Source: a virus (taxonomy: Duplodnaviria; Caudoviricetes). From it: a DNA stretch of 64,000 bases. Of this stretch, positions 1 to 64,000 are shown one piece after another. Where the stretch lies: positions 1-64,000 of the IMG/VR virus record IMGVR_UViG_3300033070_000479; one strand, 5' to 3'. A program made the position numbers and the translations under genes. Below the pieces are notes generated by a model. It saw nothing but the letters and a program-made list of their open reading frames with translations, was not told where the DNA came from and did no database searches. Position 1 is the stretch's first letter, and the number at the start of each line of letters is the position of its first letter.

Positions 1-510
1 TTCGCCTACACCGTCAACACCGGCCCAGGCGGCAGTACGGCGCAGCCTTCTCCGGCTGACAGCTACGGCGGATTCGTCAGCCAGACGCCCTGGCCGAACA
101 GCACCGGCGAGTCGCTGTTTCCCGCCGTACCGTCCGACGCAGCGACCGGATCCGTTCAGTACCGGTGCGTATTCCTGTACAACGTGTCCAACGCGGATAC
201 CTGGTACGCCGTCAAAGTGTTCTCTTCGGCGCAGCCGACGTCCGGCTTCGTCTCACTCGGAGTGGACCCGGCAGGGGTCGTGTCCAGAACGTCGGCTACT
301 GCTCAGGCGGCTAGGCCCGTGGCTTCTTCTGTGGCACCGGCCGGTGTGTCGTTCTCGACACCGACGACGTACGATACCGGGATATCGGTCGGCGACATCG
401 GGCCGAACCAGGGCCGCGCGATCTGGGTACGCCGTCAAACCGGCGCCGTTCCCACGACGACGGCGACGGCTACCTTCTCCATCACGGCCTCCGGAAGACC
501 TACCCCGTGA
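1..510 (+). CDS. 5'-truncated putative virion structural protein
   Basis: Frame 1 is open from base 1 (FAYTVNTGPGGSTAQPSPADSYGGFVS...LFPAVPSDAATGSVQYRCVFLYN...). Thr/Ser/Gly-rich, beta-rich composition; the stop overlaps the next start. Confidence 0.55.
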   Translation, partial: FAYTVNTGPGGSTAQPSPADSYGGFVSQTPWPNSTGESLFPAVPSDAATGSVQYRCVFLYNVSNADTWYAVKVFSSAQPTSGFVSLGVDPAGVVSRTSATAQAARPVASSVAPAGVSFSTPTTYDTGISVGDIGPNQGRAIWVRRQTGAVPTTTATATFSITASGRPTP

Positions 511-1502
511 TAGACCTAGTTGTCACATCTTCGTACCCGCTCCTGGCGCCGCCGTCGGTGTCGTTGTCTAGGACTACGTCTTGGGGGGTGTTTGCGGCCG
601 TAGCTGATCCTGGGTCGATTGAGCAAGAGTGCTGCGCGCCTGACTGTGCGAATCCGTTTACGCAGGTGTGGGCCGAGGTGTCTGCCCTGGGTGGGTCGGT
701 CATACGCTGGACGATAGCTGCCGACTTCGGAGTACAGGTCGGATCGGCGTTTCAACTGCAGTGGTCTCCGTCAGGCGGCGCTAACGCCGACGACTGGGAG
801 GACTGCGGAGACCCCGTCAACGACGCGGCGTTCCTGGTAGACGGGGCGCAGAGAGTCTACGGCGTCTGGAACCTGTGTCGGTACCGGGTCGTCCTGGTTA
901 ACGGCGGTGAAACGTACCTATCCCCGACAACCGGCATCGACGGACGCATTCTCGGTACAGACGCGCTTACGGCTGCCGAGATATCACGTAAAGAGCTTCT
1001 CAGGCTGCAGACCACCCCTGCCGGCACGTTCGGCTACTTACTACAGGAGCGCAGGTTTGGGACGCTCTGCTCATGCGTAGACCCGGTCACAAGAGAGCAA
1101 CGTAACTCCTCGTGCCCAATCTGTTTCGGTCGTAACTACGTAGGCGGCTACCACCCGCCGCAGCCGTGCTGGACTGCCGACTTAACGAACGAAGACAAGA
1201 AGAAGATGGTGGACCATGCCGGCGGTCGCGGCACAGTGACCGATTCGGCGCGTATGGCGCGAGTTGTGGCTTCGCTCCCCGTGTCGACCAACGACATGTG
1301 GGTCAACCACTACTCCGACGAGCGCTATTACGTGCACAGGGTGAAAGAACTGGCGTCCTTTCGAGACGTGCCTTTAGTTTACGGCTTGGAGCTGCACAAG
1401 GCTCCTCGGTCTGATATCGTTTACAACGTGCCGGTGGCCAGATCTAATCCTGCCTACCCTGCCTGCTATACTAAGCAGGAAATCCAGGTCGTAGGCGGTT
1501 AG
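507..1502 (+). CDS. putative neck/head-closure protein
   Basis: C-x-C...CxxC-x-G motif (CSCVDP...SCPICFGRNYVGGY) resembles neck proteins of large myoviruses; lies just upstream of the tail genes. Confidence 0.5.
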   Translation: MIDLVVTSSYPLLAPPSVSLSRTTSWGVFAAVADPGSIEQECCAPDCANPFTQVWAEVSALGGSVIRWTIAADFGVQVGSAFQLQWSPSGGANADDWEDCGDPVNDAAFLVDGAQRVYGVWNLCRYRVVLVNGGETYLSPTTGIDGRILGTDALTAAEISRKELLRLQTTPAGTFGYLLQERRFGTLCSCVDPVTREQRNSSCPICFGRNYVGGYHPPQPCWTADLTNEDKKKMVDHAGGRGTVTDSARMARVVASLPVSTNDMWVNHYSDERYYVHRVKELASFRDVPLVYGLELHKAPRSDIVYNVPVARSNPAYPACYTKQEIQVVGG

Positions 1503-1520
1503 GCCGTCTCGGAGACTGCA

Positions 1521-2198
1521 GTGCCAGAAGAGTGCCTAACATGCACCCAGCCGCCTGAAGCACAGACTGAAGTGTCTGCGGCCTCCCTACCGAGCTGCAG
1601 TGAGTTTACGGCCTGGCCTCCGGACCGATTGACTAAGTTCCTATTGAAGTGGTTTCGCTACCACTTCTCTAACGCCGACCTCATCGTCGACCCGGCCCTC
1701 AAGTCAAGGGTGTGGGTCGACGACATCAACAGCCCGATTCACATTTCGACGCTGGCAGAATACACCCCTGCCGACGACGAAAGACGACCGGCTGTGCTCG
1801 TCGAGCGCAGGGACCAACAGAGACTGGCCGAACTAGACGTGCTCGGCGGGACCGGAGGTGACTACGCCCTTGTAGACTCCAACGTCTACATACCGATGGC
1901 CGGACAGACGGTCGTAATGTGCGTCGGCGGTAGAGAGGGTGAGTCTGACGCTATCGCCGCGGAGCTGTTCGGGGAGCTATCGGCCTTCCTGCCGGCCTTA
2001 CAGCAAACCTCATTACCGGAGTTCAAACGGGTGAGGTTGGCGGGTATAGGTCCGCGCCAGCAACTACCCACATTCAAGGATACCTGGACCACCCAAATAT
2101 TCTTGGAGTATCACTATCAGATGGTGTATCGTGTATTCCCGGGAGCTACGGCCCCCGTGAGAGAGATTTACCAAGCCCTGGTCGCAGCTGTATCATAA
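1521..2198 (+). CDS. putative tail completion/terminator protein
   Basis: 225 aa, immediately upstream of the sheath; called from synteny only. Confidence 0.4.
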   Translation: MPEECLTCTQPPEAQTEVSAASLPSCSEFTAWPPDRLTKFLLKWFRYHFSNADLIVDPALKSRVWVDDINSPIHISTLAEYTPADDERRPAVLVERRDQQRLAELDVLGGTGGDYALVDSNVYIPMAGQTVVMCVGGREGESDAIAAELFGELSAFLPALQQTSLPEFKRVRLAGIGPRQQLPTFKDTWTTQIFLEYHYQMVYRVFPGATAPVREIYQALVAAVS

Positions 2199-2219
2199 TC
2201 GAACTACGAGGATTACCAC

Positions 2220-4976
2220 GTGGCCAGACGCGCACTGACCGCAGTTCAAGCCGTTACCGACTCGCAGCCGCTCGACCTCACCAAGTACGCCCGGCTGCGT
2301 CCTACTGTGGTCGCGCCGTACGCCAAGCTGCGTCGCTACACCGTCGACACGGAAAAGCAGAGTCTCGGCGCGTACGTGGTCGGTGCCGACACGACGTACT
2401 CGTGGCCGAGCCTGGCTTATGGTGAGATCGTCGACACGTCTTACGCCAAAATCTACATCGAAGACGGCCTGATTCGGTTCTGGTCCAAGGTCATCGGCGT
2501 TAACGGCACGGCCATTCCGACGTCGTCTCCTCCGAACCGGGTTCGCGCGTCCGCGTTCGTCTTCAAGACGGCCAACGGCACTTCCAGGACGGCGGTGTTC
2601 GGCGACCGCGACGTGGCCATCGGCGACACGGTAGACCTGTCCGCAGTGGTTTCGAGCGTCGTCGTGTCACACCGCTCCAAGGTCACCGGGTACGCGGCTG
2701 ACATGACGTCGGCGTCTATCGGCGCCGCCGTCGCCGCCTCCACCAACGCGGCCGCGCAATCCGCCGCCGGTCCGACCATCACCCAGGTCGCCGGTACGCC
2801 GCTCAACTACGTGGCGTCCGCCGCTAGCGGTACCTACAACTCGGCAGCCGACGGTGGCATCAGCCGGGTGTACACGGTCACCGTAACTCAGTCCAGCACA
2901 GCAGGTTCCGCCCCGACTGCCCGACTGCGGGTGCGGTCCTCAGACGGTCTCGACGACGCCGACAACGTCGTGCCGTCCGCTTTCGGCGCCACGACCGCGA
3001 TCGGCACCAAGGGCCTGTTGATCACGTTGTCTATCGACAGCGGCCGCCCGGTCGATTCCGGCGTCAGTTCTTCGGACCTCATCGCCGGCCAGTCTTGGAC
3101 CGTGTCGGTCGCCCAAGCGTACGTGGTCCCGACGGCTACGTCCGGCGGTACTTACACCGGGACGGTTAACCGGACCTACATCGTGACCGTCTCGACTGGC
3201 GGTACGCTGGCTTCCGGTACCGCCAAGATCACGTGCACGACGGCCTCCGGTACTGACTCGTCCGGTCCGACCACGGTTACCGGCGCCGCGGCGGCAATCG
3301 CGGTCGGTAACTACGGCGCGACGATTACGTTTACCGGCTCTGGTGCGTCCCTCAAGAAGGGCGACGTGTTCTCCTTCGCCGCTGTGGCCCCGGCTGAAGG
3401 CGCTGTCCGGACGCTGGTGCTTCAAGACGACGTTCCTGCGGCGCTGCGAACTGTCGACTGCAACATAACGGTCAGCATTCCGGTTGACGGCGTCGAAGTC
3501 CCGGAAGCCCGCCCGACCAGCACCCTCAACTGGGTCGCGTCCGCGTCCAACATAGTGACCAAGGCAAACGCCGCCATGACTGTGGCTGGTTTGACCAGCG
3601 GCGGCGCGGCCGTTTACGCCCCGATCACGGAAGGCACGCTGTACGCGCACTACCGGGCGTGGAGCTCCGGTACCGCTAAGGTGTTCCGGGTCGCTACGGC
3701 GGCCGACGCCGAAGCTAACGTCGGGCCGATTCACCCGGACAACCCGCTAGGTTACGCGGTCGGCAAAGCGCTGGAAAACACGGCTACGTCTCTGCTCGGG
3801 TCCAACGCCTCGTCCAACGCCGCCGCCAACACCGACGTGGTCCTGGCCGTCCCGGTCACTGGCGACCCGGCTCTGAGCGACTCGTGGACTGCGACGCTGA
3901 ACGGCATCGCTAACGAGTCTGACGCCCACACGCTCGTCATCCACTCGGACTTGGCCGCGGTCCACGCGGTGGCGAAAACCCACGTCGAAAGCCGTAGCAC
4001 CCCGCAGCTCGGCTTCTACCGGACCGCGTTCTGCCCGGCCTCTGTCGCCGAGCCTGTCAGCCTGCTGTCCGGTACGGCTACGGTCACGTCCGGTACTGGC
4101 GGTAACACGCTGGTCACAGCTACTGGTACGACTTTCGTGACGTCGGGCGTCCGCGCCGGCGACACGTTCCGGTGCAACTACACCACTGACGACGCCGGCG
4201 ACCCGCTGTACCAGTCCTACACCGTGTCGTCTGTTACCTCGGAAACGACGCTGTCGCTGGTTACCGGGCCGACGTCCCAAATCCCCGTGGCGGCTACGTT
4301 CCAGCTGTGGCGGTCTCCGACGTCTGACGAAGTTGTAACTCAACTCACGACTGCCGCAGCGGCCTTGGCTTCGCCCCGCGTCTGCCTGGTGTGGCCGGAT
4401 ACGGCTGTGGACACAGACGGCGTCACTGTCAGCGGCGGCGCTGTGGCGGCCGCAGTTGCCGGCCTCAGCGGTAGCGTGGCGTCCCACCAGGGTCTCCGCG
4501 GTATCGGCATCGAAGGCTTTACACTGGCCCCGCGGTCGACCCCGAAGTTCACCGATACGCAACTGGACGCCCTGGCGGCCGGAGGCGTGTTCGTGGTCTC
4601 TCAAGACCCGTCCGGCGGGCTGTTCGTGCGGAACGCGGCTACGACCGACACGTCGTCCGTGTCGAACGCCGAAGAAGCCGTTACCCGCAACGCCGACTGC
4701 GTGCGTCTCGCGGTCGACGAAGCGTGGTCGAGCCTGCGCGGTGTCGCTAACGTCGGCCCCGGCATTGAGCAGTTCCTGAGGACACGACTCGAAGCCGTGA
4801 AGTCCGAGTTCCGGGCCCGCAACCAGATTTCCAGACTCGGCGCCCCGTTCACGGACCTCGTCTACGTGTCCTCGGCGGCCGTGTCTGGTAGGCCGGACGC
4901 CCTACTGATCTCCGTCAACCTGGTCGGCGGTCCGGTTCCGCTGAACGCCACAATGCTGTCCCTGGCACTCATCTAA
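2220..4976 (+). CDS. tail sheath protein
   Basis: 918 aa. Sheath-like C-terminal domain (AAAVAGLSGSVASHQGL...QLDALAAGGVFVV...EEAVTRNADCV), followed by a tube-sized gene. GAGGA Shine-Dalgarno (SD) upstream of GTG. Confidence 0.8.
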   Translation: MARRALTAVQAVTDSQPLDLTKYARLRPTVVAPYAKLRRYTVDTEKQSLGAYVVGADTTYSWPSLAYGEIVDTSYAKIYIEDGLIRFWSKVIGVNGTAIPTSSPPNRVRASAFVFKTANGTSRTAVFGDRDVAIGDTVDLSAVVSSVVVSHRSKVTGYAADMTSASIGAAVAASTNAAAQSAAGPTITQVAGTPLNYVASAASGTYNSAADGGISRVYTVTVTQSSTAGSAPTARLRVRSSDGLDDADNVVPSAFGATTAIGTKGLLITLSIDSGRPVDSGVSSSDLIAGQSWTVSVAQAYVVPTATSGGTYTGTVNRTYIVTVSTGGTLASGTAKITCTTASGTDSSGPTTVTGAAAAIAVGNYGATITFTGSGASLKKGDVFSFAAVAPAEGAVRTLVLQDDVPAALRTVDCNITVSIPVDGVEVPEARPTSTLNWVASASNIVTKANAAMTVAGLTSGGAAVYAPITEGTLYAHYRAWSSGTAKVFRVATAADAEANVGPIHPDNPLGYAVGKALENTATSLLGSNASSNAAANTDVVLAVPVTGDPALSDSWTATLNGIANESDAHTLVIHSDLAAVHAVAKTHVESRSTPQLGFYRTAFCPASVAEPVSLLSGTATVTSGTGGNTLVTATGTTFVTSGVRAGDTFRCNYTTDDAGDPLYQSYTVSSVTSETTLSLVTGPTSQIPVAATFQLWRSPTSDEVVTQLTTAAAALASPRVCLVWPDTAVDTDGVTVSGGAVAAAVAGLSGSVASHQGLRGIGIEGFTLAPRSTPKFTDTQLDALAAGGVFVVSQDPSGGLFVRNAATTDTSSVSNAEEAVTRNADCVRLAVDEAWSSLRGVANVGPGIEQFLRTRLEAVKSEFRARNQISRLGAPFTDLVYVSSAAVSGRPDALLISVNLVGGPVPLNATMLSLALI

Positions 4977-4991
4977 CCGACGCGAGGAATC

Positions 4992-5549
4992 ATGCCCTTC
5001 GACATCTTCGGTCGGCAGCCGCAGGTCCTGGCGGGCGCTCTCAGTAGCGACCGCCTGTTCATGATTTGGGACGACCTCCCCAACCACGGCCTGGGTCTCA
5101 TGATCCAGGAAGCCGGTATCGGCTACACGCAACCGATCGACCGCATCTTCGAACTCGGGCCTGGTGCCCTGGTCGAAACCGACGAAAACGGCCTTCCCGG
5201 CGCGATCGTCGCCGACGGCACCTTCGACAGCCAAAACGGCGCGTACCAGGTCACGTACTACACGATCGGACGGTCTCAGGGCCAAGTCCGGTTTAGCAAG
5301 GTCGTCGGCCCGACGACGATCGCCCAAGACTTCTACCAGCAGTACGGCAACGCCTGCGACCCGAACATCCTGAGTCTCGGCGGCCGCATCGGGTGTGAAG
5401 TCGGCGGCAGCTCTACTCCGCTGACGTACTGGGACCTGTACGGCGTGACCATCAGCACGTATCAGTCGTCCGTCAACACCCGTCAGTCGTTCATCCAAGA
5501 GAACATCGACGGGATCTTCGCCAACCTCAATCTCCGAGTCTCCGCGTAG
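4992..5549 (+). CDS. tail tube protein
   Basis: 185 aa, beta-rich, directly after the sheath; GAGGA SD; QPIDRIFELG segment typical of tube-like proteins. Confidence 0.6.
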   Translation: MPFDIFGRQPQVLAGALSSDRLFMIWDDLPNHGLGLMIQEAGIGYTQPIDRIFELGPGALVETDENGLPGAIVADGTFDSQNGAYQVTYYTIGRSQGQVRFSKVVGPTTIAQDFYQQYGNACDPNILSLGGRIGCEVGGSSTPLTYWDLYGVTISTYQSSVNTRQSFIQENIDGIFANLNLRVSA

Positions 5550-5555
5550 TAAACT

Positions 5556-8500
5556 GTGGAATACGGCCCCGCAGGACTGACCGCTCGGCTAGACCGGTCC
5601 GCCTCCCGCGAGGCCGGTAAAGCCCCTTATGCCGGAAACGCTGTGTTGGCGGACCCCTACCGGTCTGCCACTGACAGGGTTTCCGGCCCGGGTATTTCAC
5701 AGCCTGCACTTCTGTACGGCGTAGTCGTTGACGCAGTGATGGGCGGTCACGCGTACCGCGTGTCTTCTGGCGAGTCAGGGTTCATCTGGTGCGGTCTGAC
5801 TGGGTTAGGTGCTCTAGGTCCGTTCGGCCAAAAGCCGGTCGACACGGTAGCCATCGGTCAGGCCGTCTTTTACGTCATACGCCCTGAAACCCCTACCATC
5901 GGTACGATCGTCGCTCTGGCCCCCGGCCCCGGTATCGGCCAGGAGGACACTCCCGGTGACGCTGCTTGGCCATTTTTTCGGTCAGGCCACTCCGGCGACG
6001 TATCTCACCGGATCCCGGTCGAAGAGGCTATCGCGTTAGCCGAGGCGGCAGGGCTTCCTGGAGGTATCGACGTTTGGGACTTCTCGTCCGGCAGAACCCT
6101 CGACGCTACGGCAACCGGTGAGCGCGGTTTCCTGGCGGAAACTGGCGTCGGTATCGTCGCCGACTCGTTCCACGTGCAGATGCGCGTCGACGAGCACACC
6201 GGCGTATTCGCCTTCTACCACGATCAGCTTCTGCGTATCGCCGGGGTTAACTTTCAGCAGTGGACGTCGTTGTCCGACGACGAGCAGGTAGACGACGCCG
6301 GCGAGTTGTACGGCGTTAAGCGGACGTGGGTGTACCCTTGGGAAGGGGCAGGCCTGTGGAAGTGGAACCAGGTAACTGGGCGATCCACAGATAACCCGGT
6401 CGTAGACCCGGACACAGGAGTCGAGAACGACAACCCTGACGTCAACGGGATACCCGGCTACAGCGGGCAGGGGTCGCGAGACATCGCGTCTGAGGACGCA
6501 CAGGGCGGTAACGGCCTGGCAGTCCGGGAGACCGCCGACACCGGAGCGCTTCCGGCTGCCAGAGGCTACGAGTTCAGCGGGTACCTGGGACAGGGGACCC
6601 GTACGGTTACGGCTCTACCGCTGCAATTTACGTACGTAGCGCCCGAGGCGGTGGAGTGGACAAATAAAGGCGCCGGGTACTTCTCGCCGAACGAACTAGA
6701 AGACGGCGCCACTACGCCGGCTGACACGCATTTGTTCTTTGACTCGGAGGGCGTGGCCGAGGAGACAGTAGGGGAGCCGAACGACCCAGTCGAAGCGAGG
6801 GTGGAGCAGAACAGACTTAACAACGTTGACGGGTTTCAGCCGGGCGTCATCTCCGAACACCGGACTATGGCCGGCGCGTACCACCTCGCCGCTGCCAAAC
6901 GCATCATCCTCGTCAAAAGGTCGAGTCAGCCAGTACCGCGTCAGAAACGGAAACCGGAGGATCCGGGCGGCGATGAAGCTACTCCTCCGGACGACAGCCT
7001 CAACCCTACCCCGTATACCCCGTCCGGGTTGTCGCCTCCGTCCGGGTACGTCGGTACGGCTGCGGACTGGTCAAGGCACAAAGTACAAGCCGACCTACCC
7101 GACATGGGCGAAGGCCGTAGGGCCAACGCAGTAGCGGACCTTCTGGCGTACGTGTTCAACTGGGAGGCGTCGCACCCGTTCTCGTACCACTTGGGCGACT
7201 GGGATCTCCCTGAAGAAGGCCTGGCCGGCTCTCCGCTGGTCAACCAAGCCATACCGGCGTACGCACGGCTGGCGTGCCGGCAGCACCTCAAAGACCCGCC
7301 GGCGGTATCCCTCGACGTAGACCATCGGTACGGCCCGACGGACTACTACCAGACCGAGTCCGTCATAGCCCTGCTCGATGACGGCGACGTCCTCATCTAC
7401 AACGGTTTCGGAGCGTCGATCCACCTGCATAACGCGGACGTGAACATCGACACCCCCGGAGACATCAACCTCCGGTCCGGGCGCAACATCAACATGTGGG
7501 CCGGGCACGACGTAACGATCAAAGCCCGAGACTCGGTGGACCTGGCAGCTACGAAACACGATATACGGTTATCGTCTGCCAGGAACCTACAGGCCGTCGC
7601 CGGATTCAGCGGGTGCGGCGGTATTCTGCTGGAGTCCCAGGCCGTGTGCCCCGGGTACCAGTTCACGGACTCTGTCGGGGAAGAGGTCAAATCTTCCGGT
7701 ATCGTGATGGTGGCCCCAAACAGCCAGGTCCTGGCCATAAGCCGGGACGTCGTGCTGACGTCTCTCGGCGGAAAGATCATCTGCGACGCCGGCCCGACCG
7801 GAACCGTGCGATCGATCTCAAAGTACCACCACACCGTAGCTTACGGCTCGATCGTTCACGGGTTTGCCGGCAGCGGCGGCATATCGGGGGTCAACGAGTT
7901 CTCGGCGGGCTACACCCTGATCGGGTCCGCCCTGTCAGTTAACGGGTCTGTGTCGGCGATCGGATCTGTCGGCACGGCGGCCCTGTCCGTGTCTACCGGG
8001 ATCACTGCTAGGGACTACGGACTCAGGACGTACATGGACTCCGTCCTGGACGTGCCGTCGGCACCCATCGAAGCGTACGTCGCCGAATTCACAATGCGGT
8101 CTGACGAGCAGATGCTGACGTACGACTTTACCGCCTGGAGACCGCGCTGGATGACGCTGGCCGCCGAATCCGGTCAAGCCTTGACGACGTGGTCGGAGTC
8201 TCCGGTGGTGGCGTCAGCGTCGGGGTACTCGCAGCACCCGTACCCTGGCGGTGCCTGGACCGAGCCCGGGTCAATGCGTTGGTCTAGTCCGTTCCTGACC
8301 AACCCGGAACGTGGGTGGGTGGCACGGTCCAGAAATCCGCAGTCGTTTGACACGTCCGTCGCGGCGTACGAGACTCTTACGCCGGGGGACGTCGTCGAGT
8401 CGAGCCTGGCTGACTCCTGGGTCTCTGTAATACCGGACGACTCGGCGTACGATTACTGCAACTACTACGGCACGCCGCCGGCTATTCCTGGTACATTTAC

Positions 8501-8627
8501 GGCCGGGCTAGTGGGCGGCTGGGGCTGGCCGGACCAGTTGCCTGAGGAGTCGATTTCTACTTCCGTGACTAACGGGTACTGGTCTGCCCCGCCTCCTCCG
8601 CCACCACCACCCCCTCCGTTAGGGTAA
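5556..8627 (+). CDS. putative baseplate central spike (gp5/VgrG-like)
   Basis: N-terminal OB-like region (LLYGVVVDAVMGG) and beta-helix-like repeats (DVNIDTPGDINLRSGRNINMWAGHDVTIKARDSVDL); C-terminal poly-Pro. Confidence 0.5.
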   Translation: MEYGPAGLTARLDRSASREAGKAPYAGNAVLADPYRSATDRVSGPGISQPALLYGVVVDAVMGGHAYRVSSGESGFIWCGLTGLGALGPFGQKPVDTVAIGQAVFYVIRPETPTIGTIVALAPGPGIGQEDTPGDAAWPFFRSGHSGDVSHRIPVEEAIALAEAAGLPGGIDVWDFSSGRTLDATATGERGFLAETGVGIVADSFHVQMRVDEHTGVFAFYHDQLLRIAGVNFQQWTSLSDDEQVDDAGELYGVKRTWVYPWEGAGLWKWNQVTGRSTDNPVVDPDTGVENDNPDVNGIPGYSGQGSRDIASEDAQGGNGLAVRETADTGALPAARGYEFSGYLGQGTRTVTALPLQFTYVAPEAVEWTNKGAGYFSPNELEDGATTPADTHLFFDSEGVAEETVGEPNDPVEARVEQNRLNNVDGFQPGVISEHRTMAGAYHLAAAKRIILVKRSSQPVPRQKRKPEDPGGDEATPPDDSLNPTPYTPSGLSPPSGYVGTAADWSRHKVQADLPDMGEGRRANAVADLLAYVFNWEASHPFSYHLGDWDLPEEGLAGSPLVNQAIPAYARLACRQHLKDPPAVSLDVDHRYGPTDYYQTESVIALLDDGDVLIYNGFGASIHLHNADVNIDTPGDINLRSGRNINMWAGHDVTIKARDSVDLAATKHDIRLSSARNLQAVAGFSGCGGILLESQAVCPGYQFTDSVGEEVKSSGIVMVAPNSQVLAISRDVVLTSLGGKIICDAGPTGTVRSISKYHHTVAYGSIVHGFAGSGGISGVNEFSAGYTLIGSALSVNGSVSAIGSVGTAALSVSTGITARDYGLRTYMDSVLDVPSAPIEAYVAEFTMRSDEQMLTYDFTAWRPRWMTLAAESGQALTTWSESPVVASASGYSQHPYPGGAWTEPGSMRWSSPFLTNPERGWVARSRNPQSFDTSVAAYETLTPGDVVESSLADSWVSVIPDDSAYDYCNYYGTPPAIPGTFTAGLVGGWGWPDQLPEESISTSVTNGYWSAPPPPPPPPPPLG

Positions 8628-8631
8628 AACC

Positions 8632-9453
8632 GTGAACGAATACGAACTGCGTGCCGCGGCTAAAGAGGCATACAATCGCAGAACGGTTGATATGCTACGG
8701 GCTGCTTCTGACTCGTATGTTAAAGAGGCTGAGAGAAGCCTAGATGACCCGGCATATGTGGCAGACGCTACATCTGCCGCAGGGGCTGAGATGAGAAATC
8801 GTGTCGCCTCTAGGTTAATGAATCGAGGAACAGCCTCTTCGGTCGCAGCCGCACTTCCGTATGTATCAAGCAGGTTGCGAAGTATAGGGAACACCGCCGT
8901 GTCTCAGGACTACGGTCAATACGTCTCTATGCCTATTGAGGCGGTCAGATCTCCGCTAGTCGGAACCGCAATAGAAGCAGTAGACCCTACCGGAGGCGTG
9001 ATGACTCGCCTGATGGGAACCGGGGCACTCAGTATGATGCTGCCAGGAGGAGGCCCGGAGGACAGGGCTAAGCTGGTAGATCGGCTGAGAAGAGAAGGTG
9101 TTATAGGGAACGAAGCTGAAACTGAAGATGATTCAGATAACCGCCTAACTACCCTTCAGGCCCTGAGCGCGGCTAGTATGCACGATGCAGATCACCGATT
9201 AGCTGGTCATGAAAGAATAAGAAAAAACAACCCGCTGGCGTACTGGCTGGATCCTACGATCGCGTCTGGGCCTATTCGCGAGCTGATAACCAGGCTATCT
9301 AGACGCGTAGATGCCGTCGGAGCAGACCCGGAACAATACGCCCCGGTTAGGGCTCTCAGCTACGTTCCGATTTTGAATGCTGCTACAGCTGTCGGAGGAG
9401 GGGAAGACACGCGCAGCAGGGTCAGAGGGCTGCTTAAAAAAGAGCTACAGTAA
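8632..9453 (+). CDS. hypothetical protein
   Basis: 273-aa ORF filling the gap between tail genes; visibly lower GC than its neighbours. Confidence 0.55.
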   Translation: MNEYELRAAAKEAYNRRTVDMLRAASDSYVKEAERSLDDPAYVADATSAAGAEMRNRVASRLMNRGTASSVAAALPYVSSRLRSIGNTAVSQDYGQYVSMPIEAVRSPLVGTAIEAVDPTGGVMTRLMGTGALSMMLPGGGPEDRAKLVDRLRREGVIGNEAETEDDSDNRLTTLQALSAASMHDADHRLAGHERIRKNNPLAYWLDPTIASGPIRELITRLSRRVDAVGADPEQYAPVRALSYVPILNAATAVGGGEDTRSRVRGLLKKELQ

Positions 9454-9476
9454 CCACGAAAACACAGGAGACTTCT

Positions 9477-10169
9477 GTGATATCCGCTAAGTTGTCCGCA
9501 GACCCGACGAAGATGGACGCCGACGCCCTGGTAACCCTCGGCGTCGACCCGGCTAAGCTTAAAGAGACCATCGACAAGAAGTCGGCTGAGGCTGCCCCGA
9601 AAGAGGCAGATAAGCCGCACCCGCCGTGTGCCAGGTGCGGCTGGGCCTCTAAAGACGCTCCGTCCCCGGAACCCACACCGGGCGACAAACTGGAGCTGAT
9701 TCGGGCTCTGACGTCCACCGGCCTGTTCCGCAAGGAATACAGCCTGTTCGGCGGGGCAGTCACTGTCATGCTGACAGACTTGACCCGCGAATCTGTCGAC
9801 AAGGCTTCGGACGAAGCACAGAGCGAATTCCGGGAGTGGCTGGAGAAGAACCCCAATCCGACTGATACCGCCGTGGGGCTCATGTTCCAGGAGAAAGTGC
9901 TACGTGCCGTAGACCTGCGGACGGCGGCCTCCGTGGAATACGTCTCGGTCAAGGGCCCCGACCAACCCTCAGGAAAGATTGTGTACACGCGCCCGGATAA
10001 CTGTGACCCCAAGGCGGCCTACGACGCCCTTAACAAGACGGTGTTCTCATCTTCCGTAGTCTGGGGTGCCGTGGCCGCGTCGTCCCAAGACCTGCAGACT
10101 CTACTGGCGACCTGCCGCACGAGGGCCTACGACCAAAATTTTTGGCAGGCCTCCACCGCTGCTGGGTGA
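9477..10169 (+). CDS. putative tail assembly chaperone (lambda G-like)
   Basis: CAGGAG SD; lies upstream of the tape measure; carries an in-frame slippery heptamer near its 3' end. Confidence 0.55.
   Translation: MISAKLSADPTKMDADALVTLGVDPAKLKETIDKKSAEAAPKEADKPHPPCARCGWASKDAPSPEPTPGDKLELIRALTSTGLFRKEYSLFGGAVTVMLTDLTRESVDKASDEAQSEFREWLEKNPNPTDTAVGLMFQEKVLRAVDLRTAASVEYVSVKGPDQPSGKIVYTRPDNCDPKAAYDALNKTVFSSSVVWGAVAASSQDLQTLLATCRTRAYDQNFWQASTAAG
10136..10142 (+). other. candidate programmed -1 ribosomal frameshift site A_AAT_TTT
   Basis: X_XXY_YYZ heptamer in the reading frame of 9477..10169 (codons CAA AAT TTT); the -1 frame stays open to 10573. Confidence 0.55.
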
Positions 10170-10573
10170 CGCTAAGACTAGCCGCCCGCGGCTCTCCCGG
10201 CTTCTGCGCGCACGGCGGAAGCTACGAGCCGCTGCGGCGGCACTTAGTCACGATCGCCGCCGAGATGGAGGAGGCTGCTACCCTCATGATGGCTACCGGC
10301 ACTAAGGCCGGTATCGAGGCTGCGTCGGCCGCGCTATTCGGTTATCCTAATACGGACGAGATGAAGGCTGTCGACGAAAAAGAGGAAGCCGAGGCGTACC
10401 GCAGGATGACCGGTATCGACCCGACCAATCCTGATGACGTGAAGTCGGTGGAAGACAAGATGAAGGAGATTAAGCGTAAGCGGCAGGAGAAGGCCGCCAT
10501 GCAGGAGGCGGCAAAATCCGCCAAGCCTAGGCCCAACACCAAGGCTACGTTTCAGAGAAAGAAGAAGAGGTAA
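10142..10573 (+). CDS. tail chaperone extension (lambda T-like), probably translated as a frameshift fusion
   Basis: In the -1 frame relative to the upstream ORF and begins right at the slippery site; Lys/Glu-rich helical C-terminus. An independent start at ATG 10286 cannot be excluded. Confidence 0.5.
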   Translation: MAGLHRCWVTLRLAARGSPGFCAHGGSYEPLRRHLVTIAAEMEEAATLMMATGTKAGIEAASAALFGYPNTDEMKAVDEKEEAEAYRRMTGIDPTNPDDVKSVEDKMKEIKRKRQEKAAMQEAAKSAKPRPNTKATFQRKKKR

Positions 10574-10582
10574 CAGGCTGCC

Positions 10583-13237
10583 ATGGCTGACCCGTATCGC
10601 GATGCCATGTACCGTCAGCTGCTGGACCAACCGCAGACGTTTCGCGGCGCGCCCCCTCCGGCACTCCCTCCGATCTTCGGGCAGGAGTTTCTAGGGCCTA
10701 AGTTTGCCGGTATGGCGTCGATGTTGATGCCGTCCGTGATGAACCTGTTTCAGCAGGCTGTAGGCGGACTAGCCGGTTCGTTTAACGGAAGCCGTGACTT
10801 GTACTCCGTGTACGAGTCCAACAAGTACGCCACGGACATGACGGCCGCCAGGTTCAAGGCGGCTCGTGACGACAATGACCGCATCTACACCCAGTTTGCC
10901 GGTCTCAACAGGGCTTTTAACCCGGGCTCGGTTACTGGTTTTGACGCTAAAGGTAGACCCACGTTCTCTCCGGCTATGGAGGCGCAACTCCGCAATCAGA
11001 CAGACATTGCGACCAAGATGCTCCCCATCCTGTCGCAGTTCGCCCCCGACGCCGTGGACAGCTTTGGTGGAAGACTGGGTCTCCGATCTACGGCTATTCA
11101 GAGTTTCGTAGAGGCTTCGCGGTTTCTACCGAACGAGAGAGGCAGGGCCGGAGGCGTCGACGCGGCCCGTGTGGCCGACTCGGTGTTCAAAGACATCTAC
11201 GCGGACGAGACCGCCAACTCGGTGAGCGGACTGCGGTCAATTCGTGTTGGCCAGCTATTCGACAGTCTCGTACGGTCCGGCAATATCGGCGGCGGTAATG
11301 AAGAGCAGATCGCCAAGAAAGCCGGTGAGGCTATCAAGGCGCATGCCGCTAAGATCCAGGCCGTTAACGACCTGTTCACCGAGAACGGTCTCGACAACGC
11401 CCCGATGGACGTCCTGATGAAGGGTCTTGAGAAGTTGTCGGCTACGCGCGGCAGTGCGTCAGAGGCCACCGTAGCGGCCGATCGGGTTAGGCGGCTCCGT
11501 GAAGCCACGAGAATTAGCGGACTGCAGTTTTCTGAGCTCGTCGACATGCGCGATCAGTACGACGCCAGGGCTCGCGGTCTCGGAGTCAGGGCCGGGCTGT
11601 ACGGCGAGGCGGTACACCAGTCCGTGGCGTACGCCCAGGCGTTCTCGAAACTAGGATATGGGGATATCGGCAGGTCATCCGCCTCGACGTTGAAGCGCGA
11701 CGAGTACATGGCGGCCGACGCTCAACTCAGGGCGGACGCCGGTGCTAGCGGTATGGGTAACTTGGTAGGGGCCATCCTCGCAAGTGCCGGAGACGCTACG
11801 GCCGGGTCAGAGTTTGCAAACCTAGCTAAGAGCATCCGAGAAACCGGAAAGCTGCCGGCGTTCATGTCTGGCGGCGACGCCATGGGCCGTCTTTCGAAGA
11901 TGGCCGAGGCGTCAGGGCTGTCGGGGCAGGTGTTCCAGCGTCAGGTGTATTACGGGCGTTTCGGGAACATCGAGGCGTTGGCGAATGAGACTAGCGGAAA
12001 CGCCCTTAATGCCGTCAGGGAAAGCGGCCAGAGCCGTGAGTACGAGGCTTTCTTGCGGGCACAACTGGGCGGGGCCGCCGCCGCTATGGGCGTCGGCGTT
12101 GACACCCTCATAGCGGACCTTAGATCAGCGTCTGGCGAGAAGGACCAGGCGGCCATGGCAGACGCCATAGCCAAGAAGTACGGCAAGGCGGGCGCGGCGA
12201 CACAGACGCTCAAGACGGCGCTCAACGAGGCCAGCACCTACGGAGTACCGGCCGGAGTTAGTGCCGGGTCTGAAGAGGCGCTTAAGTACTCAGTACAAAA
12301 CAGACTCAGGTTGACGAACCCGGAGGCCATTAAAGCCGCTAAAGAAGCCCGTAAGGACATGGCCGAGGGCGCCAACGTACGAAACGCGCTCGAGGCCCTA
12401 GGCCGCGACGACGTCGGGCGCAGGCTATTTCAGGAGTTCGCCGGTCTGGCCCAGGCCGGTCCGGTTGATCCTAAGCGTGAGCAGGACGTCATCAAGCGCA
12501 TGTCTCAGGCTGCTGCCAGACTCGTAGGTGTTGTGCCGGAGGCCGCGATACGGGAGCAGCTCCAGGGCATGGACCGCAAGGCGCTGGCAGAGCTGTCAGA
12601 CAACCCGCGTACAGGTGAGCTGGTCGATAAGGCACTTAACCAGGGGGCCGGTGCCGGTGCCGTCGGAGGCGGTGCAGGTGCTGCCGCGCACAAGGCCGTT
12701 ACCGACGCGGAGAAGAAGGCCGCCGACAACGACAAGCCGACACCGGTTAAGATCATTAACGCCCTCGACCTCAACGACGTCGGGCGCAGGCTATTTCAGG
12801 AGTTCGCCGGTCTGGCCCAGGCCGGTCCGGTTGATCCTAAGCGTGAGCAGGACGTCATCAAGCGCATGTCTCAGGCTGCTGCCAGACTCGTAGGTGTTGT
12901 GCCGGAGGCCGCGATACGGGAGCAGCTCCAGGGCATGGACCGCAAGGCGCTGGCAGAGCTGTCAGACAACCCGCGTACAGGTGAGCTGGTCGATAAGGCA
13001 CTTAACCAGGGGGCCGGTGCCGGTGCCGTCGGAGGCGGTGCAGGTGCTGCCGCGCACAAGGCCGTTACCGACGCGGAGAAGAAGGCCGCCGACAACGACA
13101 AGCCGACACCGGTTAAGATCATTAACGCCCTCGACCTCAACGTCAACATATCCGGTAAGGTAGATATGCCGGGCGGCGGAGAGATTAGGGCCAGTAACCT
13201 GAACATTACCGCCACTCCCAGAGGGGGTAACGCGTGA
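10583..13237 (+). CDS. putative tape measure protein
   Basis: Long Ala/Gly-rich helical protein between the chaperone pair and the baseplate genes. Confidence 0.6.
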   Translation: MADPYRDAMYRQLLDQPQTFRGAPPPALPPIFGQEFLGPKFAGMASMLMPSVMNLFQQAVGGLAGSFNGSRDLYSVYESNKYATDMTAARFKAARDDNDRIYTQFAGLNRAFNPGSVTGFDAKGRPTFSPAMEAQLRNQTDIATKMLPILSQFAPDAVDSFGGRLGLRSTAIQSFVEASRFLPNERGRAGGVDAARVADSVFKDIYADETANSVSGLRSIRVGQLFDSLVRSGNIGGGNEEQIAKKAGEAIKAHAAKIQAVNDLFTENGLDNAPMDVLMKGLEKLSATRGSASEATVAADRVRRLREATRISGLQFSELVDMRDQYDARARGLGVRAGLYGEAVHQSVAYAQAFSKLGYGDIGRSSASTLKRDEYMAADAQLRADAGASGMGNLVGAILASAGDATAGSEFANLAKSIRETGKLPAFMSGGDAMGRLSKMAEASGLSGQVFQRQVYYGRFGNIEALANETSGNALNAVRESGQSREYEAFLRAQLGGAAAAMGVGVDTLIADLRSASGEKDQAAMADAIAKKYGKAGAATQTLKTALNEASTYGVPAGVSAGSEEALKYSVQNRLRLTNPEAIKAAKEARKDMAEGANVRNALEALGRDDVGRRLFQEFAGLAQAGPVDPKREQDVIKRMSQAAARLVGVVPEAAIREQLQGMDRKALAELSDNPRTGELVDKALNQGAGAGAVGGGAGAAAHKAVTDAEKKAADNDKPTPVKIINALDLNDVGRRLFQEFAGLAQAGPVDPKREQDVIKRMSQAAARLVGVVPEAAIREQLQGMDRKALAELSDNPRTGELVDKALNQGAGAGAVGGGAGAAAHKAVTDAEKKAADNDKPTPVKIINALDLNVNISGKVDMPGGGEIRASNLNITATPRGGNA
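12408..13142 (+). repeat. exact 366-bp tandem direct duplication (122 codons, in frame)
   Basis: 12408-12773 matches 12774-13139 with no difference found on base-by-base reading; 3-nt ACG microhomology at the junction. Confidence 0.95.
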
Positions 13238-13872
13238 TAGCGTTTACGCCGTCCGACCTGTTCGGCAGCTCCCCCGGCATCGTCGGTATGTCGACGCTTA
13301 CTAAAGCGACGCCGATACTGATCTTTATGGGTGGCGAGGACGAAGACTCGCCGGAACTGACTGTCAGAGAATACCTTGCGGCTGTGACTAGCGTAGACTT
13401 TGAGGCGTCTTCTGGTCTGTCTGTGACGCACTCGTTCGGAGACGCCATTCGGTTTTACACGTTTTCCGAGCGTGTCATGCCGTGCATGCTGCGCGGAGTT
13501 CTGTTTGCCGGGTTGTGTGAGCAGAGCGTAAACGACGAGACCACCGGAGTCGACGGTATCCTGGAGTACTACGAAAAGGTCAGGGCGTCGTCGCGACGAG
13601 TACCTATCCGCGTACGTCTCGGTAAGTTCTCAGAGTTTCGCGGCATGGTGGAGAAGTTGACTGTACAGTTCTCGAAACCGGAAATGGCGATGTTCGATTT
13701 CGCCATGACGATTCAGCTGATACCGCGTGTCACACCGCGACGCAGGTTTATCCCGCCCGTAGTAGTGAGTGACGAAGAGAGTACAGGGGGCGGCGGTGAC
13801 TGGGGAGCTGACGACCCGTGGGGTACTGGCCCGGATCACATAGAACTCCTAACCGGTGAGTTGATTAGGTGA
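13234..13872 (+). CDS. putative baseplate/tail-tube initiator protein
   Basis: GTGA overlap with the tape-measure stop; beta-rich; synteny. Confidence 0.4.
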   Translation: MIAFTPSDLFGSSPGIVGMSTLTKATPILIFMGGEDEDSPELTVREYLAAVTSVDFEASSGLSVTHSFGDAIRFYTFSERVMPCMLRGVLFAGLCEQSVNDETTGVDGILEYYEKVRASSRRVPIRVRLGKFSEFRGMVEKLTVQFSKPEMAMFDFAMTIQLIPRVTPRRRFIPPVVVSDEESTGGGGDWGADDPWGTGPDHIELLTGELIR

Positions 13873-14579
13873 TAAACGCCCTGCGCACAACGATGCTCAA
13901 CACGTCGACCCGGGAAAGACCCGGGCCCGGCGATGAGTTCATTGACGAGTCGTATGTTCCTGTAACCCTGCCGGAACATTTGCGGGTAGCCCGAGACGCA
14001 CTGTTCGGTGTCGGGCACGACTACTACGGTCGTAACTGCACCGCCGCTAGAATTTTGTCCGTAGTCGAGTGGCACAAGGATCTCAGAGCCGCGTGCCGGG
14101 AGCCGGACGCCCGTATCAGCTACTCGATTCCTTACCCGGTTACGCCGGACCCCAACGTACCGCCGGGTGTAGTCATTCAGTCGGACGGCCCGGCGTACCC
14201 GCAGCAGCCGGGTCGTGGGTACGGCAAGTGGTTCCTGTCGTACTCGGCCCCCACTGTGACTATTCGTGAAGTGTCTAGCGGCGCTTCGACGACGTACGAC
14301 ATATCCGTACCCAGCAAGCCATTGGTCGGTACCGCGCTGTTTGCCTCGTTCGACGCGTCGTCAGGGTTCGAGAACTCGGTGATTGAATTCTGGCAGAAAC
14401 CGACTCACGTGTGGTCCGGGTTCGCGGACGCCTACGCGCACACCTTGCGCGTCACAGGAAGTCCAGGACGTGACGCCGTAACCGCGATCGCTCAGAACGA
14501 CCCGCAACCGTTTGTGAGATCCGCCGCAGCCGCCCTCTGCCTGGCATTCTCCGTGTACGACCTGTGGGCGGAGTCCTAA
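13869..14579 (+). CDS. hypothetical virion protein
   Basis: Translationally coupled on both sides within the baseplate module. Confidence 0.45.
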   Translation: MINALRTTMLNTSTRERPGPGDEFIDESYVPVTLPEHLRVARDALFGVGHDYYGRNCTAARILSVVEWHKDLRAACREPDARISYSIPYPVTPDPNVPPGVVIQSDGPAYPQQPGRGYGKWFLSYSAPTVTIREVSSGASTTYDISVPSKPLVGTALFASFDASSGFENSVIEFWQKPTHVWSGFADAYAHTLRVTGSPGRDAVTAIAQNDPQPFVRSAAAALCLAFSVYDLWAES

Positions 14580-16714
14580 TGCACAGGGTCATAGACCACT
14601 CCGTTGCCGTGGGCTTTGAAGCAACCAGCCTGTTACAGGCCACTGGCGGGGAGACGGACCCAAACGCCCAGGCGCTACTACTGGCTGTAAGGTCAGAGCC
14701 GACGCACGTGCGAATCACAGTGGATCAGGCCGTAGAGTGGAACGTAGTACTGTCGTTTCCTACTAGCGTACAGCTGGATTACGGCCTAAACCAGATACCA
14801 AGAGCCTTGGTTCAACTAAGCAGCGGTGTTGAGGGGTCTAATGAGTCTGACTCTTCGATAGACAGATATCTGATCAAGTACTTGCTAGAGTACGGGGCGT
14901 CGACCCGGATCAAGTGCCGCGTCTACGTAAAGCAGGAAACAACCGACTACGGAATTCTTCCGGACGACGAGGACTCCGCCCCGTTCATCGACGAGACGGT
15001 GGTGGCGTTTGACGGGTGGGTTGTCGCCGTAGCAAACGACGCCGGCCCCTCTGTGACTCTGACGCTGTCTCACGTGTCGGCGTCACTGGCCGAGTCTTCA
15101 TCCGTGTCCAACGCCATTGCTGCCGGTTACGCCGGCGGTCTTACGTACAACAGCGCCCTGAACCCGCTGATACGGACTCCTAACCCCCTGGTTAACGCGG
15201 CGTCCACGGCGGCTACCCTGTCGTCCGTGTTTACAACCTCGGCGTCGGCTCCTAACGTAACTGAAACAGACTTCTGGGGTTACAACGTTCCTAACGCCAC
15301 GGGTGGTCGGCACGACCGGTGCGGAGTGCGGCGGTTTTTTAGCAAGATTGTTTCAGACGACCTGTTCGCCTACAACTCGGTCACAGACGAACTGGGCGAC
15401 CCACTATGCCCTGATGCAGGGATAAAAAACGACTCTGCGGCGGCGGCACTGAATCGCTTCGAGCCCTTCTACGACGAAGCCAGCGGAGACGCAGACCCGA
15501 CTGAGGCGGCTGCCCGCTGGTCCGTCATGACTACGGCCGTCAGAACCATCACAGGTACCGACTCGGCAGACAGGTCCGGACTTGTTGAGGAGGCTGGCGA
15601 AGCTTATTACAAGGTCGGGTACAGGTACGGCGTACCGCTGTCGTTCCGGGTTCCCACTGAGAAAGTGCTCGGAGTAGACCCTGGTAAAGGGCTCGCAGAC
15701 TCTGTTGGACGTCTGACCCTCGGAGACATTGGTCCGTCTACGATCTGGGATAAGCTGGTAGCGTCGTTCTGCCCTAACCTTCAGGCTGCCGTAGTCCCAA
15801 TGGCGGACCGGCTCCTGCTGGTGCCTGTTCACCCGTGTCGCAGTAAGGACTGGACAACGGTATCCGTTAACGAGATCGACGAGTTCAGGCTCGAGCTGGA
15901 CGACACGACGCCCATACGCGGGGCTTACCTGTTGGGGCGCAACGTGCAGTGGGCCGGGGCCATTAAGGGTACCGAGGGTCTACCGGAAAGGCCTCACGCC
16001 GTGTACGACGGCTGCGGGGCTGGACGGTTCGCGTTCTTCACCTGCCCCGAGTGGCTTAACGCTTACGAGGCCTCGCCGCACATCATGGGCGGTCCGGCTC
16101 TAGGCGGAGTTCGCAGGGCAGCAGGAGACCCGGCCACTAAGAAGAAAGCCGCAGACGCCATAAAGCCGGTACGGGTGTGGGAGCCTAACGACCCACTATT
16201 CGACGGTAACAACGATGAAGGCGGTCCTGTATTAACGGACGAAGAACAGGACAGGCAGATCGCTGCAAGTCGGCGAGACCTTCGGTTGTCGATCGGCAGG
16301 TCTCTGGCCAAGACGCTGGCAGCCAGAGAGCACCTTAAAAAGCGTACTGCTACGCTGAGGACCAGGCCGCGCTTCGACATAGGGCCCGGGTCTACGATCA
16401 AGGTAGAGGTTCCGGCCGACAGGGCTGAGGGCACCGCCACCGAGCGGTACCCGTCTTGGATTACAGGTACTGTAGTGCGAGTTACTATGGTACTATCGTC
16501 TGAGGCCGTCACAGCCTACTGCGCGTTCGAGCTTTCCGACGTGCGTACATCGGCGGACAGGGCGATGGACGCTGGCACTACACAAGAGTCGCCACACGGT
16601 ACGGTGTCCTCGGACGCCTACCACCCGTTCTGGTCGACAGAGTGGTACGGGTGCCCGTTGGCCGACTCTCAGTGGGTTAGAGACAAACTGTGGGCGGGGG
16701 CTACCCTTGAGTGA
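14579..16714 (+). CDS. putative baseplate hub protein
   Basis: TAATG coupling gives a start at 14579; C-terminal LRTRPRFDIGPGSTIKVEV...ITGTVVRVTM resembles hub (gp27/gp44-type) proteins. Confidence 0.45.
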   Translation: MHRVIDHSVAVGFEATSLLQATGGETDPNAQALLLAVRSEPTHVRITVDQAVEWNVVLSFPTSVQLDYGLNQIPRALVQLSSGVEGSNESDSSIDRYLIKYLLEYGASTRIKCRVYVKQETTDYGILPDDEDSAPFIDETVVAFDGWVVAVANDAGPSVTLTLSHVSASLAESSSVSNAIAAGYAGGLTYNSALNPLIRTPNPLVNAASTAATLSSVFTTSASAPNVTETDFWGYNVPNATGGRHDRCGVRRFFSKIVSDDLFAYNSVTDELGDPLCPDAGIKNDSAAAALNRFEPFYDEASGDADPTEAAARWSVMTTAVRTITGTDSADRSGLVEEAGEAYYKVGYRYGVPLSFRVPTEKVLGVDPGKGLADSVGRLTLGDIGPSTIWDKLVASFCPNLQAAVVPMADRLLLVPVHPCRSKDWTTVSVNEIDEFRLELDDTTPIRGAYLLGRNVQWAGAIKGTEGLPERPHAVYDGCGAGRFAFFTCPEWLNAYEASPHIMGGPALGGVRRAAGDPATKKKAADAIKPVRVWEPNDPLFDGNNDEGGPVLTDEEQDRQIAASRRDLRLSIGRSLAKTLAAREHLKKRTATLRTRPRFDIGPGSTIKVEVPADRAEGTATERYPSWITGTVVRVTMVLSSEAVTAYCAFELSDVRTSADRAMDAGTTQESPHGTVSSDAYHPFWSTEWYGCPLADSQWVRDKLWAGATLE

Positions 16715-17492
16715 CCCTGGAAAGAAACACAAGCCGCTCTGGACTGACCCGGCCGTTACCGGAGTCAAGGCTCCGCCTATTACCCCGGTTCACGAGGCTG
16801 ACAGGGCGGCACACGACGCGGCTTTCAACTACGCCAAGATGCGCACCCCGGAAACTGCTGACGCGTTTCTAGGCGCCATCAACCCTTGGATTGAGTCGGC
16901 TGTCAGAACTTACGGCGGTAAGGACGCACACCCAGTACTCAAGACCGAGGCCAAGCTTCTGGCGCTTAATGCCACGCCCAACTTCAAACCGGACTCTGGT
17001 GTTAAGCTGCGCACGTACCTCATGTCGCACTGGCAAGGGTTACGGCGTAAGTCCCCGAGACTCGATATCCCGGTATCGGTCCCTGAGCGTATCGGTATCG
17101 ACGCCTCCCGCATACGCCGGCACGCCGAAGACCTGGAAGCGGACCTGGGCCGCCCACCGTCCGACCATGAACTAGCCGACCGCACCGGTCTTCCCATGGA
17201 CCGCATCGCCAAGGCTCGCAACGCCGGCCGTATACGTGTGGGCGCCGACCCGGATGATGACGTCCGCGAAGGGTTATCGGATAAGTTCAAAACGGCCTGG
17301 ATGAACTTCATCCACGCGGACCTTAGTCCTCAGGATCAACTAGTGCTAGAGCACACAGTAGGCCTGAACAACAAAGAGAAGCTAAGTACGTCGCAACTTG
17401 CGACCATGCTTAAGGTTACGCCGGGGGCTATCAGCCAACGGCGTGAAAAGATTCAGAAGATGCTGGACGAGTACAAAGCCGTCACGGAGTAA
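16707..17492 (+). CDS. RNA polymerase sigma-70-family factor (FliA/WhiG-like size)
   Basis: Region 2 (LALNATPNFKPDSGVKLRTYLMSHW), region 3 (LEADLGRPPSDHELADRTG) and region 4 HTH (LSPQDQLVL...STSQLATMLKVTPGAISQRREKI). Confidence 0.85.
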   Translation: MSDPGKKHKPLWTDPAVTGVKAPPITPVHEADRAAHDAAFNYAKMRTPETADAFLGAINPWIESAVRTYGGKDAHPVLKTEAKLLALNATPNFKPDSGVKLRTYLMSHWQGLRRKSPRLDIPVSVPERIGIDASRIRRHAEDLEADLGRPPSDHELADRTGLPMDRIAKARNAGRIRVGADPDDDVREGLSDKFKTAWMNFIHADLSPQDQLVLEHTVGLNNKEKLSTSQLATMLKVTPGAISQRREKIQKMLDEYKAVTE

Positions 17493-17498
17493 CCGGCC

Positions 17499-17990
17499 GT
17501 GGAAGACGACCCGCTGCTTGAGTTCAAGACACAGGTCGAAGCGTGGCAGACTGCTGCCGCCGCTAACGGCCTGGCGGCGCGTCTACCCGGACTCGTGCGT
17601 AGGGAGTGGGTGCGGCCTGCAGGGCTAGACCCCGAGCTGCACGTGTCTGACCCTGAAAACGTCAAGACGGCGATAAGCCGCGAAAGCCTGAACGAGAGCT
17701 ACCGGGTCGCGTATCTCACCGGCGGTCTTCCTAACGCCGGTCGTATCGGCGAGATCATGGCGTTTAAGACGGCAGTCGACTATCTGGGTTCCGCGGAAAG
17801 AGCCCTCCAGGCCAGGTACGCCGGTAAAGTCCGGTGCGCGTCTTGGGCTTCGGCCAGACGCCGCGGTCACGGAGACACCGAGTCTCTTGCCGGGTTCAGC
17901 GCGGCTCTCGAACACTGCCGACGCATTTTGGACGGCGCCACAGTAAACGACAACGCCCCGCCTACCGAAGACGGAGGCACCAGTGGCTGA
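17499..17990 (+). CDS. hypothetical protein
   Basis: 163-aa ORF packed tightly between the sigma gene and the wedge genes. Confidence 0.5.
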   Translation: MEDDPLLEFKTQVEAWQTAAAANGLAARLPGLVRREWVRPAGLDPELHVSDPENVKTAISRESLNESYRVAYLTGGLPNAGRIGEIMAFKTAVDYLGSAERALQARYAGKVRCASWASARRRGHGDTESLAGFSAALEHCRRILDGATVNDNAPPTEDGGTSG

Positions 17991-18390
17991 TAAATTCGGG
18001 TTGGCGTTGTTTAAGCCGGACGGTACCCCGTCTCTGTCGGAGACAGGTCCGTTCGGGTATCCGGCCGCAGGTCCCGGCTGGGCGGCCACCGTCGTCGCTT
18101 ACGAAGTGCTTACTCCGACCGGAAGCGTTCCCGGCAGGTCCACTGCCGGTACGTCGTTCTCCGACGACATAGCCGTGTCTAGGACGCTGATCAAGGCGTC
18201 GGCTATTTCTGGGGCGGCTCTGGAGAAGGTTTGCGGTATCATAAGTAACGCCAAAGACTTTCCTTCCGGGTTGAAACCTAAGACGATAGGTATCGGGTTT
18301 TCAGCCTCGGGGTTACTGGCGGTAGGCTATTCCGCCGCCAACGGCGGTCAGTGTGTCCGCGAGTTCCCACGAGAAACAAGTAATGGCTGA
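17983..18390 (+). CDS. putative gp25-like baseplate wedge subunit
   Basis: VLTPTGSVPGRSTAGTSF resembles the gp25 LLT..GS...P..GT motif; GGAGG SD; precedes the J-like gene. Confidence 0.4.
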   Translation: MADKFGLALFKPDGTPSLSETGPFGYPAAGPGWAATVVAYEVLTPTGSVPGRSTAGTSFSDDIAVSRTLIKASAISGAALEKVCGIISNAKDFPSGLKPKTIGIGFSASGLLAVGYSAANGGQCVREFPRETSNG

Positions 18391-19993
18391 CGCCATCACA
18401 CTGGCCGACCTTCAGAGCGCCGCGCAGACGGACCCGCAAGGAGTCACTGACGCACGGGCAGACCTGGCCACGTTTCTCGAGTCTACGCACCCCGGTCTTG
18501 TGGCGTCGTCCGGACCGGCGGCGGATCTCTTGCTGGGCCCCGCGTCAACGGTCCTGGCGGCGCAACGCGTCGTCAGTGCGGCCGTAGCCGCTTCTGCCGA
18601 CCCGGCCACGGCTTTGGCTGCCGGAGTCAGCCCGTCTGCTTTGACCGACTCTCTTGCGGCTCTCGGTGTTACGCCTGCGACCGCCGCAGCCGCTACCGGA
18701 ACAATCAAGATTACCGTCCCGACCAACACGGCCCCGTTCACGGTATCCACGTCGGTCAAGTTCGTAACGACGACAGGCGTCGAGTTTCGCCCGACGGCCT
18801 CGGTTAAGTTTGTCCGCCCTACGGACGACCCCAACCTGGGCACCCGGCTCACGGCCACTACGTACGGGTGGGTAGGCAGCATAGCCGTGACGGCTAAGAA
18901 CACGGGGTCTGCCGGTAATATCGCAGTCGGTACCGGGCTCGTTATCTCCGGCTTAAGTGTGTCTTCTGCGGCTGCCGAAGCTTCCGATACCTTTGCCGGA
19001 GGCAGGTCGGATGAGACGTCGGCCGAGGTCCTGGCCAGGTTACCGGCCCCGGGAGAGGCCAGAACTGCCGCAACAGCGGCCGGTATACGGTCGCTGATCA
19101 CCGAGGCTGTTCCGGGTTCCACGGTTACTGTGGTCGGATACGGCCACGTGTCCTCGTACAGGGGTCGGCTCGGCGTCGGAATCAAGGCCCCGGGTAGAGT
19201 AGACGCGCGCGTAAGAAAGACGGGCGGGTTGGAGCTCAAGACCGTAACTCTTACCGCGGTCTACAACGGTACTAGTAGCGGCATAACGCAGTGGACGGCG
19301 TACACGACGACCGCAGACGTTGAAGCCCCGGCGTTTGTTTTCAGGGTGTGGAAAGCCGGCACAGTCCCGACTGCTACGAACTCATTCGCCATAACAAACA
19401 GGTACCGCGGTTACGATTCGACTAAAGTCCCAACGGGCGCAGACGTTAAGGATTACCGCGACGCCGCTTTTACGGTAGCCGGTACAGTCGGTGTGCAGTT
19501 CCTGGACCCGACTACGTCGTCTGGCGGCCTAACGGCAGGCGTATCGACAAAGTCCTACGCCGTCACAGTCGCGTACTTCCCTGCAGTACCGATCGGGCAA
19601 ACGGCCGTATCTGGCGACGCAGCGCCTGCGTCTGGGGACTGCCTGGTGATGGGGCCTACGCCTGTGGTAGTCAGTGCCAGCGTCAACATCATAGTGTCCC
19701 CTGGATCTACTGTAGACTTACCGGCAATCGAAGCGTCTGTGGCCTCCGCCATTAACGCTACGGGCATACGCCGCCTTCTCACTGTGGCCGCGGCGACGTC
19801 CGGAGTCGGCGGGTCTACCTTTGGTGTATCATCGGCTACGCTCTCCGGGTCTGTGTACAGGCCGGATAACGTGGTTCAGAGTTTATCGGCGTCTACCACG
19901 CTAGACCCTGGCGTAACAGCCTCTAGCGGGGTTGGGGATCTGTGCACCGCGTTCTTCTGTAGTCCCGACGACGTAACGGTCACGGTGGTATAG
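18383..19993 (+). CDS. baseplate J-like wedge protein
   Basis: AAATGTIKIT...FTVSTSVKFVTTTGVEF...VTAKNTGSAGNI...FAGGRSDETSAEVLARL is a typical Baseplate_J pattern. Confidence 0.75.
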   Translation: MADAITLADLQSAAQTDPQGVTDARADLATFLESTHPGLVASSGPAADLLLGPASTVLAAQRVVSAAVAASADPATALAAGVSPSALTDSLAALGVTPATAAAATGTIKITVPTNTAPFTVSTSVKFVTTTGVEFRPTASVKFVRPTDDPNLGTRLTATTYGWVGSIAVTAKNTGSAGNIAVGTGLVISGLSVSSAAAEASDTFAGGRSDETSAEVLARLPAPGEARTAATAAGIRSLITEAVPGSTVTVVGYGHVSSYRGRLGVGIKAPGRVDARVRKTGGLELKTVTLTAVYNGTSSGITQWTAYTTTADVEAPAFVFRVWKAGTVPTATNSFAITNRYRGYDSTKVPTGADVKDYRDAAFTVAGTVGVQFLDPTTSSGGLTAGVSTKSYAVTVAYFPAVPIGQTAVSGDAAPASGDCLVMGPTPVVVSASVNIIVSPGSTVDLPAIEASVASAINATGIRRLLTVAAATSGVGGSTFGVSSATLSGSVYRPDNVVQSLSASTTLDPGVTASSGVGDLCTAFFCSPDDVTVTVV

Positions 19994-19995
19994 CC

Positions 19996-21006
19996 TTGGC
20001 CCCACTCATCACAAAACCTGTGGACTTGTGCGGCGGCTACTGGGCCAGGCACTATCCTTCTCGCGTACCCGGGACGTGGGCTTCCTCGCTGGCAGCCGCC
20101 GCGTCGTGGCCGTACAGAAAGCACGGCTTAGTCGCCGGCTGCGATTTCACAGCCGGGGCTAGTACGACAGGCCCGGTACTGGTTCGCGGCTTGGATTTTG
20201 AGTCTGTTGACGAGGTGATAGGCGTATATCCCGAAGTCCCGTCTGGAACAGCGGTGTGGTCTTACACGAACCCGGCCGTAGTTGCCGCGGCTCACCAGCC
20301 AGGGTCGTACTTGTACCTGGTGGACGCAGTCGTACGGTTTACCGGGTCTCCTGCGTTCCAGCGTGACGGAGTTGTCCAGTACGTCCAGGACACGTGGCGC
20401 GGGACATGCGTCGCCACGGACTCCGAGGTACTGTGTATAGGTCCCGATGAAACGACGTCCTTAGAAGTAGGGGACGCCGTGAAGGCCGGAGACCCGGCCG
20501 GGTCTGCCTGGTCTCTGATACGCATGGGACCTGTAGGAGTTACCGGAGACAGGGTCGTTGTTCCGCCTTCCGCGCTAGAAGGAGTCACAGCGGCTGACCT
20601 GGTGTTTCACAACTCGGTAGTGTCCACCATCAAGGACACGTCCTTGGGGTACACCAGAGTACGATTCCCCATCGGCGGATCTGCCTCAGACGTTCAGGCG
20701 TTTTGGACGGCGTCGGAAGCGCGGGCTTTGCAGACCGGCTACGGTATGGCCAACATGCTGGACACCAGGACGTCTCCGTACGGCCCTCCGTCGGCGTACG
20801 ACGTAGTGTCCTCCGTTAACCCGGCACTGCTGGTGTGTGAAAAGCTCATCTACGGACAGGCGTACCAGTTAGTAACCTACAGTTCTCAATTCGGCCCTGA
20901 CGCCGACTCTACCGCTCTAAATGACTATGTTGCAGGACCTTACGCCTCTGTCTTCGTGTTTGACGGGGGTCTCCCGTCGACAGCCAACTACCTCTACGCG
21001 TTCTAA
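19996..21006 (+). CDS. putative baseplate wedge protein
   Basis: Follows the J-like gene; TTG start; synteny. Confidence 0.4.
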   Translation: MAPLITKPVDLCGGYWARHYPSRVPGTWASSLAAAASWPYRKHGLVAGCDFTAGASTTGPVLVRGLDFESVDEVIGVYPEVPSGTAVWSYTNPAVVAAAHQPGSYLYLVDAVVRFTGSPAFQRDGVVQYVQDTWRGTCVATDSEVLCIGPDETTSLEVGDAVKAGDPAGSAWSLIRMGPVGVTGDRVVVPPSALEGVTAADLVFHNSVVSTIKDTSLGYTRVRFPIGGSASDVQAFWTASEARALQTGYGMANMLDTRTSPYGPPSAYDVVSSVNPALLVCEKLIYGQAYQLVTYSSQFGPDADSTALNDYVAGPYASVFVFDGGLPSTANYLYAF

Positions 21007-21015
21007 GGTGATCAC

Positions 21016-21246
21016 TTGAGCCTACAGGATGTTCTTCGCATTAAGCTCTCCAAGCGCGTCCAAAACGTCGCCGTGTCGGTGACCCCTAATGACGCGGGAT
21101 TTAACGAGGTCACTGTGACAGCGGTATGGGGTCACAGAGTATCCCCCGCAGACAGGCAGCACCTGGTATATGAAGTTCTGAGTGACGTAGCGGATGAAGC
21201 CTTGCTGGCCAGGATTTCTGCAATAAACTGTGTGGACAGGAGTTAG
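21016..21246 (+). CDS. small hypothetical protein
   Basis: 76 aa; AAGGTG SD upstream; fills the gap exactly. Confidence 0.45.
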   Translation: MSLQDVLRIKLSKRVQNVAVSVTPNDAGFNEVTVTAVWGHRVSPADRQHLVYEVLSDVADEALLARISAINCVDRS

Positions 21247-21248
21247 CC

Positions 21249-23147
21249 TTGTCAGTCGTCGCCACAACTAACCCGTGCGCGTGCCCGGACCCTAATTGGG
21301 ACGACGAGCCGGTGCTCGACCCGCCAGTGCCTCCGCCGGCGGAAGAGAGTTACTCGGTCTCAGATCCGACTTGCTACGGATTTTGTCAGTGGCAGCTGGA
21401 GGATGATGGTAATCTGGTGCTTCTGACTCCGAATGCGTGTGGTTCCGGCTGCGGGTGCTCCGAACCGTGTAGTTGTCCGGCAGAAGCTACCGTCGGATCT
21501 ATCATTTCTAGCCGCTGCTCGGTAAATCCGTCTAAGGTAGACAAAATCTCATGCGCCTCTCTGACGTCAACTACCACTACTGCAGACCCTAACTCTACAA
21601 CCACCGTAGACCCAAATGCCGACGGCTGCTGCACGAGGACTTTAACTTACTACACCGTCTCCGATGCTCAAATTATTTGTAACCCATCTCCGTACGACAT
21701 ACCGGGAACAAACCGTATATGGCTGAGCGAGAAACTCGAACCAAATACAGAGCAGTGTGCTCAACTTTTTAGGATGTACGGAGTTTACGGGGCGGGCTTC
21801 GGCGAGCAAACTCCCGAGTCAGCTGCATGCTCGACTGTTCGAGAAGTACGAAACACGCAAACATCGGTAGGATGTGGAGGTACGATCACGACTACGTTGT
21901 GCGCCGAGTTGCCTAAGTGCAGCGGCTCGTGCGCGTACGTTACCCTATTAAATACTGATACTGACGAACTAGAGTGGTTTAGAGGGTGCAGCACCTGCTG
22001 CGAAGAGACAAGTGACTACGGGGATAAATGTAACTGCGATGTGCCGCTAAATCCCCCCGTCAGTCTTTGCTCCGCGGCCATAACTAGGTGCGGCGATGAT
22101 CGCGGAAGCGGTAACTGCACCGGCACCTGCTTATTTCAGTACGACAAGCCAGGCGGCGGATGGGAGTACGTATCGTCACAGTGTCCCGGGTGCTCTTGTT
22201 CTCCGCCAGACTGGTCGGACATACCTGACACTGACGGAGAGTATCGTTGCACACCGTGCCTGGTCCCTAACGACCCGCCAACGTCTTCCACGACTACTGA
22301 GAGCCCATGCCCGTGCAGCGACTACTGCACGTGGCGCAAAGAAGACTCCGGCTGGACGCAGACCGTCGACTGCGTACTAGGGTGCTGCTCGTGCCAACAG
22401 CCGGTGTTTATTGAGGGCCTGCCGGACGGCACCTTGGCCCAGACGCCGTGCGTGGACTCTAGCCTACCGACAACGACGTCGACCACTACCACGACCTCAG
22501 GGCCGTGCATCAACCTGTGCGAAGTCAAGTACCAGACCGCAACGGTCTCGGGTGTAACCGGGTGCTTCTTAACCCGAGTTACTGGATCGGACGGGTGCTC
22601 GACCCCGTGTCAGTGCCCCGGCAGAACTCTCACAGCGCCGGATACAAATCTTGTAGCTACCGGGTCTTGCCCGGCTCCGCTGGAAGGCGCTACGGCCTGG
22701 GTGCCGTGCGAGCCGGAACCGACCACGACAACGACGACTACCACGACGACTACGACCACGGCCGCCCCAGTGTTCTCATGCGTGTGCTGCCCTCCGTCCG
22801 GAGGTGGTAACGGGTTCACGTCGAGAGCATGTATGTCCGGGTCTCAGACGTTCTGGGAAGGCCTCGGATGCACGGTGTTCGGTGAGTACTCGTCCTCTGG
22901 GGCCTGCACGTCTGCGTGCGTCGGCCCGGACTGCAGATGGGGCGGGTACCACTGCCGCAAGTATCCGAGCATTACCGGGCCGGCTGGTCCGAAAGTGTGT
23001 ACGTGCGTGCCGGAAGAGACTGTCGGCGGCCTAGGGTTGTGCGCGGCGCCGTTCGCAGACTTGGCTTCGTGCCTAGCCGCTAACTGCGGGTCGATCACGC
23101 CCACTACGGCCGGGCCTACGACGGAGCCGCCGTTGGGCGGGGACTAA
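21249..23147 (+). CDS. Cys-rich modular protein with Thr-rich linkers (putative fibre/adhesin)
   Basis: About 64 Cys in 632 aa by my count; five copies of a CxxxC...C..C.C.P...C module; Thr runs up to 13 residues. Confidence 0.7.
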   Translation: MSVVATTNPCACPDPNWDDEPVLDPPVPPPAEESYSVSDPTCYGFCQWQLEDDGNLVLLTPNACGSGCGCSEPCSCPAEATVGSIISSRCSVNPSKVDKISCASLTSTTTTADPNSTTTVDPNADGCCTRTLTYYTVSDAQIICNPSPYDIPGTNRIWLSEKLEPNTEQCAQLFRMYGVYGAGFGEQTPESAACSTVREVRNTQTSVGCGGTITTTLCAELPKCSGSCAYVTLLNTDTDELEWFRGCSTCCEETSDYGDKCNCDVPLNPPVSLCSAAITRCGDDRGSGNCTGTCLFQYDKPGGGWEYVSSQCPGCSCSPPDWSDIPDTDGEYRCTPCLVPNDPPTSSTTTESPCPCSDYCTWRKEDSGWTQTVDCVLGCCSCQQPVFIEGLPDGTLAQTPCVDSSLPTTTSTTTTTSGPCINLCEVKYQTATVSGVTGCFLTRVTGSDGCSTPCQCPGRTLTAPDTNLVATGSCPAPLEGATAWVPCEPEPTTTTTTTTTTTTTAAPVFSCVCCPPSGGGNGFTSRACMSGSQTFWEGLGCTVFGEYSSSGACTSACVGPDCRWGGYHCRKYPSITGPAGPKVCTCVPEETVGGLGLCAAPFADLASCLAANCGSITPTTAGPTTEPPLGGD

Positions 23148-23160
23148 ACAGGAGACTCTC

Positions 23161-24972
23161 ATGGACCGTGACTTTACTGTCGGCATGGCGTGCTTCAACG
23201 ACTTTGACGGCGTCTACTTCACAGTAGAGGCTCTGAAAGTGTTTCACGCCGACAGGGTGGCGCAGATCATCGTCGTTGACGACTCGCCCGAAGGCCCGGT
23301 CCAAGAACGGACCATGAAGTGGTGCCGTAGGCTGTCCAACGTGCTCTACGTCCGGTCTCACGTACACGGCACCTCGGCCCCGCGTAACCGGGTGTTTGCG
23401 GAGGCTACGTCTGAGAAGGTTGTGTGCATCGACTCACACGTCCTGATACACCCCGGGTCGTTTTCTGCCCTGGACGACTTCTGGGCCGTTACTGCCGGCC
23501 ACGGTATCCGCCTAGCTCACGGCGTCTTGATGGAGGACGACAACCGGGTTCCGCTGTCGTCGTTCCGAGACGAGTGGGGCGACGACCTGATGCACGGGAA
23601 GTGGCACACAGACACAGCACAGTTTCCTCTGACTAACCTACGCGTGCCCGGTACCGCGGCGTACGCGTCCGATGACCTCGGACGTCCGGTCGCCGCCAAG
23701 CCGTGGATCGACGTGTGGTCGCAGGGGCTGGGCGGGTTCGCCTGCCTTAGGGACGAGTGGCCGGGCTTCCACCCGGGGTTTTCCCAGTTCGGCGGAGAAG
23801 AGGGCTACATTGACGACAAGTTCAGGCGTATGGGCGGGATGGCGGTATCCGTATCCGGGTTCCGGTGGACTCACCGATTTCATGACCAGGACGTCAAAAC
23901 ACCGGCCTCCTCCTATTCGAGATCTACTGTCGCAAAGTTCCGGAACTACGTACTCGGACGTCGAGACAATTTACTACAGACTGCTGATGTCACGGCGGCT
24001 TACGCCGGTAAAGGACACCCCGCCGAGAGGTGGGCGTCCGACGTAGAGACGGAAGTAAATGCTAAGCCGTCGAAGACGCAAGGCTCAGTCACCGTCTCCG
24101 CCCCTGCCCCCGCCAAGAAGTGCGGAGGGTGCGGAGCGGGTGGGTCCAAGGAGGTTGCCGAAAAGTGGGCTGAGGTCATGTCCCGCAACGCGGAGTTGCG
24201 GGCCATGATCGAATCCGTGAAATCGATAGCCGCAGGAAAACACGTGTGGGTAGGGCCTGAGGCGTACGCAGGCGTCCTGGAGTCGTCGGCGTGCGTGGCG
24301 GCAGTGGCGGCAGGCGCCGCGTCGGTAACCCTGTGTGTGCCGAAACAGGACGATACGACTAAGAACTGGGTTCAGTCCGTCACGTCCATGCTGTCCGACA
24401 AGGTGTCTGTGTCGAGCCGAGACATGTGGCCAGGTCAGGCGATCGTGCTGTCCCCCGTAGGACTCCCTGGCGCCGTAAAGGAGTACACGCACGAGATCTC
24501 TAAGGTGGGGTCGTCGTGGGTCGTGTCGACGCGCGCCGCAGAGCCGAAGAGGATTCCGCTGCCGGTAACCAACGCGGCCGCAGTCGCCGCACAATATCCG
24601 GATCACGCTGTCGTGAAGTCCGCCACCGGAAAACCGGAATTGGCTCCGGTGTGGGAACTGGACCCGTCCGTCAAGGTACTGCCGGGTCGCGGCCGCATGG
24701 CGCTCAACTACTTGAAGTTTCTGACGTCGGATAAAGAGCAGGCCACCCCGGAAGTCGCCAAAGAGCGCATGGACAAGTGCTGGACGTGCCCGAACCGTAA
24801 GCCGGTGCTGTACCCGGACCGCAACTGGTACCAGCGGTGTACGGATACGGAAGAAGCTAAGGGGTGCGGCTGCTTCCTGGACTGGTCTCCGCCTAACCCC
24901 AACAACAACACGCAGCCCGAGCCGGGTAAGGTGGCTTACGCCGACCAGGCCTGCCCGCGCGGATTTTGGTAG
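23161..24972 (+). CDS. GT2/GT-A glycosyltransferase with C-terminal Cys-motif domain
   Basis: FTVGMACFND...IIVVDDS...RNRVF...VVCIDSH (DxH variant of DxD), FGGEEGYI; C-terminal CxxC...C...CGC...CP.G.W; CAGGAG SD. Confidence 0.8.
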   Translation: MDRDFTVGMACFNDFDGVYFTVEALKVFHADRVAQIIVVDDSPEGPVQERTMKWCRRLSNVLYVRSHVHGTSAPRNRVFAEATSEKVVCIDSHVLIHPGSFSALDDFWAVTAGHGIRLAHGVLMEDDNRVPLSSFRDEWGDDLMHGKWHTDTAQFPLTNLRVPGTAAYASDDLGRPVAAKPWIDVWSQGLGGFACLRDEWPGFHPGFSQFGGEEGYIDDKFRRMGGMAVSVSGFRWTHRFHDQDVKTPASSYSRSTVAKFRNYVLGRRDNLLQTADVTAAYAGKGHPAERWASDVETEVNAKPSKTQGSVTVSAPAPAKKCGGCGAGGSKEVAEKWAEVMSRNAELRAMIESVKSIAAGKHVWVGPEAYAGVLESSACVAAVAAGAASVTLCVPKQDDTTKNWVQSVTSMLSDKVSVSSRDMWPGQAIVLSPVGLPGAVKEYTHEISKVGSSWVVSTRAAEPKRIPLPVTNAAAVAAQYPDHAVVKSATGKPELAPVWELDPSVKVLPGRGRMALNYLKFLTSDKEQATPEVAKERMDKCWTCPNRKPVLYPDRNWYQRCTDTEEAKGCGCFLDWSPPNPNNNTQPEPGKVAYADQACPRGFW

Positions 24973-24995
24973 ACACACGCTAACAGGAGTTTCCA

Positions 24996-25811
24996 ATGGC
25001 TACGCCTCTAGTGACCGCCATGTGCCCTACGTTCGGTAGACTCCCGAAACACAGGCACTTGCTGTGTCAGTCGGTATGGTGCTTTACGCAGCAGGATTAC
25101 CCCAACAAAGAGATGGTGATCCTGAACGACGCGCCGAATCAGACGATAGGTTGTACGGTTCCAGGCGTGCGCGTCATTAACTGCCCGTCGCGGTACAAGA
25201 GTCTAGGCGAAAAGCGCAACGCCCTCCTGGCCCACGCACGGGGCGAAATACTGTTGCCGTGGGACGACGACGATATCCACCTATCGGGCCGGATGTCGCA
25301 GGCGGTAACTATGCTGGACGGGTTCGAATACTGGAACCCTCAGGCTTCGTGGTACATGAACCCTGTCGAGACGGGCGGGGCGTTGTCTCACACCCACAAC
25401 CACGGCGTGTGCCACAACGCTTCTGCTTTTCGAGCCGGGGCGGTATGGTATGACCCGGTGTCCGGCGGAGAAGACCGTAAAGCCGACCTGCGGGCCAAGG
25501 CAAGTAAAAAGACGAACCACCGGAACCTCGTGAGCGACCCGGCGTCGTGGGAGTACATCTACCGGTTCGGGGTCGGCAAACATATCTCGTCCGTCGCTGA
25601 AGATAGGTCACAGGAGGAGTACGACCGACGTACCGCTACGCCGGGTTTGTTTTACATCAGCCCCGAGGAGCCTCCTGAGTTCAAAGAGTGGATGAAGCAG
25701 CGGAGTGCCGCCCTGGGGCCGTCCATTCAGATAAGCCACACGTCAACGCCTGGGCCGGAGATGCGGAAGCCGACCTTCCTAGAACGACTTCTGGGGGTAT
25801 GGACGCGATGA
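24996..25811 (+). CDS. GT2-family glycosyltransferase
   Basis: LVTAMCPTFGR...QDYPNKEMVILND...LGEKRN...GEILLPWDDDDIHLSGRMSQAV. Confidence 0.88.
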   Translation: MATPLVTAMCPTFGRLPKHRHLLCQSVWCFTQQDYPNKEMVILNDAPNQTIGCTVPGVRVINCPSRYKSLGEKRNALLAHARGEILLPWDDDDIHLSGRMSQAVTMLDGFEYWNPQASWYMNPVETGGALSHTHNHGVCHNASAFRAGAVWYDPVSGGEDRKADLRAKASKKTNHRNLVSDPASWEYIYRFGVGKHISSVAEDRSQEEYDRRTATPGLFYISPEEPPEFKEWMKQRSAALGPSIQISHTSTPGPEMRKPTFLERLLGVWTR

Positions 25812-26686
25812 CGCCATCCGCCGCAATAACCGAGTCTCTAGCTTCCGCGGACCAGTCGCGCATTGTCGACGGTACCGGTGTTGGGGTGGTTACTTGCGGC
25901 GGAGGTCCCTACCAGTACGGCATCTACGTACTGGTAAAAATGCTGCGTCTGTGCGGCTACGCCGGCGGGGTGTGGGTGTGGCACCGCGGGCCGGCTGAGC
26001 CGGTCTGCAGCGCCATTCGAAAGATGCCCGGCGTTACGGTGGTGGACGTCGTTAAGGACGCGGAAGACAACGGGCTGAGAGCCCCCGCCGGTGGCTGGGA
26101 ATGCAAGGCGTACGCCATGGCGCGGACACCGGTTAAGGTAGCCGCCTTCTTTGACGCAGACGCGTACCCAGTCAACTCGATCGACGCGTGCCTCGAAACT
26201 GCCGAGGCCGAAGGAGAAGTTTTTTGGCGTGACCTGGATAACGCCAACCTGCAGTGGAGATCGTTAGGTCTAGAAGTCCCCAAGCCGAAGTGGATTCCCG
26301 TCAACGGCGGGCAGTGGGTCGTTAACCGCGAACTCCGCAAACCGCAGCTCGCTCTCTACTCGGCGCTCACCGACAGAAGCTCGGTGCTGTACCGGTACAT
26401 GCTGGGCGATCAAGACTGCCAGTTGCTGGCATGGTACCTGACCAACACCAGGTACTTCATCGGAGACCTCGAAGAGGTGCGCCAAGTGAGCGGTGTGCTC
26501 GTGTACGACTTTCCTCACGGCAGGACGCAGGTGCTGCACCGCATCGGGTCGAAGATGGCGCCGTCCGGAATGTTCTCGCGTGGCACGTACTCTGGTCCGG
26601 TTAGAGGTCTGCCTCTGGAGCGACAAGCCACCTCTTTTTACGCCGAAGCCGTAGACGCCGTCGGCGTGCCGATTCGCGCTAAATAA
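25808..26686 (+). CDS. GT71/Mnn2-like alpha-mannosyltransferase-family protein
   Basis: GVVTCGGG, GWECKAYA, FFDADAYP (DxD), FWRD, NGGQWVVNR and GDQD motifs; ATGA coupling gives a start at 25808. Confidence 0.65.
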   Translation: MTPSAAITESLASADQSRIVDGTGVGVVTCGGGPYQYGIYVLVKMLRLCGYAGGVWVWHRGPAEPVCSAIRKMPGVTVVDVVKDAEDNGLRAPAGGWECKAYAMARTPVKVAAFFDADAYPVNSIDACLETAEAEGEVFWRDLDNANLQWRSLGLEVPKPKWIPVNGGQWVVNRELRKPQLALYSALTDRSSVLYRYMLGDQDCQLLAWYLTNTRYFIGDLEEVRQVSGVLVYDFPHGRTQVLHRIGSKMAPSGMFSRGTYSGPVRGLPLERQATSFYAEAVDAVGVPIRAK

Positions 26687-26709
26687 CTCTACTACTGACG
26701 TCACAATAG

Positions 26710-26781
26710 TTTGCGGTACTGGCGTTGCAGTCCGCGGGATAGCGCCATATGCGCAGGTTCTGTCCCATATCACAACGCAAA
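26710..26781 (+). promoter_or_regulatory. candidate structured 5' leader (three-way junction) of the Ubl operon
   Basis: P1 TTTGCG(26710-15)/CGCAAA(26776-81); P2 GGCGTT(26721-26)/AGCGCC(26741-46); P3 ATATG(26747-51)/CATAT(26766-70) with inner GCAG/CTGT. Confidence 0.35.
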
Positions 26782-26790
26782 GGGCTTAGC

Positions 26791-27135
26791 ATGAGCGTTC
26801 AAGGAAGCAGCGACAACCTGATCAGCGTCACGTACCAGCCGGCCAGCTCGGACGTGCCGGTGGTCGTCCAGCTGCCGGCAGGCAGCACGGTCGGGCACTT
26901 GCTCGCCCACCGGGCGGTCAACTCCTCGGCGACTGGTCTGGTGTTCTTGGTCAACGGCAACAAGTCCACCACGGAGACGATTCTGTCGGAGGGCTCCCGG
27001 GTCGTCTCGATGAAGGCCAAGGTGGCCGGGGCCGTGCTCGTCGGTCAGGAAGACGACATCTACGCGATCGACGCTAGGCTGGCTGCCGGTATGGAAGCGG
27101 CCTACAAGGCCTTCAAGGCCTGCGCCGGGCTCTAA
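26791..27135 (+). CDS. ubiquitin-like (beta-grasp, ThiS/MoaD-like) protein precursor
   Basis: VQLPAGSTVGHLL...FLVNG...TILSEGSRV beta-grasp signature; fold ends at KVAG (G80) and is followed by a 34-aa extension. Confidence 0.75.
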   Translation: MSVQGSSDNLISVTYQPASSDVPVVVQLPAGSTVGHLLAHRAVNSSATGLVFLVNGNKSTTETILSEGSRVVSMKAKVAGAVLVGQEDDIYAIDARLAAGMEAAYKAFKACAGL

Positions 27136-27141
27136 GACAGA

Positions 27142-28293
27142 ATGTTAACCGAAGCTCAACGCTCCCACGCCGCCGCGCAATTTGCCGCGGCGGCGTGGTC
27201 TTTGTCTACCGCGGCATGCCAGAGTGCGCCGCGCGGACCGTGGATCAACGAGCTGGCGACCTTATCCCACGCCATCTACGAAAAGACCAGTCGGTACAAC
27301 GCGGCCGTTCAGAGCCCCGCATCGTACGGCGGATCTCGAGGCGTGGCTACCAGATTCAAAGAGCTGAAGCAGGCGTGCGCCAAGTGGCGGAGTACGTACG
27401 CGAGGGCTATGGCCGGAGGACTCAAAGATCTGTCGTGGACGAGGCAGTCGGCGATTCCAAAGACCTTGGTGCAGACGGCAGAATCGGGTCTGGTGGGTTT
27501 GGAGAAGGACGGGTTCGTCCTCACGTACAGCATCGAGCAGAAGACTCTGACAGTGCATGCTCGTGAGCCGACGATAATCGAGCTACAGTACGACCACGCC
27601 GTTCACGGGACCGGCAGCAGCGCGGCGAGAACTAGGCTGGAGAAGATAAAGGCGTCTTTCCCGATCCCGCTAAACTTCGGGAGGATGAAGCTCACGTTCA
27701 GCCTCGGCAATACCGACATGCTGAACTACGACGCGTACATCAACGCCATGGCTAGATGCGCCTTTACTGGGTCCAAGACGATAAAGAGCGGCAACTACTA
27801 CCACCCGCACGTCAAGAGCGACGGGGTGGTGTGTCTGGGCGATACGGTCCGGGCCTGCAACAACATGTTCAAGAGCGGGTCCATCAGCGAGATCGTGCAC
27901 ATCTTCGCGTTGGTGTGTTCGAACTACAACAGGCACAGCCCGTACATCGATCTGCACAGGTTCGTCCTACCTTCCTGCGGTGCATGCGGTGGGTGGGAGT
28001 GTCCGCCGACTCAGGAACAGCGCGAAGACGTAATCAAGAAGTGCTTCTCGTGCCGAAGGGACGTCTGCCGTCGCAATAGGTGCTCGGAGGTGTGCGCTGA
28101 GACTGGTAACTTCGCGTGCATGTCCTGCCTCAGGAAGTGTACGGCGTGCAGCAGGGGTTACGCCGTCAACAGCAAGGGGTTCGCGTCGTTCGTGTCTTAT
28201 CCGGGTAAGTGCGGGGTCTGTACGGGCACGCTGCCGGCCAGCACCCTGCTATCCGAGCAGTCCGAGACCGGCACACAAGGGCCGTCTACGTAA
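27142..28293 (+). CDS. E2 (UBC-fold) conjugating enzyme fused to a Cys-rich zinc-finger region
   Basis: YYHPHVKSDGVVCLG matches the E2 HPN(I/V)..G.ICL motif (C231); NYNRHSPY matches the downstream N..SP motif; 14 Cys in aa 279-360. Confidence 0.75.
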   Translation: MLTEAQRSHAAAQFAAAAWSLSTAACQSAPRGPWINELATLSHAIYEKTSRYNAAVQSPASYGGSRGVATRFKELKQACAKWRSTYARAMAGGLKDLSWTRQSAIPKTLVQTAESGLVGLEKDGFVLTYSIEQKTLTVHAREPTIIELQYDHAVHGTGSSAARTRLEKIKASFPIPLNFGRMKLTFSLGNTDMLNYDAYINAMARCAFTGSKTIKSGNYYHPHVKSDGVVCLGDTVRACNNMFKSGSISEIVHIFALVCSNYNRHSPYIDLHRFVLPSCGACGGWECPPTQEQREDVIKKCFSCRRDVCRRNRCSEVCAETGNFACMSCLRKCTACSRGYAVNSKGFASFVSYPGKCGVCTGTLPASTLLSEQSETGTQGPST

Positions 28294-29268
28294 GTGATCA
28301 CAATCAACAGAAGGACAGATAATATGCCAGACGGCGGACCGGTCATCTCCGGTGAAATCGCGGCGACGGACAAGTCGAATTCGGTAGTGAAGACCAGATT
28401 GCGCGGGGTGGACAAGGACGGCAACGCGCACAGGCTCGTCATGAGCCCTACCGCGTTCCTGCAGGCGAAGACCATGGTGTTCTGCGACGATAGGGAGATA
28501 TCGGCCATGGCGGTCGTCGCCGAAGACGACCCTCTGTACGTCGAGCGCTTCGACATCGTCGAACAGGAAGGCAGCTCGGCCTTTACCGAACTTGACGGCG
28601 CCGCCCTCCTCTGCCGGTCCGAGTCCTACTCTCAGTTGGGCATCGGGTACGACAGGACTATGCGGGTGTGGTTCCACACGCACCCGTTCAGCTGTGCGGC
28701 TAACCCGTCCGCCACCGACAACAGCACGTTCGCGGACGTGTTCGGCAACATGCCGTTTGCCGTGATGCTCATTCACAGCAAGGACGGCAGTTGGGGCGCC
28801 ACACTGCGGGTCGGGCAGGGCAAGATCGGCGTCAAGACCAAGCTCTCCGGAGTAGAGGTCGACTGGTCCGCCGTACCGGACATGCCGGCGTTTGACCCGC
28901 AATCCGTGATCGACGAGGTCAAGAAGCAGGTCAAGACGCGGGCGTACCAGGCCGTGCAGTTTTATCAGCCGACGCACGCTGTCAGCGGTAAGCGCTGGGA
29001 CAGCGATTACGGCGGCAACCGGTGGTGGGACAAGGCGACGAAGGTCGACAACGGACCGATCACGCACGCCGGCGGCGTGGTGAAGGGGAAATTCGACGGG
29101 GGTTACGGTCCCAGCGAGGAATACCGCCCGAACCGTAAGACCAAGAAGCGCCGCCGCACCAACGTGTCGTACGAGGACGCCGCGAAGATGTGGGAGACCG
29201 ACTTTGCGGACGCCGACGCCCTGGAAGAATACCTGCGTAACGCCGAGCAGCACGATGCGGGCGAGTAA
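28294..29268 (+). CDS. JAB/MPN+ (JAMM) metalloprotease (putative Ubl-processing enzyme/DUB)
   Basis: E68...H128-T-H130-P...S139-x-x-D142. Alternative start at ATG 28324 with an AAGGA SD. Confidence 0.88.
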   Translation: MITINRRTDNMPDGGPVISGEIAATDKSNSVVKTRLRGVDKDGNAHRLVMSPTAFLQAKTMVFCDDREISAMAVVAEDDPLYVERFDIVEQEGSSAFTELDGAALLCRSESYSQLGIGYDRTMRVWFHTHPFSCAANPSATDNSTFADVFGNMPFAVMLIHSKDGSWGATLRVGQGKIGVKTKLSGVEVDWSAVPDMPAFDPQSVIDEVKKQVKTRAYQAVQFYQPTHAVSGKRWDSDYGGNRWWDKATKVDNGPITHAGGVVKGKFDGGYGPSEEYRPNRKTKKRRRTNVSYEDAAKMWETDFADADALEEYLRNAEQHDAGE

Positions 29269-29956
29269 CGTCGTCGACACGCCGATCAGTGCGCGAAACG
29301 AGCGCCAGCGGTCGGTCTTGCCTGAGGCGGCTCTCTTGTTTCGTCCGGCAGTAGTCATCGGGGTGGGGGCTATCGGACGCCCTACGGCCGAGATGCTGTC
29401 CGGTACCGGTGTTCGCAGGCTGGACCTCTGGGACTTCGACACGGTCGAAGAGGTCAACATCGGCAACCAGGGTTACAGGCCTTCCGACGTCGGTAAGCGT
29501 AAAGCCGACGCCTGTAAAGAGTTCTGCGTGGCGAAGTCGCCGTCCTCGGCCGTGCGCGCCATGTACGAGGCGGTCGGCCCGTCCACGTCTATCACGGACG
29601 AAAGTCCCGAAGACGTAGCGGTGTTTTGCTGCGTGGACAAGATGTCCGCCCGCAAGGAGATCGCCTCTCTCTGCAAGGCGAACGGGGTTGGCCTGTTTGT
29701 CGACACCCGCATGCTGGGGGACGACGTACGCGTCTACTGCTGCCGTACTCCTGAAGCGTACGAGGTGTACCTTAAGGAGCTGTTTACAGACGAAGAGGCC
29801 GAACCCGGACGGTGCGGGAATTCCTCTAACGTCTACGCGTCAAACACGGCCGCCTCTCTGGCGGTCAAACTGTGGACCTTGTGGCTACGGGATCTCCCGA
29901 GCCCCAAGGAAGTTGTGGCGACCCTTAGCGGGTTCGCAATCGTGGCCGACTACTAG
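29255..29956 (+). CDS. ThiF/MoeB-family E1-like adenylating enzyme
   Basis: VIGVGAIG, DFDTVEEVNIGNQ, GKRK, FCCVD and FVDTRM motifs; candidate catalytic C187 (EPGRCG); no CxxC zinc motifs. Confidence 0.9.
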   Translation: MRASNVVDTPISARNERQRSVLPEAALLFRPAVVIGVGAIGRPTAEMLSGTGVRRLDLWDFDTVEEVNIGNQGYRPSDVGKRKADACKEFCVAKSPSSAVRAMYEAVGPSTSITDESPEDVAVFCCVDKMSARKEIASLCKANGVGLFVDTRMLGDDVRVYCCRTPEAYEVYLKELFTDEEAEPGRCGNSSNVYASNTAASLAVKLWTLWLRDLPSPKEVVATLSGFAIVADY

Positions 29957-29993
29957 TCGGCCTTTCTTTACCGACCCCATAACAGGAGAGAAC

Positions 29994-31334
29994 GTGGCCA
30001 AAGCCAAAGGAACTTCCGCGTCTGTGGCGCAATCGCTGCCGTCGACTCTGACCGCCGACGGCATCGAGGACATGATCGTCAAGTGTGTGCAGTCCCACGT
30101 GGTCCCGATGATCTGGGGTCCGCCAGGGGTCGGTAAGACCCGTCGCATCGAGGCCGTGGCCCGGCGTCTGGCCCAGCACACCGGGTTGTCGGCAGAAGTT
30201 CACACGCTGATCTGCTCCATGTGCGAACCCAGCGACCTGGCCGGCTTCCCGATCGCTGACGGAAAATACCGCCGGCCGGACGGGTCGGACTTGTCGGTGG
30301 TCCAGTTCGCTCCGCGGGAGTCCTTTGTGCGCTTGGCGACGCACGGCGGCGTCCTGTTCTTCGACGAGCTGTCCACGGCCCCACCGTCCATCCAGGCGGT
30401 GGCGCTGCGGATCATCAACGACCGCGTCGCCGGCGACATTCACTTGCCGCCGAACAAAGTCGCCATGATCGCCGCCGGAAACCCGCCCGAAACGGGGGCC
30501 GGCGTGTTCGACCTGTCGGCGCCGATGGCCAACCGGCTCTGCCACCTCCAGTGGCCGACGGACTCGCAGTTCCGCCGGGCCTGGGCGGAAGACTTCATCT
30601 CGTACTGGGGCAGCCCGCCGAAGGTGGAGTTCAACGGCCGGCAGGTTCCGGAGGAGTTCTACTCGCGGGCCCGGCGCGCCGTCTCGGCGTTCATCATGGC
30701 GAGCCCGGAAAACCTGCTGCCGGTTCCCGGTCAGTCCTCGACCGGAACCGGTACGATCGCCGACCTGGCGTACCCGACGCCCCGGTCGTGGGACGCCGCG
30801 GCCCGCGTGCTGGCGTCCGGCGAAAGCCGGCTGTTCGATAAAGAGGAGGGCCAGGCCATGCTCAGCCTGATCTCCGGCCTCGTCGGCACCGGCCCGGCGC
30901 AGGCGTTCTCCAAGTTCATTCGCGACTCGGACCTCCCCGACCCGGTCCGGCTGCTGGAAAACCCGGAGTCGTACCAGCCGCAGAAAGAAAACTTCGTGGC
31001 TTACGCGACCGTGACGGCCGTCGTAAACCTGGTACTGTCGTACCTGGCCGTGAGCCGGGATGAGCTGCGGGCGGCCAAGTCTTCGGACCCCGTCTACCGC
31101 AAGGCCGTCAAGTACGTCATGAACGGCGCCAAGCTCGTGGTGGCCGCCGGCGAAGGACGTCTGGAAACGGCCAAAGGCCCTCTGGACCGGCTGCTGGCGG
31201 CGGCCCGGGAAGTCCACCTGACGCAGCAGGAGCAAGTGGCGCTCAACTCCATCACCGCACCGTATGCGAAGGACATGCAGCGGTACAAGAACATGGTCGT
31301 CACCAGCGTTCGGACCGTCTCCACGGAAAAGTGA
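29994..31334 (+). CDS. MoxR-like AAA+ ATPase
   Basis: Walker A GPPGVGKT, Walker B LFFDE, AAGN sensor 1, LSAPMANRL, PTPRSW; CAGGAG SD before GTG 29994. Confidence 0.9.
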   Translation: MAKAKGTSASVAQSLPSTLTADGIEDMIVKCVQSHVVPMIWGPPGVGKTRRIEAVARRLAQHTGLSAEVHTLICSMCEPSDLAGFPIADGKYRRPDGSDLSVVQFAPRESFVRLATHGGVLFFDELSTAPPSIQAVALRIINDRVAGDIHLPPNKVAMIAAGNPPETGAGVFDLSAPMANRLCHLQWPTDSQFRRAWAEDFISYWGSPPKVEFNGRQVPEEFYSRARRAVSAFIMASPENLLPVPGQSSTGTGTIADLAYPTPRSWDAAARVLASGESRLFDKEEGQAMLSLISGLVGTGPAQAFSKFIRDSDLPDPVRLLENPESYQPQKENFVAYATVTAVVNLVLSYLAVSRDELRAAKSSDPVYRKAVKYVMNGAKLVVAAGEGRLETAKGPLDRLLAAAREVHLTQQEQVALNSITAPYAKDMQRYKNMVVTSVRTVSTEK

Positions 31335-31347
31335 GGACCAGACGACG

Positions 31348-32616
31348 ATGACTAGTTCAGAACGGATTACTGCGGCCAAGTTGCTGGCCGTGCAGTGGTG
31401 GCCGTACTTGGCGGACGCCGTCGTCCGCCTCCCGGTCAGGTTCTCTCCCGGCGTCCCGACCATGGGCGTCTCGAAAGATTGGATCCTGTACATCAACCCG
31501 GAATGGGCGGACAAGCAGAGCGTGGCGATGTTGGCCCTCATCATCGCCGGTCACGAAGTCGGTGGGCACCTGCTCAACGACCACGCGTGCCGCGCAGCCG
31601 GGTTGCACCACGAACTGTCGAACATGGCCGGCGACTTGGCCATCAACTGTCACCTGAAGAACTACCGCGACAGCGCCTGCTTGAGCGGTGCGAAGGATCA
31701 GATCACGGTCCCGGATGACCCTGAAGAGGCCCTCTATCCGAAGAACTTCAAAGCCAAGGACGGTACGCCTTTTCCAGACAACCTGATGATGGAGGAGTAC
31801 TACGCCCTACTCCTCGACAACGCCACACTCATCGGTACCGGCCAAGGGAAAGGAGACGGCAAAGGGAAGTGCAAGTGCGGGTCCGGCGCCACCGGGGTCG
31901 CGGAAGACTGGGAGGAGGGCACGTCTGTCGGACAAGACGGCCAAGACCAAGGAGTCAGTCCGGCGGAAGCGTCTCTGATTCGCGACGCGGTGGCTGCTGC
32001 GTGCAAGAAGCACGAAGAGCAGCGCGGACGTGGGTCAGTGCCGTCCGGGCTACTGCGGTGGGCTGACGACAGGCTCCGCCCGCCACAGGTTCCCTGGACG
32101 ACGCAGATACGCAGGCACATCCAGCGTATCGTGGCGGGGCGCGGCAGGGGTGACTACTCCTACACGCAGTACAACCGCCGGTCTCAGGGTCGTCTGATTC
32201 TGCCGGGCATGGTTGAGCACAAGAAGAAGTGCAACGCGGTTCTGGACACGTCCGGAAGTATGTGTGACGAACGCATACGGGCCGGCTTGTCCGAGCTGGT
32301 GGCGGCGGCTTCTCACCTTGGCCCTATCCAGCTGTTTGCGTGCGACGCCGCGGCGGCTGACGCCGGTACGCTGCGTACCAAATCGGACGTGAAGAAGCTG
32401 AAACTGCAGGGCGGAGGCGGCACCGACATGGGTGCAGGCCTGAACGCCGCCGCAGAGTCCAAACCGACGTTTACGTTGGTACTAACCGACGGCGACACCC
32501 CGTGGCCGGAAGACAAACCTACGGGGTTAGGAGAAATCCTGGTCGTGCTTATCGGCCGGTACGGGGCAGACCGAGTTCCGGACTGGGCCGAATGGGTGGC
32601 TGTCGACGACGGCTGA
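31348..32616 (+). CDS. metallopeptidase-like domain plus vWA domain protein (DUF2201-type)
   Basis: HEVGGHLLNDH, NMAGDLAIN, CGSGA; MIDAS residues DTSGS, GGGGTD and LTDG; GAGGA SD before ATG 31348. Confidence 0.85.
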   Translation: MTSSERITAAKLLAVQWWPYLADAVVRLPVRFSPGVPTMGVSKDWILYINPEWADKQSVAMLALIIAGHEVGGHLLNDHACRAAGLHHELSNMAGDLAINCHLKNYRDSACLSGAKDQITVPDDPEEALYPKNFKAKDGTPFPDNLMMEEYYALLLDNATLIGTGQGKGDGKGKCKCGSGATGVAEDWEEGTSVGQDGQDQGVSPAEASLIRDAVAAACKKHEEQRGRGSVPSGLLRWADDRLRPPQVPWTTQIRRHIQRIVAGRGRGDYSYTQYNRRSQGRLILPGMVEHKKKCNAVLDTSGSMCDERIRAGLSELVAAASHLGPIQLFACDAAAADAGTLRTKSDVKKLKLQGGGGTDMGAGLNAAAESKPTFTLVLTDGDTPWPEDKPTGLGEILVVLIGRYGADRVPDWAEWVAVDDG

Positions 32617-32618
32617 CG

Positions 32619-32627
32619 TGCTACAAT
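32619..32627 (+). promoter_or_regulatory. candidate extended -10 promoter
   Basis: TG-C-TACAAT directly after the vWA gene stop. Confidence 0.45.
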
Positions 32628-32663
32628 AACCCCCGGGGCTACGGCCCCGGGGGTTTACTTTTT
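32628..32663 (+). terminator. intrinsic terminator ending the Ubl-AAA-vWA operon
   Basis: Perfect 12-bp stem AACCCCCGGGGC/GCCCCGGGGGTT, C(UACG)G tetraloop, then TACTTTTT. Confidence 0.8.
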
Positions 32664-32687
32664 CCGTTTGGTATCGGAGGGTTATAC

Positions 32688-33041
32688 GTGGCAGCGTCCT
32701 TTGCAGTCTCATACACGTACAACCCGACTGCCCAACAAATTACCTTTACAGTAGACTCGTTCACGTCGCCGGCCGACTCGGCGGCCGTGTTCTACCTTAA
32801 GGACGCCAGCCCGACTCCAGAGTATATGGGGATCTGTACTGTGGCCGAACTCAGCACAGTCCCGACGGACCCTCCGATACCAGGGGATTACTACCGCGCC
32901 GCGTCTACCACCTTCTCGGTGGCTTCCGAGAACATGAACAGTGCGGTGTATAACGTTCGTCAAGGCCTGGATAAGCTGTGCGTAGGTTTGGACGCAGAAG
33001 CGCAGGGGCTGGTGGCCGGTTCGTTTACGGCGGGAGGGTAA
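32688..33041 (+). CDS. hypothetical protein
   Basis: GGAGG SD before GTG 32688; beta-rich, 117 aa. Confidence 0.55.
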   Translation: MAASFAVSYTYNPTAQQITFTVDSFTSPADSAAVFYLKDASPTPEYMGICTVAELSTVPTDPPIPGDYYRAASTTFSVASENMNSAVYNVRQGLDKLCVGLDAEAQGLVAGSFTAGG

Positions 33042-33045
33042 ACTA

Positions 33046-33330
33046 ATGGCCACGAAAGTCATAGACGACTCGGCTCTAGCCGAACTCGCCGCTCGACCGG
33101 ACGTCGTGGCCGAGTTCCCGATATTTGGGCAGCGCAGGGCTCCTTCCGTCAGATCGTGCTGCGCCGGCAAAGGTAATCAAAAGGCCGGAACTGCCTCTGG
33201 GGCCGTCATCCGACAAGCCGTCTTGCACATGGGCGGCGAGAGAATTTCCAGGCTAAAACAGTTACTCGGTGTGGACACTTTGATAGTATGGACCATGTCC
33301 GGCAATAAGGCCGTCTCAACCACGATATGA
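33046..33330 (+). CDS. hypothetical protein
   Basis: GGAGGG SD; coupled to its neighbours. Confidence 0.55.
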   Translation: MATKVIDDSALAELAARPDVVAEFPIFGQRRAPSVRSCCAGKGNQKAGTASGAVIRQAVLHMGGERISRLKQLLGVDTLIVWTMSGNKAVSTTI

Positions 33331-33800
33331 GGACTTCGATGTCGAAGACTAAAGTTAAGGCGAATCTTGTCGACCTGCGCCACTCGCCCACCAAGCTCGT
33401 CATCAACGGCGTTGAGGTGGACCAGGCCAGTGAATCCGCGCCGTGGGTCGCAGACATGCTCAAAGGCGGTTCTGTCGATTCTTCGTCCAAGGTCCAGTAT
33501 TACCTGGACGCGATGCAAGTGGACATGGACCTCACGAAGCGCGGGTCCGACAACAACGCGCAGACCGTGACGATCACTGTGGTTTCGGACAACCCGCGCC
33601 TGGCAGACAGCCCGCACGCAAAGCTGCTCGCTCAGGAATTTCTGGAACGTCAGGGCTACACGAAGCCGTTCTTCAAGCGCGTCAGCACCGTGATGTCGTA
33701 CGACCCGGAAGCCGAAAAACCGACAGACCGCATGAAGCTGGCCCCCGGTCTGAAGTCGGCTACAGGTAAGTTCGCGGCCAACCTGACGTTCATCGTCTAA
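33327..33800 (+). CDS. hypothetical protein
   Basis: High-GC3 codon usage; alternative start at ATG 33339 with a GAGGA SD. Confidence 0.6.
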   Translation: MRTSMSKTKVKANLVDLRHSPTKLVINGVEVDQASESAPWVADMLKGGSVDSSSKVQYYLDAMQVDMDLTKRGSDNNAQTVTITVVSDNPRLADSPHAKLLAQEFLERQGYTKPFFKRVSTVMSYDPEAEKPTDRMKLAPGLKSATGKFAANLTFIV

Positions 33801-34201
33801 TGGCAGAGTTTGCCGATATCGGCCTATCACCGAGGATCACGCCGTCTCGTATGGCCGCCATACGGGCTGAGTTCTCCGGTGATGCGTTAGAGCCGGCACT
33901 GTGGGTGGCGGACATTCTGTTGGCCGCAGTGCCTGATTACCCTGAAGGCGCCGTAGGCGGTCTCAAGTACCTCAAGGAAGACGTGGCGGCTGCGGCCGCC
34001 ACGAAACCTTCAGTTTTTGGTATCGCAGACGGGTGGATGCTGTCCGGCACTCGGTCTTCTGGCGGATGGGACCTGGCAACTAACGCCGCCACAACTGTAT
34101 CACTCGGGGACGCAAAATGGCTGTCGTGCAGGATGTACAACCTGACGGCGATCGTAGCGTCGAAGCGGGCGGAAGCGCAGAGGCTCCGCGGGCGGACGTA
34201 A
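33800..34201 (+). CDS. hypothetical protein
   Basis: TAATG coupling to the previous gene. Confidence 0.5.
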   Translation: MAEFADIGLSPRITPSRMAAIRAEFSGDALEPALWVADILLAAVPDYPEGAVGGLKYLKEDVAAAAATKPSVFGIADGWMLSGTRSSGGWDLATNAATTVSLGDAKWLSCRMYNLTAIVASKRAEAQRLRGRT

Positions 34202-34875
34202 ACATCTGGGCCCGCGACGACGTGTACGGGTGCGTCCTGCTGGTAGAGGCGGTTGACAAATTCGGTACCGAGTTTCTGAGCTTCTCTCCTGAGACGTGGC
34301 GGGCAGAAATACGCGACACGTTCTTAGTAGAACCCAGCGACGCCTCGATTGACCGGCTGGCTGTGGCTGTGTCGATTGCTACTTCACCTGACCCGTTCTT
34401 TAACACAGTCCGCGGATTCGACGTAGGCGCCCGGGTGCTGTCGTCTGCCGTAGAAGGGCGTCGCTTCGATCCACGTGACCTAGCAGACCTGTACGATTGT
34501 TTGTGGGCCGGGGTCGAGGCGCAGATAATCGACCGTGATCACCAGCCGTACTCTGACTTCGTCAAAGAGTACGTCAAGGTGTGCCGGCTGGCGTACTCGG
34601 CGCACGGCGACAGCGCTAACGCTTTGTTCGACTCGCTGTTCGGGCCTGGAACCGATCCCGGAGAAGACAAGGACGCCGTCGACGACGGCACTGACGAGTG
34701 GGCGGCCGCGTTTGCCGGTAAGGAGGCGTCCAACAGGCAGCTAGTGGCGTACATTACTTCGGGTCTTCAAGACCTGAGTGAACAGTTTCGGTCGTTAGTG
34801 CTGCGCGGAGGAAATGCCAAACAACTGGCAGACCACATCGCACAGTCCCTACTAGGAGGCGGGTCAGGTGACTAA
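34117..34875 (+). CDS. hypothetical protein (acidic; possibly virion morphogenesis)
   Basis: 252-aa ORF with globular-looking sequence (DKFGTEFLSFSPETWRAEI). Confidence 0.55.
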   Translation: MAVVQDVQPDGDRSVEAGGSAEAPRADVNIWARDDVYGCVLLVEAVDKFGTEFLSFSPETWRAEIRDTFLVEPSDASIDRLAVAVSIATSPDPFFNTVRGFDVGARVLSSAVEGRRFDPRDLADLYDCLWAGVEAQIIDRDHQPYSDFVKEYVKVCRLAYSAHGDSANALFDSLFGPGTDPGEDKDAVDDGTDEWAAAFAGKEASNRQLVAYITSGLQDLSEQFRSLVLRGGNAKQLADHIAQSLLGGGSGD

Positions 34876-35038
34876 ACCGCAAGCAGAGGCTCTGATTTCG
34901 TTACTCATCACCCACGGCAAGGCGGCGGTCGAGGACCACCCCAAACCGCTTACTCAGAGTGCCGCGTCTTTGGACGCCGTCATTCGAACTGCCGAGGCCC
35001 TGTTTAAGTCAGATCAGCCGGCGTCCGATAAGTCCTGA
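34868..35038 (+). CDS. small hypothetical protein (56 aa, not in the ORF track)
   Basis: GTG after GGAGGCGGG; MTKPQAEALISLLITHGKAAVEDHPKPLTQSAASLDAVIRTAEALFKSDQPASDKS; fills the gap before a terminator. Confidence 0.45.
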   Translation: MTKPQAEALISLLITHGKAAVEDHPKPLTQSAASLDAVIRTAEALFKSDQPASDKS

Positions 35039-35063
35039 GAGACTAACCTAACTCGACAAACCT

Positions 35064-35092
35064 GCCCGGCCTTGTGCCGGGCTTATCTTTTT
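35064..35092 (+). terminator. candidate intrinsic terminator
   Basis: GCCCGGC-CTTGT-GCCGGGC followed by TTATCTTTTT. Confidence 0.55.
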
Positions 35093-35104
35093 ACGGAGAC
35101 CTCG

Positions 35105-36115
35105 ATGTCTAAGTCGTTTCGCGAAATCTTGGAAGACGAGTACGCCGTTAACCCGTCCAGGCTGGGGTCACTGGCAGACTCCGCGTTTCGTCTAGTCAGA
35201 GTTCGTCGTAAGTGGTGGCGAGGGCAGCGCGTTATATCCGACGGGTCTGTCATAGTCGGCGACACCGCGGTCATAGGCGAGGCCGTCAGTGACCCGCGGT
35301 GGAACCTGCTGCCGGCGTACGTCAAGGAGGAGTTTTCCGCGCTGGAGTCGTCAGTAAACCGTGTTCTAGAGTCCTACGCCTGCGGCGGTAAGTACGCCTC
35401 CGGTACGGGCATGGAGTCTCTGGTCGGTAATGGGGTCTACGTCGTGGATTCCGTCGTGTGGCCGCGCGTGAAATCGCTGCTCGACGCCGCAGCAGACCAG
35501 TGGGGTATTAAGGCCGACGCCTTGTGCAGCGGGGACGGGTATTCTCGGCTCGTGACGTCGGTTCGAGAAAAGGTTGCTGCCGGTATCGGGACTACGGAGG
35601 TCACAGACGACGGCCGTCCGAAAGCCGAGGTCATGGTAGACCGGGCGGTGTCCCTGATTCCACGACCGGACGAGCTGCGTAAGAAGTTCGCCCTGTCCTA
35701 CGAGATCATGCCGGTGCGACTGGCTCCGGATCAGTCTGACAGTGATTCCGACGTCGCGAGAGGGCGCAGGTCGGCTGCCCTGGACGTCCTAGAGTCCGCG
35801 GTGCGTGTTCCGCGGGAGAAGCTGGCGAGCGCGTGCGCCAAGTTGAGCCAGGCGGCAAGAGACGCCGTTACCGGCGACGCTGTAAGGTCCACGACGCTGA
35901 CGGCGGTCAACAAGGCGCTGGTGGAGTTCAGAGACCGAAACGGTAGGAGCGATCCAGTCCTGATTCAGGCCCTGGCGGCTCTCACTATTAAGTTAGGGGA
36001 GGCGCCGTTCAAGACCGCGGACGCTCTAAACGGGTTGGCGGCTTCCGCAGAGTCCGTGTACGCGGCCGCCCTGTCTGAGTCAGGTATGGCGGCTTCGCTA
36101 GGAGTAAGGTCATGA
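35105..36115 (+). CDS. hypothetical protein, DUF3150-like
   Basis: Pattern LLP...F..LE..V.R.L..Y...GVYVV...P...EL.KKF.L recalls DUF3150-type proteins; from recall, not searched. Confidence 0.4.
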   Translation: MSKSFREILEDEYAVNPSRLGSLADSAFRLVRVRRKWWRGQRVISDGSVIVGDTAVIGEAVSDPRWNLLPAYVKEEFSALESSVNRVLESYACGGKYASGTGMESLVGNGVYVVDSVVWPRVKSLLDAAADQWGIKADALCSGDGYSRLVTSVREKVAAGIGTTEVTDDGRPKAEVMVDRAVSLIPRPDELRKKFALSYEIMPVRLAPDQSDSDSDVARGRRSAALDVLESAVRVPREKLASACAKLSQAARDAVTGDAVRSTTLTAVNKALVEFRDRNGRSDPVLIQALAALTIKLGEAPFKTADALNGLAASAESVYAAALSESGMAASLGVRS

Positions 36116-36930
36116 GTCGTCGTACAGACATGACCGCCCAACAGGCTGCGGTATGGAGGGTGACACAGTCGATCTTAGTTAAGAGGTCTAAAGGCCAGTG
36201 CGAGTTGTGCGGGTGCAAAGCCCTGTTCTTCAGCTCGGCCGTGACGACTTACGGCTCGGCGGCGCGCATCTCTGAGAACGGTGTGATCACGGTTGTTCAA
36301 AACGGCGCGTCGATCATGTGCGCGGCGGCGTGCGGAGGGCACCTGTTTCCGAGAACTAAGCACGGCGACGGACCTGGAAACGCGCTGTACCTGTGCAAGG
36401 CGTGCGAGGTGGCCATGACCAACAGGCACAAGATAGGAGGTAAGGCTTACAAGTGGCCGTACAAGGCTGTAAAGCGCGCCAAGAAATGGTGGTCCCCGGA
36501 AGCTTCGTCCGTGTTCTGCGTCGACTCTATTCTGCGGGCCAGAAGTCGCATGGAGGCGGGAGACGGCGGCATGGCGCACGTGATCACGACCAACTGGGTC
36601 AAAGTCGCCGCACACAGGCACGCCGAGACTGACAACGAGCTGGCTTGGGTATTCGGGAAGCTGGTGTCGTTCCCTAAATCCGGTTACCTGAAGATAACCG
36701 GATATCACCCTGACGTGACGGATCAGTCGATTTGGTTCAACTGCAAGCTGGGAACGCGGTCGAACCAGTCAGCGACCGGGGACACGCCTGCCGCGGAGAG
36801 CACGGCTTCCACCGCAGACGACTCGGGTCCGCGCAGCAATTCCGCTCTTTTGGCGACGGTAGCTACCGCAGACGGGCCCCAGGCCGTAAACAGCTCGTGG
36901 TCTGCTGAGGAGATGTCTGACTTGCTGTAG
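36112..36930 (+). CDS. hypothetical protein with CxxC motifs
   Basis: CELCGC and LCKAC motifs; ATGA coupling. Confidence 0.5.
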   Translation: MSRRTDMTAQQAAVWRVTQSILVKRSKGQCELCGCKALFFSSAVTTYGSAARISENGVITVVQNGASIMCAAACGGHLFPRTKHGDGPGNALYLCKACEVAMTNRHKIGGKAYKWPYKAVKRAKKWWSPEASSVFCVDSILRARSRMEAGDGGMAHVITTNWVKVAAHRHAETDNELAWVFGKLVSFPKSGYLKITGYHPDVTDQSIWFNCKLGTRSNQSATGDTPAAESTASTADDSGPRSNSALLATVATADGPQAVNSSWSAEEMSDLL

Positions 36931-37730
36931 ACCTTACCGGACGCCGACGGGATCAACTCGTCGGCGGCCTTTTTAGCGGCCGTCGGAGTCAACGACGTCA
37001 GGTGCTGGTGCGGGTCCGGCAGCTTCCACCCCATAGCTTTGTCCAAGTCCTTCAGAAGTTCAGCCGCCTTGTAGGGGCACCCGCCGTCTCGAACTTCCAC
37101 CTCAGCCGTGCACACGGCCTTGAGGAGGTCCTTGTCAGCCGACGCGAGTTTGAGTCTGGGTTCGAACGCGGCAGACAGGTCCGACGGGGCCCCCAGCCCG
37201 GCCATGCGTTCTACGACACACCGGTCTCCAAACTTGAGGGCCGGCATAGAGTCGTCAGCGAGAAGCACGTTTTCTGCGAACTTAACCCTGTCCTGTTCTG
37301 CGAAAGAGGAGGCGTGCTCCATCAAGTAAGAAGCAGCCGTGACGACGTCTGCGGCCGTTTTGACCGGGTACTTCTTTTGTTCCGGAAGACAGTAGTGCGG
37401 TTCCGGCGTCGACTTGTCTTCCGAGTCCCACACGGACAGGACGTCAAAAGCCGCCGCAGCCGCCTTAATGCGGTCGGCGACCGGGTGGTTCTTGGGTCCG
37501 TCCAGGTACTGGTACGTCAGGGCTGACGCCACCACCGAGGCCGGGTCGAAAATCGGGAATTGCCGAGTAGACGGGTCGGCGTACTTATCGGGGTACAGCC
37601 CGGCCCACTTTTCAGCGCCGTCCAGTAAGGTTTCAGGAGCCCCGGCCGCTTCGGCCGCCGCCTTCACGAACGGCAACCCACCCTTGGCGGCCGGACCAGG
37701 CTGCACGGGGGTAGAGAAAGCGGAGGACAT
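36723..37730 (-). CDS. hypothetical protein with two related (Y/H)xxP..(R/K)x(F/Y)P motifs
   Basis: Protein-like sequence begins at MSSAFST (ATG 37730); the 109-aa extension in the ORF track looks like an antisense shadow. Confidence 0.55.
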   Translation of the reverse strand: MSSAFSTPVQPGPAAKGGLPFVKAAAEAAGAPETLLDGAEKWAGLYPDKYADPSTRQFPIFDPASVVASALTYQYLDGPKNHPVADRIKAAAAAFDVLSVWDSEDKSTPEPHYCLPEQKKYPVKTAADVVTAASYLMEHASSFAEQDRVKFAENVLLADDSMPALKFGDRCVVERMAGLGAPSDLSAAFEPRLKLASADKDLLKAVCTAEVEVRDGGCPYKAAELLKDLDKAMGWKLPDPHQHLTSLTPTAAKKAADELIPSASGKVYSKSDISSADHELFTAWGPSAVATVAKRAELLRGPESSAVEAVLSAAGVSPVADWFDRVPSLQLNQID

Positions 37731-37734
37731 AATC

Positions 37735-39072
37735 GTGATCCCTGTTGAGGACTGGCCCGGCGATCCCGGCCGCGTTTGGTCTCTACTCGGACTAACCATC
37801 AGTGTAGCGGATGGATGGGCCGAGTGTCCTAATTGTAACTCGTCGGCAAAACTTAAAACAACACCCGTGGGCGGCTGGTGGTACTCCTGCCCCGAGTGCG
37901 GGTCGTGCGGGTGCCCCGCCGATGCCGTAACAACCTTTAGAAGGTCGTCCGACGACGACGCGGTACGTGAGTGGGCGGCTTCTGCCGAACACCCGGGTGT
38001 TAGGTCGGCACAGATAACAGAATGGCGGCGGGCTGTCCGCGCCAGGGACATCCTCAAAAACCTGTCGACGCTGGTGTGTGACTCGGTACTGGGTTCTCAA
38101 CGCTTAGTGATGAAACACAACTTTCCTCCCAGGAAGCCGTCTTCCGAGTGGGGGTTCGTCCGTGGCGACAAGGTTACGGACGCGGCGTCTAAGCTGGCCC
38201 GCATTGGCGGGTTCTCAATACACGCCAAGACGCTGGCTTCAGAGACCGACGGGTCTTGCTCCGTGGCGCTGATTCCGGGAGAAGACGGGATTCGGTTCAC
38301 AGGGGTGTGGGTTCTGGGCATCAGCGGGCGGTGGAACTGGCTCGGATACCGCGGTAGGGGGTGGAAAGAGTCGGCTTACGCTTTTGCGCCATTCGGGTTT
38401 TCCGGGGTGTGGATTAACCCGGTCGACGCCCTGCGGAGGGGAGGGGCGGTCGTTCGCGGGAGCCCGGCCGTGGCGGCAGCCCTAGTAAAAGACCTGGCCG
38501 ATGTTCGAAACGGTAATGCGCTCGTCGGCAGGCCCCTGTGCCCGGCCGGTCTGGCCTTAGCGTCTGTCGGTAACTTCGACACAACTGACCGGACCGGTAT
38601 TCTCGTGCCCTGGAGGGACGCCGCGGCAGACAGGCTCAGGTCCATGCCCGCCAAGGACTGCGCCGGGTTCCTGTCGGCAGCAAACTGGACGGGGGCCGCG
38701 CCTACGTCTTGGCCGGCAGCCGCCAAGGTTGCCGCGTCTTGCTCAGTTAAACACGCAAAGAGGTCTGTGGTGGTGTGCGGTAGCCGTACCTTCATCAAAC
38801 TCATTCACGGGTGGGAGGACGCGGAGACGGGGGAGCAGGTGATAAACCGATCGGTAGTCGTCTCTCGAGAGTCCACGGAGTCAGGTGTCGTGTACCACCT
38901 GAGCGTGGCGTCCCAGTACAAGACTTGGACCGGGTCGTGTAAGTCCAGAGACTTCCGTCGCGACCCGATCGGTGCCGTAGAAGCCGTGTGCGAAGGGGAC
39001 GTGTCGTACTCCGTCGGAGTCAACAAGCTCCTGTACCACTTAGCAGGGTCTCAAGTCTTAAACGACGGGTGA
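37735..39072 (+). CDS. hypothetical protein with N-terminal zinc ribbon
   Basis: GGAGG SD 8 nt before GTG 37735; CPNC...CPECGSCGC. Confidence 0.55.
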   Translation: MIPVEDWPGDPGRVWSLLGLTISVADGWAECPNCNSSAKLKTTPVGGWWYSCPECGSCGCPADAVTTFRRSSDDDAVREWAASAEHPGVRSAQITEWRRAVRARDILKNLSTLVCDSVLGSQRLVMKHNFPPRKPSSEWGFVRGDKVTDAASKLARIGGFSIHAKTLASETDGSCSVALIPGEDGIRFTGVWVLGISGRWNWLGYRGRGWKESAYAFAPFGFSGVWINPVDALRRGGAVVRGSPAVAAALVKDLADVRNGNALVGRPLCPAGLALASVGNFDTTDRTGILVPWRDAAADRLRSMPAKDCAGFLSAANWTGAAPTSWPAAAKVAASCSVKHAKRSVVVCGSRTFIKLIHGWEDAETGEQVINRSVVVSRESTESGVVYHLSVASQYKTWTGSCKSRDFRRDPIGAVEAVCEGDVSYSVGVNKLLYHLAGSQVLNDG

Positions 39073-40736
39073 GCCCCCGTGTAGTGCCAGCAGATCCACG
39101 TGGCCATGTTAGTGGCCTGTGCGAAGTCGTCGGAGACCTCGTCAGAGACCCGGCGAACAGAGTACTTAGCCCTGGCGCCGGAATCGACGTAGTGTTCGAC
39201 CAGGTAGGTGAAGTCTCTCAATATGCCGGGGCTGTCGTCGGACTTATAGTCGTCTTTGAAGAACCGTATCTTACCTCGTTTAATAGCCTCGGCCGTTAAC
39301 GACAACGACCGAGGCTTATCGACGTGGTAGTACCCCCGCGTCCTGTTACCGGAGGCCGGTAAGAACGAGACAATCAGTGACGACCCTACAGACGCGTAAA
39401 CAATAGGCGCAGTCCTGTTGTCGGGCAGGCCGTACACACGCATAAGATCCTGCCGAGCCGCACCGTTACCGTTGTAGTCGTGGGCCACCAGGTTCACTTC
39501 AAACGCGTTACAGACCTGGAGAATACGCTTAACCTGCTCGAGAGAGTCCTCGCCCAGGGGCCTCTTCTCGCCGTAGAGTACGTCAACGCCTCCGTCCGCC
39601 GACAGCGCCACGATAGACAAGGCGGTTCGGCTGGACCCGTCTTCGCCGCCGCCGGACCAGTCTACCCCGGCTACGACCATGTGATACCCGGCCATGCGGC
39701 GGTACTGGACGGCCTTATCAATGTCGTCGATGGGCAGTACTGCCGCCGCCTTCATCTGCTCGACGCTGAGGAGGCGGTGCGCGGAGTCGAACGGCTCACC
39801 GAGTACTTCGTTGTAGAACTTACCGATACCGTAGTCGCTGTCTCGTTTTTCTAGTAGTTCCCGCCACTTACGCGGACTGGCGTAGTGGTCCGGCATGATG
39901 ATCTGCGGGATGTGCAGACCCAACGAGCGACCGGCCATCTCAGGACGGCGGTGGTGCCACCACCCGTGCCGGGGGGATATCGGCTTCTGGCACCACGGGC
40001 ACACGGTGCCGGGCCTCTCTTCCGATATGTCCTGGCTCCAAGGCCCGATCATCTTCTCAATCTGACCGTGCGGGTGGCAGGCGGCTACCGCAACTTTGCC
40101 GCACGAATGACACGGCGTGTGCCACACGGACATGGTCGACTTTACGTACTGCTTCTCGAGAGTCGTGTCGTTGGTCTTACTGGTACCGCCGAACGTAATA
40201 ATCTTAGGCCGCTGAGACACACACTCTAGTATGATCGGGATGAACTCGGGGTCCATGTCCTGGGCTTCGTCGATAATAGCGCACGAGTTGTGAAAACCTC
40301 GGATCTGGTCGACCCTCAAGTAGGCGTAAAGGAAGTTCACCAGAGACCCGTTAGAAAACCGCCTACGCCTGACTGCCCCGTAATCACCGTCCGGGCACAG
40401 CATGGACCTTATCGGGCTCGACGACAATATCGGCAACATGTACTGCTCGCTAAGTCTGTCCGACTGAGACATTAGCGGGCAAACAACCATCGACTGCAAG
40501 TGTGGAATAAACCCGGAGTGCAGTAGCAGCCGCGCCATCATGGCGATGGATTTACCGACACCGCGGCCCGCCCGCAGCACAGTAATCTCTGGGACGTTAG
40601 ACGAGTAATACGGCCGAAACGGCAAGTAGTCTACAGAGTTGAGAGGCCTACCCTTAAACGACAGGAGACCGGGCACTGAGTCCGCTAAGGACGCCAAGTG
40701 CAGAGAATTATCGCCTACAACACTTACCTTAGACAT
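39051..40736 (-). CDS. terL: terminase large subunit
   Basis: Walker A AGRGVGKS, Walker B IIDEAQD, GGT coupling motif, nuclease GVDWSGG and DDFAQA; internal CxxC...CxxC. Confidence 0.88.
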   Translation of the reverse strand: MSKVSVVGDNSLHLASLADSVPGLLSFKGRPLNSVDYLPFRPYYSSNVPEITVLRAGRGVGKSIAMMARLLLHSGFIPHLQSMVVCPLMSQSDRLSEQYMLPILSSSPIRSMLCPDGDYGAVRRRRFSNGSLVNFLYAYLRVDQIRGFHNSCAIIDEAQDMDPEFIPIILECVSQRPKIITFGGTSKTNDTTLEKQYVKSTMSVWHTPCHSCGKVAVAACHPHGQIEKMIGPWSQDISEERPGTVCPWCQKPISPRHGWWHHRRPEMAGRSLGLHIPQIIMPDHYASPRKWRELLEKRDSDYGIGKFYNEVLGEPFDSAHRLLSVEQMKAAAVLPIDDIDKAVQYRRMAGYHMVVAGVDWSGGGEDGSSRTALSIVALSADGGVDVLYGEKRPLGEDSLEQVKRILQVCNAFEVNLVAHDYNGNGAARQDLMRVYGLPDNRTAPIVYASVGSSLIVSFLPASGNRTRGYYHVDKPRSLSLTAEAIKRGKIRFFKDDYKSDDSPGILRDFTYLVEHYVDSGARAKYSVRRVSDEVSDDFAQATNMATWICWHYTGAHPSFKT

Positions 40737-40905
40737 ACGGAGATCCTGTTGTCCGCAACTACTACTTCTAGCCAGTCCGTCTGGTCACTATACCCGAAAG
40801 CCGTCGGGGCGTGGATATGCTTGATGGTCCTCGGGGGGTCTGGAGAAGACAGAGAAACAGCCATGTGGCTGGTGTTCGGGTTCTTCGTACTGAGAGGAGT
40901 TTCTA

Positions 40906-41631
40906 GTGGCAAGTAAGTGTAACAGCCTTAGACGACGCGGAGGGGCTGCGGCGTCACCACGCACGTCAAACATAAAGCTAGGGCCGGTTGCGGCTACGTA
41001 CGTAAGTCAGAAGTCGTGCCCTAAAACATGCCCGTTCTACAACAACGGGTGTTACGCCGAGTACGGACCCATGTACTGGGCGGTGACTTCAAAGGTTAAC
41101 GCGTCGGCCGGAGACGATACTACGACGCAACTCGCTAAAGACGAAGCGGCTCTTATCGACGAGCTGCCGGCAGACGTACCTCTCCGACTTCACGTCGTGG
41201 GCGACTGCTCTACCAAAACCGCCGCTGCGATAGTTTCTGCAGCAGCCGACAGGTATGAAGAACGGGGAGCAGCTGCCGGAAACGAAGCTAGCGTGTGGAC
41301 CTACACACACGCCTGGAAGAAGGTGCCTCGTAAAGAATGGAAGCAAGTATCAGTTCTGGCGTCGTGCGAGAACGCGGATCAGGTAAAAGAAGCCACAGAG
41401 GCCGGGTACGCAACGGCCGTGGTCGTACCGGAGTTCAAACAAAACAGCGCGTACGAAGCAGACGGGATAAAGCTGATTCCGTGCCCGCAGCAAACTGGCA
41501 AGTGCGCGTCATGCCTAGACTGCAAGCTCTGTACCCGCGACGCCACGCTGCGTAACCGGGGGTTGACGATCGCATTCATCCCTCACGGACCCGGGACGAA
41601 AAAAGTACGAAAATCCCTTGACGTGATCTAG
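40906..41631 (+). CDS. gp88-like Cys-rich protein (putative Fe-S protein)
   Basis: SCPKTCPF...GCYA, RLHVVGD, WTYTH, ASCE and CPQQ..KCASCLDCKLC; GAGGAG SD. Confidence 0.6.
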   Translation: MASKCNSLRRRGGAAASPRTSNIKLGPVAATYVSQKSCPKTCPFYNNGCYAEYGPMYWAVTSKVNASAGDDTTTQLAKDEAALIDELPADVPLRLHVVGDCSTKTAAAIVSAAADRYEERGAAAGNEASVWTYTHAWKKVPRKEWKQVSVLASCENADQVKEATEAGYATAVVVPEFKQNSAYEADGIKLIPCPQQTGKCASCLDCKLCTRDATLRNRGLTIAFIPHGPGTKKVRKSLDVI

Positions 41632-41690
41632 ACGACAGAAGACGAGGCGCAGATACGGCGATATCATACCGGAAACCGAGGAGCTTCCGA

Positions 41691-41987
41691 ATGTTAACGC
41701 CGTACAGTGCGCCAGTTACGGTAGTTTCTGTCACGAGGTCTGTTGTCAAAAGAACAGACTCCTGCTGCGGTGACTCAGACCCGAACACGCTGCGCGAAAG
41801 TCTGATACCGGTATACGCCCACTTTCAAGCCTTTCAAGAGACCATCCGGAAGTTCAGTTCGAATAAGGGAAAGCCGCTCGCCGTTTACGACCAGGCAGAG
41901 CTTCTAGCAGCGGCACTCATCAAGCTCGTAGTGGACATGAAAGGCAAGTCTGACGTAGCTCCTCCTGAGATTTTTGACGAGGAATAG
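41691..41987 (+). CDS. hypothetical protein
   Basis: GAGGAG SD; 98 aa. Confidence 0.55.
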   Translation: MLTPYSAPVTVVSVTRSVVKRTDSCCGDSDPNTLRESLIPVYAHFQAFQETIRKFSSNKGKPLAVYDQAELLAAALIKLVVDMKGKSDVAPPEIFDEE

Positions 41988-42317
41988 AAATAAGTAGATT
42001 TACGTAAATACCTGGTAGTGCCTAGAGTTACGTCAAATGACCTAAAATGGCTAGTTTCTGACATTCGTCTTAGCGTAATAGTAATATAAGTGCTTACAGT
42101 ACAACGACTTGCGATACTCGTACAAACGTCTCGTAGTGACGAAGTCCAGCAAAAGCAGTTCTTTTTGTGTCAAAAATATTTTACACAAAAATCGTAAGTT
42201 ACGGATGGTCAACAAGTTACGCCATTCAAGTACTGGTTAGAGAGTAGCAAGATTTGGAACGTAACCTGTGTAGTTGCAACTACTTGGAGCATTTAGACGG
42301 TGCCAGAGGGGGGAGGC

Positions 42318-42347
42318 TTGACGTTTGCCTAATTCCCCCCCTATAAC
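42318..42347 (+). promoter_or_regulatory. sigma70-like promoter
   Basis: TTGACG-N18-TATAAC. Confidence 0.6.
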
Positions 42348-42361
42348 CCCCCGGGGGGGAA

Positions 42362-42428
42362 GTGTTCCACTGAACCCCTGATGAGTGTTCCATAGAACAC
42401 TCATCTTCAGGGGTTCAGTAAGGAACAC
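42362..42428. repeat. long inverted repeat (30-bp stem, two 2-nt bulges, CATA loop)
   Basis: GTGTTCC/GGAACAC, ACTGAACCCCTG/CAGGGGTTCAGT and ATGAGTGTTC/GAACACTCAT. Confidence 0.85.
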
Positions 42429-42696
42429 CACATATACCCGCGCGTGGCGACGCCACACGCCTCGCCTCCACTTCCGTTACGGCTTCGGCGGTGGCTGCAT
42501 CCGCGAACACGGCATTACCCCCGTAGGTCCCTTCTAACGTCTGTAAGAATATCAGAAAGATAGCAGCAGAAATAAACCATGCACCGGTGGTAAGAACGGT
42601 GACGCCAATAAACCCTTCTAAAATGACCCAGGATCGATTTTCTCCACTCAGACCGGTAAAGACTGCCTCTCTCGTAGAAAGCCTGCCATATCGCAT
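42415..42696 (-). CDS. possible small single-pass membrane protein
   Basis: Hydrophobic stretch FIGVTVLTTGAWFISAAIFLIFLQTL; weak SD; does not overlap the next gene if that gene starts at 42743. Confidence 0.3.
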   Translation of the reverse strand: MRYGRLSTREAVFTGLSGENRSWVILEGFIGVTVLTTGAWFISAAIFLIFLQTLEGTYGGNAVFADAATAEAVTEVEARRVASPRAGICGVPY

Positions 42697-42742
42697 CCTG
42701 TGCGAAATACGGCTATGTCCGGTAAAACAAAAGGAGATCTCA

Positions 42743-43411
42743 TTGACAGGTGAAGAATTCTGGTCCGGTGTTGAAGTGACTAACTTTGATTCAGATGACT
42801 TGGCCTACCGCATGGTTGCGGACTCTCTCCGATTCCTAACCGGATGGAATTCCAACCTTTGCAGCATTTGGCCGGCGTGGTTTGACGTCGTAACTAAGTC
42901 CAAAAGCGGTAAAGCGTTCTCTCGATGCCCCATGCCCGGTGTGGAGGCGCACCACCCGGAATTCAACTTCCGTCCGTGTCGTAGACCGGTATGCTTGCTG
43001 TGCAGATCCAGGCTTACGGCCCAGCTGTATCAGCCTCTGAGAGATGCGTACCATAGCGACCCGTATCTCCAGCTATCGTGTACGCAGCTTTCTCCGGGTT
43101 CTCGAAAAGGTACTCATGACGCAAAGTCAACGTCTGCTGTAGCTTGGGTTCGATCTACTGTGTCATCTTTGCAAGGAAAAGACTACCACCGGATGATCGG
43201 TTTGACTAAGTACCGCGCGTATGAAGACGGCAGCGACACAGTAGGCCATGAACGCGCAGAGAACGCCGTGCGGTGGGTCGGGACGTGGCCACAGTGGGCG
43301 TTTGACGGTAGAAAGTTTGGTACTCTGCTGAGAAGCAGGACTAGAGGCCTGACATACGGCGGGCTTGCTATTTTAGACGGGAGTCAACATGCCGCCTCGG
43401 CCTGTGTGTGA
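42743..43411 (+). CDS. hypothetical protein with H..C...CxxC zinc motif
   Basis: AAGGAG SD 6 nt before TTG 42743; HPEFNFRPCRRPVCLLC. Confidence 0.55.
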   Translation: MTGEEFWSGVEVTNFDSDDLAYRMVADSLRFLTGWNSNLCSIWPAWFDVVTKSKSGKAFSRCPMPGVEAHHPEFNFRPCRRPVCLLCRSRLTAQLYQPLRDAYHSDPYLQLSCTQLSPGSRKGTHDAKSTSAVAWVRSTVSSLQGKDYHRMIGLTKYRAYEDGSDTVGHERAENAVRWVGTWPQWAFDGRKFGTLLRSRTRGLTYGGLAILDGSQHAASACV

Positions 43412-44498
43412 CGTAGCGGCTGATTGGCACATACCCGTCCGGTTTGGTGGAGGGTCGTGGGGTCAGTTTCCTGAGTTGTGCGGAGACGCTATTTGCTCCC
43501 TGGCGCAGGTGGCGTCGGCGTCGGCAGAAGCCGGTATCCCGCTTGTTGCGCCCGGGGACTTGTTCGACGGACCCCGGGTAGACGCCGCTCAGCTTCTAGC
43601 CGTAAAAACCTGCCTTAAGCCTCTAGCCGATCGCGGCATTCCGTTGATTTACGTCCTCGGTAACCACGACCAGGGACAAGACTGGCTGAGCGTGTTGCCG
43701 CACTGCGTCAACGTGTCAGGCCTGCGTGTGTCGTACGCCGGAGTCACCTACTCCGGCTTGTCGTATTCGCACGACATACGGTCTGCGCTCGAATCGTCCG
43801 GTCTGTTCGAGAGCCCTACAGACGTCGGACTGTATCACCAGACGTGGTCTGAACTTGCGCCGTGCGGGTCCAGTTCTCCGGTAACGCTTTTACCCGAGCA
43901 CCGGCTGGCGGCAGTGGGCGATATCCACATATCCGCTCGGTGGTCGCCTCCGTCAGGGCCAAGCCTGGCCGTGTCTTCCGGTCCTCTTGCCCCGCAGTCG
44001 ATCGCAGAGTTAGCCCCCATCGGCGTTTACAGGTTCTTCGACGACGGCACGGCCGAGCGCGTCGTGCTCAACCACCGGGACGTCAAACTCGTAGACTGCG
44101 GGCCTGGGGAGACTAGCTTGGACGAGCTGCAGCGCGTCATCACAGACATGGCCTCGGCGCACAACGCGTCAGGACTTAAGCCGGCCTGCATTGCCCGGTG
44201 GGCTTTTTCGTCACCGCCCCCGGAGTCCCTGTCGGACTTCGCCAGGCATTCGGGGGTGTTGTTATGGGTTCGTCGCGTAAAATCTCAGACGGTTTCACCC
44301 GACACACCGGCTCTGATTCCAGTTCCGCAGGTTACAGCCGGTGCGGCCTTGTCTACGTCGCTTCACTCAAGACTTTCGAGTAACCCTAAGGCTGTGGCTC
44401 TGGCGGAGTCGGTCTTGTCCGCCGCCGTGTCAGGGCCTACTGCGGCCAGGCAGGCGGCGGTAGAAGCTAAATCTAAATTCCTACAGGAGTCCGTATGA
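43389..44498 (+). CDS. sbcD: SbcD/Mre11-like metallophosphoesterase nuclease
   Basis: DWH, GDLFD, GNHD, HQ and GDIH motifs; phage homologue. Confidence 0.85.
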   Translation: MPPRPVCDVAADWHIPVRFGGGSWGQFPELCGDAICSLAQVASASAEAGIPLVAPGDLFDGPRVDAAQLLAVKTCLKPLADRGIPLIYVLGNHDQGQDWLSVLPHCVNVSGLRVSYAGVTYSGLSYSHDIRSALESSGLFESPTDVGLYHQTWSELAPCGSSSPVTLLPEHRLAAVGDIHISARWSPPSGPSLAVSSGPLAPQSIAELAPIGVYRFFDDGTAERVVLNHRDVKLVDCGPGETSLDELQRVITDMASAHNASGLKPACIARWAFSSPPPESLSDFARHSGVLLWVRRVKSQTVSPDTPALIPVPQVTAGAALSTSLHSRLSSNPKAVALAESVLSAAVSGPTAARQAAVEAKSKFLQESV

Positions 44499-45139
44499 GC
44501 AGTCCTGTCGTCAAGAACGTGAACGCGGTGTGGGAGTACGCCCCGGTAGGTTTCCCGGCAGTGTCGTACAAGGCGAAGGTCGACAACGGGTCGATTCTTC
44601 GTCTATGTCTGGACTACGTGTGGGACGGCATCGAAGACGACCAGTTCTACTCGTACGTGTCGTGGTTTGAGCCGGTCGCGGACGGGGCCACGTTCACGGG
44701 GCTGATTTGTCCGGCTACGAGCGCACTGCAGTTTCTCGCTGAGTTTGACGGGTCCTACGCGAAAGCATCGGCCGCCATGACAGAGACTTACATCTATAAG
44801 ACCCAGGCTGACGGGTCGGTGTTTCGCTACCCGGTGTCGACGATGCGGAACAAGGCGTGGGAGTGGACCTGGCCGTTTAACCGCGTCGTTCTCGGTTCCG
44901 GGTACAAGGTTTCTCTGTTCGAAGACGTCGGGCAAAACGGGTCGGCAAACTACCTGCAGGTGCTCCCCCCGTGGGTTTCCGGGGACGGGGTTCCGCGCTT
45001 TAACTCGGCGTTCACTTCCGAGGTCTCCAAGCCCTGGGCCGAGGACGCCGTCCTGTGCGGCAAGTCGATGCTGACCCGAGACCCTACGATCGTGTCCGCC
45101 GTGGCGGCGGCGTCTTCTGTACTGAGATCGCCGTGGTAG
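44495..45139 (+). CDS. hypothetical protein
   Basis: CAGGAG SD; coupled; aromatic-rich, 214 aa. Confidence 0.55.
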   Translation: MSSPVVKNVNAVWEYAPVGFPAVSYKAKVDNGSILRLCLDYVWDGIEDDQFYSYVSWFEPVADGATFTGLICPATSALQFLAEFDGSYAKASAAMTETYIYKTQADGSVFRYPVSTMRNKAWEWTWPFNRVVLGSGYKVSLFEDVGQNGSANYLQVLPPWVSGDGVPRFNSAFTSEVSKPWAEDAVLCGKSMLTRDPTIVSAVAAASSVLRSPW

Positions 45140-45492
45140 GCTTTGTGTACTTCAACTCGCGGAAGCGGTGCTTCTCGATCAAGTTCACAGGAGAGCCTGT
45201 GAAGCACGCGTCCGAGTTCGTCTGCCTTAACGCCCGCTTCGTAGTCAGCAAAGCGGGCAGAGAGCGGGTCCTGGCCGAAGGCCGTAAGAACGTGCACGCC
45301 GTCATACGCGGAGACATTAGACTTGGAGCCTTTGACGGGTACGCCAAGCTAGAGCGCGTCAGGTACAACCCGTACGTCTCTGCCTCTTTCGTCACAGATA
45401 ATGGGGCTAAAGTCACGAGTCACGAGGTCGTAATGGGCGGACCTGATGGGGTGTTCCTAGCCGCCTTAACTCAGGACAGCAACAGTGATTAA
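45133..45492 (+). CDS. conserved-type small phage protein
   Basis: VYFN...FSI...F.VSKAGRERVL.EGRKNVHA..RG pattern that I recognise from phage hypothetical proteins. Confidence 0.6.
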   Translation: MVGFVYFNSRKRCFSIKFTGEPVKHASEFVCLNARFVVSKAGRERVLAEGRKNVHAVIRGDIRLGAFDGYAKLERVRYNPYVSASFVTDNGAKVTSHEVVMGGPDGVFLAALTQDSNSD

Positions 45493-47479
45493 GTCAGTAG
45501 TGATCGAGAACTTCTGTCAGATAGGCCGACTAGAGTGGCGGCCCCCGGCTGGTATCTCTGCGGTAGTGGGACCGAACGGGGCCGGTAAGTCCAACACGGT
45601 GGCGGCGCTGGCTTATGCGATTTCGGGGGACGCGGCGTGGGCGAAAGGGGCAGTCCCGCCGTCCGGCAAGAACCCGAAAGTAACGGTGCAGTTCTGTCCG
45701 TCGGAGGATTCAGACGACCTGGTCACCGTGTCGCGCACCGTGGCAGTAGACGGTCGTGGCGCTGCGGCGTCGTTCTCGTACCGTGGAAAGACAGAATCAG
45801 GTCCGCGCGCAGTGACTGCGGCCGTCGCAGAAGTACTGATGGCGGACCCTGCCGAAGCCGCTGAGGCTTTCGTCTGTAGGCAGGGCAGGCTCACCGAGGT
45901 TGCTGACGCGTCATCGTCGGACCGGCTGCGGTGGGTGGCGAAGTCTGTAGGGCTGTCTGCCGCTGAAGTCGCTTGGGACGCTTTAGGGGAGATTCGACCC
46001 CCCGCAAAGCCGCCAGACCTCAAGGCGGCTAGGGCAGAATTCGAATCGGCCTTGTCAGAAAAACAGCGTAGTTTTTCTTACAACTCGGTCTTTGACTCTC
46101 CGGAAGAGTTGGACACGACTTGCCGAAAATTGACGGAGAATGCGCTGCAAATTACTGCGGCTGCCGAGGCCTGGGACAAAGCTAAAGCCGCGGCGGACTC
46201 CCTACCGGCGTTGCGCTCCCAGGCGTCGTCTGCGGCGGCCGCCTACGCGTACATCGAGAAGAAACTGGACGGAGTTGACACGCTTTCAAAATGGGCTCAG
46301 GACTGGAAAGCGCGTAGGGCCTGGTTGCAGTACGTCGACCTACGTAAGCGGGCAGAGAAACTGGCAGAAGAGGCTAAGGCGGCGGCAGAGCTGGTACCGG
46401 CCCCGCCATCCAAGCCCCCGGAATGGGACGAGTGCACAGGTCGCAGAGCCTCAGACGAGTCTCTGGTGCGGTTAGGTCAGTCTTCGTCGTGTCCCACGTG
46501 CAAGTCTCCGTTTAACGCGGACCTGGCTCAGTCGATAGTAGACGCGGCAAACAGGCTTGCCCGCCTTGCGGAGATGACACAGGTCCTGAACAAGTTTCAG
46601 GCGGAGTACTCTTCAAAGCTGGCAGTTTCTCAGGCGGCTGCAAGAGCGGCGGATACTGCGCGGTCTAAAGCAGAGGCGGCTAAAGCGCCTGAAGTACCTG
46701 AGCCGGAGGTTTCCGAAGAGGCTATTTACGCCGCACTGGCGGGCATGCCTACCCGAGAAGACGTGGCTCGCGCGTCATCGGAGGCAGGCCGCGCTTCTTC
46801 TCGTCTGGCGGAGGCGGAAGTACTGGCGGCCAAGTTGGCCGGTCCCAGGCCCGACGTCGTGTCTGCCAAGTCGGCGTTGCAGGAAGCGATTGACCGTCGC
46901 TCTGTGGCCGCTGCGGCGGCAGAGACGTACGCGGCGGCTGCGTACCGGGCTGACGCTGCCGCAGCCGCTTTGGCGCGCGCCGAGGCGGCTGTCGAGACGT
47001 CGGCCAAAGAAGAGTTGTTTTACGAGGCGGCGTCTGCGGCAAGGTCTGCTCTACACAGATCGGCTTGTCCCGCTGAAGCCGCCGCGCAGTTCGCTGACCG
47101 GTTAGCTGCGGAAACGTCTAACTGGTTGTACAAGTTCAACTTGCGGTTTTCTGTGTCTATTTCTGCAGACGGGTCTATCACTGCAGACTTCGACGGGAAA
47201 CAGGTCCCGTCGTTCAAACTATCCGGGGCGGAAAAAACGCTCCTAGGTTTGGCTTGGCGCCTGGCTGTCATGGGCGCCGTAGCCGGGAGGTTCAATACCC
47301 TGATTCTAGACGAGCCGACTTACGGCCTGGATGAGGCCCGATTGGACGCCGTCCGGTCGGCGATCGCAGAATGGCGTGACGCCGGTACCGACCGACAGGT
47401 TATCCTAGTAACGCACGACCGGCGTCTGGCGGAGATAGCCGGGTCTGCGTTCGATGTCTCAGCGGTAGAGAGGTCGTGA
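45485..47479 (+). CDS. sbcC: SbcC/Rad50-like SMC ATPase
   Basis: GPNGAGKS, coiled coil, CPTC zinc hook, LSGAE signature, LILDEPT, LVTHD; phage homologue. Confidence 0.9.
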   Translation: MIKSVVIENFCQIGRLEWRPPAGISAVVGPNGAGKSNTVAALAYAISGDAAWAKGAVPPSGKNPKVTVQFCPSEDSDDLVTVSRTVAVDGRGAAASFSYRGKTESGPRAVTAAVAEVLMADPAEAAEAFVCRQGRLTEVADASSSDRLRWVAKSVGLSAAEVAWDALGEIRPPAKPPDLKAARAEFESALSEKQRSFSYNSVFDSPEELDTTCRKLTENALQITAAAEAWDKAKAAADSLPALRSQASSAAAAYAYIEKKLDGVDTLSKWAQDWKARRAWLQYVDLRKRAEKLAEEAKAAAELVPAPPSKPPEWDECTGRRASDESLVRLGQSSSCPTCKSPFNADLAQSIVDAANRLARLAEMTQVLNKFQAEYSSKLAVSQAAARAADTARSKAEAAKAPEVPEPEVSEEAIYAALAGMPTREDVARASSEAGRASSRLAEAEVLAAKLAGPRPDVVSAKSALQEAIDRRSVAAAAAETYAAAAYRADAAAAALARAEAAVETSAKEELFYEAASAARSALHRSACPAEAAAQFADRLAAETSNWLYKFNLRFSVSISADGSITADFDGKQVPSFKLSGAEKTLLGLAWRLAVMGAVAGRFNTLILDEPTYGLDEARLDAVRSAIAEWRDAGTDRQVILVTHDRRLAEIAGSAFDVSAVERS

Positions 47480-48012
47480 CCATTACACTTGTACACATAA
47501 TGCCGTCTACGAACGGTCACGTCGCGCTACACGTCGGAAACGTGATCATGCGCATGTGTCACGACTCGGCTTTGGACGTTGTGCGCAAAGCCGACTCGCT
47601 AGTTTTCAACGTCGCGGACATCACCATGGTTCCGTTCGCCCCGTTCGTGGGTAAGTCGGGGATTTCCAACCTGATGATGGAGGGCCCTAACAAAGACTGC
47701 CACGTTTTGTGGAACCGGTATCATGACGAGTCGTGGTCCACGTATGCAGGCCCTTACTCGAAAGCGCGGCCCGTGCCCGAGACGCACCCGCTGTACGACA
47801 TGTACCGCGACATCAGGCTGAAGTCGGTACGTGCCGTGCTGTCCAGAATGTGCTACCGCATCGTCGACCCGCGCATCTGGACGTCCGGGTTCGATACCGT
47901 CAAAGAGGCCATCGCTAAAGACCTGATGTTGGAGCTGGACGGCAACACGCACAGGTTCATGGACGAGGCGGCGGAATACTGGTCCGCACAGTTGGTGAAG
48001 GGCGTCAAGTGA
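47476..48012 (+). CDS. hypothetical protein
   Basis: GTGA coupling on both sides. Confidence 0.55.
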   Translation: MTITLVHIMPSTNGHVALHVGNVIMRMCHDSALDVVRKADSLVFNVADITMVPFAPFVGKSGISNLMMEGPNKDCHVLWNRYHDESWSTYAGPYSKARPVPETHPLYDMYRDIRLKSVRAVLSRMCYRIVDPRIWTSGFDTVKEAIAKDLMLELDGNTHRFMDEAAEYWSAQLVKGVK

Positions 48013-49472
48013 TTCGAATCAGGCAGTCCGGTAGACTAGCGGCCGTGTCAGGGTTACACGGCCGCACTTCCTCCTTGGTAAAGAACGACCTGACGTTCTT
48101 CCGTAACGTCGTAGGTCCGTCCGGGTGGCAGCCGGAGACGATGAGGCTTTATTCCGAGGATTCGTCAGGGAACCTGCTTATCGGGGCCGGGTTGATAGGC
48201 CGAGTCAAGGACTTGCTAAAGTCTGCGAACTTGGAAGTGAGTGTCATCGAAGACTCCAGGCACTGCGACAGCCGGTATCGCATTGACCCGGCGCCGCTGT
48301 CGGAGCCGGGGCTTACGCTCAAAGAAGGACAGTTCGACGCCATCAAGTCGATTCTCTCCAGAGATTCCGGAGTCATCGTAGCCCCCACCGGGTGGGGTAA
48401 GAGTTTCTGTATTAGGTTGGTCTGTCGCCTGCTCCCAGACTGCAAGATTCACTACCTGACTGACTTGACGGACCTCTGCGAGCAGATGCACGCAGAGTTA
48501 GTCCCGTACATACCGGATCTGGGTAGGTTCGGCGGAGGCGTTAAGAAACCAGGCCGAGTCAGCGTAGTTAACGTAGAATCAGCACACCACACGGGTTACG
48601 ACGCAGACGTCATCATCGGAGACGAGATTCACAGGTTGTGTGCTCAGAAGTACATGGACCAGCTCGGCAGGTACGGAGTTAACCGGCCGTGCAGGGCTTA
48701 CGGGTTTACGGCCAGCCCAGTTCGCGACGACGGCATGCACAGGTTTAACGAGCCCATCTTTGGTCCTATAGTCGTCCGAGTTCCTTACGCCGCAGCGCAG
48801 GCCGCGTCTATGGTCGTGCCGATCGAGGTGCGCTGGGTACGGCCTACGCTGTCGAGAGACCCTTCTGCGGAAGTGCCGTCTGGAGCAGAGAAAGAGCGGC
48901 TAGGGTTGTGGTCGAATTACGCCAGGAATCAGTGTGTGGCGGACCAGGCCCTGGCTGTGGCGGACAAGGGACAGGTCATAGTCATGGTCGCTACAGTAGA
49001 GCACGCGTACAGGTTAAAACAGCTTTTGCCGGACTTCGAGGTTTGCTACTCCCCGGCGGAGTCTGCCGACTCTATGCGCGAGTCGCTGATAACCGCCGGG
49101 CTACTGACAGAGTCTGAGCCGCGTATGACCCCGGCACGCAGAAAGCACCTGAGAGACGGGTTTGAGCGCGGCAAGATCAAGAAAGTCATCGCCACACAGG
49201 TGTGGTCTACCGGGGTAAACTTCCGCAGTCTGGCCTTCTTAATCCGCGCCGACGGCGGGGCGGCTCAGACGAAGTCTACTCAGATTGCCGGGCGTCTCAG
49301 CAGAACCTTCAACGGCAAGTCCAAAGGAATCCTGATCGATTTCTGGGACGACTGGTCCACGTCGTTCGTGAGGAGGTCCCGCGCCAGGTTCTCGGTGTAC
49401 GAATCCCACGGGTTCTCGCAGGTCCGGCCTTCTGTGAAAGAAATTTTTAGATCGAAATCGTTTGACGAGTAA
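48009..49472 (+). CDS. superfamily 2 helicase (UvsW/SSL2-like)
   Basis: APTGWGKS, IGDEIH, GFTAS, ATQVWSTGVN and QIAGRLSR. Confidence 0.9.
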   Translation: MIRIRQSGRLAAVSGLHGRTSSLVKNDLTFFRNVVGPSGWQPETMRLYSEDSSGNLLIGAGLIGRVKDLLKSANLEVSVIEDSRHCDSRYRIDPAPLSEPGLTLKEGQFDAIKSILSRDSGVIVAPTGWGKSFCIRLVCRLLPDCKIHYLTDLTDLCEQMHAELVPYIPDLGRFGGGVKKPGRVSVVNVESAHHTGYDADVIIGDEIHRLCAQKYMDQLGRYGVNRPCRAYGFTASPVRDDGMHRFNEPIFGPIVVRVPYAAAQAASMVVPIEVRWVRPTLSRDPSAEVPSGAEKERLGLWSNYARNQCVADQALAVADKGQVIVMVATVEHAYRLKQLLPDFEVCYSPAESADSMRESLITAGLLTESEPRMTPARRKHLRDGFERGKIKKVIATQVWSTGVNFRSLAFLIRADGGAAQTKSTQIAGRLSRTFNGKSKGILIDFWDDWSTSFVRRSRARFSVYESHGFSQVRPSVKEIFRSKSFDE

Positions 49473-49483
49473 CCCTTACGGCT

Positions 49484-49560
49484 TAAGTCTTTGACGGCTC
49501 TTGTGCGGGTACGCCGCGGTGACCGATAATCACCTTCCCGGCACCCGCACCTCCGACTTA
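49484..49560 (+). promoter_or_regulatory. intergenic long imperfect hairpin
   Basis: TAAGTC/GACTTA, GTGCGGGT/ACCCGCAC, GCCG/CGGC and GGTGA/TCACC; loop CCGATAA. Confidence 0.5.
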
Positions 49561-49590
49561 CCGGCAGGAACTGGACAGGAGTAAAACTCG

Positions 49591-50238
49591 ATGTCTCATG
49601 GTTCGCCCCTGCTGACAAAGGCAGGGGAAAAGTTGCGTGCCGACTGGTGTCGGCACCACGAGGCGTTTAGGGCTAAAAACCCGGCGGTGCGGCCTTTTAA
49701 GGCGGGGGTGTTTCTGGACGGCGGCACCGACTCGTTTACCGGGAGAACGTACAAGTGCTTTTGGAACACGGCCGCTGCAAAGATCATAGAGAAAGGATTT
49801 GACCCTAGCGCAGTGGCCGCGTTCATGTTCTCCAGGGCCGCGTCGTCACGGGCAGCGCCAGACCCGCGCATGGTCGCGTCTGACAGCACGCTGTCGGACT
49901 TCACGAAAGCCAGAGCCGCAACGACAGTCCGTGACTTCACAGACGCCATAAAGCGGTCTGTCGCGGCGGACAGGGTGGCTTTCGCGATCCTGGTTAGGCG
50001 GTACGGGTTTGCTTACGCGAACAGAGAGCAAGCCTACGAAGCGGCGTTGTCGGATATCTCGATATCGCCGCTGTTCAGACTTCACGCCGCCACAACGCTG
50101 GGGAACGCGGGGTTTGTTCAAAAGGTGCTGAATCAGGCGAAGGAGCAATACTTATCGTACCCGGATAACGCTCGCCGCGTGTGGGACTCCCTACTGGGAG
50201 ACGACACGGTGGCGGCAATCAGAGACACACGGCAATGA
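49591..50238 (+). CDS. hypothetical protein (possible helicase loader/replication protein)
   Basis: CAGGAG SD; coupled to the DnaB-like gene. Confidence 0.5.
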   Translation: MSHGSPLLTKAGEKLRADWCRHHEAFRAKNPAVRPFKAGVFLDGGTDSFTGRTYKCFWNTAAAKIIEKGFDPSAVAAFMFSRAASSRAAPDPRMVASDSTLSDFTKARAATTVRDFTDAIKRSVAADRVAFAILVRRYGFAYANREQAYEAALSDISISPLFRLHAATTLGNAGFVQKVLNQAKEQYLSYPDNARRVWDSLLGDDTVAAIRDTRQ

Positions 50239-51863
50239 GCAGACCAAACGACGTACCGTCGGCGGACTCCGCACGCGTCACACCGGCCGAAGTCAATCTC
50301 ATGGTGGCGTGTGCCGTTCGGTCGACGGCCGTAGCAGAGGCGTGCAGGCAGCGCCTTAGTCCTGACCTTTTCATGCCGGGACGCGAAGCCACGGCGGCTT
50401 TGCTGTGGTCCACGTTCCTGTCGACTACTGAAGCTAAAGGCATACCGGCAGACCCGAATCACGCCTTCGCCCTCATGACGGCTCAAGTGCAGCGGGAGTA
50501 CGCGTCGCGACCCGACTTGTACTCGGATAACGCCGTTCAAGAACTCTGTGACCCGCAATACGGACTTCTGCGGCACGTGTTCTTCTCTCCGGCTCCTCCG
50601 AAAGAAACCGAAGACGCCGTCGTCGACATCTTGGTCCGGTTTCTGACAGAACGCCTCATGGCCGATCCTCTCCGGATGGCCATCGAGGGCGTCTCGATCG
50701 ACAGAACGATCACGGACCCAACAAAACTCGTTGCTCAGATCGAGGCTGCGGCTGACGCGGTCAACGCGGTGCGGGTTGACCCGGGCAGCGACGGCGTTGC
50801 CGGTATCGACTTTACGCCGCCTTCCACGGGGATCTTTACTACGGGCATGCCGTGGCTGGACGAAATCATGGGCGGAGGACAGGCGCCCGGAGAGTGCTAC
50901 CTGGTCATGGGCCCCACCGGCGGCGGTAAAACCCCGTTCGTGACTCAGATCGCCGTGCAAGGGGCCAGATACCAGGCCGCCCTGTCTCAGAAGTCTGGCG
51001 GCAAAAAGCGGTGGATGTACTTCACGTACGAGCTGACGCGCAATCAGATGCTGGAGCGGTTCTACTCTTTCGGGGCCATGATCAGCAGAGACACGTTCAA
51101 CGTCCCGGACGGGTCGCAGGTGGCGTATACGAGCTCTGCGGCTAACGGAACCAGCCTCCACCCGTACGAGCTTGAGAAGATCGTCAACCCGTCTGACGTT
51201 AAGCTCGGTGAGAAAGAACGGGCCCAAGCCTACGTCAAAGAGCTGTCCGGGTCTGGTCCAGGGGACTCGTGGCTGCGGCTGGTCGATTACTCGGGTAACG
51301 TCCCCGGGTACGGGACAGGCGGCGTTCCGGAGATGGTGTCGTACTGTCGGCGCATGAAGTCTCAAGGGGCCGACGTGGCAGGCGTGGTCATCGACTACGC
51401 CGGCCTGGTGGTAAGCCGGTACCGACAGAAGAACGTCAGGATGAAGCCGTCAGACGATTACGAACTGTTGGCCACGTTTATGGACGAAGTCCGCACCACG
51501 ATCTCAATCCCGTTCGCATGCCCGGTGTGGGTTCTGCACCAATTCCACGGGGACGTGACAGGTATGTCTCCCGGGGCTCGTCTCAGCCTCAACCAGGGGC
51601 GCGGCGGGCGGAACATGGGCGACAACGCCGACTTCGCGTTCGGCCTAGGTAACTGTGATAAGGAGAAACAGCTTCTGGCGTTCTGGATGTTCAAACACCG
51701 CCGAGTTAAGTGGGACGGTAGGCCGGTGGTGGCCAAGTTTGACGGACGATTCGGGTACTTTGCCCGCCCAGACGGGTCGTGGAAAGTGGATCCGTACACG
51801 AAGGAATTCGTCGAATCCGGCTTCGGCGGTGGCGGCCTTTCAGGCGTCGTACCCGGGGCGTAA
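50235..51863 (+). CDS. dnaB: replicative DnaB/SF4-like helicase
   Basis: MGPTGGGKT, FTYE, VVIDYA, VLHQF, ADFAF and KHR motifs; phage homologue. Confidence 0.82.
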   Translation: MSRPNDVPSADSARVTPAEVNLMVACAVRSTAVAEACRQRLSPDLFMPGREATAALLWSTFLSTTEAKGIPADPNHAFALMTAQVQREYASRPDLYSDNAVQELCDPQYGLLRHVFFSPAPPKETEDAVVDILVRFLTERLMADPLRMAIEGVSIDRTITDPTKLVAQIEAAADAVNAVRVDPGSDGVAGIDFTPPSTGIFTTGMPWLDEIMGGGQAPGECYLVMGPTGGGKTPFVTQIAVQGARYQAALSQKSGGKKRWMYFTYELTRNQMLERFYSFGAMISRDTFNVPDGSQVAYTSSAANGTSLHPYELEKIVNPSDVKLGEKERAQAYVKELSGSGPGDSWLRLVDYSGNVPGYGTGGVPEMVSYCRRMKSQGADVAGVVIDYAGLVVSRYRQKNVRMKPSDDYELLATFMDEVRTTISIPFACPVWVLHQFHGDVTGMSPGARLSLNQGRGGRNMGDNADFAFGLGNCDKEKQLLAFWMFKHRRVKWDGRPVVAKFDGRFGYFARPDGSWKVDPYTKEFVESGFGGGGLSGVVPGA

Positions 51864-51868
51864 GTTCC

Positions 51869-52894
51869 ATGACACTACTAAACCACGCCCTGTGGCTGGC
51901 ATTTTCCAGCCGCTTCGGGGCGTCTGCTCGCGTTATCAACCAGGGGCAAGAGGCGCGCGGGTTTTACGAGTTTGACGCGGCGAGGCAGAAGAAGCGGCTG
52001 AGGCTGACTTCTTGGGGCGAGTCCTACTCGGGGGACTGCCCGTTTTGCGGAGACACCCGCGGGCGGCTCAGCGTCAGCCACATGTGCGGTCGGTTTGACC
52101 CGGAAACGCAGGAGAATAACTGGTACCTGTGGAGGTGCTACAACGAGGACTGCCAGAAAGACTGGAAGAACAGAAGGTCTTTGAGAGACAAGCTGACGAC
52201 CCACGCCATACTCATAGCGCCCCCTAAGAGTATTCGGCTGGTTCACAAGGCGGCAGCAGAGCGGTCGGACTCCTCGAAGCCGGTAGGAGTGGTAGAGCCC
52301 CTCAAGGAGGACTCCGCCGGCGGAAAGTACTTAGCCGGCAGGGGGTTTGTGATCAAGGAGCTGGTTGAGCTGTGGGGGGTGTGCGGGATACTTCAGCCGA
52401 ACCCCGGGGCTCGGTGGCTGGCGGACCGTATAGCGATACCCGTGACGAAAAACGGCGAAATAGTCGGGTGGCAGTACCGTACCCCTTACGACCCGGCTAA
52501 GGGCGGTGTTCCTAAGTACCTGTCGTTCTTTAGTAAGTCACAGTACGTCTACGGCGTGGATCAGGCGGCTAACCAGGACAAGCTAGTTCTGGTAGAGGGC
52601 GTCACGGACGTGTGGCGGTACGGACCTGGAGCCGTGTGCGGGTTCGGCAAAGTCTTGTCTGAGACCCAGATAGAGGTCCTGGCTTCAGTCGCCGGCAGTA
52701 GGCCGGTCGTCGTTATTCCTGACGCCAACGACCCAGAGTCAGTCGGCAAGATGACGGTATCGGCTCTTAGCATGCGGAGATACGGCTACGCAGGGTCTAT
52801 CGGAGGAGTGGAGCTACCGGCCGGTACAGACCCTGGATCATCGTCTACAGAGTTCTTGAGGAAAGCAGTTAACGCAGCGTCTCTGACGTTTTGA
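51869..52894 (+). CDS. dnaG: DNA primase (zinc finger plus Toprim)
   Basis: CPFC...C...C, RIAIPV, KYL, YVYG, LVEGVTD and PDAND motifs; phage homologue. Confidence 0.88.
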   Translation: MTLLNHALWLAFSSRFGASARVINQGQEARGFYEFDAARQKKRLRLTSWGESYSGDCPFCGDTRGRLSVSHMCGRFDPETQENNWYLWRCYNEDCQKDWKNRRSLRDKLTTHAILIAPPKSIRLVHKAAAERSDSSKPVGVVEPLKEDSAGGKYLAGRGFVIKELVELWGVCGILQPNPGARWLADRIAIPVTKNGEIVGWQYRTPYDPAKGGVPKYLSFFSKSQYVYGVDQAANQDKLVLVEGVTDVWRYGPGAVCGFGKVLSETQIEVLASVAGSRPVVVIPDANDPESVGKMTVSALSMRRYGYAGSIGGVELPAGTDPGSSSTEFLRKAVNAASLTF

Positions 52895-52906
52895 GAAGGA
52901 GAGTTC

Positions 52907-55900
52907 ATGAGCTTTATTCGAACAGAGTCTGACCCTGACCTGGACGACGACGCCACCAGGTACCGCTGGTTTGGCGGCGTAACTCCCCAGGCAGCGAGAG
53001 CTTGTAATCCGATCGTGTCGTTGTACTGCGAGTCCGTACTGGACAAGCCCCTGGGGGAGGGGCTGGTCAGGGCTTCCGCGGTAGGAGCCTCGGAGATTAA
53101 CGAGAGCGCCAGCTTTATCCACACGTCCTCGTCAAGGTCTCGTAAGAAGCCGATGGCGTTGACATTCACCCCGGACATGTTCGCGGCCGTTCGGTCGGCC
53201 CTCTACACGCCAGGATTTATCCTGCCGGTTACGGATAAGTCAGGAGAGTCTCGGGCGATCCAGCTGACGCCGGGCAGGGTGTTCGGGTCTGGTAAGCAAG
53301 GTCCTGCTAAGGCCGACATCATGGTGGTGTCGTCGATGCTGAACTCCAAGGAAATCGGCGCACCGACGCCGTTCTCTGGAGACAGCCACGAGGCCCTGTG
53401 GGACGCCTGGGATCAGGCCAGGCTGCCTGACCCGACTAAGTTGTCTGTGTACGGCACGTACGCGCTGAAATTCCCGTACTACCCCTGGTTCGGTAGTACC
53501 GTACCGGCGGCCCTCAAGGAGGACGCCAAGTACATTCTGTTTCAGGAGATACTGCTCTGCCGGCCTAAGTACCTGTGGCTGATGGGTAGCGAAGCCGTCA
53601 AGATGGTGCTGGGGCGAAACGTAACCCTCAACTCCTGCTATGGCGCTGTGACTAAGTTGTCTCTGGACTTCCGCAGGTACCCGGACGACGACAAGGACAT
53701 CGACGAGGTAAAGGTGGTCGTGTCGGACGCGTCTGCCGCAGTGCAGCATGACCCGGAAGTGTATCCGCGGCTGGCCAATACCGCGGCCTTGCTAGCCGAC
53801 ATATCTGGGTTCTCAGCTTCCAAGCGCCCGGAGCTGGTCACGGACTACCGACCGGTGTACACGCCCGAGGACCTCTTAGCCGCGGTAGAAGAAGCGATCG
53901 AGGATTCTCAAGGCGGTGGATATGTGGCTATCGACTGCGAGTGGGACGGGATGCACCCGAGCTGTCCGGGTTCGTACCTGTACACGGTCCAGTTCTCGAC
54001 CCGCCCCGGGAAGGCCTGGTGCGTGTTCGTTAGAAGGCAGTTCGGTAAGGAGAATCCTGACCTGCCGGTGACTTACGTGGCGGAACACCTCAACCGGATG
54101 CTTAAAGGCCCCGGTAGAAACTTCCGTCTGGTGGGCCACAACCTGAAGGCCGACTTGGTCTGGCTCGAGTCGATCGGAGTGGACCTGTACGACCAGCTAC
54201 CGGCCCCGGAAGACGACCCGGAAGGTCCCGGTATGAAGTTCGGGTGGCAGAAGACGTACACCGAAGGGTTCTTTGACACGCTGATCGCGGCCCACGTTTA
54301 CGAGGAAACGGCTGACGCAAAGTTGGAGCTGCAGCTGTCGTTGCGCCTGGGGCTGCCGCGGCACGACATGGACATGGAGGAGGAAAAGCAGAAGTTCCTC
54401 AAAGACAACAAGCTGTCGAAGAAGGAACTGACCGGCTACGGATTCTTGTCTGAGTCAGGGGTTCTGCGGTACGGCTGCGCCGACGCCGACGGGACCGGAA
54501 GACTGTACCTGTTCTACAACGGCAACCCGCGAGACGGTACGCCGGGGGCTCTGGACAGCGACAGGTTTAAGCAGACGTGCAGAGACTCGTTCTGGGTGTT
54601 TCAGTACGCGGCACCCGCTTGGGCCGAGTTTGAGCGGCACGGTCTACTGCTGGACGATAACCGGCACGCGGCGATGTCGAAGCAGTTGGGGGACGCCAGA
54701 GACCGCCTGTACGCGTCACTGAGGGCGCAGGTCCGGTGGCCCGAGTTCAACATTCGCAGCACGGCGCAGTTGCGAGAGCTTCTATTCGGTACCAGCTACG
54801 TCAAGAAGCCAATAGCCCCGCTGGACGCGGTGTGCTTAAACCTGTCCCCGTTCAAGGCCACTGACGCAGGCGGCGGACACCTGTGGAACGAAGCTTTGAG
54901 GAAAGCGGAAGAGGAAGGACGACCGACACCGGACCCGTCGACAGACAAGGAAACCTTGCTGCACTTGCTCCCCGAGCACCCGCTCATCAGCACTATCATC
55001 AAGGTGAGGACCGCGTCTACCGCTATGAGCGGGTTCTTCAAGCGCCCTCAGTCCGCGAAAGCGGAAGAGCCCGATGAAGCTTCGGAGGCTTCTGAGTCGG
55101 ACTCTACTGACGAGGCGTCTAAGGAGGTCGAGAAGGCTGTAGAGGCGGAGTTCGGTGGCCGTAACCTGACGGCCAGAGTGTGCGGAGACGGCAGGGTTCG
55201 GTCCATGTTCGGCATAGCGGAGACGGGCCGTGGCAGGTCCGGCAGGCCTAATCTGCAGAACGTCGGAGAAGGTGTCGATGAGAGCTATAACGACCTTCTA
55301 GGGTTAAAGAAGGGCGACGAGGGGTACTTCAAGACCGCCTCCGTGTTCATACCGCAGCCGGGGTGGGTGTTTGTTAAGGCCGACTTGAAGGGGGCCGAGA
55401 TCGTCGTAGCCGGGTGGACCAGCGGAGACAAGATGCTGCTCGAACACGCCGCGCGCAGCTGTTTGGACGAGAAGCACCCGGACTACCTGGACCTGCACTG
55501 CGACTTGGCGGTGCGCGCTTTCAACCTGGACTGCGCGCCAACAAAAGCCGCCTTCGAGAAGAAGGGCTACAGCCGGTACAGGAAAGCCGCTAAGCCGGCC
55601 CGCTTTGGTTTGTACTACGGGGCCGGCATAGAGACCATCTGGCGGAAGGCTGTTGAAGTTGATCGCTCTGTGACTGTTAAGGACGTCGAAAAGCTGGTAG
55701 CGGCGCACAACGAGACGTACCCGGATCTCGACACGCTGTTCTCACAGGCTCGGATGAGGCCCAGGAACCCTGGATGGTTGGCGTGGGTTTTTGGTGGCCG
55801 TAGAAGATTTCGGTACACGAAAGACGAAAAGGTCGCCGCTGCTCAAGGGAGGGAGTCTCAGAACGCCGTATGTCAAGGCAGCGTAGCGTCTACCATCAAC

Positions 55901-56140
55901 GTTGGTCTCGGAAATCTGGTTAAGTATCGTCGGAAGTACGACGTTCCGTACCGCATAAACTTGTCCGTACACGACTCGGTGGTACTTGAAGTGCGCAAAG
56001 AGTATGCTACAAAGACGGAAGAGGCACTGCATACGTGCCTCGTAAGCGCACTGCCGTACCAGCCGTGTACATTGGACGGCATCCCGGTTACTGGGCGAGG
56101 CCCGTACCGATTCGCAATCGACATTGACGTCGTCAGATAA
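52907..56140 (+). CDS. polA: family A DNA polymerase with N-terminal UDG-like and 3'-5' exonuclease domains
   Basis: Exonuclease AIDCE, GHNLKAD, YGCAD; polymerase PNLQN, ADLKGAE, RKAAKPARFGLYYG, VHDS; UDG-family-4-like segment at about aa 115-300; phage homologue. Confidence 0.92.
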   Translation: MSFIRTESDPDLDDDATRYRWFGGVTPQAARACNPIVSLYCESVLDKPLGEGLVRASAVGASEINESASFIHTSSSRSRKKPMALTFTPDMFAAVRSALYTPGFILPVTDKSGESRAIQLTPGRVFGSGKQGPAKADIMVVSSMLNSKEIGAPTPFSGDSHEALWDAWDQARLPDPTKLSVYGTYALKFPYYPWFGSTVPAALKEDAKYILFQEILLCRPKYLWLMGSEAVKMVLGRNVTLNSCYGAVTKLSLDFRRYPDDDKDIDEVKVVVSDASAAVQHDPEVYPRLANTAALLADISGFSASKRPELVTDYRPVYTPEDLLAAVEEAIEDSQGGGYVAIDCEWDGMHPSCPGSYLYTVQFSTRPGKAWCVFVRRQFGKENPDLPVTYVAEHLNRMLKGPGRNFRLVGHNLKADLVWLESIGVDLYDQLPAPEDDPEGPGMKFGWQKTYTEGFFDTLIAAHVYEETADAKLELQLSLRLGLPRHDMDMEEEKQKFLKDNKLSKKELTGYGFLSESGVLRYGCADADGTGRLYLFYNGNPRDGTPGALDSDRFKQTCRDSFWVFQYAAPAWAEFERHGLLLDDNRHAAMSKQLGDARDRLYASLRAQVRWPEFNIRSTAQLRELLFGTSYVKKPIAPLDAVCLNLSPFKATDAGGGHLWNEALRKAEEEGRPTPDPSTDKETLLHLLPEHPLISTIIKVRTASTAMSGFFKRPQSAKAEEPDEASEASESDSTDEASKEVEKAVEAEFGGRNLTARVCGDGRVRSMFGIAETGRGRSGRPNLQNVGEGVDESYNDLLGLKKGDEGYFKTASVFIPQPGWVFVKADLKGAEIVVAGWTSGDKMLLEHAARSCLDEKHPDYLDLHCDLAVRAFNLDCAPTKAAFEKKGYSRYRKAAKPARFGLYYGAGIETIWRKAVEVDRSVTVKDVEKLVAAHNETYPDLDTLFSQARMRPRNPGWLAWVFGGRRRFRYTKDEKVAAAQGRESQNAVCQGSVASTINVGLGNLVKYRRKYDVPYRINLSVHDSVVLEVRKEYATKTEEALHTCLVSALPYQPCTLDGIPVTGRGPYRFAIDIDVVR

Positions 56141-56155
56141 GAGACGTCACCCCGC

Positions 56156-56181
56156 ACCGCCAGAGTGGTTCTGGCGGTTTT
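56156..56181 (+). terminator. candidate terminator/hairpin
   Basis: ACCGCCAGA-GTGGT-TCTGGCGGT plus TTT. Confidence 0.5.
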
Positions 56182-56234
56182 CGTGAAGCCCGGCGCTGCC
56201 GGTGCTCTGTTACCCCAGGTTAAGGAAATCGCAG

Positions 56235-57905
56235 ATGAGCGCAGATATCTTCTCGTCAAACCAGTGGTCCTACCAGCCTCAGCAACAGACTCGTGACCGT
56301 TCCGCACACGCATCGGGGGTGCTCAAAGACAACACCAAGTTCAAGATCGTTCAGCCGACGTTCAGCGGTTCCGGTTTGACGTTCATCGCCCTGCCGGCTC
56401 TCGACCTGGAGGCTACGCCGCAAGGCTGTCCTCAAGGATCGGCGAAGCTGCTGATCGACCACCGCAGCGTCGACAGCCAAGGACGTGCCGTCGTACAGGC
56501 CCCGTTCGACCGGTTCTCTACGGCCGCTAACAACCACACTCGCTGGTACTACCAGCTGTGGACACTCCCGCGGTTCGGAGTCCGCGGCCGCCAGCGGTCT
56601 CTGTTGACGGACAAGAATCCGCGGGATGACATGGGTCACCCGTACGAGATGATTCGGTCCGCGTGCTTCCTGGCCAAGGATCAGCACAAAAAGGGCAACA
56701 CCATCCCGGTTGGAGCCTACGGCACCAGCCAGTCCGAGGGGTGGGACAAGCTGATCACCGACAACGAATCGGCGACGGCCGGTGTCGGCGGTAAGTCGTC
56801 GGTGGAGTACAAGGCACTGCCGAAAGCAGACCTGTGCGCCTACCTGTTCGGTCTCGTGTGTTCGATCGGCGACAGCAACAACAAGGGAGACACGGTTTAC
56901 GAACCTCCGCTGGGTGTCGACCCGCAAGACCCGGTTCCGGTCATTATGCTGTCGAGCGCCACGTTCGGCCGGCTGATGACGCTCATGTCGGCGTTCCGTC
57001 CGGACGCGTTCCGCCCTGCGTTCGACGACTTGGCTGCCTTGATGATTCCGCGTCTGACGTCGAGCCGGTACGTGCACGTGTTCGATTCGAAGGCCGGGTG
57101 TGCGGCCAAGAACGCGGCAGACGCCGAAAGACTCGGCGTGGTCCAGAACAGCCAAGCCGGCGGGTGGGGTTCGTCCCGTAGAGCCGCGGCTCAGGTGAAC
57201 CCGGCTGCTGCCGGTGCGGCCACGTTCGGCGGCGGGTACGACGTGTACGTTAGCGAGACCAGGGACGGTACGACTAACGGTCAGCGTATTCCTACGGAAA
57301 ACGTTGACGCGCTCGCAGCCAGCAAACTGTGCCACCCGGCGGACGTGTTCAAGATCTCGACGTACGACGAGATCGCGAGGGCTTTGTGCGAGAGCGGCAT
57401 TCCGCCGGGTCTCCTGTACTACGCCTTCCAAAACAAGGCCGACTGGCTGCCGCCTTCGATTCGGGAGGGTTTTACGGCCAGGGTCTCCGCTGCCGTCAAC
57501 CCGACTCCGGCTACTCAGCGCTCGGTCGCCTCTCAGGTTGGGTGGCCCAACACCGTAAACGCTGTGCACGTAGCTTATGGCCCGGCCCCGGAACAAGCAG
57601 GTCAGTCTGTGCTGACTCAGACGACTCCGGCACAGACCGCCATGCCGACGACTACGCAGCCGATCGTCAGCCAGTGGCCGACCGCAACTGGGTCCGCGTC
57701 GGCCTGGCCCACTCCGTCGACTGCTCAGGTCGCTAAGCCGTCGGTGGCTCCGCAGGTTGACGACTTCAGCGATCTTCCGACCGAGACCGAGGGGTCAGTG
57801 TCGGCGAGCATGCAGAATCAGGTAGAGGCGGCTTTGGCCGCCGCCGCTAAGAACAACCCGGCTCTGCAACGGTCCATGTCTACTGGTGGGGTTGGCCGAG
57901 TCTAG
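56235..57905 (+). CDS. putative ssDNA-binding/recombination protein
   Basis: Lies between the polymerase and RecA genes; high-GC3 codons; low-complexity Q/T/A linker and acidic DDFSDLPTE near the C-terminus; TAAGGA SD. Confidence 0.4.
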   Translation: MSADIFSSNQWSYQPQQQTRDRSAHASGVLKDNTKFKIVQPTFSGSGLTFIALPALDLEATPQGCPQGSAKLLIDHRSVDSQGRAVVQAPFDRFSTAANNHTRWYYQLWTLPRFGVRGRQRSLLTDKNPRDDMGHPYEMIRSACFLAKDQHKKGNTIPVGAYGTSQSEGWDKLITDNESATAGVGGKSSVEYKALPKADLCAYLFGLVCSIGDSNNKGDTVYEPPLGVDPQDPVPVIMLSSATFGRLMTLMSAFRPDAFRPAFDDLAALMIPRLTSSRYVHVFDSKAGCAAKNAADAERLGVVQNSQAGGWGSSRRAAAQVNPAAAGAATFGGGYDVYVSETRDGTTNGQRIPTENVDALAASKLCHPADVFKISTYDEIARALCESGIPPGLLYYAFQNKADWLPPSIREGFTARVSAAVNPTPATQRSVASQVGWPNTVNAVHVAYGPAPEQAGQSVLTQTTPAQTAMPTTTQPIVSQWPTATGSASAWPTPSTAQVAKPSVAPQVDDFSDLPTETEGSVSASMQNQVEAALAAAAKNNPALQRSMSTGGVGRV

Positions 57906-57920
57906 TAGAACAATCAGTAC

Positions 57921-57952
57921 GCCGGCGGGGGTCGCCCCGCCGGCTTTCACTT
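57921..57952 (+). terminator. candidate intrinsic terminator
   Basis: GCCGGCGGGG-GTCG-CCCCGCCGGC then TTTCACTT. Confidence 0.65.
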
Positions 57953-57980
57953 CGTACAGCCAGTACACGGGAGCACGCAC

Positions 57981-59234
57981 GTGGCACGAGCAAGGGCGCG
58001 TCAAGAGTCACCTTCCGCGACGGACCTGCAAGCTTCAGCGGATGTGTTTGAGGAGTCGATGCCTCCTGGCGGCATCTACGCCAAGTCTGACGAGTCGTCC
58101 AACGCGGCCCCGGCTATGTTGATAGGTCTTCAACTGCCTACTCTTGCAGAGAAGATCCTGTTCGGATCAAACGTAATGCTGTTTGGCCGTATGTACGAGG
58201 TTTACGGCCCTCCCGGGTCGTGTAAGTCCTCGTTCGTGTACGACAGGCACCGGCTGGTCATGCAGGCCGGAGGTAAGCACGTTCACATCGACGTCGAAGA
58301 CAAAGACTCACCAGACCTTCGATACTCTGTTCTGGGTCGACCAGAAAACTTCGACATTAAGAAGTGGACCAGGCAAGCAGATAGCATGGAAGCGTGGATG
58401 AAGTCGGCGTACAAGTACGTTGAGTGGTTTAAGGATAACTGTCGCAAGCCGCGTGAAAAGAACAAGCCGCTAGGGCGTATTCTTCCGTTTTCGTTCAGCG
58501 TGGACAGCGTAGTCGCCAAGGCAGTCGAAGAGGCTCAAGAGAAGTTCGAGTTGAACCATGGAGCCCCTACACGCCGCTTCGGTGACGAGGCGCGTATTTT
58601 GACAGATTGGTTCAAGATATTCCCGAAGTACATCAAGAACTGGCCAGTTATCGCGCTGCTCGTTAATCACGATAAGCCCAAGCCCAACCCTAAGAACGCC
58701 AGCATGGTTACACACCACGCCCCCGGCGGCGTGTCGCAGGCTTATCACGCTACGTTCCGTCTTCTGACTTCCAAAGTCCGAGACATCGACAGAAATGCCG
58801 CAGGCATCGAGGGCTGCGAGATTCAGCTGAAGCTGGATAAGAGCTCCGCCGGCGTTACCGGGTCCCGGGTCAAGGTTCGATTTCTGTGGAGGTTTGAGCA
58901 CCCGGAAGACGGCGGCCCTGCTAAGCAGATCGCGTGGTGGGACTGGAACAGGGCCACGACCGAGACGCTGTTCGAACTGATGGATACCGTAGGGACTCAG
59001 GGCAGGTCGTTGAAAGCAGAGTGCGGGTTGAAGAAGTCTGCCGGAGACATGTGGTCTTGTCCGGCGGCAGGGATCCCGCACAGCGACCCCATGCCGGCTG
59101 ACGTGGTCGGTGCCGCCATCAACTCGAACGCCGAGTTGTCTGCAAAGCTGGAGAACATTCTCGAGATTATACAATACCCAGTGTTCCAGCCGGGCGTAGA
59201 TGCCTGGGAAGCAGCGGGGTGCTCGGATGTTTGA
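57981..59234 (+). CDS. recA: RecA/UvsX-like recombinase
   Basis: GRMYEVYGPPGSCKS, IDVE, SVDSVVA, LLVNH and APGG..AYHATFRL; phage homologue. Confidence 0.85.
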   Translation: MARARARQESPSATDLQASADVFEESMPPGGIYAKSDESSNAAPAMLIGLQLPTLAEKILFGSNVMLFGRMYEVYGPPGSCKSSFVYDRHRLVMQAGGKHVHIDVEDKDSPDLRYSVLGRPENFDIKKWTRQADSMEAWMKSAYKYVEWFKDNCRKPREKNKPLGRILPFSFSVDSVVAKAVEEAQEKFELNHGAPTRRFGDEARILTDWFKIFPKYIKNWPVIALLVNHDKPKPNPKNASMVTHHAPGGVSQAYHATFRLLTSKVRDIDRNAAGIEGCEIQLKLDKSSAGVTGSRVKVRFLWRFEHPEDGGPAKQIAWWDWNRATTETLFELMDTVGTQGRSLKAECGLKKSAGDMWSCPAAGIPHSDPMPADVVGAAINSNAELSAKLENILEIIQYPVFQPGVDAWEAAGCSDV

Positions 59235-59733
59235 TGAGGAGTTTGAGCCGCCGCCGAACAAGTACCCGACCTCGTCGGAGAGGCTCGAGACGGCTGTAGT
59301 CCGCGCGGCGTGTGCGTCTTCAAGGGATCAGTCACTGGCTAAGAAGGTGCTGTGGCAGCTAGCCGCAGACAGAACGGGCGAAAAGTGCGGACCGATAAAC
59401 CCTAACCTGCACGACCTGTGTCGTGCGGGTTTTCCTGTTGCTATACGTACCGCCCGCGTAAAGGTGTGTTCCCCATTTAACGTGGTATACAAGTTCAGTA
59501 AGACGCCGTTGGCGGAGGCCTGGTCTAGGGCAATAGACGACGACCCTGAGTGGGCAGACTCGGTCAGGAAGGCCTTGGTGTTCTCGTGGGTAGGGTGGGG
59601 CCTGTGCGCCCTGCACGACGTACACGACGTACAGGGCGGGTCTGTAGTCCTACCGGGCCCGGAAGGAAGTCTTTACATCCACCCGTTCGTATCCGTAGCA
59701 GCTACGGTCGACTGGGAATTCAATAAGGAGTAG
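59227..59733 (+). CDS. hypothetical protein
   Basis: Overlapping coupled ORF. Confidence 0.55.
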   Translation: MFDEEFEPPPNKYPTSSERLETAVVRAACASSRDQSLAKKVLWQLAADRTGEKCGPINPNLHDLCRAGFPVAIRTARVKVCSPFNVVYKFSKTPLAEAWSRAIDDDPEWADSVRKALVFSWVGWGLCALHDVHDVQGGSVVLPGPEGSLYIHPFVSVAATVDWEFNKE

Positions 59734-59738
59734 CGATT

Positions 59739-60470
59739 ATGGCGGCAAAGTTAGCCCCGCTGTCTGAGCAGGCGGAAGCAAAAATCTCTGCAATTTCTCG
59801 CACGCTGCAAAACACCGACGAGACAGAAATCCGAGCCCGCCGTGACGTCGGTAAAGCTATTTTGGAACTTATCGAAGACCCGGACAACGTGTACGGAGAG
59901 CTCACCCTAACGGACATCTCCAAGCGCATCTCGTACCACAGAGACACGCTTCGTCCGTGTCTGGTGCTGGCCGACAAGCTAGACGACCAGCAGTTCGAGA
60001 CGCTGCTGGAGATTCGCGGACCCGATGAGCGCAAGCTTCGTTTGGCCCACTTCGCGGTCCTGTCTCGAGTCCCGGATTTTCGGCAAATGAAAGCCCTGGC
60101 CGAAGAGACTGTGAAACTGGGTCTTACGTCCAAGCAGTTGGCTACCAAGGTAACCAATAATGCCGGTGGTCCGACGTCCGCCGGAGGGCGTAACCCTAAG
60201 AAGGCCGGCAACCTAGAGGAGTTACTGGAGCAGATCGAGCAGTTCGCAGTGACGACGTGCAACAAGATCGACGTGGCCTGGTTCAGCGACACCTCCCCCG
60301 ACTACTGCCTTGAGGCGTCCGAGATAGACGTTGCCGCCAAGAAAGCCGCTATGGCACGTATCGACCAGGTCAGGGACCAGGCAGAGGTCGTGGCCGGTAA
60401 GTGGGACTCGGTGGTCTCGGAGTTGCGTCGGGCCATACGGTCCGTACACACCCCTCCGGTGAGAAAATGA
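59739..60470 (+). CDS. hypothetical helical protein (possibly DNA-binding)
   Basis: TAAGGAG SD; 243 aa. Confidence 0.6.
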   Translation: MAAKLAPLSEQAEAKISAISRTLQNTDETEIRARRDVGKAILELIEDPDNVYGELTLTDISKRISYHRDTLRPCLVLADKLDDQQFETLLEIRGPDERKLRLAHFAVLSRVPDFRQMKALAEETVKLGLTSKQLATKVTNNAGGPTSAGGRNPKKAGNLEELLEQIEQFAVTTCNKIDVAWFSDTSPDYCLEASEIDVAAKKAAMARIDQVRDQAEVVAGKWDSVVSELRRAIRSVHTPPVRK

Positions 60471-61273
60471 AACGTCTGCCGTCTCCTGTGGAGGTGGCTA
60501 AGAGGCGAAAGAAGCTGGAGGCCGCTGTCGCGGTCTCCGGCCGTTCAGACCTCAACGCGCGTGTACTGGCTGACGCTATTGTCCAGGTCATGCCTAAGGT
60601 GTCTTACCGGGCTCTGCTTCAGTCGTGCTCCTGGGTTACGTCCGTACGGGACAAGTCGTCTGTTGAGACGTTTTGTGCAAGTTTGGCCGGAAATTACCGA
60701 GCCCTGTGTGACGGTAAGGTAGTCGTCCCCGGTGTGTGGCCGAGAGAACCAGAAACGGTTCTAGTAAAGGTGCGGTCTGTTACGGCAGTACATAAGACGA
60801 CTAACAAGTTCAAAATACTGTTACGCGTGTTGTCGGGTAGTCCGGCACCGGCTTCGGTAGCCATGGTCGCTTCGACGGGTTTTTGTCAAAGACTGGCGTG
60901 CGACAAGAAAAGCGGCCTCGGCCTATACGCCGACCGCGGGTCCACCTACTCACACCCGGCCGAGCTGGTCGGGTGTTACGCTTCTGCGGCGGTGTGCGCG
61001 GACGGCGTGTCCGGTAAAGTCTCCTTGCTGTGGGCTAGTAAATCTCAGGCTGACAGAAATAGGAAGCTGTTTTTCATGCGCCTGAGGAAGGGGTTTACGT
61101 GCCCGCACTCGTATCAGCACGCGTGTTACGTATGCCCCAAAGGCACGGATCAGTGCCCGGCGGCTTGCAGGCCGACAACGTTGGTGTCAGGGATATGCAA
61201 GTTCTGTGACCAGGTGGGTTGGGTAGGCGACGGCCCGTGTTTGAAGTGCCGTATTCACGGGATGAGGTCGTAA
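60467..61273 (+). CDS. hypothetical protein with C-terminal Cys cluster
   Basis: ATGA coupling; CPHSYQHACYVCP...CPAAC...CKFC...CLKC. Confidence 0.55.
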   Translation: MKRLPSPVEVAKRRKKLEAAVAVSGRSDLNARVLADAIVQVMPKVSYRALLQSCSWVTSVRDKSSVETFCASLAGNYRALCDGKVVVPGVWPREPETVLVKVRSVTAVHKTTNKFKILLRVLSGSPAPASVAMVASTGFCQRLACDKKSGLGLYADRGSTYSHPAELVGCYASAAVCADGVSGKVSLLWASKSQADRNRKLFFMRLRKGFTCPHSYQHACYVCPKGTDQCPAACRPTTLVSGICKFCDQVGWVGDGPCLKCRIHGMRS

Positions 61274-61752
61274 TGACAGGAATAGGCGGTCACATTGGTG
61301 TGCCGATGACAGTGCGGTCGAAGGAGGCTTCCTGGACGTTTATCGAGAAAGGAAAGCCGACTCTAGTACTGATAGACCCCGTGCCGGCTTTATCGACACC
61401 GGTGTCAGACATACAGTTTGTCCGAGACGTGATGTTTGCAAACGGAGGAAAGGTAGTAGTTCCTCCTGGATCAGCCGAGCTACTGCCGGCGCGCCCAGAG
61501 TCTGCGGCACCCGCAGGGCCGGACTTGGCCAGGAAGTGTTGGAGCTACCGACCAGAGTGGGAGGCAGGTAAGCAAAAGAAGACGTGTTCGTTCTGCTGGG
61601 TCGTCGAAGTCGTAAACGGCGATATACTGATATCGCTCAACAGCGCGAACGGGGGCTTGGTCGGAAAGCCTACTGGTTTTGTAGACGTAGACTTCGAGCA
61701 GGCCAAGGCGTTCGTAGAGGGCTTGGGTTACGGAATCATACCGACGTTCTAA
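61273..61752 (+). CDS. hypothetical protein
   Basis: TAATG coupling. Confidence 0.5.
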   Translation: MTGIGGHIGVPMTVRSKEASWTFIEKGKPTLVLIDPVPALSTPVSDIQFVRDVMFANGGKVVVPPGSAELLPARPESAAPAGPDLARKCWSYRPEWEAGKQKKTCSFCWVVEVVNGDILISLNSANGGLVGKPTGFVDVDFEQAKAFVEGLGYGIIPTF

Positions 61753-61766
61753 ACAAAGGCGAACAC

Positions 61767-62285
61767 ATGGGACCTTCTTTCGGACAGCTCAGAATCGGCG
61801 GCGAGGCGTTTGCTCCCGAAAGGGACGTGATCAACCTGACACCGCGGTTGGTGCACGCAGCCACGCAGGCGGCCGTGGCAAAAGGGTGGCCTGGAGAAGC
61901 CTTTAGAAAATACGCCGAGCAGAACGGCGTGCCACTGACTGCCCTGGGTGAAGCCGCCCGCAGTCTGATCCTATTGACGAACAACATCACCGGAACTGGG
62001 TATTCTTCGTGGGAAGAGGCCTGGCTGTCTTCCGGCATGGGCAAGGTTAATCCTCTGGCCCGAGCTGCGATATTCGCGCACCTCGGCATATCGACCATGC
62101 GGGCGTTCACCCACTACGCTCACTTGGGCAACGAGTTCGCCTACCGCCCTGTAGACGCCGACGCCAGTGAAGAGGCCGTTATGCGCGCGGCCTGGGCGAT
62201 GGAGGCAGACCTGCCGTCTGAGAAGCAACAGAGGATGGAGGAAGTCCCGAATGCCTCCGACAGGGCCGGTAACCCGATCGGCTAA
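61767..62285 (+). CDS. hypothetical protein
   Basis: ATG 61767 after AAAGG; 172 aa. Confidence 0.55.
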   Translation: MGPSFGQLRIGGEAFAPERDVINLTPRLVHAATQAAVAKGWPGEAFRKYAEQNGVPLTALGEAARSLILLTNNITGTGYSSWEEAWLSSGMGKVNPLARAAIFAHLGISTMRAFTHYAHLGNEFAYRPVDADASEEAVMRAAWAMEADLPSEKQQRMEEVPNASDRAGNPIG

Positions 62286-62952
62286 GTTTCCGGAAGTCAT
62301 CAGGGCGCGTAAGGCGTGGGTGTTGGCGTTCGGCGCCCTGCCAGACGACTACGTGTGCTTCGACGTAGAGACCCTAGGACCGGCCCCGTTTAATTTCATC
62401 TGCCAGATCGGCTGGTGTCGCGTTCTAAACAGGACCCCCGTGTTGCGAGGGTCCTGTCGGTTGTCCTGGGAGGACATACTCCCGGACGACCGAAAAACGT
62501 TGTACCTGTCCAAGGCAGCTTCTTCTGGCCGGCGTAGGTGGTCTAAGGCAGTAGCAAAATCTCCGGTCGAAGCGGTATCGGAGTTTCAAAAGGTCGTCTC
62601 GGAAACGCCAGGGCCGGCTGTCGGTTTCAACGCATGGGCGTTCGATGTTCCTCTACTGACCAGGGAGTGCTCGGACCTTGGTAACCCGTGGAATCCTGGT
62701 CCGTGGTCGGTAATAGACGCCGGGGTCATGGTCAAGGCCTCGGCCGGCGGCCCTCTACCGACGCCGGGGGAGACTTACAAAGATTCTGCTTCTAGGTGTT
62801 TGTCCCGCGGTAAGAGAAGTGTTAAGTGGGCCTTACACGATACTTGGTACGAGTCGATTAGGCCGGAGCTGCCTGCTGACGAGGAGTTCCACGACGCCGA
62901 CACAGACTCTTACCTGACTCACAAAGTCTTAGAGTGGTTTCGCGGTTATTAA
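62251..62952 (+). CDS. DEDDh 3'-5' exonuclease (DnaQ-like)
   Basis: CFDVET, GFNAWAFD and HDADTD motifs; GGAGG SD. Confidence 0.85.
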   Translation: MPPTGPVTRSAKFPEVIRARKAWVLAFGALPDDYVCFDVETLGPAPFNFICQIGWCRVLNRTPVLRGSCRLSWEDILPDDRKTLYLSKAASSGRRRWSKAVAKSPVEAVSEFQKVVSETPGPAVGFNAWAFDVPLLTRECSDLGNPWNPGPWSVIDAGVMVKASAGGPLPTPGETYKDSASRCLSRGKRSVKWALHDTWYESIRPELPADEEFHDADTDSYLTHKVLEWFRGY

Positions 62953-62964
62953 CAAGGAGAGTGA

Positions 62965-64000: not shown

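Follow-up and report, generated by a model that had tools for sequence, protein, structure and literature searches.

The window, by which we mean the whole stretch of 64,000 nucleotides analyzed here, comes from a virus record of 79,985 bp. Its baseplate-like and glycosyltransferase genes have four genes downstream of them on the + strand, coding for proteins of 114, 383, 314 and 233 amino acids. They form a cassette on a single strand (26791-29956), in the order ubiquitin-like protein (Ubl), E2-like protein, JAB and E1. Throughout the text, a slash within a motif marks a cut site or a repeat junction. The features of the cassette are the following:

26791-27135, + strand: Ubl precursor gene (114 amino acids plus stop), with a weak match to Pfam ThiS and profile matches to SAMP2 and ThiS in the PDB.
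26791-27030, + strand: predicted mature Ubl, residues 1-80, composed of a beta-grasp and a flexible AKVAG tail, as indicated by AF2, Foldseek and the invariant G80.
27028-27033, + strand: predicted scissile bond G80/A81, based on the P1 and P1' residues of homologs, the junctions of poly-Ubl proteins and the VAG/A site of BilA.
27031-27132, + strand: predicted 34-residue C-terminal pro-peptide A81-L114, unconserved, with gene-like GC at the codon positions and modeled by AF2 as disorder and a weak helix.
27142-28293, + strand: E2-like protein of 383 amino acids, with the motif HPHVKSDGVVC231LG and a Cys-rich C-terminal region (codons checked).
27165-27198, + strand: very stable conserved RNA hairpin, 30 nt past the Ubl stop and within codons 1-20 of the E2-like ORF.
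28324-29268, + strand: JAB/JAMM metalloprotease, the predicted processing enzyme, with E58 at 28495-28497 and HTHPFSCAANPSATD at 28675-28719.
29255-29956, + strand: minimal ThiF-type E1 of 233 amino acids, with GVGAIG at residues 36-41 and the invariant C187 at 29813-29815 (codons checked).

The Ubl reading frame (26791-27135, + strand) runs through 114 amino acids without a stop and reads ...SMKAKVAG80 followed by a 34-residue extension with AAG100 and CAG113, exactly as the first-pass annotation had described it. Codons 27019-27033 encode KVAGA, the last residue is L114, and AG dipeptides end at G31, G80, G100 and G113. Sequence comparison indicates the ATG at 26791 as the likely start: a 76%-identical homolog (P0002) begins at the aligned position, and AAGGG lies approximately 10 nt upstream of the start in both genes. 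Independent gene calls on other contigs also return 114 amino acids. Moreover, the same protein occurs on five contigs that stem from at least three samples, and the 34-residue extension is therefore not an assembly error.

We modeled the Ubl with AF2 starting from a small family alignment and obtained a structure of moderate confidence (mean pLDDT 65.9). The model displays the elements of a beta-grasp, with strands at residues 10-16, 24-29, 50-54, 57-59 and 70-75 and a helix at residues 34-40. Residues 77-89 are disordered (pLDDT < 50). The peptide released by the proposed cleavage had been described as helical, and a helix is indeed modeled at residues 90-112, at low confidence only (pLDDT 53-61). 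When compared with known structures by Foldseek, the Ubl core resembles MoaD, the ubiquitin of Caldiarchaeum subterraneum, SUMO and SAMP1 over approximately 72-80 columns (E-values from 6e-5 to 1e-3). The family profile matches SAMP2 and ThiS in the PDB and places G80 on their C-terminal glycine. The Ubl sequence scores 17.6 bits against Pfam ThiS (PF02597), below the gathering cut-off of 22.5, and we would thus base its putative kinship with ThiS on profile and modeled fold rather than on a curated threshold. Searches of the Ubl in PADLOC, PHROGs and NCBIfam returned nothing usable, and tblastn against GenBank phages gave no match.

In the model, the body of the beta-grasp would span residues 1-75 and G80 would lie five residues past the last strand, a geometry that corresponds to the LRLRGG tail of ubiquitin. 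G80 thus ends a short flexible tail beyond the last strand, as does the conserved glycine of the ThiS/MoaD/SAMP/ubiquitin superfamily. JAMM and E1 enzymes such as Rpn11, AMSH and E1 itself read a tail of about five residues on the body of the Ubl.

We collected relatives of the cassette in two ways. Using the E1 alignment as bait, we found related minimal E1 genes on 258 IMG/VR contigs and kept 80 loci, in which a HMM of the Ubl core detected 47 distinct Ubls beside related E1 genes. In addition, a profile search over 5.8 billion proteins returned 5,138 matches, and the best 120 of them were inspected. Judging from these 5,138 database matches and from the 258 contigs with a related E1, the Ubl family is very large and mostly virus-borne. 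An exhaustive phmmer search returned one close relative, namely P0002, which is 92 amino acids long and whose 76% identity to the window Ubl extends through KVAGA. Past this motif, P0002 has a tail of 18 residues that has diverged from that of the window Ubl.

G80 is the sole invariant column in an alignment of 22 diverse relatives, which is far beyond chance, and is among the three invariant columns in an alignment of nine sequences. Together with the position of the last modeled strand, this bears out the initial reading that the beta-grasp ends at a single conserved glycine. Among the 47 Ubls from phage loci, 46 have glycine at this position and none ends there. Beyond the glycine, they retain one residue in 23 cases, two in 12 and three in five, while the other tails measure 5, 6, 10, 13, 18, 33 and 34 residues. 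The 34-residue tail of the window Ubl is the longest among those examined, where others reach 18, 20, 29 and 33 residues. The first residue after the glycine (P1') is Ala in 23, Asn in 19 and Ser in three Ubls (45 out of 47 together). Among the best 120 of the 5,138 homologs, P1 is Gly in all 120, P1' is Ala in 119 and none of them ends at the glycine. Tails are 1-4 residues long in 104 of these 120 proteins and 29 residues at most, and the rare long ones (9-29 residues) share no sequence. More distant matches consist of Ubls in tandem. Successive repeats meet at ...K[IV][DE]G/A... or at ...VKG/N..., so that the junction is G/A or G/N at the equivalent of G80/A81. From these relatives we derived the cut-site consensus K-[VI]-x-G/A. 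Every relative examined carries at least one residue past the glycine, which suggests that the Ubl is made as a precursor, as originally proposed.

The predicted processing enzyme has all the catalytic residues that are expected of a JAMM protease. E58, H118, H120, S129 and D132 are invariant in an alignment of 25 JAB sequences and were checked at the codon level in the window. They form the E...HxH...S..D motif, with eight residues rather than seven between HxH and S. In 76 related phage loci, the gene immediately preceding E1 encodes a JAB with HxH...SxxD. The JAB family profile matches Rpn11 (E-value 1.3e-9), as well as CSN5, PfJAMM1 and AMSH. The AF2 model of JAB has pLDDT above 90 across most of residues 35-205, and its top Foldseek match is the C. 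subterraneum Rpn11-homolog:ubiquitin complex (6fnn, E-value 2.5e-8), with further structural matches to Rpn11 and to PfJAMM1:SAMP2. As a single sequence, JAB scores 13.3 bits against Pfam Prok-JAB (cut-off 25), and phmmer of JAB alone against the PDB returned no match, so that the PDB matches required the family profile. Nor was there any usable match of JAB in PADLOC, PHROGs or NCBIfam, and the PHROG label 'HNH endonuclease' that is attached to the JAB and DUF2201 proteins is weak and not credible.

A side observation concerns the JAB gene of another related locus, L007 (8559-10361; the same in L008). This gene is split into a first part that ends in ...RVWVH (stop at 8834) and a second part that resumes, at approximately 9060, with THPGSSPNPSSTD..., so that an insert of approximately 220 nt interrupts the HxH motif. 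Either an intron or a small mobile element could explain it, or the gene may be broken. A search of the insert against Rfam returned no match.

Altogether, we favor, with a probability of roughly 0.75, the reading that the Ubl gene encodes an inactive precursor that is cut by JAB at G80/A81 and whose tail is discarded. The parts of this reading differ in strength: on the basis of the sequences, cleavage at G80 is highly likely, the neighboring JAB very probably trims the tail, and the tail itself is likely dispensable. Cleavage by JAB at G80/A81 is well supported by comparison because G80 is conserved, all relatives are capped, poly-Ubl repeats join at G/A and a JAB with intact catalytic residues always accompanies E1. 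What the sequences and models show is the fold, the conservation, the linkage of the genes and the intact catalytic motifs, whereas cleavage, its position, activation and transfer are inferred. The initial choice of the adjacent JAB as the expected protease was thus sound. According to the mechanism that we propose, the JAMM/JAB zinc protease would bind the body of the Ubl and hydrolyze the G80-A81 bond, yielding Ubl(1-80) with a free glycine carboxylate and a 34-residue peptide. Adenylation of G80 by the minimal ThiF-type E1 would be possible only after this step and would probably yield a thioester on C187; E1 would then load the Ubl onto C231 of the E2-like protein, so that it can be conjugated to targets. 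Similar reactions have been described in other systems. In Ensifer aridi, BilC processes BilA at G97/A98, within the sequence context ...VAG/A (10.1101/2023.09.26.559546), and in C. subterraneum a Rpn11 homolog removes a pro-peptide of nine amino acids from a pro-form that is refractory to E1 (PMC5654768). Since the cut site can be read from the sequences, clear constructs can be designed for the phage Ubl pathway, namely Ubl(1-80), G80A and JAB E58A.

The genes downstream of the cassette offer another candidate for the removal of the tail. A MoxR AAA+ gene and a DUF2201 (metallopeptidase-VWA) gene follow E1 in the window (29994-32616). The product of the latter (31264-32616) has a putative metallopeptidase domain and is encoded on the same strand approximately 4 kb downstream, so that it might act in place of JAB. 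We consider this extremely unlikely, as the MoxR/DUF2201 pair lies within 7 kb of the cassette in at most one related locus whereas JAB lies beside E1 in 76. We also discarded MoxR/DUF2201 as part of the Ubl machine, given that BLAST found a match in no more than that one locus. A joint machine that would tag, unfold and cleave is unsupported because the pair is unlinked to the cassette in related phage loci.

The tail of the window Ubl differs from the rest of the protein in its rate of change. When the window is compared to the locus of the closest relative (L001), nucleotide identity drops from 75% in the Ubl core to 27% in the tail (with 42 gap columns) and rises again to 65% where the next gene begins, which makes the tail the fastest-diverging and least conserved segment of the locus. 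The first-pass annotation had suggested that the released peptide might have a role of its own. Given this rapid divergence, an independent role is unsupported; furthermore, long tails in other members have unrelated sequences. The tail would most likely be a weakly constrained pro-peptide. As everything past the glycine would be removed in every member of the family, the stop codon is free to shift, and family members indeed have tails of between 1 and 34 residues. The distance between the Gly codon and the start of the E2-like gene points in the same direction: it is 111 nt in the window and ranges from 13 to 394 nt in the relatives, where most of it is untranslated. The spacing in the window is therefore within the range of the relatives, which fits the drift of a stop codon in a protein with a discarded C-terminus. 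We also evaluated RNA structure in the tail-coding region as a reason for the spacer and rejected it, as the folding energy is not unusual (z = -0.73).

The further AG motifs of the tail had been put forward as alternative cut sites, an idea that we abandoned. The tail contains 10 Ala, 3 Gly and two AG dipeptides, a count that shuffled sequences match by chance (P = 0.20). AAG100 and CAG113 are absent in P0002, do not conform to K-[VI]-x-G, and are separated from the fold by 25 and 38 residues, which is too far.

The second of these motifs is also the basis of a different reading, in which the tail is retained, the activated end is G113 and only L114 is removed, so that the modifier would consist of the beta-grasp with a helical extension. 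The window Ubl (P0001) ends in ...CAG/L and P0002 in ...VFG, and both thus have a glycine at or next to the C-terminus. Such an end has no counterpart in 45 of the 47 relatives, which stop 1-13 residues past the conserved glycine; moreover, the CAG/L context is unlike K-[VI]-x-G/A and G113 is placed 38 residues from the last strand of the modeled fold. We therefore regard activation at G113 as quite improbable.

Some constraint on the tail is possible because its GC content is gene-like at the three codon positions (0.71/0.45/0.82), residues 90-112 are marginally amphipathic when drawn as a helix (P about 0.05) and tails of at least 18 residues occur in both this phage and its closest relative. 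Three of the tails with at least 13 residues (P0001, P0002 and L030) have in common the string RL[AV][AN], which could be residual homology or chance. By analogy with the fusions between ubiquitin and ribosomal proteins, the tail might be cut at G80 and still be functional, either as an autoinhibitory latch that delays activation or as a released amphipathic peptide with its own target. The codon-position GC (in particular at the third position), the marginal amphipathicity and the shared string would all fit such a role, as would the 33-residue Lys-rich tail of another phage Ubl (L007, 3064-3597). We nevertheless consider it unlikely. No segment of the locus is less conserved than the tail, most relatives have only 1-4 residues past the glycine, the long tails found elsewhere (29, 20 and 14 residues) are unrelated in sequence and the helix is of low confidence. 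Furthermore, the 111 nt from the Gly codon to the E2-like gene fall within the range of the untranslated spacers of the relatives. That the long tail is a functional module rather than the product of drift, be it a timed pro-domain that keeps the Ubl inert or a released peptide, appears improbable to us. If it were true, the tail would be a bacterial-virus analog of ubiquitin fusion precursors.

A separate observation was made at the border between fold and tail. The region 27001-27078 of the window (Ubl residues 71-96), VVSMKAKVAGAVLVGQEDDIYAIDAR, is identical in 16 out of 27 positions to one PQQ-type beta-propeller repeat of P0012, and this likeness produced several multi-repeat matches in the exhaustive search. 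We rejected a kinship with PQQ beta-propellers, since the likeness is that of a short strand-turn-strand, inflated by the summation over repeats, and is probably due to chance. The resemblance suggests a possible hairpin rather than a helix for residues 81-96, and for this reason we are cautious in calling them helical.

The E1 is clearly an adenylation domain of the ThiF/E1 type. It matches Pfam ThiF (6.8e-22), and its profile matches ThiF and UBA in the PDB (E-value 4e-15); C187 and other invariant residues are seen in the family alignment. Against the PRTRC_ThiF model (TIGR03736), it scores 35 bits and does not reach the cut-off of 144.75. In PADLOC-DB 2.0.0, E1 matches CBASS E1-E2 models only. 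The E2-like protein gave no UBC match in Pfam, PADLOC, NCBIfam or PDB sequences, nothing usable in PHROGs and, as a single query, no relatives among viral contigs or in a word-indexed protein database. Its relatives were found through gene position and iterative search inside the related loci. In the resulting alignment, G180, H221, P222, H223, C231 and G233 are invariant, and the HPH...C motif recurs in the E2-like genes of related loci. The sequence thus points to the 383-amino-acid protein as a probable E2, an identity that is not established because the invariant HPH...C motif is its only support.

The C-terminus of the E2-like protein (27970-28230 in the window) is a Cys-rich array with many CxxC pairs. 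A Cys-rich end is common to many E2-like relatives, with 12-39 Cys in the last 150 residues, and the RING/FYVE-like profile matches of this region are weak and non-significant.

The affinity of Ubl and E1 to ThiS and ThiF raises the question of whether the Ubl is a protein modifier at all. It might instead be a sulfur carrier of the ThiS/MoaD type, which JAB would mature for thiocarboxylation. The best sequence matches of the Ubl are ThiS, SAMP2 and MoaD, the E1 is a minimal ThiF-like enzyme and relatives are named 'ThiS' or 'thiamine biosynthesis' in public records. Three features make this reading very improbable. In the window and in many relatives, an E2-like gene with an invariant HPH...C motif is found between Ubl and JAB; poly-Ubl forms exist; and the cassette is virus-borne, with no thiamine or molybdopterin genes among the surrounding ORFs examined. 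The public labels ThiS, ThiF and 'thiamine biosynthesis' on cassette genes are therefore probably misleading.

A modifier precursor processed by JAB, which remains our preferred reading, places the cassette close to known systems. It resembles most the Type II Bil operons with BilA and BilC, such as BilABCD of Ensifer aridi, in the single reactive glycine and its ...V-A-G/A context (Chambers et al., 10.1101/2023.09.26.559546). Where the Type II Bil operon has E2 and E1 genes, the phage cassette has an E2-like gene and an E1 gene, and in both a JAB/JAMM peptidase of the same operon would remove the residues past the glycine to permit adenylation by E1. There are however several differences. The overhangs of Bil measure 1-9 residues and that of the phage Ubl 34; Bil is a bacterial defense operon whereas the phage cassette lies on a virus record; the phage E1 is a minimal ThiF-like enzyme of 233 amino acids; and the phage E2-like protein has a Cys-rich C-terminal region and no detectable UBC homology. 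Searches of PADLOC, Pfam and NCBIfam placed Ubl, E2-like protein and JAB in no curated family, and PADLOC-DB 2.0.0 has no match for these three. We did not file the cassette as Bil because it is virus-borne, its E1 is minimal, its E2 is unverified and no curated model is reached at threshold.

Two further systems share parts of this arrangement. C. subterraneum has a pro-Ubl with a C-terminal pro-peptide and a neighboring JAMM protease (PMC5654768). The archaeal protein ends in Gly-Gly followed by nine residues, compared to a single glycine and 34 residues in the phage, and the archaeal operon has a separate RING E3. In the tail assembly protein I of lambda and T1, a conserved glycine ends the beta-grasp of a Ubl and is followed by further sequence, and the JAB domain of protein K was predicted to cut the Ubl free at that glycine (Iyer, Burroughs and Aravind 2006, PMC1779556). 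Those phages lack E1 and E2 and the extension is a separate globular domain, whereas the cassette in the window has an E1/E2-like set and an unconserved tail. We searched the literature for phage Ubl cassettes of this kind and found no paper, which does not prove their absence.

Eukaryotic ubiquitin is an obligatory precursor, encoded either as polyubiquitin with a cap residue or as fusions to ribosomal proteins, and is processed mainly by Cys-protease DUBs. Similarly, the relatives of the phage Ubl comprise head-to-tail poly-Ubl proteins with a short C-terminal cap, and some genes encode a longer extension. Processing by JAB looks obligatory, as for eukaryotic ubiquitin and unlike the occasional processing in Type I Bil, because every member examined is capped. 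The ribosomal-protein extensions of ubiquitin are conserved and functional, whereas the tail of the phage Ubl is unconserved. Overall, the mechanism is ordinary and only the length of the tail is unusual. The finding alone adds little mechanism, since capped Ubls and the removal of the cap by JAMM proteases are already known from BilA as well as from archaeal and eukaryotic ubiquitin.

At the beginning of the E2-like ORF we detected a further conserved element. The hairpin at 27165-27198 was identified in a scan for terminator-like structures and has 13 pairs, 12 of them GC. The window hairpin has a folding energy of -30.8 kcal/mol (z = -5.1), compared to -36.1 kcal/mol (z = -7.1) for the one at the corresponding site of L001 (10315-10348). 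The two hairpins differ in sequence and both pair fully. They may act as an attenuator or a stabilizer, leading to the production of more Ubl than enzyme. In the window, a U-rich run follows the hairpin, and an alternative TTG start of the E2-like gene (27202) is found just past it.

Two of the related loci deserve mention. In L007 there are two complete Ubl cassettes, which belong to different subtypes. The one at 159-3597 has the order E2-JAB-E1-diUbl with G/N junctions, and its di-Ubl is the one with the 33-residue Lys-rich tail past the last glycine. The second (6001-11040) is triUbl-E2(Cys-rich)-JAB-E1 with G/A junctions. This organization suggests that a single virus has two orthogonal tagging systems. 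The other locus is an example of the JAB-E1 pair in GenBank phages and belongs to a cultured phage, Flavobacterium phage FpV4 (L090, NC_041872.1, 59441-68992), and has a JAB (gp51, HIHSH...SGTD) and a minimal E1 (gp50). The annotation of gp50 as 'thiamine biosynthesis protein' is probably wrong. The Ubl HMM detected no Ubl within 4.5 kb of this JAB-E1 pair. FpV4 could serve as a culturable model.

What the first reader, a model, noticed from the sequence alone, without database searches (positions are those of the whole stretch)
27970..28230. E2 is fused to a 14-Cys zinc-finger array: possible built-in E3/substrate receptor
After the UBC domain come CGAC, C, CFSC, C, C, C, CMSC, CTAC and CGVC (five CxxC pairs). 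Bacterial Ubl systems such as Bil lack a separate E3, and a RING/B-box/FYVE-like module fused to the E2 would be a eukaryote-like E2-E3 hybrid. A helical N-terminal region of about 170 aa is also unexplained.
Basis: partly seen in the sequence, partly recalled or inferred. Interest (0 to 1): 0.72.

Follow-up and report, generated by a model that had tools for sequence, protein, structure and literature searches.

The report
Phage E2 enzyme with zinc-finger tail
A river phage carries its own four-gene ubiquitin-like tagging kit, and its carrier enzyme (E2) ends in a cysteine-rich zinc-finger tail that belongs to a large family I found in no paper or curated library and that may choose what gets tagged, though that role is untested.

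Summary

- **E2 identity.** Residues 105-277 are a UBC-fold E2 with HPH221-223 and Cys231. Residues 1-100, not 170, form a helical hairpin.
- **Family.** The tail is a reduced copy of an array of about ten CxxC pairs. That array is present in 71 of 111 remote homologues, which lie in large phage-like contigs and Planctomycetota genomes. This copy lacks five Cys positions that 87-96% of the family keep.
- **Cassette.** In every locus with enough flank, the gene sits in a conserved Ubl-E2-JAB-E1 cassette that has no E3 gene.
- **Fold.** Prediction places the tail among cross-braced two-zinc fingers (RIM/FYVE/PHD/RING class), with weak scores (Z up to 5.2). It is not a canonical RING, B-box or FYVE.
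- **Role.** A built-in target-selecting or E3-like role is plausible. The E2 is the fastest-evolving cassette member, the tail's non-Cys surface is only 19% conserved, and a quarter of homologues (27 of 111) have few or no tail Cys. The role remains untested.
- **Prior reports.** Pfam, PHROGs, PADLOC and NCBIfam gave no match at a family's own cut-off, and I found no paper on it. This scan has already reported the same family on other DNA (e1-1361989, e1-3113804, e1-5313991).

The parts
26791..27135 (+). Ubl precursor (beta-grasp, ThiS-like). Gly80 (27028-27030) is invariant and is followed by a 34-aa extension.
   Evidence: Weak Pfam ThiS hit. In an alignment with four cassette Ubls, Gly80 is invariant; the homologues end 2-4 residues after it.
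27142..28293 (+). E2 gene with zinc-array tail (383 aa plus stop)
   Evidence: ORF. 110 remote homologues. AF2 model with mean pLDDT 80.8.
27142..27441 (+). N-terminal helical hairpin (aa 1-100), variable across the family
   Evidence: Helices 4-27, 33-57 and 65-100. Only generic helical matches. 23.8% pairwise identity among six cassettes.
27454..27972 (+). UBC (E2) catalytic core, aa 105-277
   Evidence: VIA-align: Ube2K 7myh_A Z 6.9, rmsd 3.5, 118 residues aligned over model 105-276; Ubc13 4nr3_B Z 6.5, 127 aligned. UBC enzymes fill much of the Foldseek list, none at E 0.001 or better. Family profile hits PDB E2s at E 0.01-0.1.
27802..27834 (+). Active-site motif HPH221-223 ... Cys231-x-Gly233
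   Evidence: H221, P222, C231 and G233 are invariant and H223 is at least 90% conserved in 101 sequences. The motif aligns with HPN...Cys of UbcH5c in the profile search.
27976..28221 (+). Cys array, aa 279-360 (14 Cys). Predicted multi-zinc, cross-braced fingers.
   Evidence: Cys pattern and conservation. Domain model pLDDT about 90 for aa 297-346. VIA-wide hits are almost all FYVE/RIM/PHD/RING class.
28222..28293 (+). Low-confidence C-terminal tail and TAA stop
   Evidence: pLDDT below 50 for residues 371-380. Sequence read.
28294..29268 (+). JAB/JAMM peptidase. The start is GTG 28294 or, more likely, ATG 28324 behind an AAGGA.
   Evidence: HTHP...S..D motif. Weak Prok-JAB hit. tblastn to cassette JABs at E 1e-13 to 1e-22. 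DNA read.
29204..29956 (+). Minimal ThiF-type E1 (true start uncertain)
   Evidence: Pfam ThiF E 6.8e-22. tblastn to cassette E1s at E 1e-17 to 1e-35.

Best explanation
The gene encodes the E2 of a phage-borne, E3-less ubiquitin-like conjugation cassette (Ubl, E2, JAB peptidase, minimal ThiF-type E1).

**Shown or strongly supported (about 0.85)**
- Residues 105-277 are a canonical-type UBC fold with an HPH motif and catalytic Cys231.
- Residues 279-360 are a compact metal-binding (most likely zinc) array of CxxC knuckles. It is a cut-down version of a conserved array of about ten pairs and is predicted to fold as cross-braced treble-clef fingers.

**Inferred mechanism (about 0.4)**
- JAB trims the Ubl to Gly80.
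- E1 adenylates the Ubl and passes it to Cys231.
- The E2 transfers it directly to target lysines.
- The zinc array, probably together with the variable N-terminal hairpin, acts as the protein-binding module that brings targets or adaptors to the active site. The E2 would then carry its own specificity element in place of a separate E3.

The targets are unknown. They could be host, competing-phage or the phage's own proteins.
For: **E2 identity**
- Invariant H221, P222, C231, G233.
- UBC enzymes fill much of the Foldseek PDB list and score Z 6-7 across residues 105-277 in the VIA-align second look.
- 12 of 101 relatives hit UQ_con.
- Two Planctomycetota E2s that pass the UQ_con cut-off carry a similar array of 18-20 pairs.

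**Array**
- 14 Cys, P about 1e-9.
- Cys columns are 80-100% conserved.
- 71 of 111 homologues have at least 8 tail Cys.
- The domain model matches almost only the FYVE/RIM/PHD/RING class.
- Similar arrays also occur as stand-alone proteins of about 100-130 aa.

**Specificity role**
- The cassette Ubl-E2-JAB-E1 is conserved with no E3 in ten loci.
- The E2 is the least conserved member: 36% mean pairwise identity against 45-50% for JAB, E1 and Ubl.
- Within the E2, the UBC core is 44% identical, while the N-terminus is 24% and the non-Cys array positions 19%.
- Array net charge ranges from -30 to +10.
- 27 of 111 homologues have fewer than four tail Cys. One of them (P0004) keeps a homologous E1 and a JAMM-motif gene in the same order.
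Against: - There is no direct evidence of metal binding, Ubl charging or target binding.
- Fold matches are weak (Z at most 5.2; Foldseek E at least 0.18).
- Fast evolution of the array surface fits an unconstrained scaffold as well as a recognition surface.
- This copy lacks five Cys positions that 87-96% of the family keep (T321, A341, S344 and the last pair). At least one ancestral zinc site is probably lost or rewired, so the module may be decaying here.
- I could not read model coordinates, so neither the ligand wiring nor the array's position relative to Cys231 is known.
Confidence: 0.42

Rival explanations
1. The array is a structural or regulatory zinc scaffold. It would stabilise the E2, drive oligomerisation or act as a redox- or metal-sensitive switch, with no part in choosing targets.
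For: - Only the Cys positions are conserved; the surface is 19% identical and varies widely in charge.
- Pair number varies from 2 to 20.
- This copy has lost conserved ligands yet the gene stays intact and identical in four runs.
Against: - A pure stabiliser would not be expected to be swapped for unrelated Cys-free tails in a quarter of relatives.
- It would also not be expected to exist as a free-standing protein.
- The cassette still needs a specificity element, and none is encoded elsewhere in it.
Confidence: 0.25
2. The array is a true RING-type activator acting in cis. It would fold back on its own UBC domain and hold the donor Ubl in the closed, reactive conformation, which is an E3 mechanism in the strict sense.
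For: - Model residues 312-376 align to RING, IBR and U-box domains at Z about 3.5.
- An all-Cys RING-like spacing can be drawn at 301-360.
- No separate E3 is present in the cassette.
Against: - The canonical RING signature is absent.
- The relaxed pattern skips C309, C314 and C318, and dense CxxC arrays match such patterns promiscuously: 54 of 71 family members match.
- The best fold matches are RIM/FYVE-type, not RING.
- A surface that grips the conserved UBC core and Ubl should itself be conserved, but non-Cys positions are 19% identical.
- Relatives without the array keep the cassette.
Confidence: 0.1
3. The array is a docking platform for other cassette proteins. The minimal E1 lacks a ubiquitin-fold domain, so the array could recruit E1, JAB or the Ubl.
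For: - The E1 is only about 215-250 aa, so it lacks the usual E2-recruiting domain.
- Many zinc fingers bind ubiquitin-like proteins (general knowledge).
Against: - The partners are 45-50% conserved, while the array surface is 19% conserved.
- The P0004 cassette, whose E2 has no array, keeps a homologous E1 and a JAMM-motif gene in the same order.
Confidence: 0.1
4. The array binds nucleic acid or otherwise localises the E2, for example to phage or host DNA.
For: - This copy's array is basic, net +6.
- RNA-ligase genes lie next to the cassette in three related large-phage loci.
Against: - The family median net charge is -9, and only 18 of 71 arrays are positive.
- No nucleic-acid-binding zinc-finger family was matched.
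Confidence: 0.07

Closest known systems
BilABCD (Type I/II bacterial ISG15-like anti-phage operons; bioRxiv 10.1101/2023.09.26.559546 and 10.1101/2023.09.04.556158)
   Same: - Four genes in the same order: Ubl, E2, JAB, E1.
- No E3.
- The Ubl carries residues after the conserved Gly, which a JAB is expected to remove.
   Different: - BilB E2s conserve a catalytic Cys and a downstream His (CEHH class). This E2 instead has an upstream HPH, like eukaryotic HPN E2s.
- BilB was not described there with a zinc array.
- The E1 here is a minimal ThiF of about 215-250 aa.
- The cassette is carried by a phage.
- PADLOC models match only the ThiF part of the E1.
Eukaryote-like E1/E2/small-RING cascades of Caldiarchaeum and some bacteria (PMC5654768; Burroughs et al. 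2011, cited in PMC7159879)
   Same: A canonical-type UBC E2 is associated with a treble-clef zinc finger, an E1 and a JAB peptidase in one gene cluster.
   Different: - There the RING is a separate small protein with a RING signature.
- Here the zinc module is fused to the E2, is an all-Cys multi-pair array and fails the canonical RING pattern.
E2/E3 hybrid enzymes of eukaryotes (UBE2O, BIRC6); from general knowledge, not tested here
   Same: A UBC domain carries its own substrate-binding domains and works without a separate E3.
   Different: - Their appended domains are unrelated: conserved regions and coiled coil in UBE2O, BIR and a giant scaffold in BIRC6.
- No homology was detected.
RIM / rabphilin / Slp4 / FYVE zinc fingers (2cjs_C, 2csz, 2yw8, 1joc)
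   Same: These are the best structural matches to residues 276-347: Z 4.3-5.2, rmsd about 3 A, 50-59 residues aligned. All are cross-braced, two-zinc protein-interaction modules.
   Different: - No FYVE lipid-binding motif (R[RK]HHCR) is present.
- Scores are weak.
- The array has more Cys than one two-zinc module needs.

Membership tests
UBC/E2 superfamily (Pfam UQ_con PF00179) | UBC alpha/beta fold | tested here: met
   AF2 model residues 105-277 align to Ube2K, Ubc13, UbcH5 and Rad6 at Z 6.0-6.9, with 115-127 residues aligned. UBC enzymes fill much of the Foldseek list at weak E-values.
UBC/E2 superfamily (Pfam UQ_con PF00179) | HPN-type motif about 10 residues upstream of the catalytic Cys | tested here: met
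   HPH221-223 and C231. H221, P222 and C231 are invariant in 101 sequences. The motif aligns to HPN...C of UbcH5c. Asn is replaced by His.
UBC/E2 superfamily (Pfam UQ_con PF00179) | Score above the Pfam gathering threshold | tested here: not met
   No Pfam hit for this protein, even at E 1. 12 of 101 relatives hit UQ_con at E no higher than 0.01.
UBC/E2 superfamily (Pfam UQ_con PF00179) | Forms a thioester with an E1-activated Ubl | not testable with these tools
   Needs biochemistry.
RING finger (C3HC4 / C3H2C3) | Eight ligands with canonical spacing and His at ligand 4 | tested here: not met
   Regex scan: no match in the query. A relaxed all-Cys pattern fits 301-360 only by skipping three Cys, and it also fits 54 of 71 family members, so it is not diagnostic.
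RING finger (C3HC4 / C3H2C3) | Cross-brace two-zinc fold | tested here: inconclusive
   RING, IBR and U-box chains align to model residues 312-376 at Z about 2.6-3.5.
RING finger (C3HC4 / C3H2C3) | Binds an E2 and stimulates Ubl discharge | not testable with these tools
Needs an assay.
FYVE domain | R[RK]HHCR phosphoinositide-binding motif | tested here: not met
   Absent from the query and from all 71 array-bearing relatives. Fold similarity only, Z 4.1-4.7.
B-box zinc finger | Cys/His ligand pattern with terminal His ligands | tested here: not met
   B-box1 and B-box2 patterns match 0 of 71. Only an all-Cys relaxation fits, at 279-326. One relative hits zf-B_box at E 0.004.
BilABCD operons | Gene set and order Ubl-E2-JAB-E1 without an E3 | tested here: met
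   Window genes. The same order is seen in ten related loci.
BilABCD operons | BilB-type E2 (conserved Cys plus downstream His; Pfam Prok-E2 families) | tested here: not met
   No Prok-E2 or PADLOC hit for the E2. The motif here is upstream HPH; the BilB features were read in 10.1101/2023.09.26.559546.
Unnamed E2-zinc-array cassette family (large phages and Planctomycetota elements) | HPHV..G..C.GD ... YN..SPY core followed by a CxxC array | tested here: met
   110 HMMER hits at E below 1e-3 across residues about 175-365. Consensus. The query keeps 13 array Cys in family columns but lacks five conserved ones.
Unnamed E2-zinc-array cassette family (large phages and Planctomycetota elements) | Homologous Ubl, JAB and E1 flanking in fixed order | tested here: met
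   The window's JAB and E1 hit those of the other cassettes at E 1e-13 to 1e-35. Ubl Gly80 is invariant.

The most novel reading that the evidence does not exclude
This family is a natural, virus- and mobile-element-borne E2-E3 hybrid. A canonical HPN-type UBC enzyme is permanently fused to a rapidly diversifying multi-zinc treble-clef array. The array alone selects host-defence or rival-phage proteins for Ubl tagging, so phages would run a self-contained ubiquitin-like system as a weapon or counter-defence.
Probability: 0.3. Interest if true: 0.8.

Novelty: new variant of a known kind. Interest (0 to 1): 0.6.

Why it matters
- **Who carries it.** Ubiquitin-like conjugation in bacteria has so far been studied as an anti-phage defence (Bil, CBASS Cap2, Bub). 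Here the machinery is carried by phages and mobile elements.
- **What kind of E2.** Its motif is closer to eukaryotic E2s (HPN-type) than to BilB.
- **How targets might be chosen.** A fused zinc module could explain how an E3-less cascade finds targets. It also offers a compact system (four genes, one variable domain) for studying how E2 specificity evolves.
- **Size of the family.** The family is large: 110 clusters at 50% identity here. An ESM Atlas cluster of 2,546 mostly Planctomycetota proteins is also its nearest structural neighbour, and that is a lead only. It is absent from Pfam, PHROGs, PADLOC and NCBIfam, so these genes are currently annotated as hypothetical.
- **Evolutionary interest.** If the array proves to be E3-like, it would bear on how E2-RING cooperation arose.

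Tried and rejected
- **Family libraries.** Pfam, PHROGs, PADLOC and NCBIfam scans of the E2 and of the isolated tail gave nothing above any family's own cut-off; the best were chance-level hits at E 0.06-0.17.
- **Sequence searches.** tblastn against 50,697 phage records found no match. The word-indexed search of 5.8 billion proteins returned only the protein itself. phmmer against PDB gave only a chance hit.
- **Fold search, whole model.** VIA-wide was swamped by generic helical hairpins matching the N-terminus.
- **Fold search, tail model.** Foldseek against PDB and BFVD gave nothing at E 0.001 or better.
- **Related viral loci.** The search for related loci with family alignments failed because no stretch was conserved enough.
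- **Zinc wiring.** I tried to infer which Cys pairs share a zinc from co-loss across 54 aligned arrays. The result was inconclusive, because single pairs are lost alone and the alignment of repeated units is unreliable.
- **Pattern matching.** RING, B-box, PHD and ZZ regexes are promiscuous in dense CxxC arrays and are not diagnostic.
- **Expression.** No RNA holder was listed among the sequencing runs.
- **Stand-alone arrays.** Those in three Planctomycetota genomes have no cassette genes within about 5-8 kb, so they are not obvious split E3s.
- **MoxR/vWA link.** The MoxR and vWA genes downstream in this window do not accompany the cassette in six related loci.
- **Literature.** Five full-text searches found no paper on an E2 fused to a CxxC array or on phage-encoded cassettes of this type. 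Burroughs et al. 2011 could not be read.

Full report
**Setting.** The window is the first 64 kb of a 79,985-bp IMG/VR virus record that CheckV estimates at about 54% complete. Genes are densely packed on the + strand and no tRNA genes were found. The finding lies in a 383-aa ORF at 27142-28293.

**Observation.**
- Cys sit at 279, 282, 287, 301, 304, 309, 314, 318, 326, 329, 333, 336, 357 and 360.
- That makes five CxxC pairs and four single Cys in 82 residues, against six Cys in the other 275.
- The binomial probability is about 1e-9 to 3e-9.
- Contigs from four public runs in two studies, one of them a riverine metagenome, carry the operon. The only difference is 27851 G>T (R237L) in one run, and there are no differences in the array. 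Two of these runs may be the source of the window.

**The E2 part.**
- No curated library recognises the protein at a family's own cut-off.
- An exhaustive HMMER search of 1.84 billion representative proteins found 110 relatives at E below 1e-3, mostly across residues about 175-365.
- In an alignment of 101 sequences, H221, P222, C231 and G233 are invariant. H223, Y262, N263 and Y268 are at least 90% conserved.
- Twelve relatives hit Pfam UQ_con.
- The family profile finds PDB E2s at E 0.01-0.1. It aligns HPH...C with HPN...C, and YN..SP with the PNPDDP segment of UbcH5c.
- An AF2 model built with this alignment has mean pLDDT 80.8 and pTM 0.69.
- UBC enzymes fill much of the Foldseek PDB list, though no match reaches E 0.001.
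- In the VIA-align second look they score Z 6.0-6.9, with 115-127 residues aligned over model residues 105-277.
- Residues 1-100 are a helical hairpin with only generic matches. The unexplained N-terminal region is therefore about 100 aa, not 170.

**The array is a family feature.**
- Seventy-one of 111 sequences have at least eight Cys after the UBC core, typically ten CxxC pairs with alternating 4- and 3-residue spacers.
- In an alignment of 54 array-bearing members, the family Cys columns are 80-100% conserved.
- The window's protein keeps pairs 1, 2, 3 (widened to Cx4C), 5, 6 and 8, and half of pair 4.
- It has T321, A341 and S344 where 87-96% of the family have Cys, and it lacks the last pair, which 94-96% have. 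C287 is its own.
- It is therefore a reduced array, enough for about three zinc ions rather than five.
- Which Cys share a zinc could not be settled. Model coordinates are not exposed and the co-loss analysis was inconclusive.

**Fold of the array.**
- A separate model of residues 267-383 has mean pLDDT 75.8, and about 90 for residues 297-346.
- Foldseek found nothing at E 0.001 or better in PDB or BFVD.
- VIA-align against 48,161 chains gave only 140 chains with Z of at least 2. The top 50 are almost all cross-braced two-zinc fingers.
  - RIM zinc finger 2cjs_C: Z 5.2, rmsd 2.8 A, 50 of 54 residues aligned.
  - Slp4, RUFY, EEA1 and endofin FYVE domains: Z 4.3-4.8.
  - PHD fingers.
  - For residues 312-376: RING, IBR and U-box domains at Z about 3.5.
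- These scores are weak in absolute terms, but the class is consistent.
- Pattern tests show no canonical RING, B-box, PHD, ZZ or FYVE signature. Relaxed all-Cys patterns fit but are not diagnostic.

**Genomic context.**
- Upstream lies a ThiS-like Ubl. Its Gly80 is invariant among cassette Ubls, and the window's copy carries an unusual 34-aa extension after it.
- Downstream lie a JAMM peptidase and a minimal ThiF E1.
- The same four genes in the same order occur in L002, L003, L006, L007, L008 and L009. These come from contigs of 8.6 to 221 kb; four are 166-221 kb and phage-like. RNA ligase lies next to the cassette in three of them, and Gad2 and NAPRTase in L009.
- The same order occurs in the Planctomycetota genome loci L012, L014, L015 and L016.
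- In a sample of 201 Planctomycetota genomes, five hold full-length copies and two of those hold three each.
- None of these cassettes encodes an E3. The MoxR and vWA genes that follow in this window are not conserved partners.

**What the array probably does.** Four lines of indirect evidence point to a specificity or adaptor role.
- The cascade has no E3, and the E1, JAB and Ubl are minimal.
- Across six cassettes the E2 is the least conserved member: 36% against 45-50%.
- Within the E2, the UBC core is 44% identical, the N-terminus 24% and the non-Cys array positions 19%. Array charge ranges from -30 to +10.
- The array is modular.
  - 27 of 111 relatives have fewer than four tail Cys. One of them keeps a homologous E1 and a JAMM-motif gene in the same order.
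  - Two E2s that pass the UQ_con cut-off carry longer arrays.
  - Similar arrays occur as free-standing small proteins.
  - As a lead only, similar arrays may sit on HerA, Mrr and amidoligase proteins.

A poorly conserved surface argues against a role in gripping the conserved UBC core, E1, JAB or Ubl. That weakens the strict RING-activator and docking readings. The same data fit an unconstrained structural scaffold, and this copy's lost ligands may mean decay. Nothing here shows metal binding, charging or target binding.

**Comparison and novelty.**
- The cassette works like Bil, but its E2 is HPN-type rather than BilB-type.
- It resembles the archaeal and bacterial E1/E2/small-RING clusters, except that the zinc module is fused to the E2 and is not a RING.
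- I found no paper describing it.
- This scan has already reported the same family on other DNA; my tests agree with those notes.

**Verdict.** It is a new variant of a known kind.

Noticed in passing
window 27028-27135: The Ubl's invariant Gly80 is followed by a 34-aa extension. The four aligned cassette Ubls end 2-4 residues after that Gly. The extension may be a pro-peptide removed by the JAB peptidase, or an added function.
   Followed up: partly
window 29688-32616: MoxR-type AAA+ (PHROG 1297) and DUF2201 metallopeptidase/vWA (PHROG 1314) genes follow the E1. In six related cassette loci no AAA or vWA gene lies next to the cassette, so this linkage is not a conserved part of the system.
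   Followed up: partly
L007 13040-14191; L008 8051-9136; L009 8176-9474: An RNA ligase (PHA02142/RNA_ligase) lies within about 1 kb of the cassette in three large phage-like contigs. L009 also has Gad2 and NAPRTase nearby, which hints at an anti-defence neighbourhood.
   Followed up: no
L018 3-1208 (-); L019 1166-2497 (-): Two Planctomycetota proteins pass the Pfam UQ_con cut-off (HPNI...C motif) and carry 18-20 CxxC/CxxH pairs. Zinc arrays are therefore also fused to fully canonical E2s.
   Followed up: partly
L022 7882-8412; L023 7894-8214 (-); L024 7911-8306 (-): Free-standing proteins of about 100-130 aa consist of an eight-pair CxxC array with the family's spacing plus an acidic tail. They sit in housekeeping-like contexts (FtsY, M24 peptidase, kinase-FHA) without cassette genes nearby.
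   Followed up: partly
window 27851: This is the only variant seen across four runs: G>T in one run, changing Arg237 to Leu in the helix just after the active-site Cys.
   Followed up: no
window 21249-26686: A Cys-rich protein with long poly-Thr linkers is followed by three ORFs without PHROG hits. Other first-reader notes read these as glycosyltransferases; I did not examine them.
   Followed up: no
ESM Atlas structural neighbours of aa 270-365: The Atlas's own model of the tail aligns at TM 0.54-0.68 with Cys-rich parts of archaeal HerA/DUF87 ATPases, Mrr-type nucleases, a viral cluster in which 19% of members carry Amidoligase_2, and eukaryotic Siva. This is a lead that the array may be a widely shared adaptor module.
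   Followed up: no

Follow-up and report, generated by a model that had tools for sequence, protein, structure and literature searches.

The ATPase and vWA genes that follow the Ubl-E2-JAB-E1 cassette in the window (the whole stretch of viral DNA analyzed here, 64,000 nt, positions 1 to 64,000 of IMG/VR record IMGVR_UViG_3300033070_000479) form a module that relatives mostly carry without that cassette. With moderate confidence, we consider that they encode an autonomous MoxR-vWA chaperone-cochaperone pair of the kind known from N4-like and many large phages, inherited vertically as a core module of this phage group, and that the Ubl cassette is a separate, later and mobile insert. According to this explanation, the ATPase would form a MoxR-class ring and its partner would bind a client peptide through its MIDAS/vWA domain, at the Mg2+ site; powered by ATP hydrolysis, the ring would remodel or release this client, and the zincin domain that precedes the vWA domain may clip it. 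The pair would likely help a phage (or host) protein complex to assemble or mature and, as no phage pair of this type has an identified client, this assembly role is itself a prediction. The four-gene Ubl module would have entered a variable slot upstream of the pair in the lineage of the window and of its close relative L002, and read-through transcription from the cassette may reach the pair, whose function would not need Ubl tagging. Considering the pair as an older core module, and not as a built-in part of the cassette, guards against over-reading the locus as a "viral proteasome". The features are collected in Table 1.

Table 1. Features of the Ubl cassette, of the MoxR-vWA pair and of the hairpins around them.
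Feature	Position	Strand	Description and basis
Ubl-E2-JAB-E1 cassette	26791-29956	+	adjoins the pair; separately inherited
Ubl	26791-27135	+	weak ThiS match for the cassette
E2 with Cys-rich tail	27142-28293	+	motif HPH...C
Third hairpin, very strong	27165-27198		just past the Ubl gene, within the 5' end of E2
JAB	28294-29268	+	motif HTH...S..D
E1	29255-29956	+	ThiF match for the cassette, 6.8e-22
Hairpin across the E1 stop codon	29944-29962	+	terminator scan; 8-bp stem (6 GC), loop of 3, then TTTCTTT
MoxR-class AAA+ ATPase, N4 gp24-like	29994-31334	+	446 aa, GTG start; Pfam, PHROG, motifs, fold
Putative zincin (M48-like) domain fused to a vWA/MIDAS domain, N4 gp25-like cochaperone	31348-32616	+	422 aa; Pfam, PHROG, profile, fold
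Intrinsic-terminator-like hairpin after the vWA gene	32628-32655	+	perfect 12-bp stem (10 GC), then T-run

The ATPase and its zincin-vWA partner

An earlier, sequence-only reading had named the 2 genes a MoxR AAA+ ATPase and a vWA-peptidase, and these identities were borne out by Pfam (AAA_5 for the former, DUF2201_N and DUF2201 for the latter), by folds and by motifs. The ATPase matched AAA_5 with 34 bits (3.4e-8; cut-off 22) and the PHROG family phrog_1297 (3.6e-54), and it carries a Walker A (GPPGVGKT) and a Walker B (VLFFDE) motif. In the family alignment of 40 relatives, G45, K48, N180 and R181 are invariant and D124 and E125 are nearly so (≥90%). Searching the PDB by sequence gave no match and only the fold search placed the protein: the best Foldseek matches of its AF2 model (pLDDT 87) were NorQ (3e-7), including NorQ-NorD vWA complexes, CbbQ2 (7e-6) and MoxR CHU_0153, followed by dynein. 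The classical AAA family PF00004 scored 19.4 bits, under its cut-off of 21.2. With its NorQ/CbbQ-like fold, the ATPase belongs to the MoxR-class remodellers and not to the classical AAA of the Rpt, Cdc48 or FtsH type.

The start codon of the partner gene (ATG) lies 13 nt past the ATPase stop codon, which the ribosome binding site GAGGA overlaps; the gene thus begins at 31348 and not at 31264. The protein matched DUF2201_N with 87 bits (1.9e-24) and then DUF2201/vWA with 51 bits (1.7e-13), both passing the cut-off, as well as phrog_1314 (3e-46). Its family profile matched an M48 peptidase (3c37, 1e-4) and the BchD vWA domain, and the N-terminal domain is thus a putative M48-like zincin, assigned from Pfam and from this weak profile match. 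The AF2 model (pLDDT 84) has a vWA fold at Z 13, and the wide structural search covered the vWA domain alone (residues 260-423). The MIDAS motif is intact: in an alignment of 32 sequences, the columns that hold the D, T and two S residues of DTSGS, the GGGGT stretch and TDG are all invariant, and that of the G of DTSGS is nearly so.

The zinc motif is less regular. In the window and in L002 it reads HEVGGHLLNDH, one residue longer than the canonical HExxH(x4)H, while among the 30 other aligned relatives 27 have HExxH and 3 have HHxxH. An HExxGH motif is active in the M49 peptidase DPP III, so that zincin activity with the HEVGGH motif is uncertain but not excluded.

Rpn10 and the MIDAS-UBL complexes of Rea1 were among the fold matches of the vWA domain, scoring Z 10-12 versus 13 for integrin and complement domains. 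Both are vWA/MIDAS domains that act together with AAA+ rings in ubiquitin-like settings. On these scores the modelled domain is no closer to Rpn10 or to the Rea1 MIDAS domain than to any other vWA domain, and the matches to the two are generic vWA fold matches. The sequence-only reading had offered its parallel with the proteasome as an analogy only, and an analogy it stays. That reading was also right in describing MoxR/vWA pairs as common in phages: relatives of the ATPase were found in 658 GenBank phage records, and those of the vWA protein in 121 such records and in 363 IMG/VR stretches. Scans of viral contigs with a single protein (E2 or the vWA protein) found no relatives; those of both proteins were recovered only with alignments as queries.

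MoxR-class proteins such as RavA-ViaA, NorQD, CbbQO and the chelatases remodel complexes via vWA adaptors, and to our knowledge none of this class feeds a protease. The pair in the window shares with NorQ-NorD, CbbQ-CbbO and RavA-ViaA the ATPase, whose best folds are NorQ and CbbQ, and a partner with a MIDAS-type vWA domain; it differs from them in that these cellular partners have no zincin domain and their clients are respiratory or carbon-fixation enzymes. The likeness to the N4 gp24/gp25-type pair extends to the domain order, with an AAA_5 ATPase ahead of a protein that has an N-terminal zincin and a C-terminal vWA domain (PHROG families 1297 and 1314), and tblastn matched N4 gp24, the LUZ7 "N4 gp25-like protein" and, with the ATPase, the MoxR-like ATPase of cyanophage S-TIM5. 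However, the pair is only 22-29% identical to the members from cultured phages, has HEVGGH where theirs is HExxH, and directly follows a Ubl cassette, none of which appears in the listed vWA-bearing GenBank phages (genus tallies). The general MoxR-vWA mechanism, drawn from NorQ-NorD, CbbQ-CbbO and RavA-ViaA, has been summarized (PMC7159879), and for the same architecture in jumbo phages, a "MoxR AAA+ and metallopeptidase-vWA" chaperone-cochaperone pair, a role in virion assembly and processing was predicted (Iyer et al. 2021, PMC7824862). For another virus-encoded MoxR-vWA pair, the p618/p892 tail-assembly chaperones of Acidianus two-tailed virus, PMC7159879 and PMC7824862 report experimental support for a role in building the virion (tail); likened here by description, this pair belongs to an archaeal virus and has no peptidase domain.

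Gene order and co-occurrence of the two modules

We compared the locus with its relatives. Results showed that the glycosyltransferases, MoxR, vWA and the downstream genes follow the same order in the window and in 4 syntenic relatives (L005, L006, L007 and L025), and that a reverse-strand TerL is common to the window, L006, L007 and L025. None of these 4 relatives has Ubl, E2, JAB or E1, and the window shares the cassette with one close relative only, 73-82% identical; the window/L002 lineage holds both modules. The slot upstream of MoxR is occupied in L005 by a Cdc48/BCS1-like AAA, in L006 by a DUF6171 protein and in L007 by an unassigned 625-aa ORF, in both of these before a GT9 glycosyltransferase. 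A diverged cassette hidden between the glycosyltransferases and MoxR was ruled out by Pfam (L006 and L007) and by ThiF searches of the whole records (L006, L007 and L025). In the vWA tree, the window and L002 join L005, L006 and L007 in a clade with 98% support.

The ATPase gene is close by in 73 of the 80 viral loci with a vWA relative, mostly at most 2.5 kb upstream. DUF2201_N occurred in 3/80 viral records bearing E1 (1/33 among those at least 90% complete) and ThiF in 1/84 records bearing the vWA protein (0/27 among those at least 90% complete). In GenBank, no named genus appeared in both the E1 and the vWA organism tally; each tally named ten genera, and that of vWA counted two more without naming them. 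Therefore, the pair and the cassette assort independently for the most part, and what occupies the slot upstream of MoxR varies. The sequence-only reading had named independent assortment in relatives as a finding that would refute it, and this is largely what was seen. The JAB protein has 1073 representative relatives, and the nearest bacterial kin of the E1 lie in small-protein-E2-JAB-E1 cassettes within integrase/resolvase islands that lack the MoxR-vWA pair. Ubl conjugation in prokaryotic systems has been demonstrated experimentally mainly in bacterial anti-phage defence.

The pair sits in the window between a tail/baseplate-glycosyltransferase block and the terminase gene. As Pfam assigned no function to ten upstream ORFs (507-21006, presumed structural) and PHROGs none to the eight genes downstream of vWA, the client of the pair cannot be guessed from its gene context.

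Lineages with both modules and other readings of the locus

Nonetheless, four phage lineages place these modules side by side, each with a gene order of its own. In the window and L002 the order is Ubl-E2-JAB-E1-MoxR-vWA; in L113 it is MoxR-vWA-Ubl-E2-JAB-E1, where the vWA gene runs 14 nt into the Ubl gene; in L133 it is MoxR-vWA-E1-Ubl, then a 507-aa ORF (a putative E2 without the HPH..C motif) and JAB; and in L008 five small genes separate MoxR-vWA from E2-E2-JAB-E1. The E1 proteins of these joint loci are scattered on the E1 tree, where 4 changes are needed, at least 3 of them imposed by branches with good support, so the side-by-side placement recurs. Rough estimates of the probability of chance were 0.001-0.09 for the co-occurrence and 0.01-0.09 for the adjacency.

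These loci are the ground for an alternative that we regard as possible, albeit on the unlikely side, in which the pair is autonomous in most phages and was recruited to a Ubl system in a few lineages, including that of the window. It might help the conjugation complex to assemble, as a chaperone, or act on Ubl-tagged targets by remodelling or releasing them, and the MIDAS might bind Ubl or a tagged client; the Rea1 MIDAS-UBL complexes among the fold matches point the same way. A bacterial precedent exists in the FtsH-ternary vWA-MoxR conflict systems, which have a complete Ubl/E1/E2/JAB/RING set (Kaur, Burroughs, Iyer, Aravind 2020, PMC7159879) and are the sole published class that we found with MoxR and vWA sharing an operon with E1, E2, JAB and Ubl. 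They occur in multicellular bacteria and include a two-domain FtsH-type AAA, a beta-propeller-vWA protein, a Ubl-E2 fusion with EAD1, a RING E3 and a caspase effector (PMC7159879). The window differs from them, as its vWA protein has a zincin domain and no beta-propeller, its Ubl and E2 are separate genes, and tblastn of the window with the Cdc48/BCS1-like (classical) AAA of L005 found no counterpart of their FtsH-type third component.

Several findings speak against recruitment. Each module is found without the other in 96-99% of cases, and the variable slot upstream of MoxR fits an insertion hot spot. The only record at least 90% complete with both modules, G025, has them far apart in a 172-kb genome; all the adjacent loci lie on incomplete contigs, where adjacency is more readily seen. 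The vWA proteins of L133 and L113 have nearest kin that lack an E1. No sequence feature was exclusive to the vWA proteins of the joint loci. We also looked for a Ubl-specialized vWA clade and rejected it, as the window and L002 group with cassette-free relatives and L113 and L133 stay unplaced on long branches; likewise, HEVGGH as a mark of Ubl-linked pairs was rejected, since it is confined to the window and L002 and L008, L113 and L133 have HExxH, as do L005, L006 and L007. In its more specific form, namely that MoxR and zincin-vWA pairs were repeatedly recruited beside viral Ubl cassettes as a Ubl-linked remodelling or processing module whose MIDAS reads Ubl or a tagged client, the proposal seems doubtful to us. 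The recurrent adjacency in several unrelated phages, together with the bacterial precedent, still makes the binding of Ubl or its conjugates by the vWA/MIDAS domain a testable idea, for which L008, L113, L133 and the window are suitable loci. If true, repeated recruitment would make these pairs the viral equivalent of the bacterial FtsH-ternary systems, with a distant functional analogy to the Rea1-MIDAS/UBL interaction.

The pair might instead serve host takeover or counter-defence, remodelling or cleaving a host protein with no part played by the Ubl cassette, which we find quite improbable. In L008 and L113 it lies beside an RNase H and a dual-specificity phosphatase and not beside structural genes, and in N4-like phages the gp24/gp25 homologues presumably sit among non-structural genes too; moreover, the family is widespread in bacteria, actinobacteria above all. 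However, in the phage group of the window the pair comes after the block of tail/baseplate and glycosyltransferase genes, no member has a known host target, and the prediction published for the jumbo-phage pair points to the virion (PMC7824862).

The sequence-only reading had gone furthest with a proteasome-like machine, in which the vWA domain recognizes a Ubl-tagged substrate, the AAA ring unfolds it and the fused peptidase degrades it. JAB, vWA, AAA and peptidase do resemble Rpn11, Rpn10, Rpt and the core particle, Rpn10 is among the vWA fold matches, and six contiguous genes lie on one strand with the strongest terminator after vWA. We nevertheless hold such a machine to be very improbable, as the ATPase is MoxR-class by its NorQ, CbbQ, MoxR and dynein folds and stays below the PF00004 cut-off, Rpn10 scores no better than integrin I-domains, syntenic relatives keep the pair without any Ubl system, and, in place of the compartmental or AAA-fused protease of proteasome and Cdc48-like machines, the sole peptidase domain is the putative M48-like zincin on the vWA adaptor, with its non-canonical zinc motif; of this inference, only the weaker facultative form is left.

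Spacers, hairpins and transcription

The sequence-only reading also suggested that the six genes form one operon. From 1 to ~39 kb almost every long ORF lies on the + strand, so their co-direction is uninformative on this point. No promoter-like site marking a 5' end was seen upstream of Ubl, a sigma-70 scan of 26-34 kb returned no site on the + strand, and visual inspection of all the intergenic spacers revealed no promoter-like motif in common. The gap described between E1 and the ATPase gene is indeed of 37 nt (E1 stop at 29956, ATPase start at 29994). As no promoter-like site was found in this spacer, the MoxR-vWA pair probably relies on transcription through the cassette. Both this spacer and the recurrent adjacency in L008, L113 and L133 go against an autonomous pair.

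The perfect terminator described after vWA was found as such, with a dG of -30.8 kcal/mol (z -4.0), and a 10-bp version of it is kept in L002. The accompanying statement that no strong terminator separates E1 from the ATPase gene is right only in part, as a conserved stem followed by a U-rich tail spans the E1 stop codon (dG -14.4 kcal/mol, z -3.3), and 0 of 200 shuffles equalled it in stability. The presence of this conserved hairpin where the modules meet speaks for an autonomous pair. The non-coding 3' arm of this hairpin is identical in L002, while the remaining spacer differs, and it is possible that it acts between the modules as a leaky terminator, an attenuator or an RNA-stability element.

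The ATPase and its zincin-vWA partner

Both genes of the pair that the sequence-only reading had placed behind the Ubl-E2-JAB-E1 cassette proved to be real. The ATPase scored 34 bits against Pfam AAA_5 (cut-off 22), strongly matched the phage family phrog_1297 (3.6e-54) and carries intact Walker A (GPPGVGKT) and Walker B (VLFFDE) motifs; its Pfam score for classical AAA (PF00004) was below the cut-off. Its AlphaFold model, with 40 relatives as input (pLDDT 87), was nearest in fold to NorQ, including NorQ-NorD vWA complexes, followed by CbbQ and the MoxR protein CHU_0153 and then by dynein. The ATPase is therefore a MoxR-class AAA+ protein and not a classical AAA of the Rpt/Cdc48/FtsH type.

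The vWA gene starts 13 nt past the ATPase stop codon, which a GAGGA overlaps, and the same spacing is found in L002, the close relative sharing the cassette. In Pfam its product matched DUF2201_N, a putative metallopeptidase domain (87 bits), and after it the vWA-like DUF2201 (51 bits); a profile of 32 family members matched an M48 peptidase weakly around the zinc motif, and also matched the vWA domain of the Mg-chelatase BchD. A vWA fold is clear in the predicted structure (pLDDT 84; Z 13), and the MIDAS residues (DTSGS and the T and D that follow) lie in invariant alignment columns. The zinc motif HEVGGH-x4-H (HExxGH, with one extra residue), versus HExxH-x4-H in the family, was found only in the window and L002, every other relative examined having HExxH or, in 3 cases, HHxxH. 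These 2 genomes are also those with the Ubl cassette directly upstream. In M49 dipeptidyl-peptidase III an HExxGH motif supports catalysis; judging from the motif, zincin peptidase activity is therefore uncertain here rather than excluded. In phrog_1314 and many GenBank phage records the zincin-vWA protein is labelled 'HNH endonuclease' or 'homing endonuclease', which looks like a propagated mis-annotation, as it clashes with the Pfam domains and the predicted fold.

Features of the window and of related loci (positions are those of the window unless a locus is named)
Feature	Position	Strand	Details
Cys-/Thr-rich 632-aa protein, then 3 glycosyltransferase genes	21249-26686		GT2, GT2, Mannosyl_trans3-like
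Hairpin	27165-27198		Perfect 13-bp, GC-rich, then TCTTTGTCT; 30 nt past Ubl stop codon, inside E2 codons 8-19
Hairpin + TTTCTTT tail	29944-29962		8-bp, GC-rich; dG -14.4, z -3.3; terminator scan
MoxR-class AAA+ ATPase, 446 aa	29994-31334	+	GTG start after AGGAGA; Pfam AAA_5; phrog_1297
Zincin-vWA protein	31348-32616	+	ATG start; DUF2201_N + DUF2201
Zinc motif HEVGGH	near residue 70 of 31348-32616 product; L002 gene 3395-4645
Terminator-like hairpin	32628-32655		12 bp; dG -30.8 kcal/mol
Classical AAA in cassette slot	L005 4688-6004		438 aa; Cdc48/p97/BCS1-like
Tandem E2-like genes	L008 5635-6513, 6513-7748		HPH...C motifs and Cys-rich tails in both
Two ThiF-type E1 genes	L133 9977-10642, 13104-13682		Flank Ubl, 507-aa and JAB genes
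Classical AAA near cassette, viral loci	L099 1561-2019; L092, L095, L098, L102, L103, L105, L111		(6-10 kb from E1)
Classical AAA near E2-JAB-E1	L173 4921-6414		Novipirellula mobile island

Distribution of the pair and of the cassette

L002 keeps JAB-E1-MoxR-vWA plus the downstream genes (identity to the window 73% for vWA, 82% for the ATPase and 92% for TerL). More distant syntenic relatives (L005, L006, L007 and L025), whose vWA proteins are 30-35% identical to the window's, share with it glycosyltransferases, MoxR, vWA and the downstream genes d5/d6, and the last three also a reverse-strand TerL. Ubl, E2, JAB and E1 were absent from all 4, and ThiF was not found by whole-record searches of the L006, L007 and L025 contigs (94-110 kb). 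Directly upstream of MoxR, L006 has a DUF6171 protein and then a GT9 glycosyltransferase (Pfam), L007 a 625-aa ORF lacking a Pfam assignment and then a GT9 glycosyltransferase, and L005 a classical AAA with a putative N-terminal hydrophobic segment, seen by eye. In the vWA tree, the window and L002 fall inside a clade with L005, L006 and L007 (support 98%). From this tree and the synteny without the cassette, it follows that this phage group inherits the pair vertically as core equipment, and that the cassette slot varies in content. Glycosyltransferase genes lie upstream of MoxR in L005, L006 and L007 as in the window, and L025 has at least a Mannosyl_trans3-like match.

Relatives of the vWA protein occurred in 363 IMG/VR stretches; in the best 80 of these loci the ATPase was close by in 73, mostly no more than 2.5 kb upstream, and E1, E2 or JAB genes lay within 10 kb in one (L008). 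Among the best 80 E1-relative loci, at least 49 had a JAB match, almost always less than 2 kb upstream of E1, and only L133 and L113 had a vWA gene within 10 kb. Whole-record searches detected DUF2201_N in 3 of 80 E1-bearing viral records, and in 1 of the 33 at least 90% complete (G025, a 172-kb genome with its modules far apart); ThiF was found in 1 of 84 vWA-bearing records and in none of the 27 at least 90% complete. GenBank phages (50,697 records) gave 658 matches for the ATPase, 121 for the vWA protein (N4-like Pseudomonas, Klebsiella and Acinetobacter phages and PA5oct-like phages) and 49 for E1 (Flavobacterium FpV4-like, crAss-like and Xanthomonas/Erwinia jumbo phages), with no genus in common among the 10 named in each of the vWA and E1 tallies (2 further vWA genera are unnamed). 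The nearest bacterial E1 kin lie in compact small-protein-E2-JAB-E1 cassettes within integrase or resolvase islands, from which AAA_5 and DUF2201 were absent. Therefore, across syntenic relatives, viral records, GenBank phages and bacterial kin, the Ubl-type and AAA/vWA genes largely assort independently, an outcome that the sequence-only reading had itself named as contrary to its proposal. Inserted beside the pair, the Ubl cassette forms a mobile module of its own.

Genes for classical AAA proteins (PF00004-like) turn up repeatedly close to E2-JAB-E1 cassettes, in 8 E1-bearing viral loci, 7 of them in one E1 clade (97% support), and in a bacterial mobile island, which may reflect synteny peculiar to a lineage and not a link in function.

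Side by side, the modules show 4 different gene orders: that of the window, MoxR-vWA-E1-Ubl(96 aa, end GGGK)-507 aa-JAB-second ThiF in L133, MoxR-vWA-Ubl(133 aa, end QGA)-E2-JAB-E1 in L113, where the vWA gene overlaps that for Ubl by 14 nt, and, in L008, MoxR-vWA, 5 small genes (RNase H and a dual-specificity phosphatase among them) and E2-E2-JAB-E1. When mapped onto the E1 tree, the joint state takes 4 changes, at least 3 of them forced by well-supported branches, and every joint E1 has nearer kin lacking the pair; the L133 and L113 vWA proteins have their closest viral kin in viruses that carry MoxR and vWA and lack E1. Thus, the juxtaposition is sporadic and recurrent. All adjacent cases are incomplete contigs, able to show nearby pairs only. 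Rough estimates of the chance probability, to be read with caution both for this reason and because phage accessory genes cluster, were 0.001-0.09 for co-occurrence, varying with the GenBank base rate used, and 0.01-0.09 for adjacency given co-presence.

Possible roles of the pair

The pair belongs to a known type, MoxR with metallopeptidase-vWA as in N4 gp24/gp25. By analogy, the reading with the best support is the mechanism that work on NorQD, CbbQO, RavA-ViaA and chelatases has established for MoxR-vWA systems in general (summarised in PMC7159879). A client peptide would be captured by the vWA MIDAS site and remodelled or released by the MoxR ring using ATP, and the fused zincin could clip it as well. 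Iyer et al. 2021 (PMC7824862) described the same architecture in jumbo phages and proposed for it a role in virion assembly that includes proteolytic processing, by analogy with the tail chaperones of Acidianus two-tailed virus. That proposal fits the position of the pair in the window's phage group, after tail/baseplate and glycosyltransferase genes and before terminase. In L008 and L113, however, the pair adjoins replication-type genes, which leaves room for a host-directed role, though a less likely one.

A facultative link between the pair and the Ubl system is possible, though less likely than not, and has a precedent in the bacterial "FtsH-ternary" vWA-MoxR systems, which include a complete Ubl, E1, E2, JAB and RING set (Kaur et al. 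2020, PMC7159879). The beta-propeller-vWA protein and the Ubl-E2 fusion of those systems are missing from the window, and a search with the classical AAA of L005 found nothing there like their defining FtsH-type AAA component. Such a link can be tested cheaply. Least likely is proteasome-like degradation, as the ATPase is of the wrong class, the peptidase sits on the adaptor and not behind the ring, and the vWA domain is matched at least as well by integrin and complement domains as by Rpn10 and Rea1-MIDAS. The observation of the sequence-only reading is partly confirmed, and an obligate machine, in which the vWA would recognise Ubl-tagged substrates, the AAA ring remodel them and the peptidase cut them, is unsupported.

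Hairpins around the two modules

The E1-ATPase gap is indeed 37 nt, and the strong terminator-like hairpin expected after vWA is present and kept in L002. The claim that no strong terminator separates E1 from the ATPase holds only in part: the terminator scan found a hairpin across the E1 stop codon, whose non-coding arm is identical in L002, the remaining spacer having diverged. A promoter scan found no sigma-70-like site at either module boundary. The window comes from an 80-kb uncultured viral contig (IMG/VR; CheckV completeness ~54%). Between 1 and ~39 kb almost every long ORF lies on the + strand, and shared gene direction says nothing here about operon membership. The data are fitted equally well by the proposed six-gene operon and by a long late transcript whose attenuation is graded. 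Attenuation of transcription or translation by the hairpin inside E2 (dG -37 kcal/mol in an 86-nt context, z -3.7) could let Ubl be made in excess of the enzymes.
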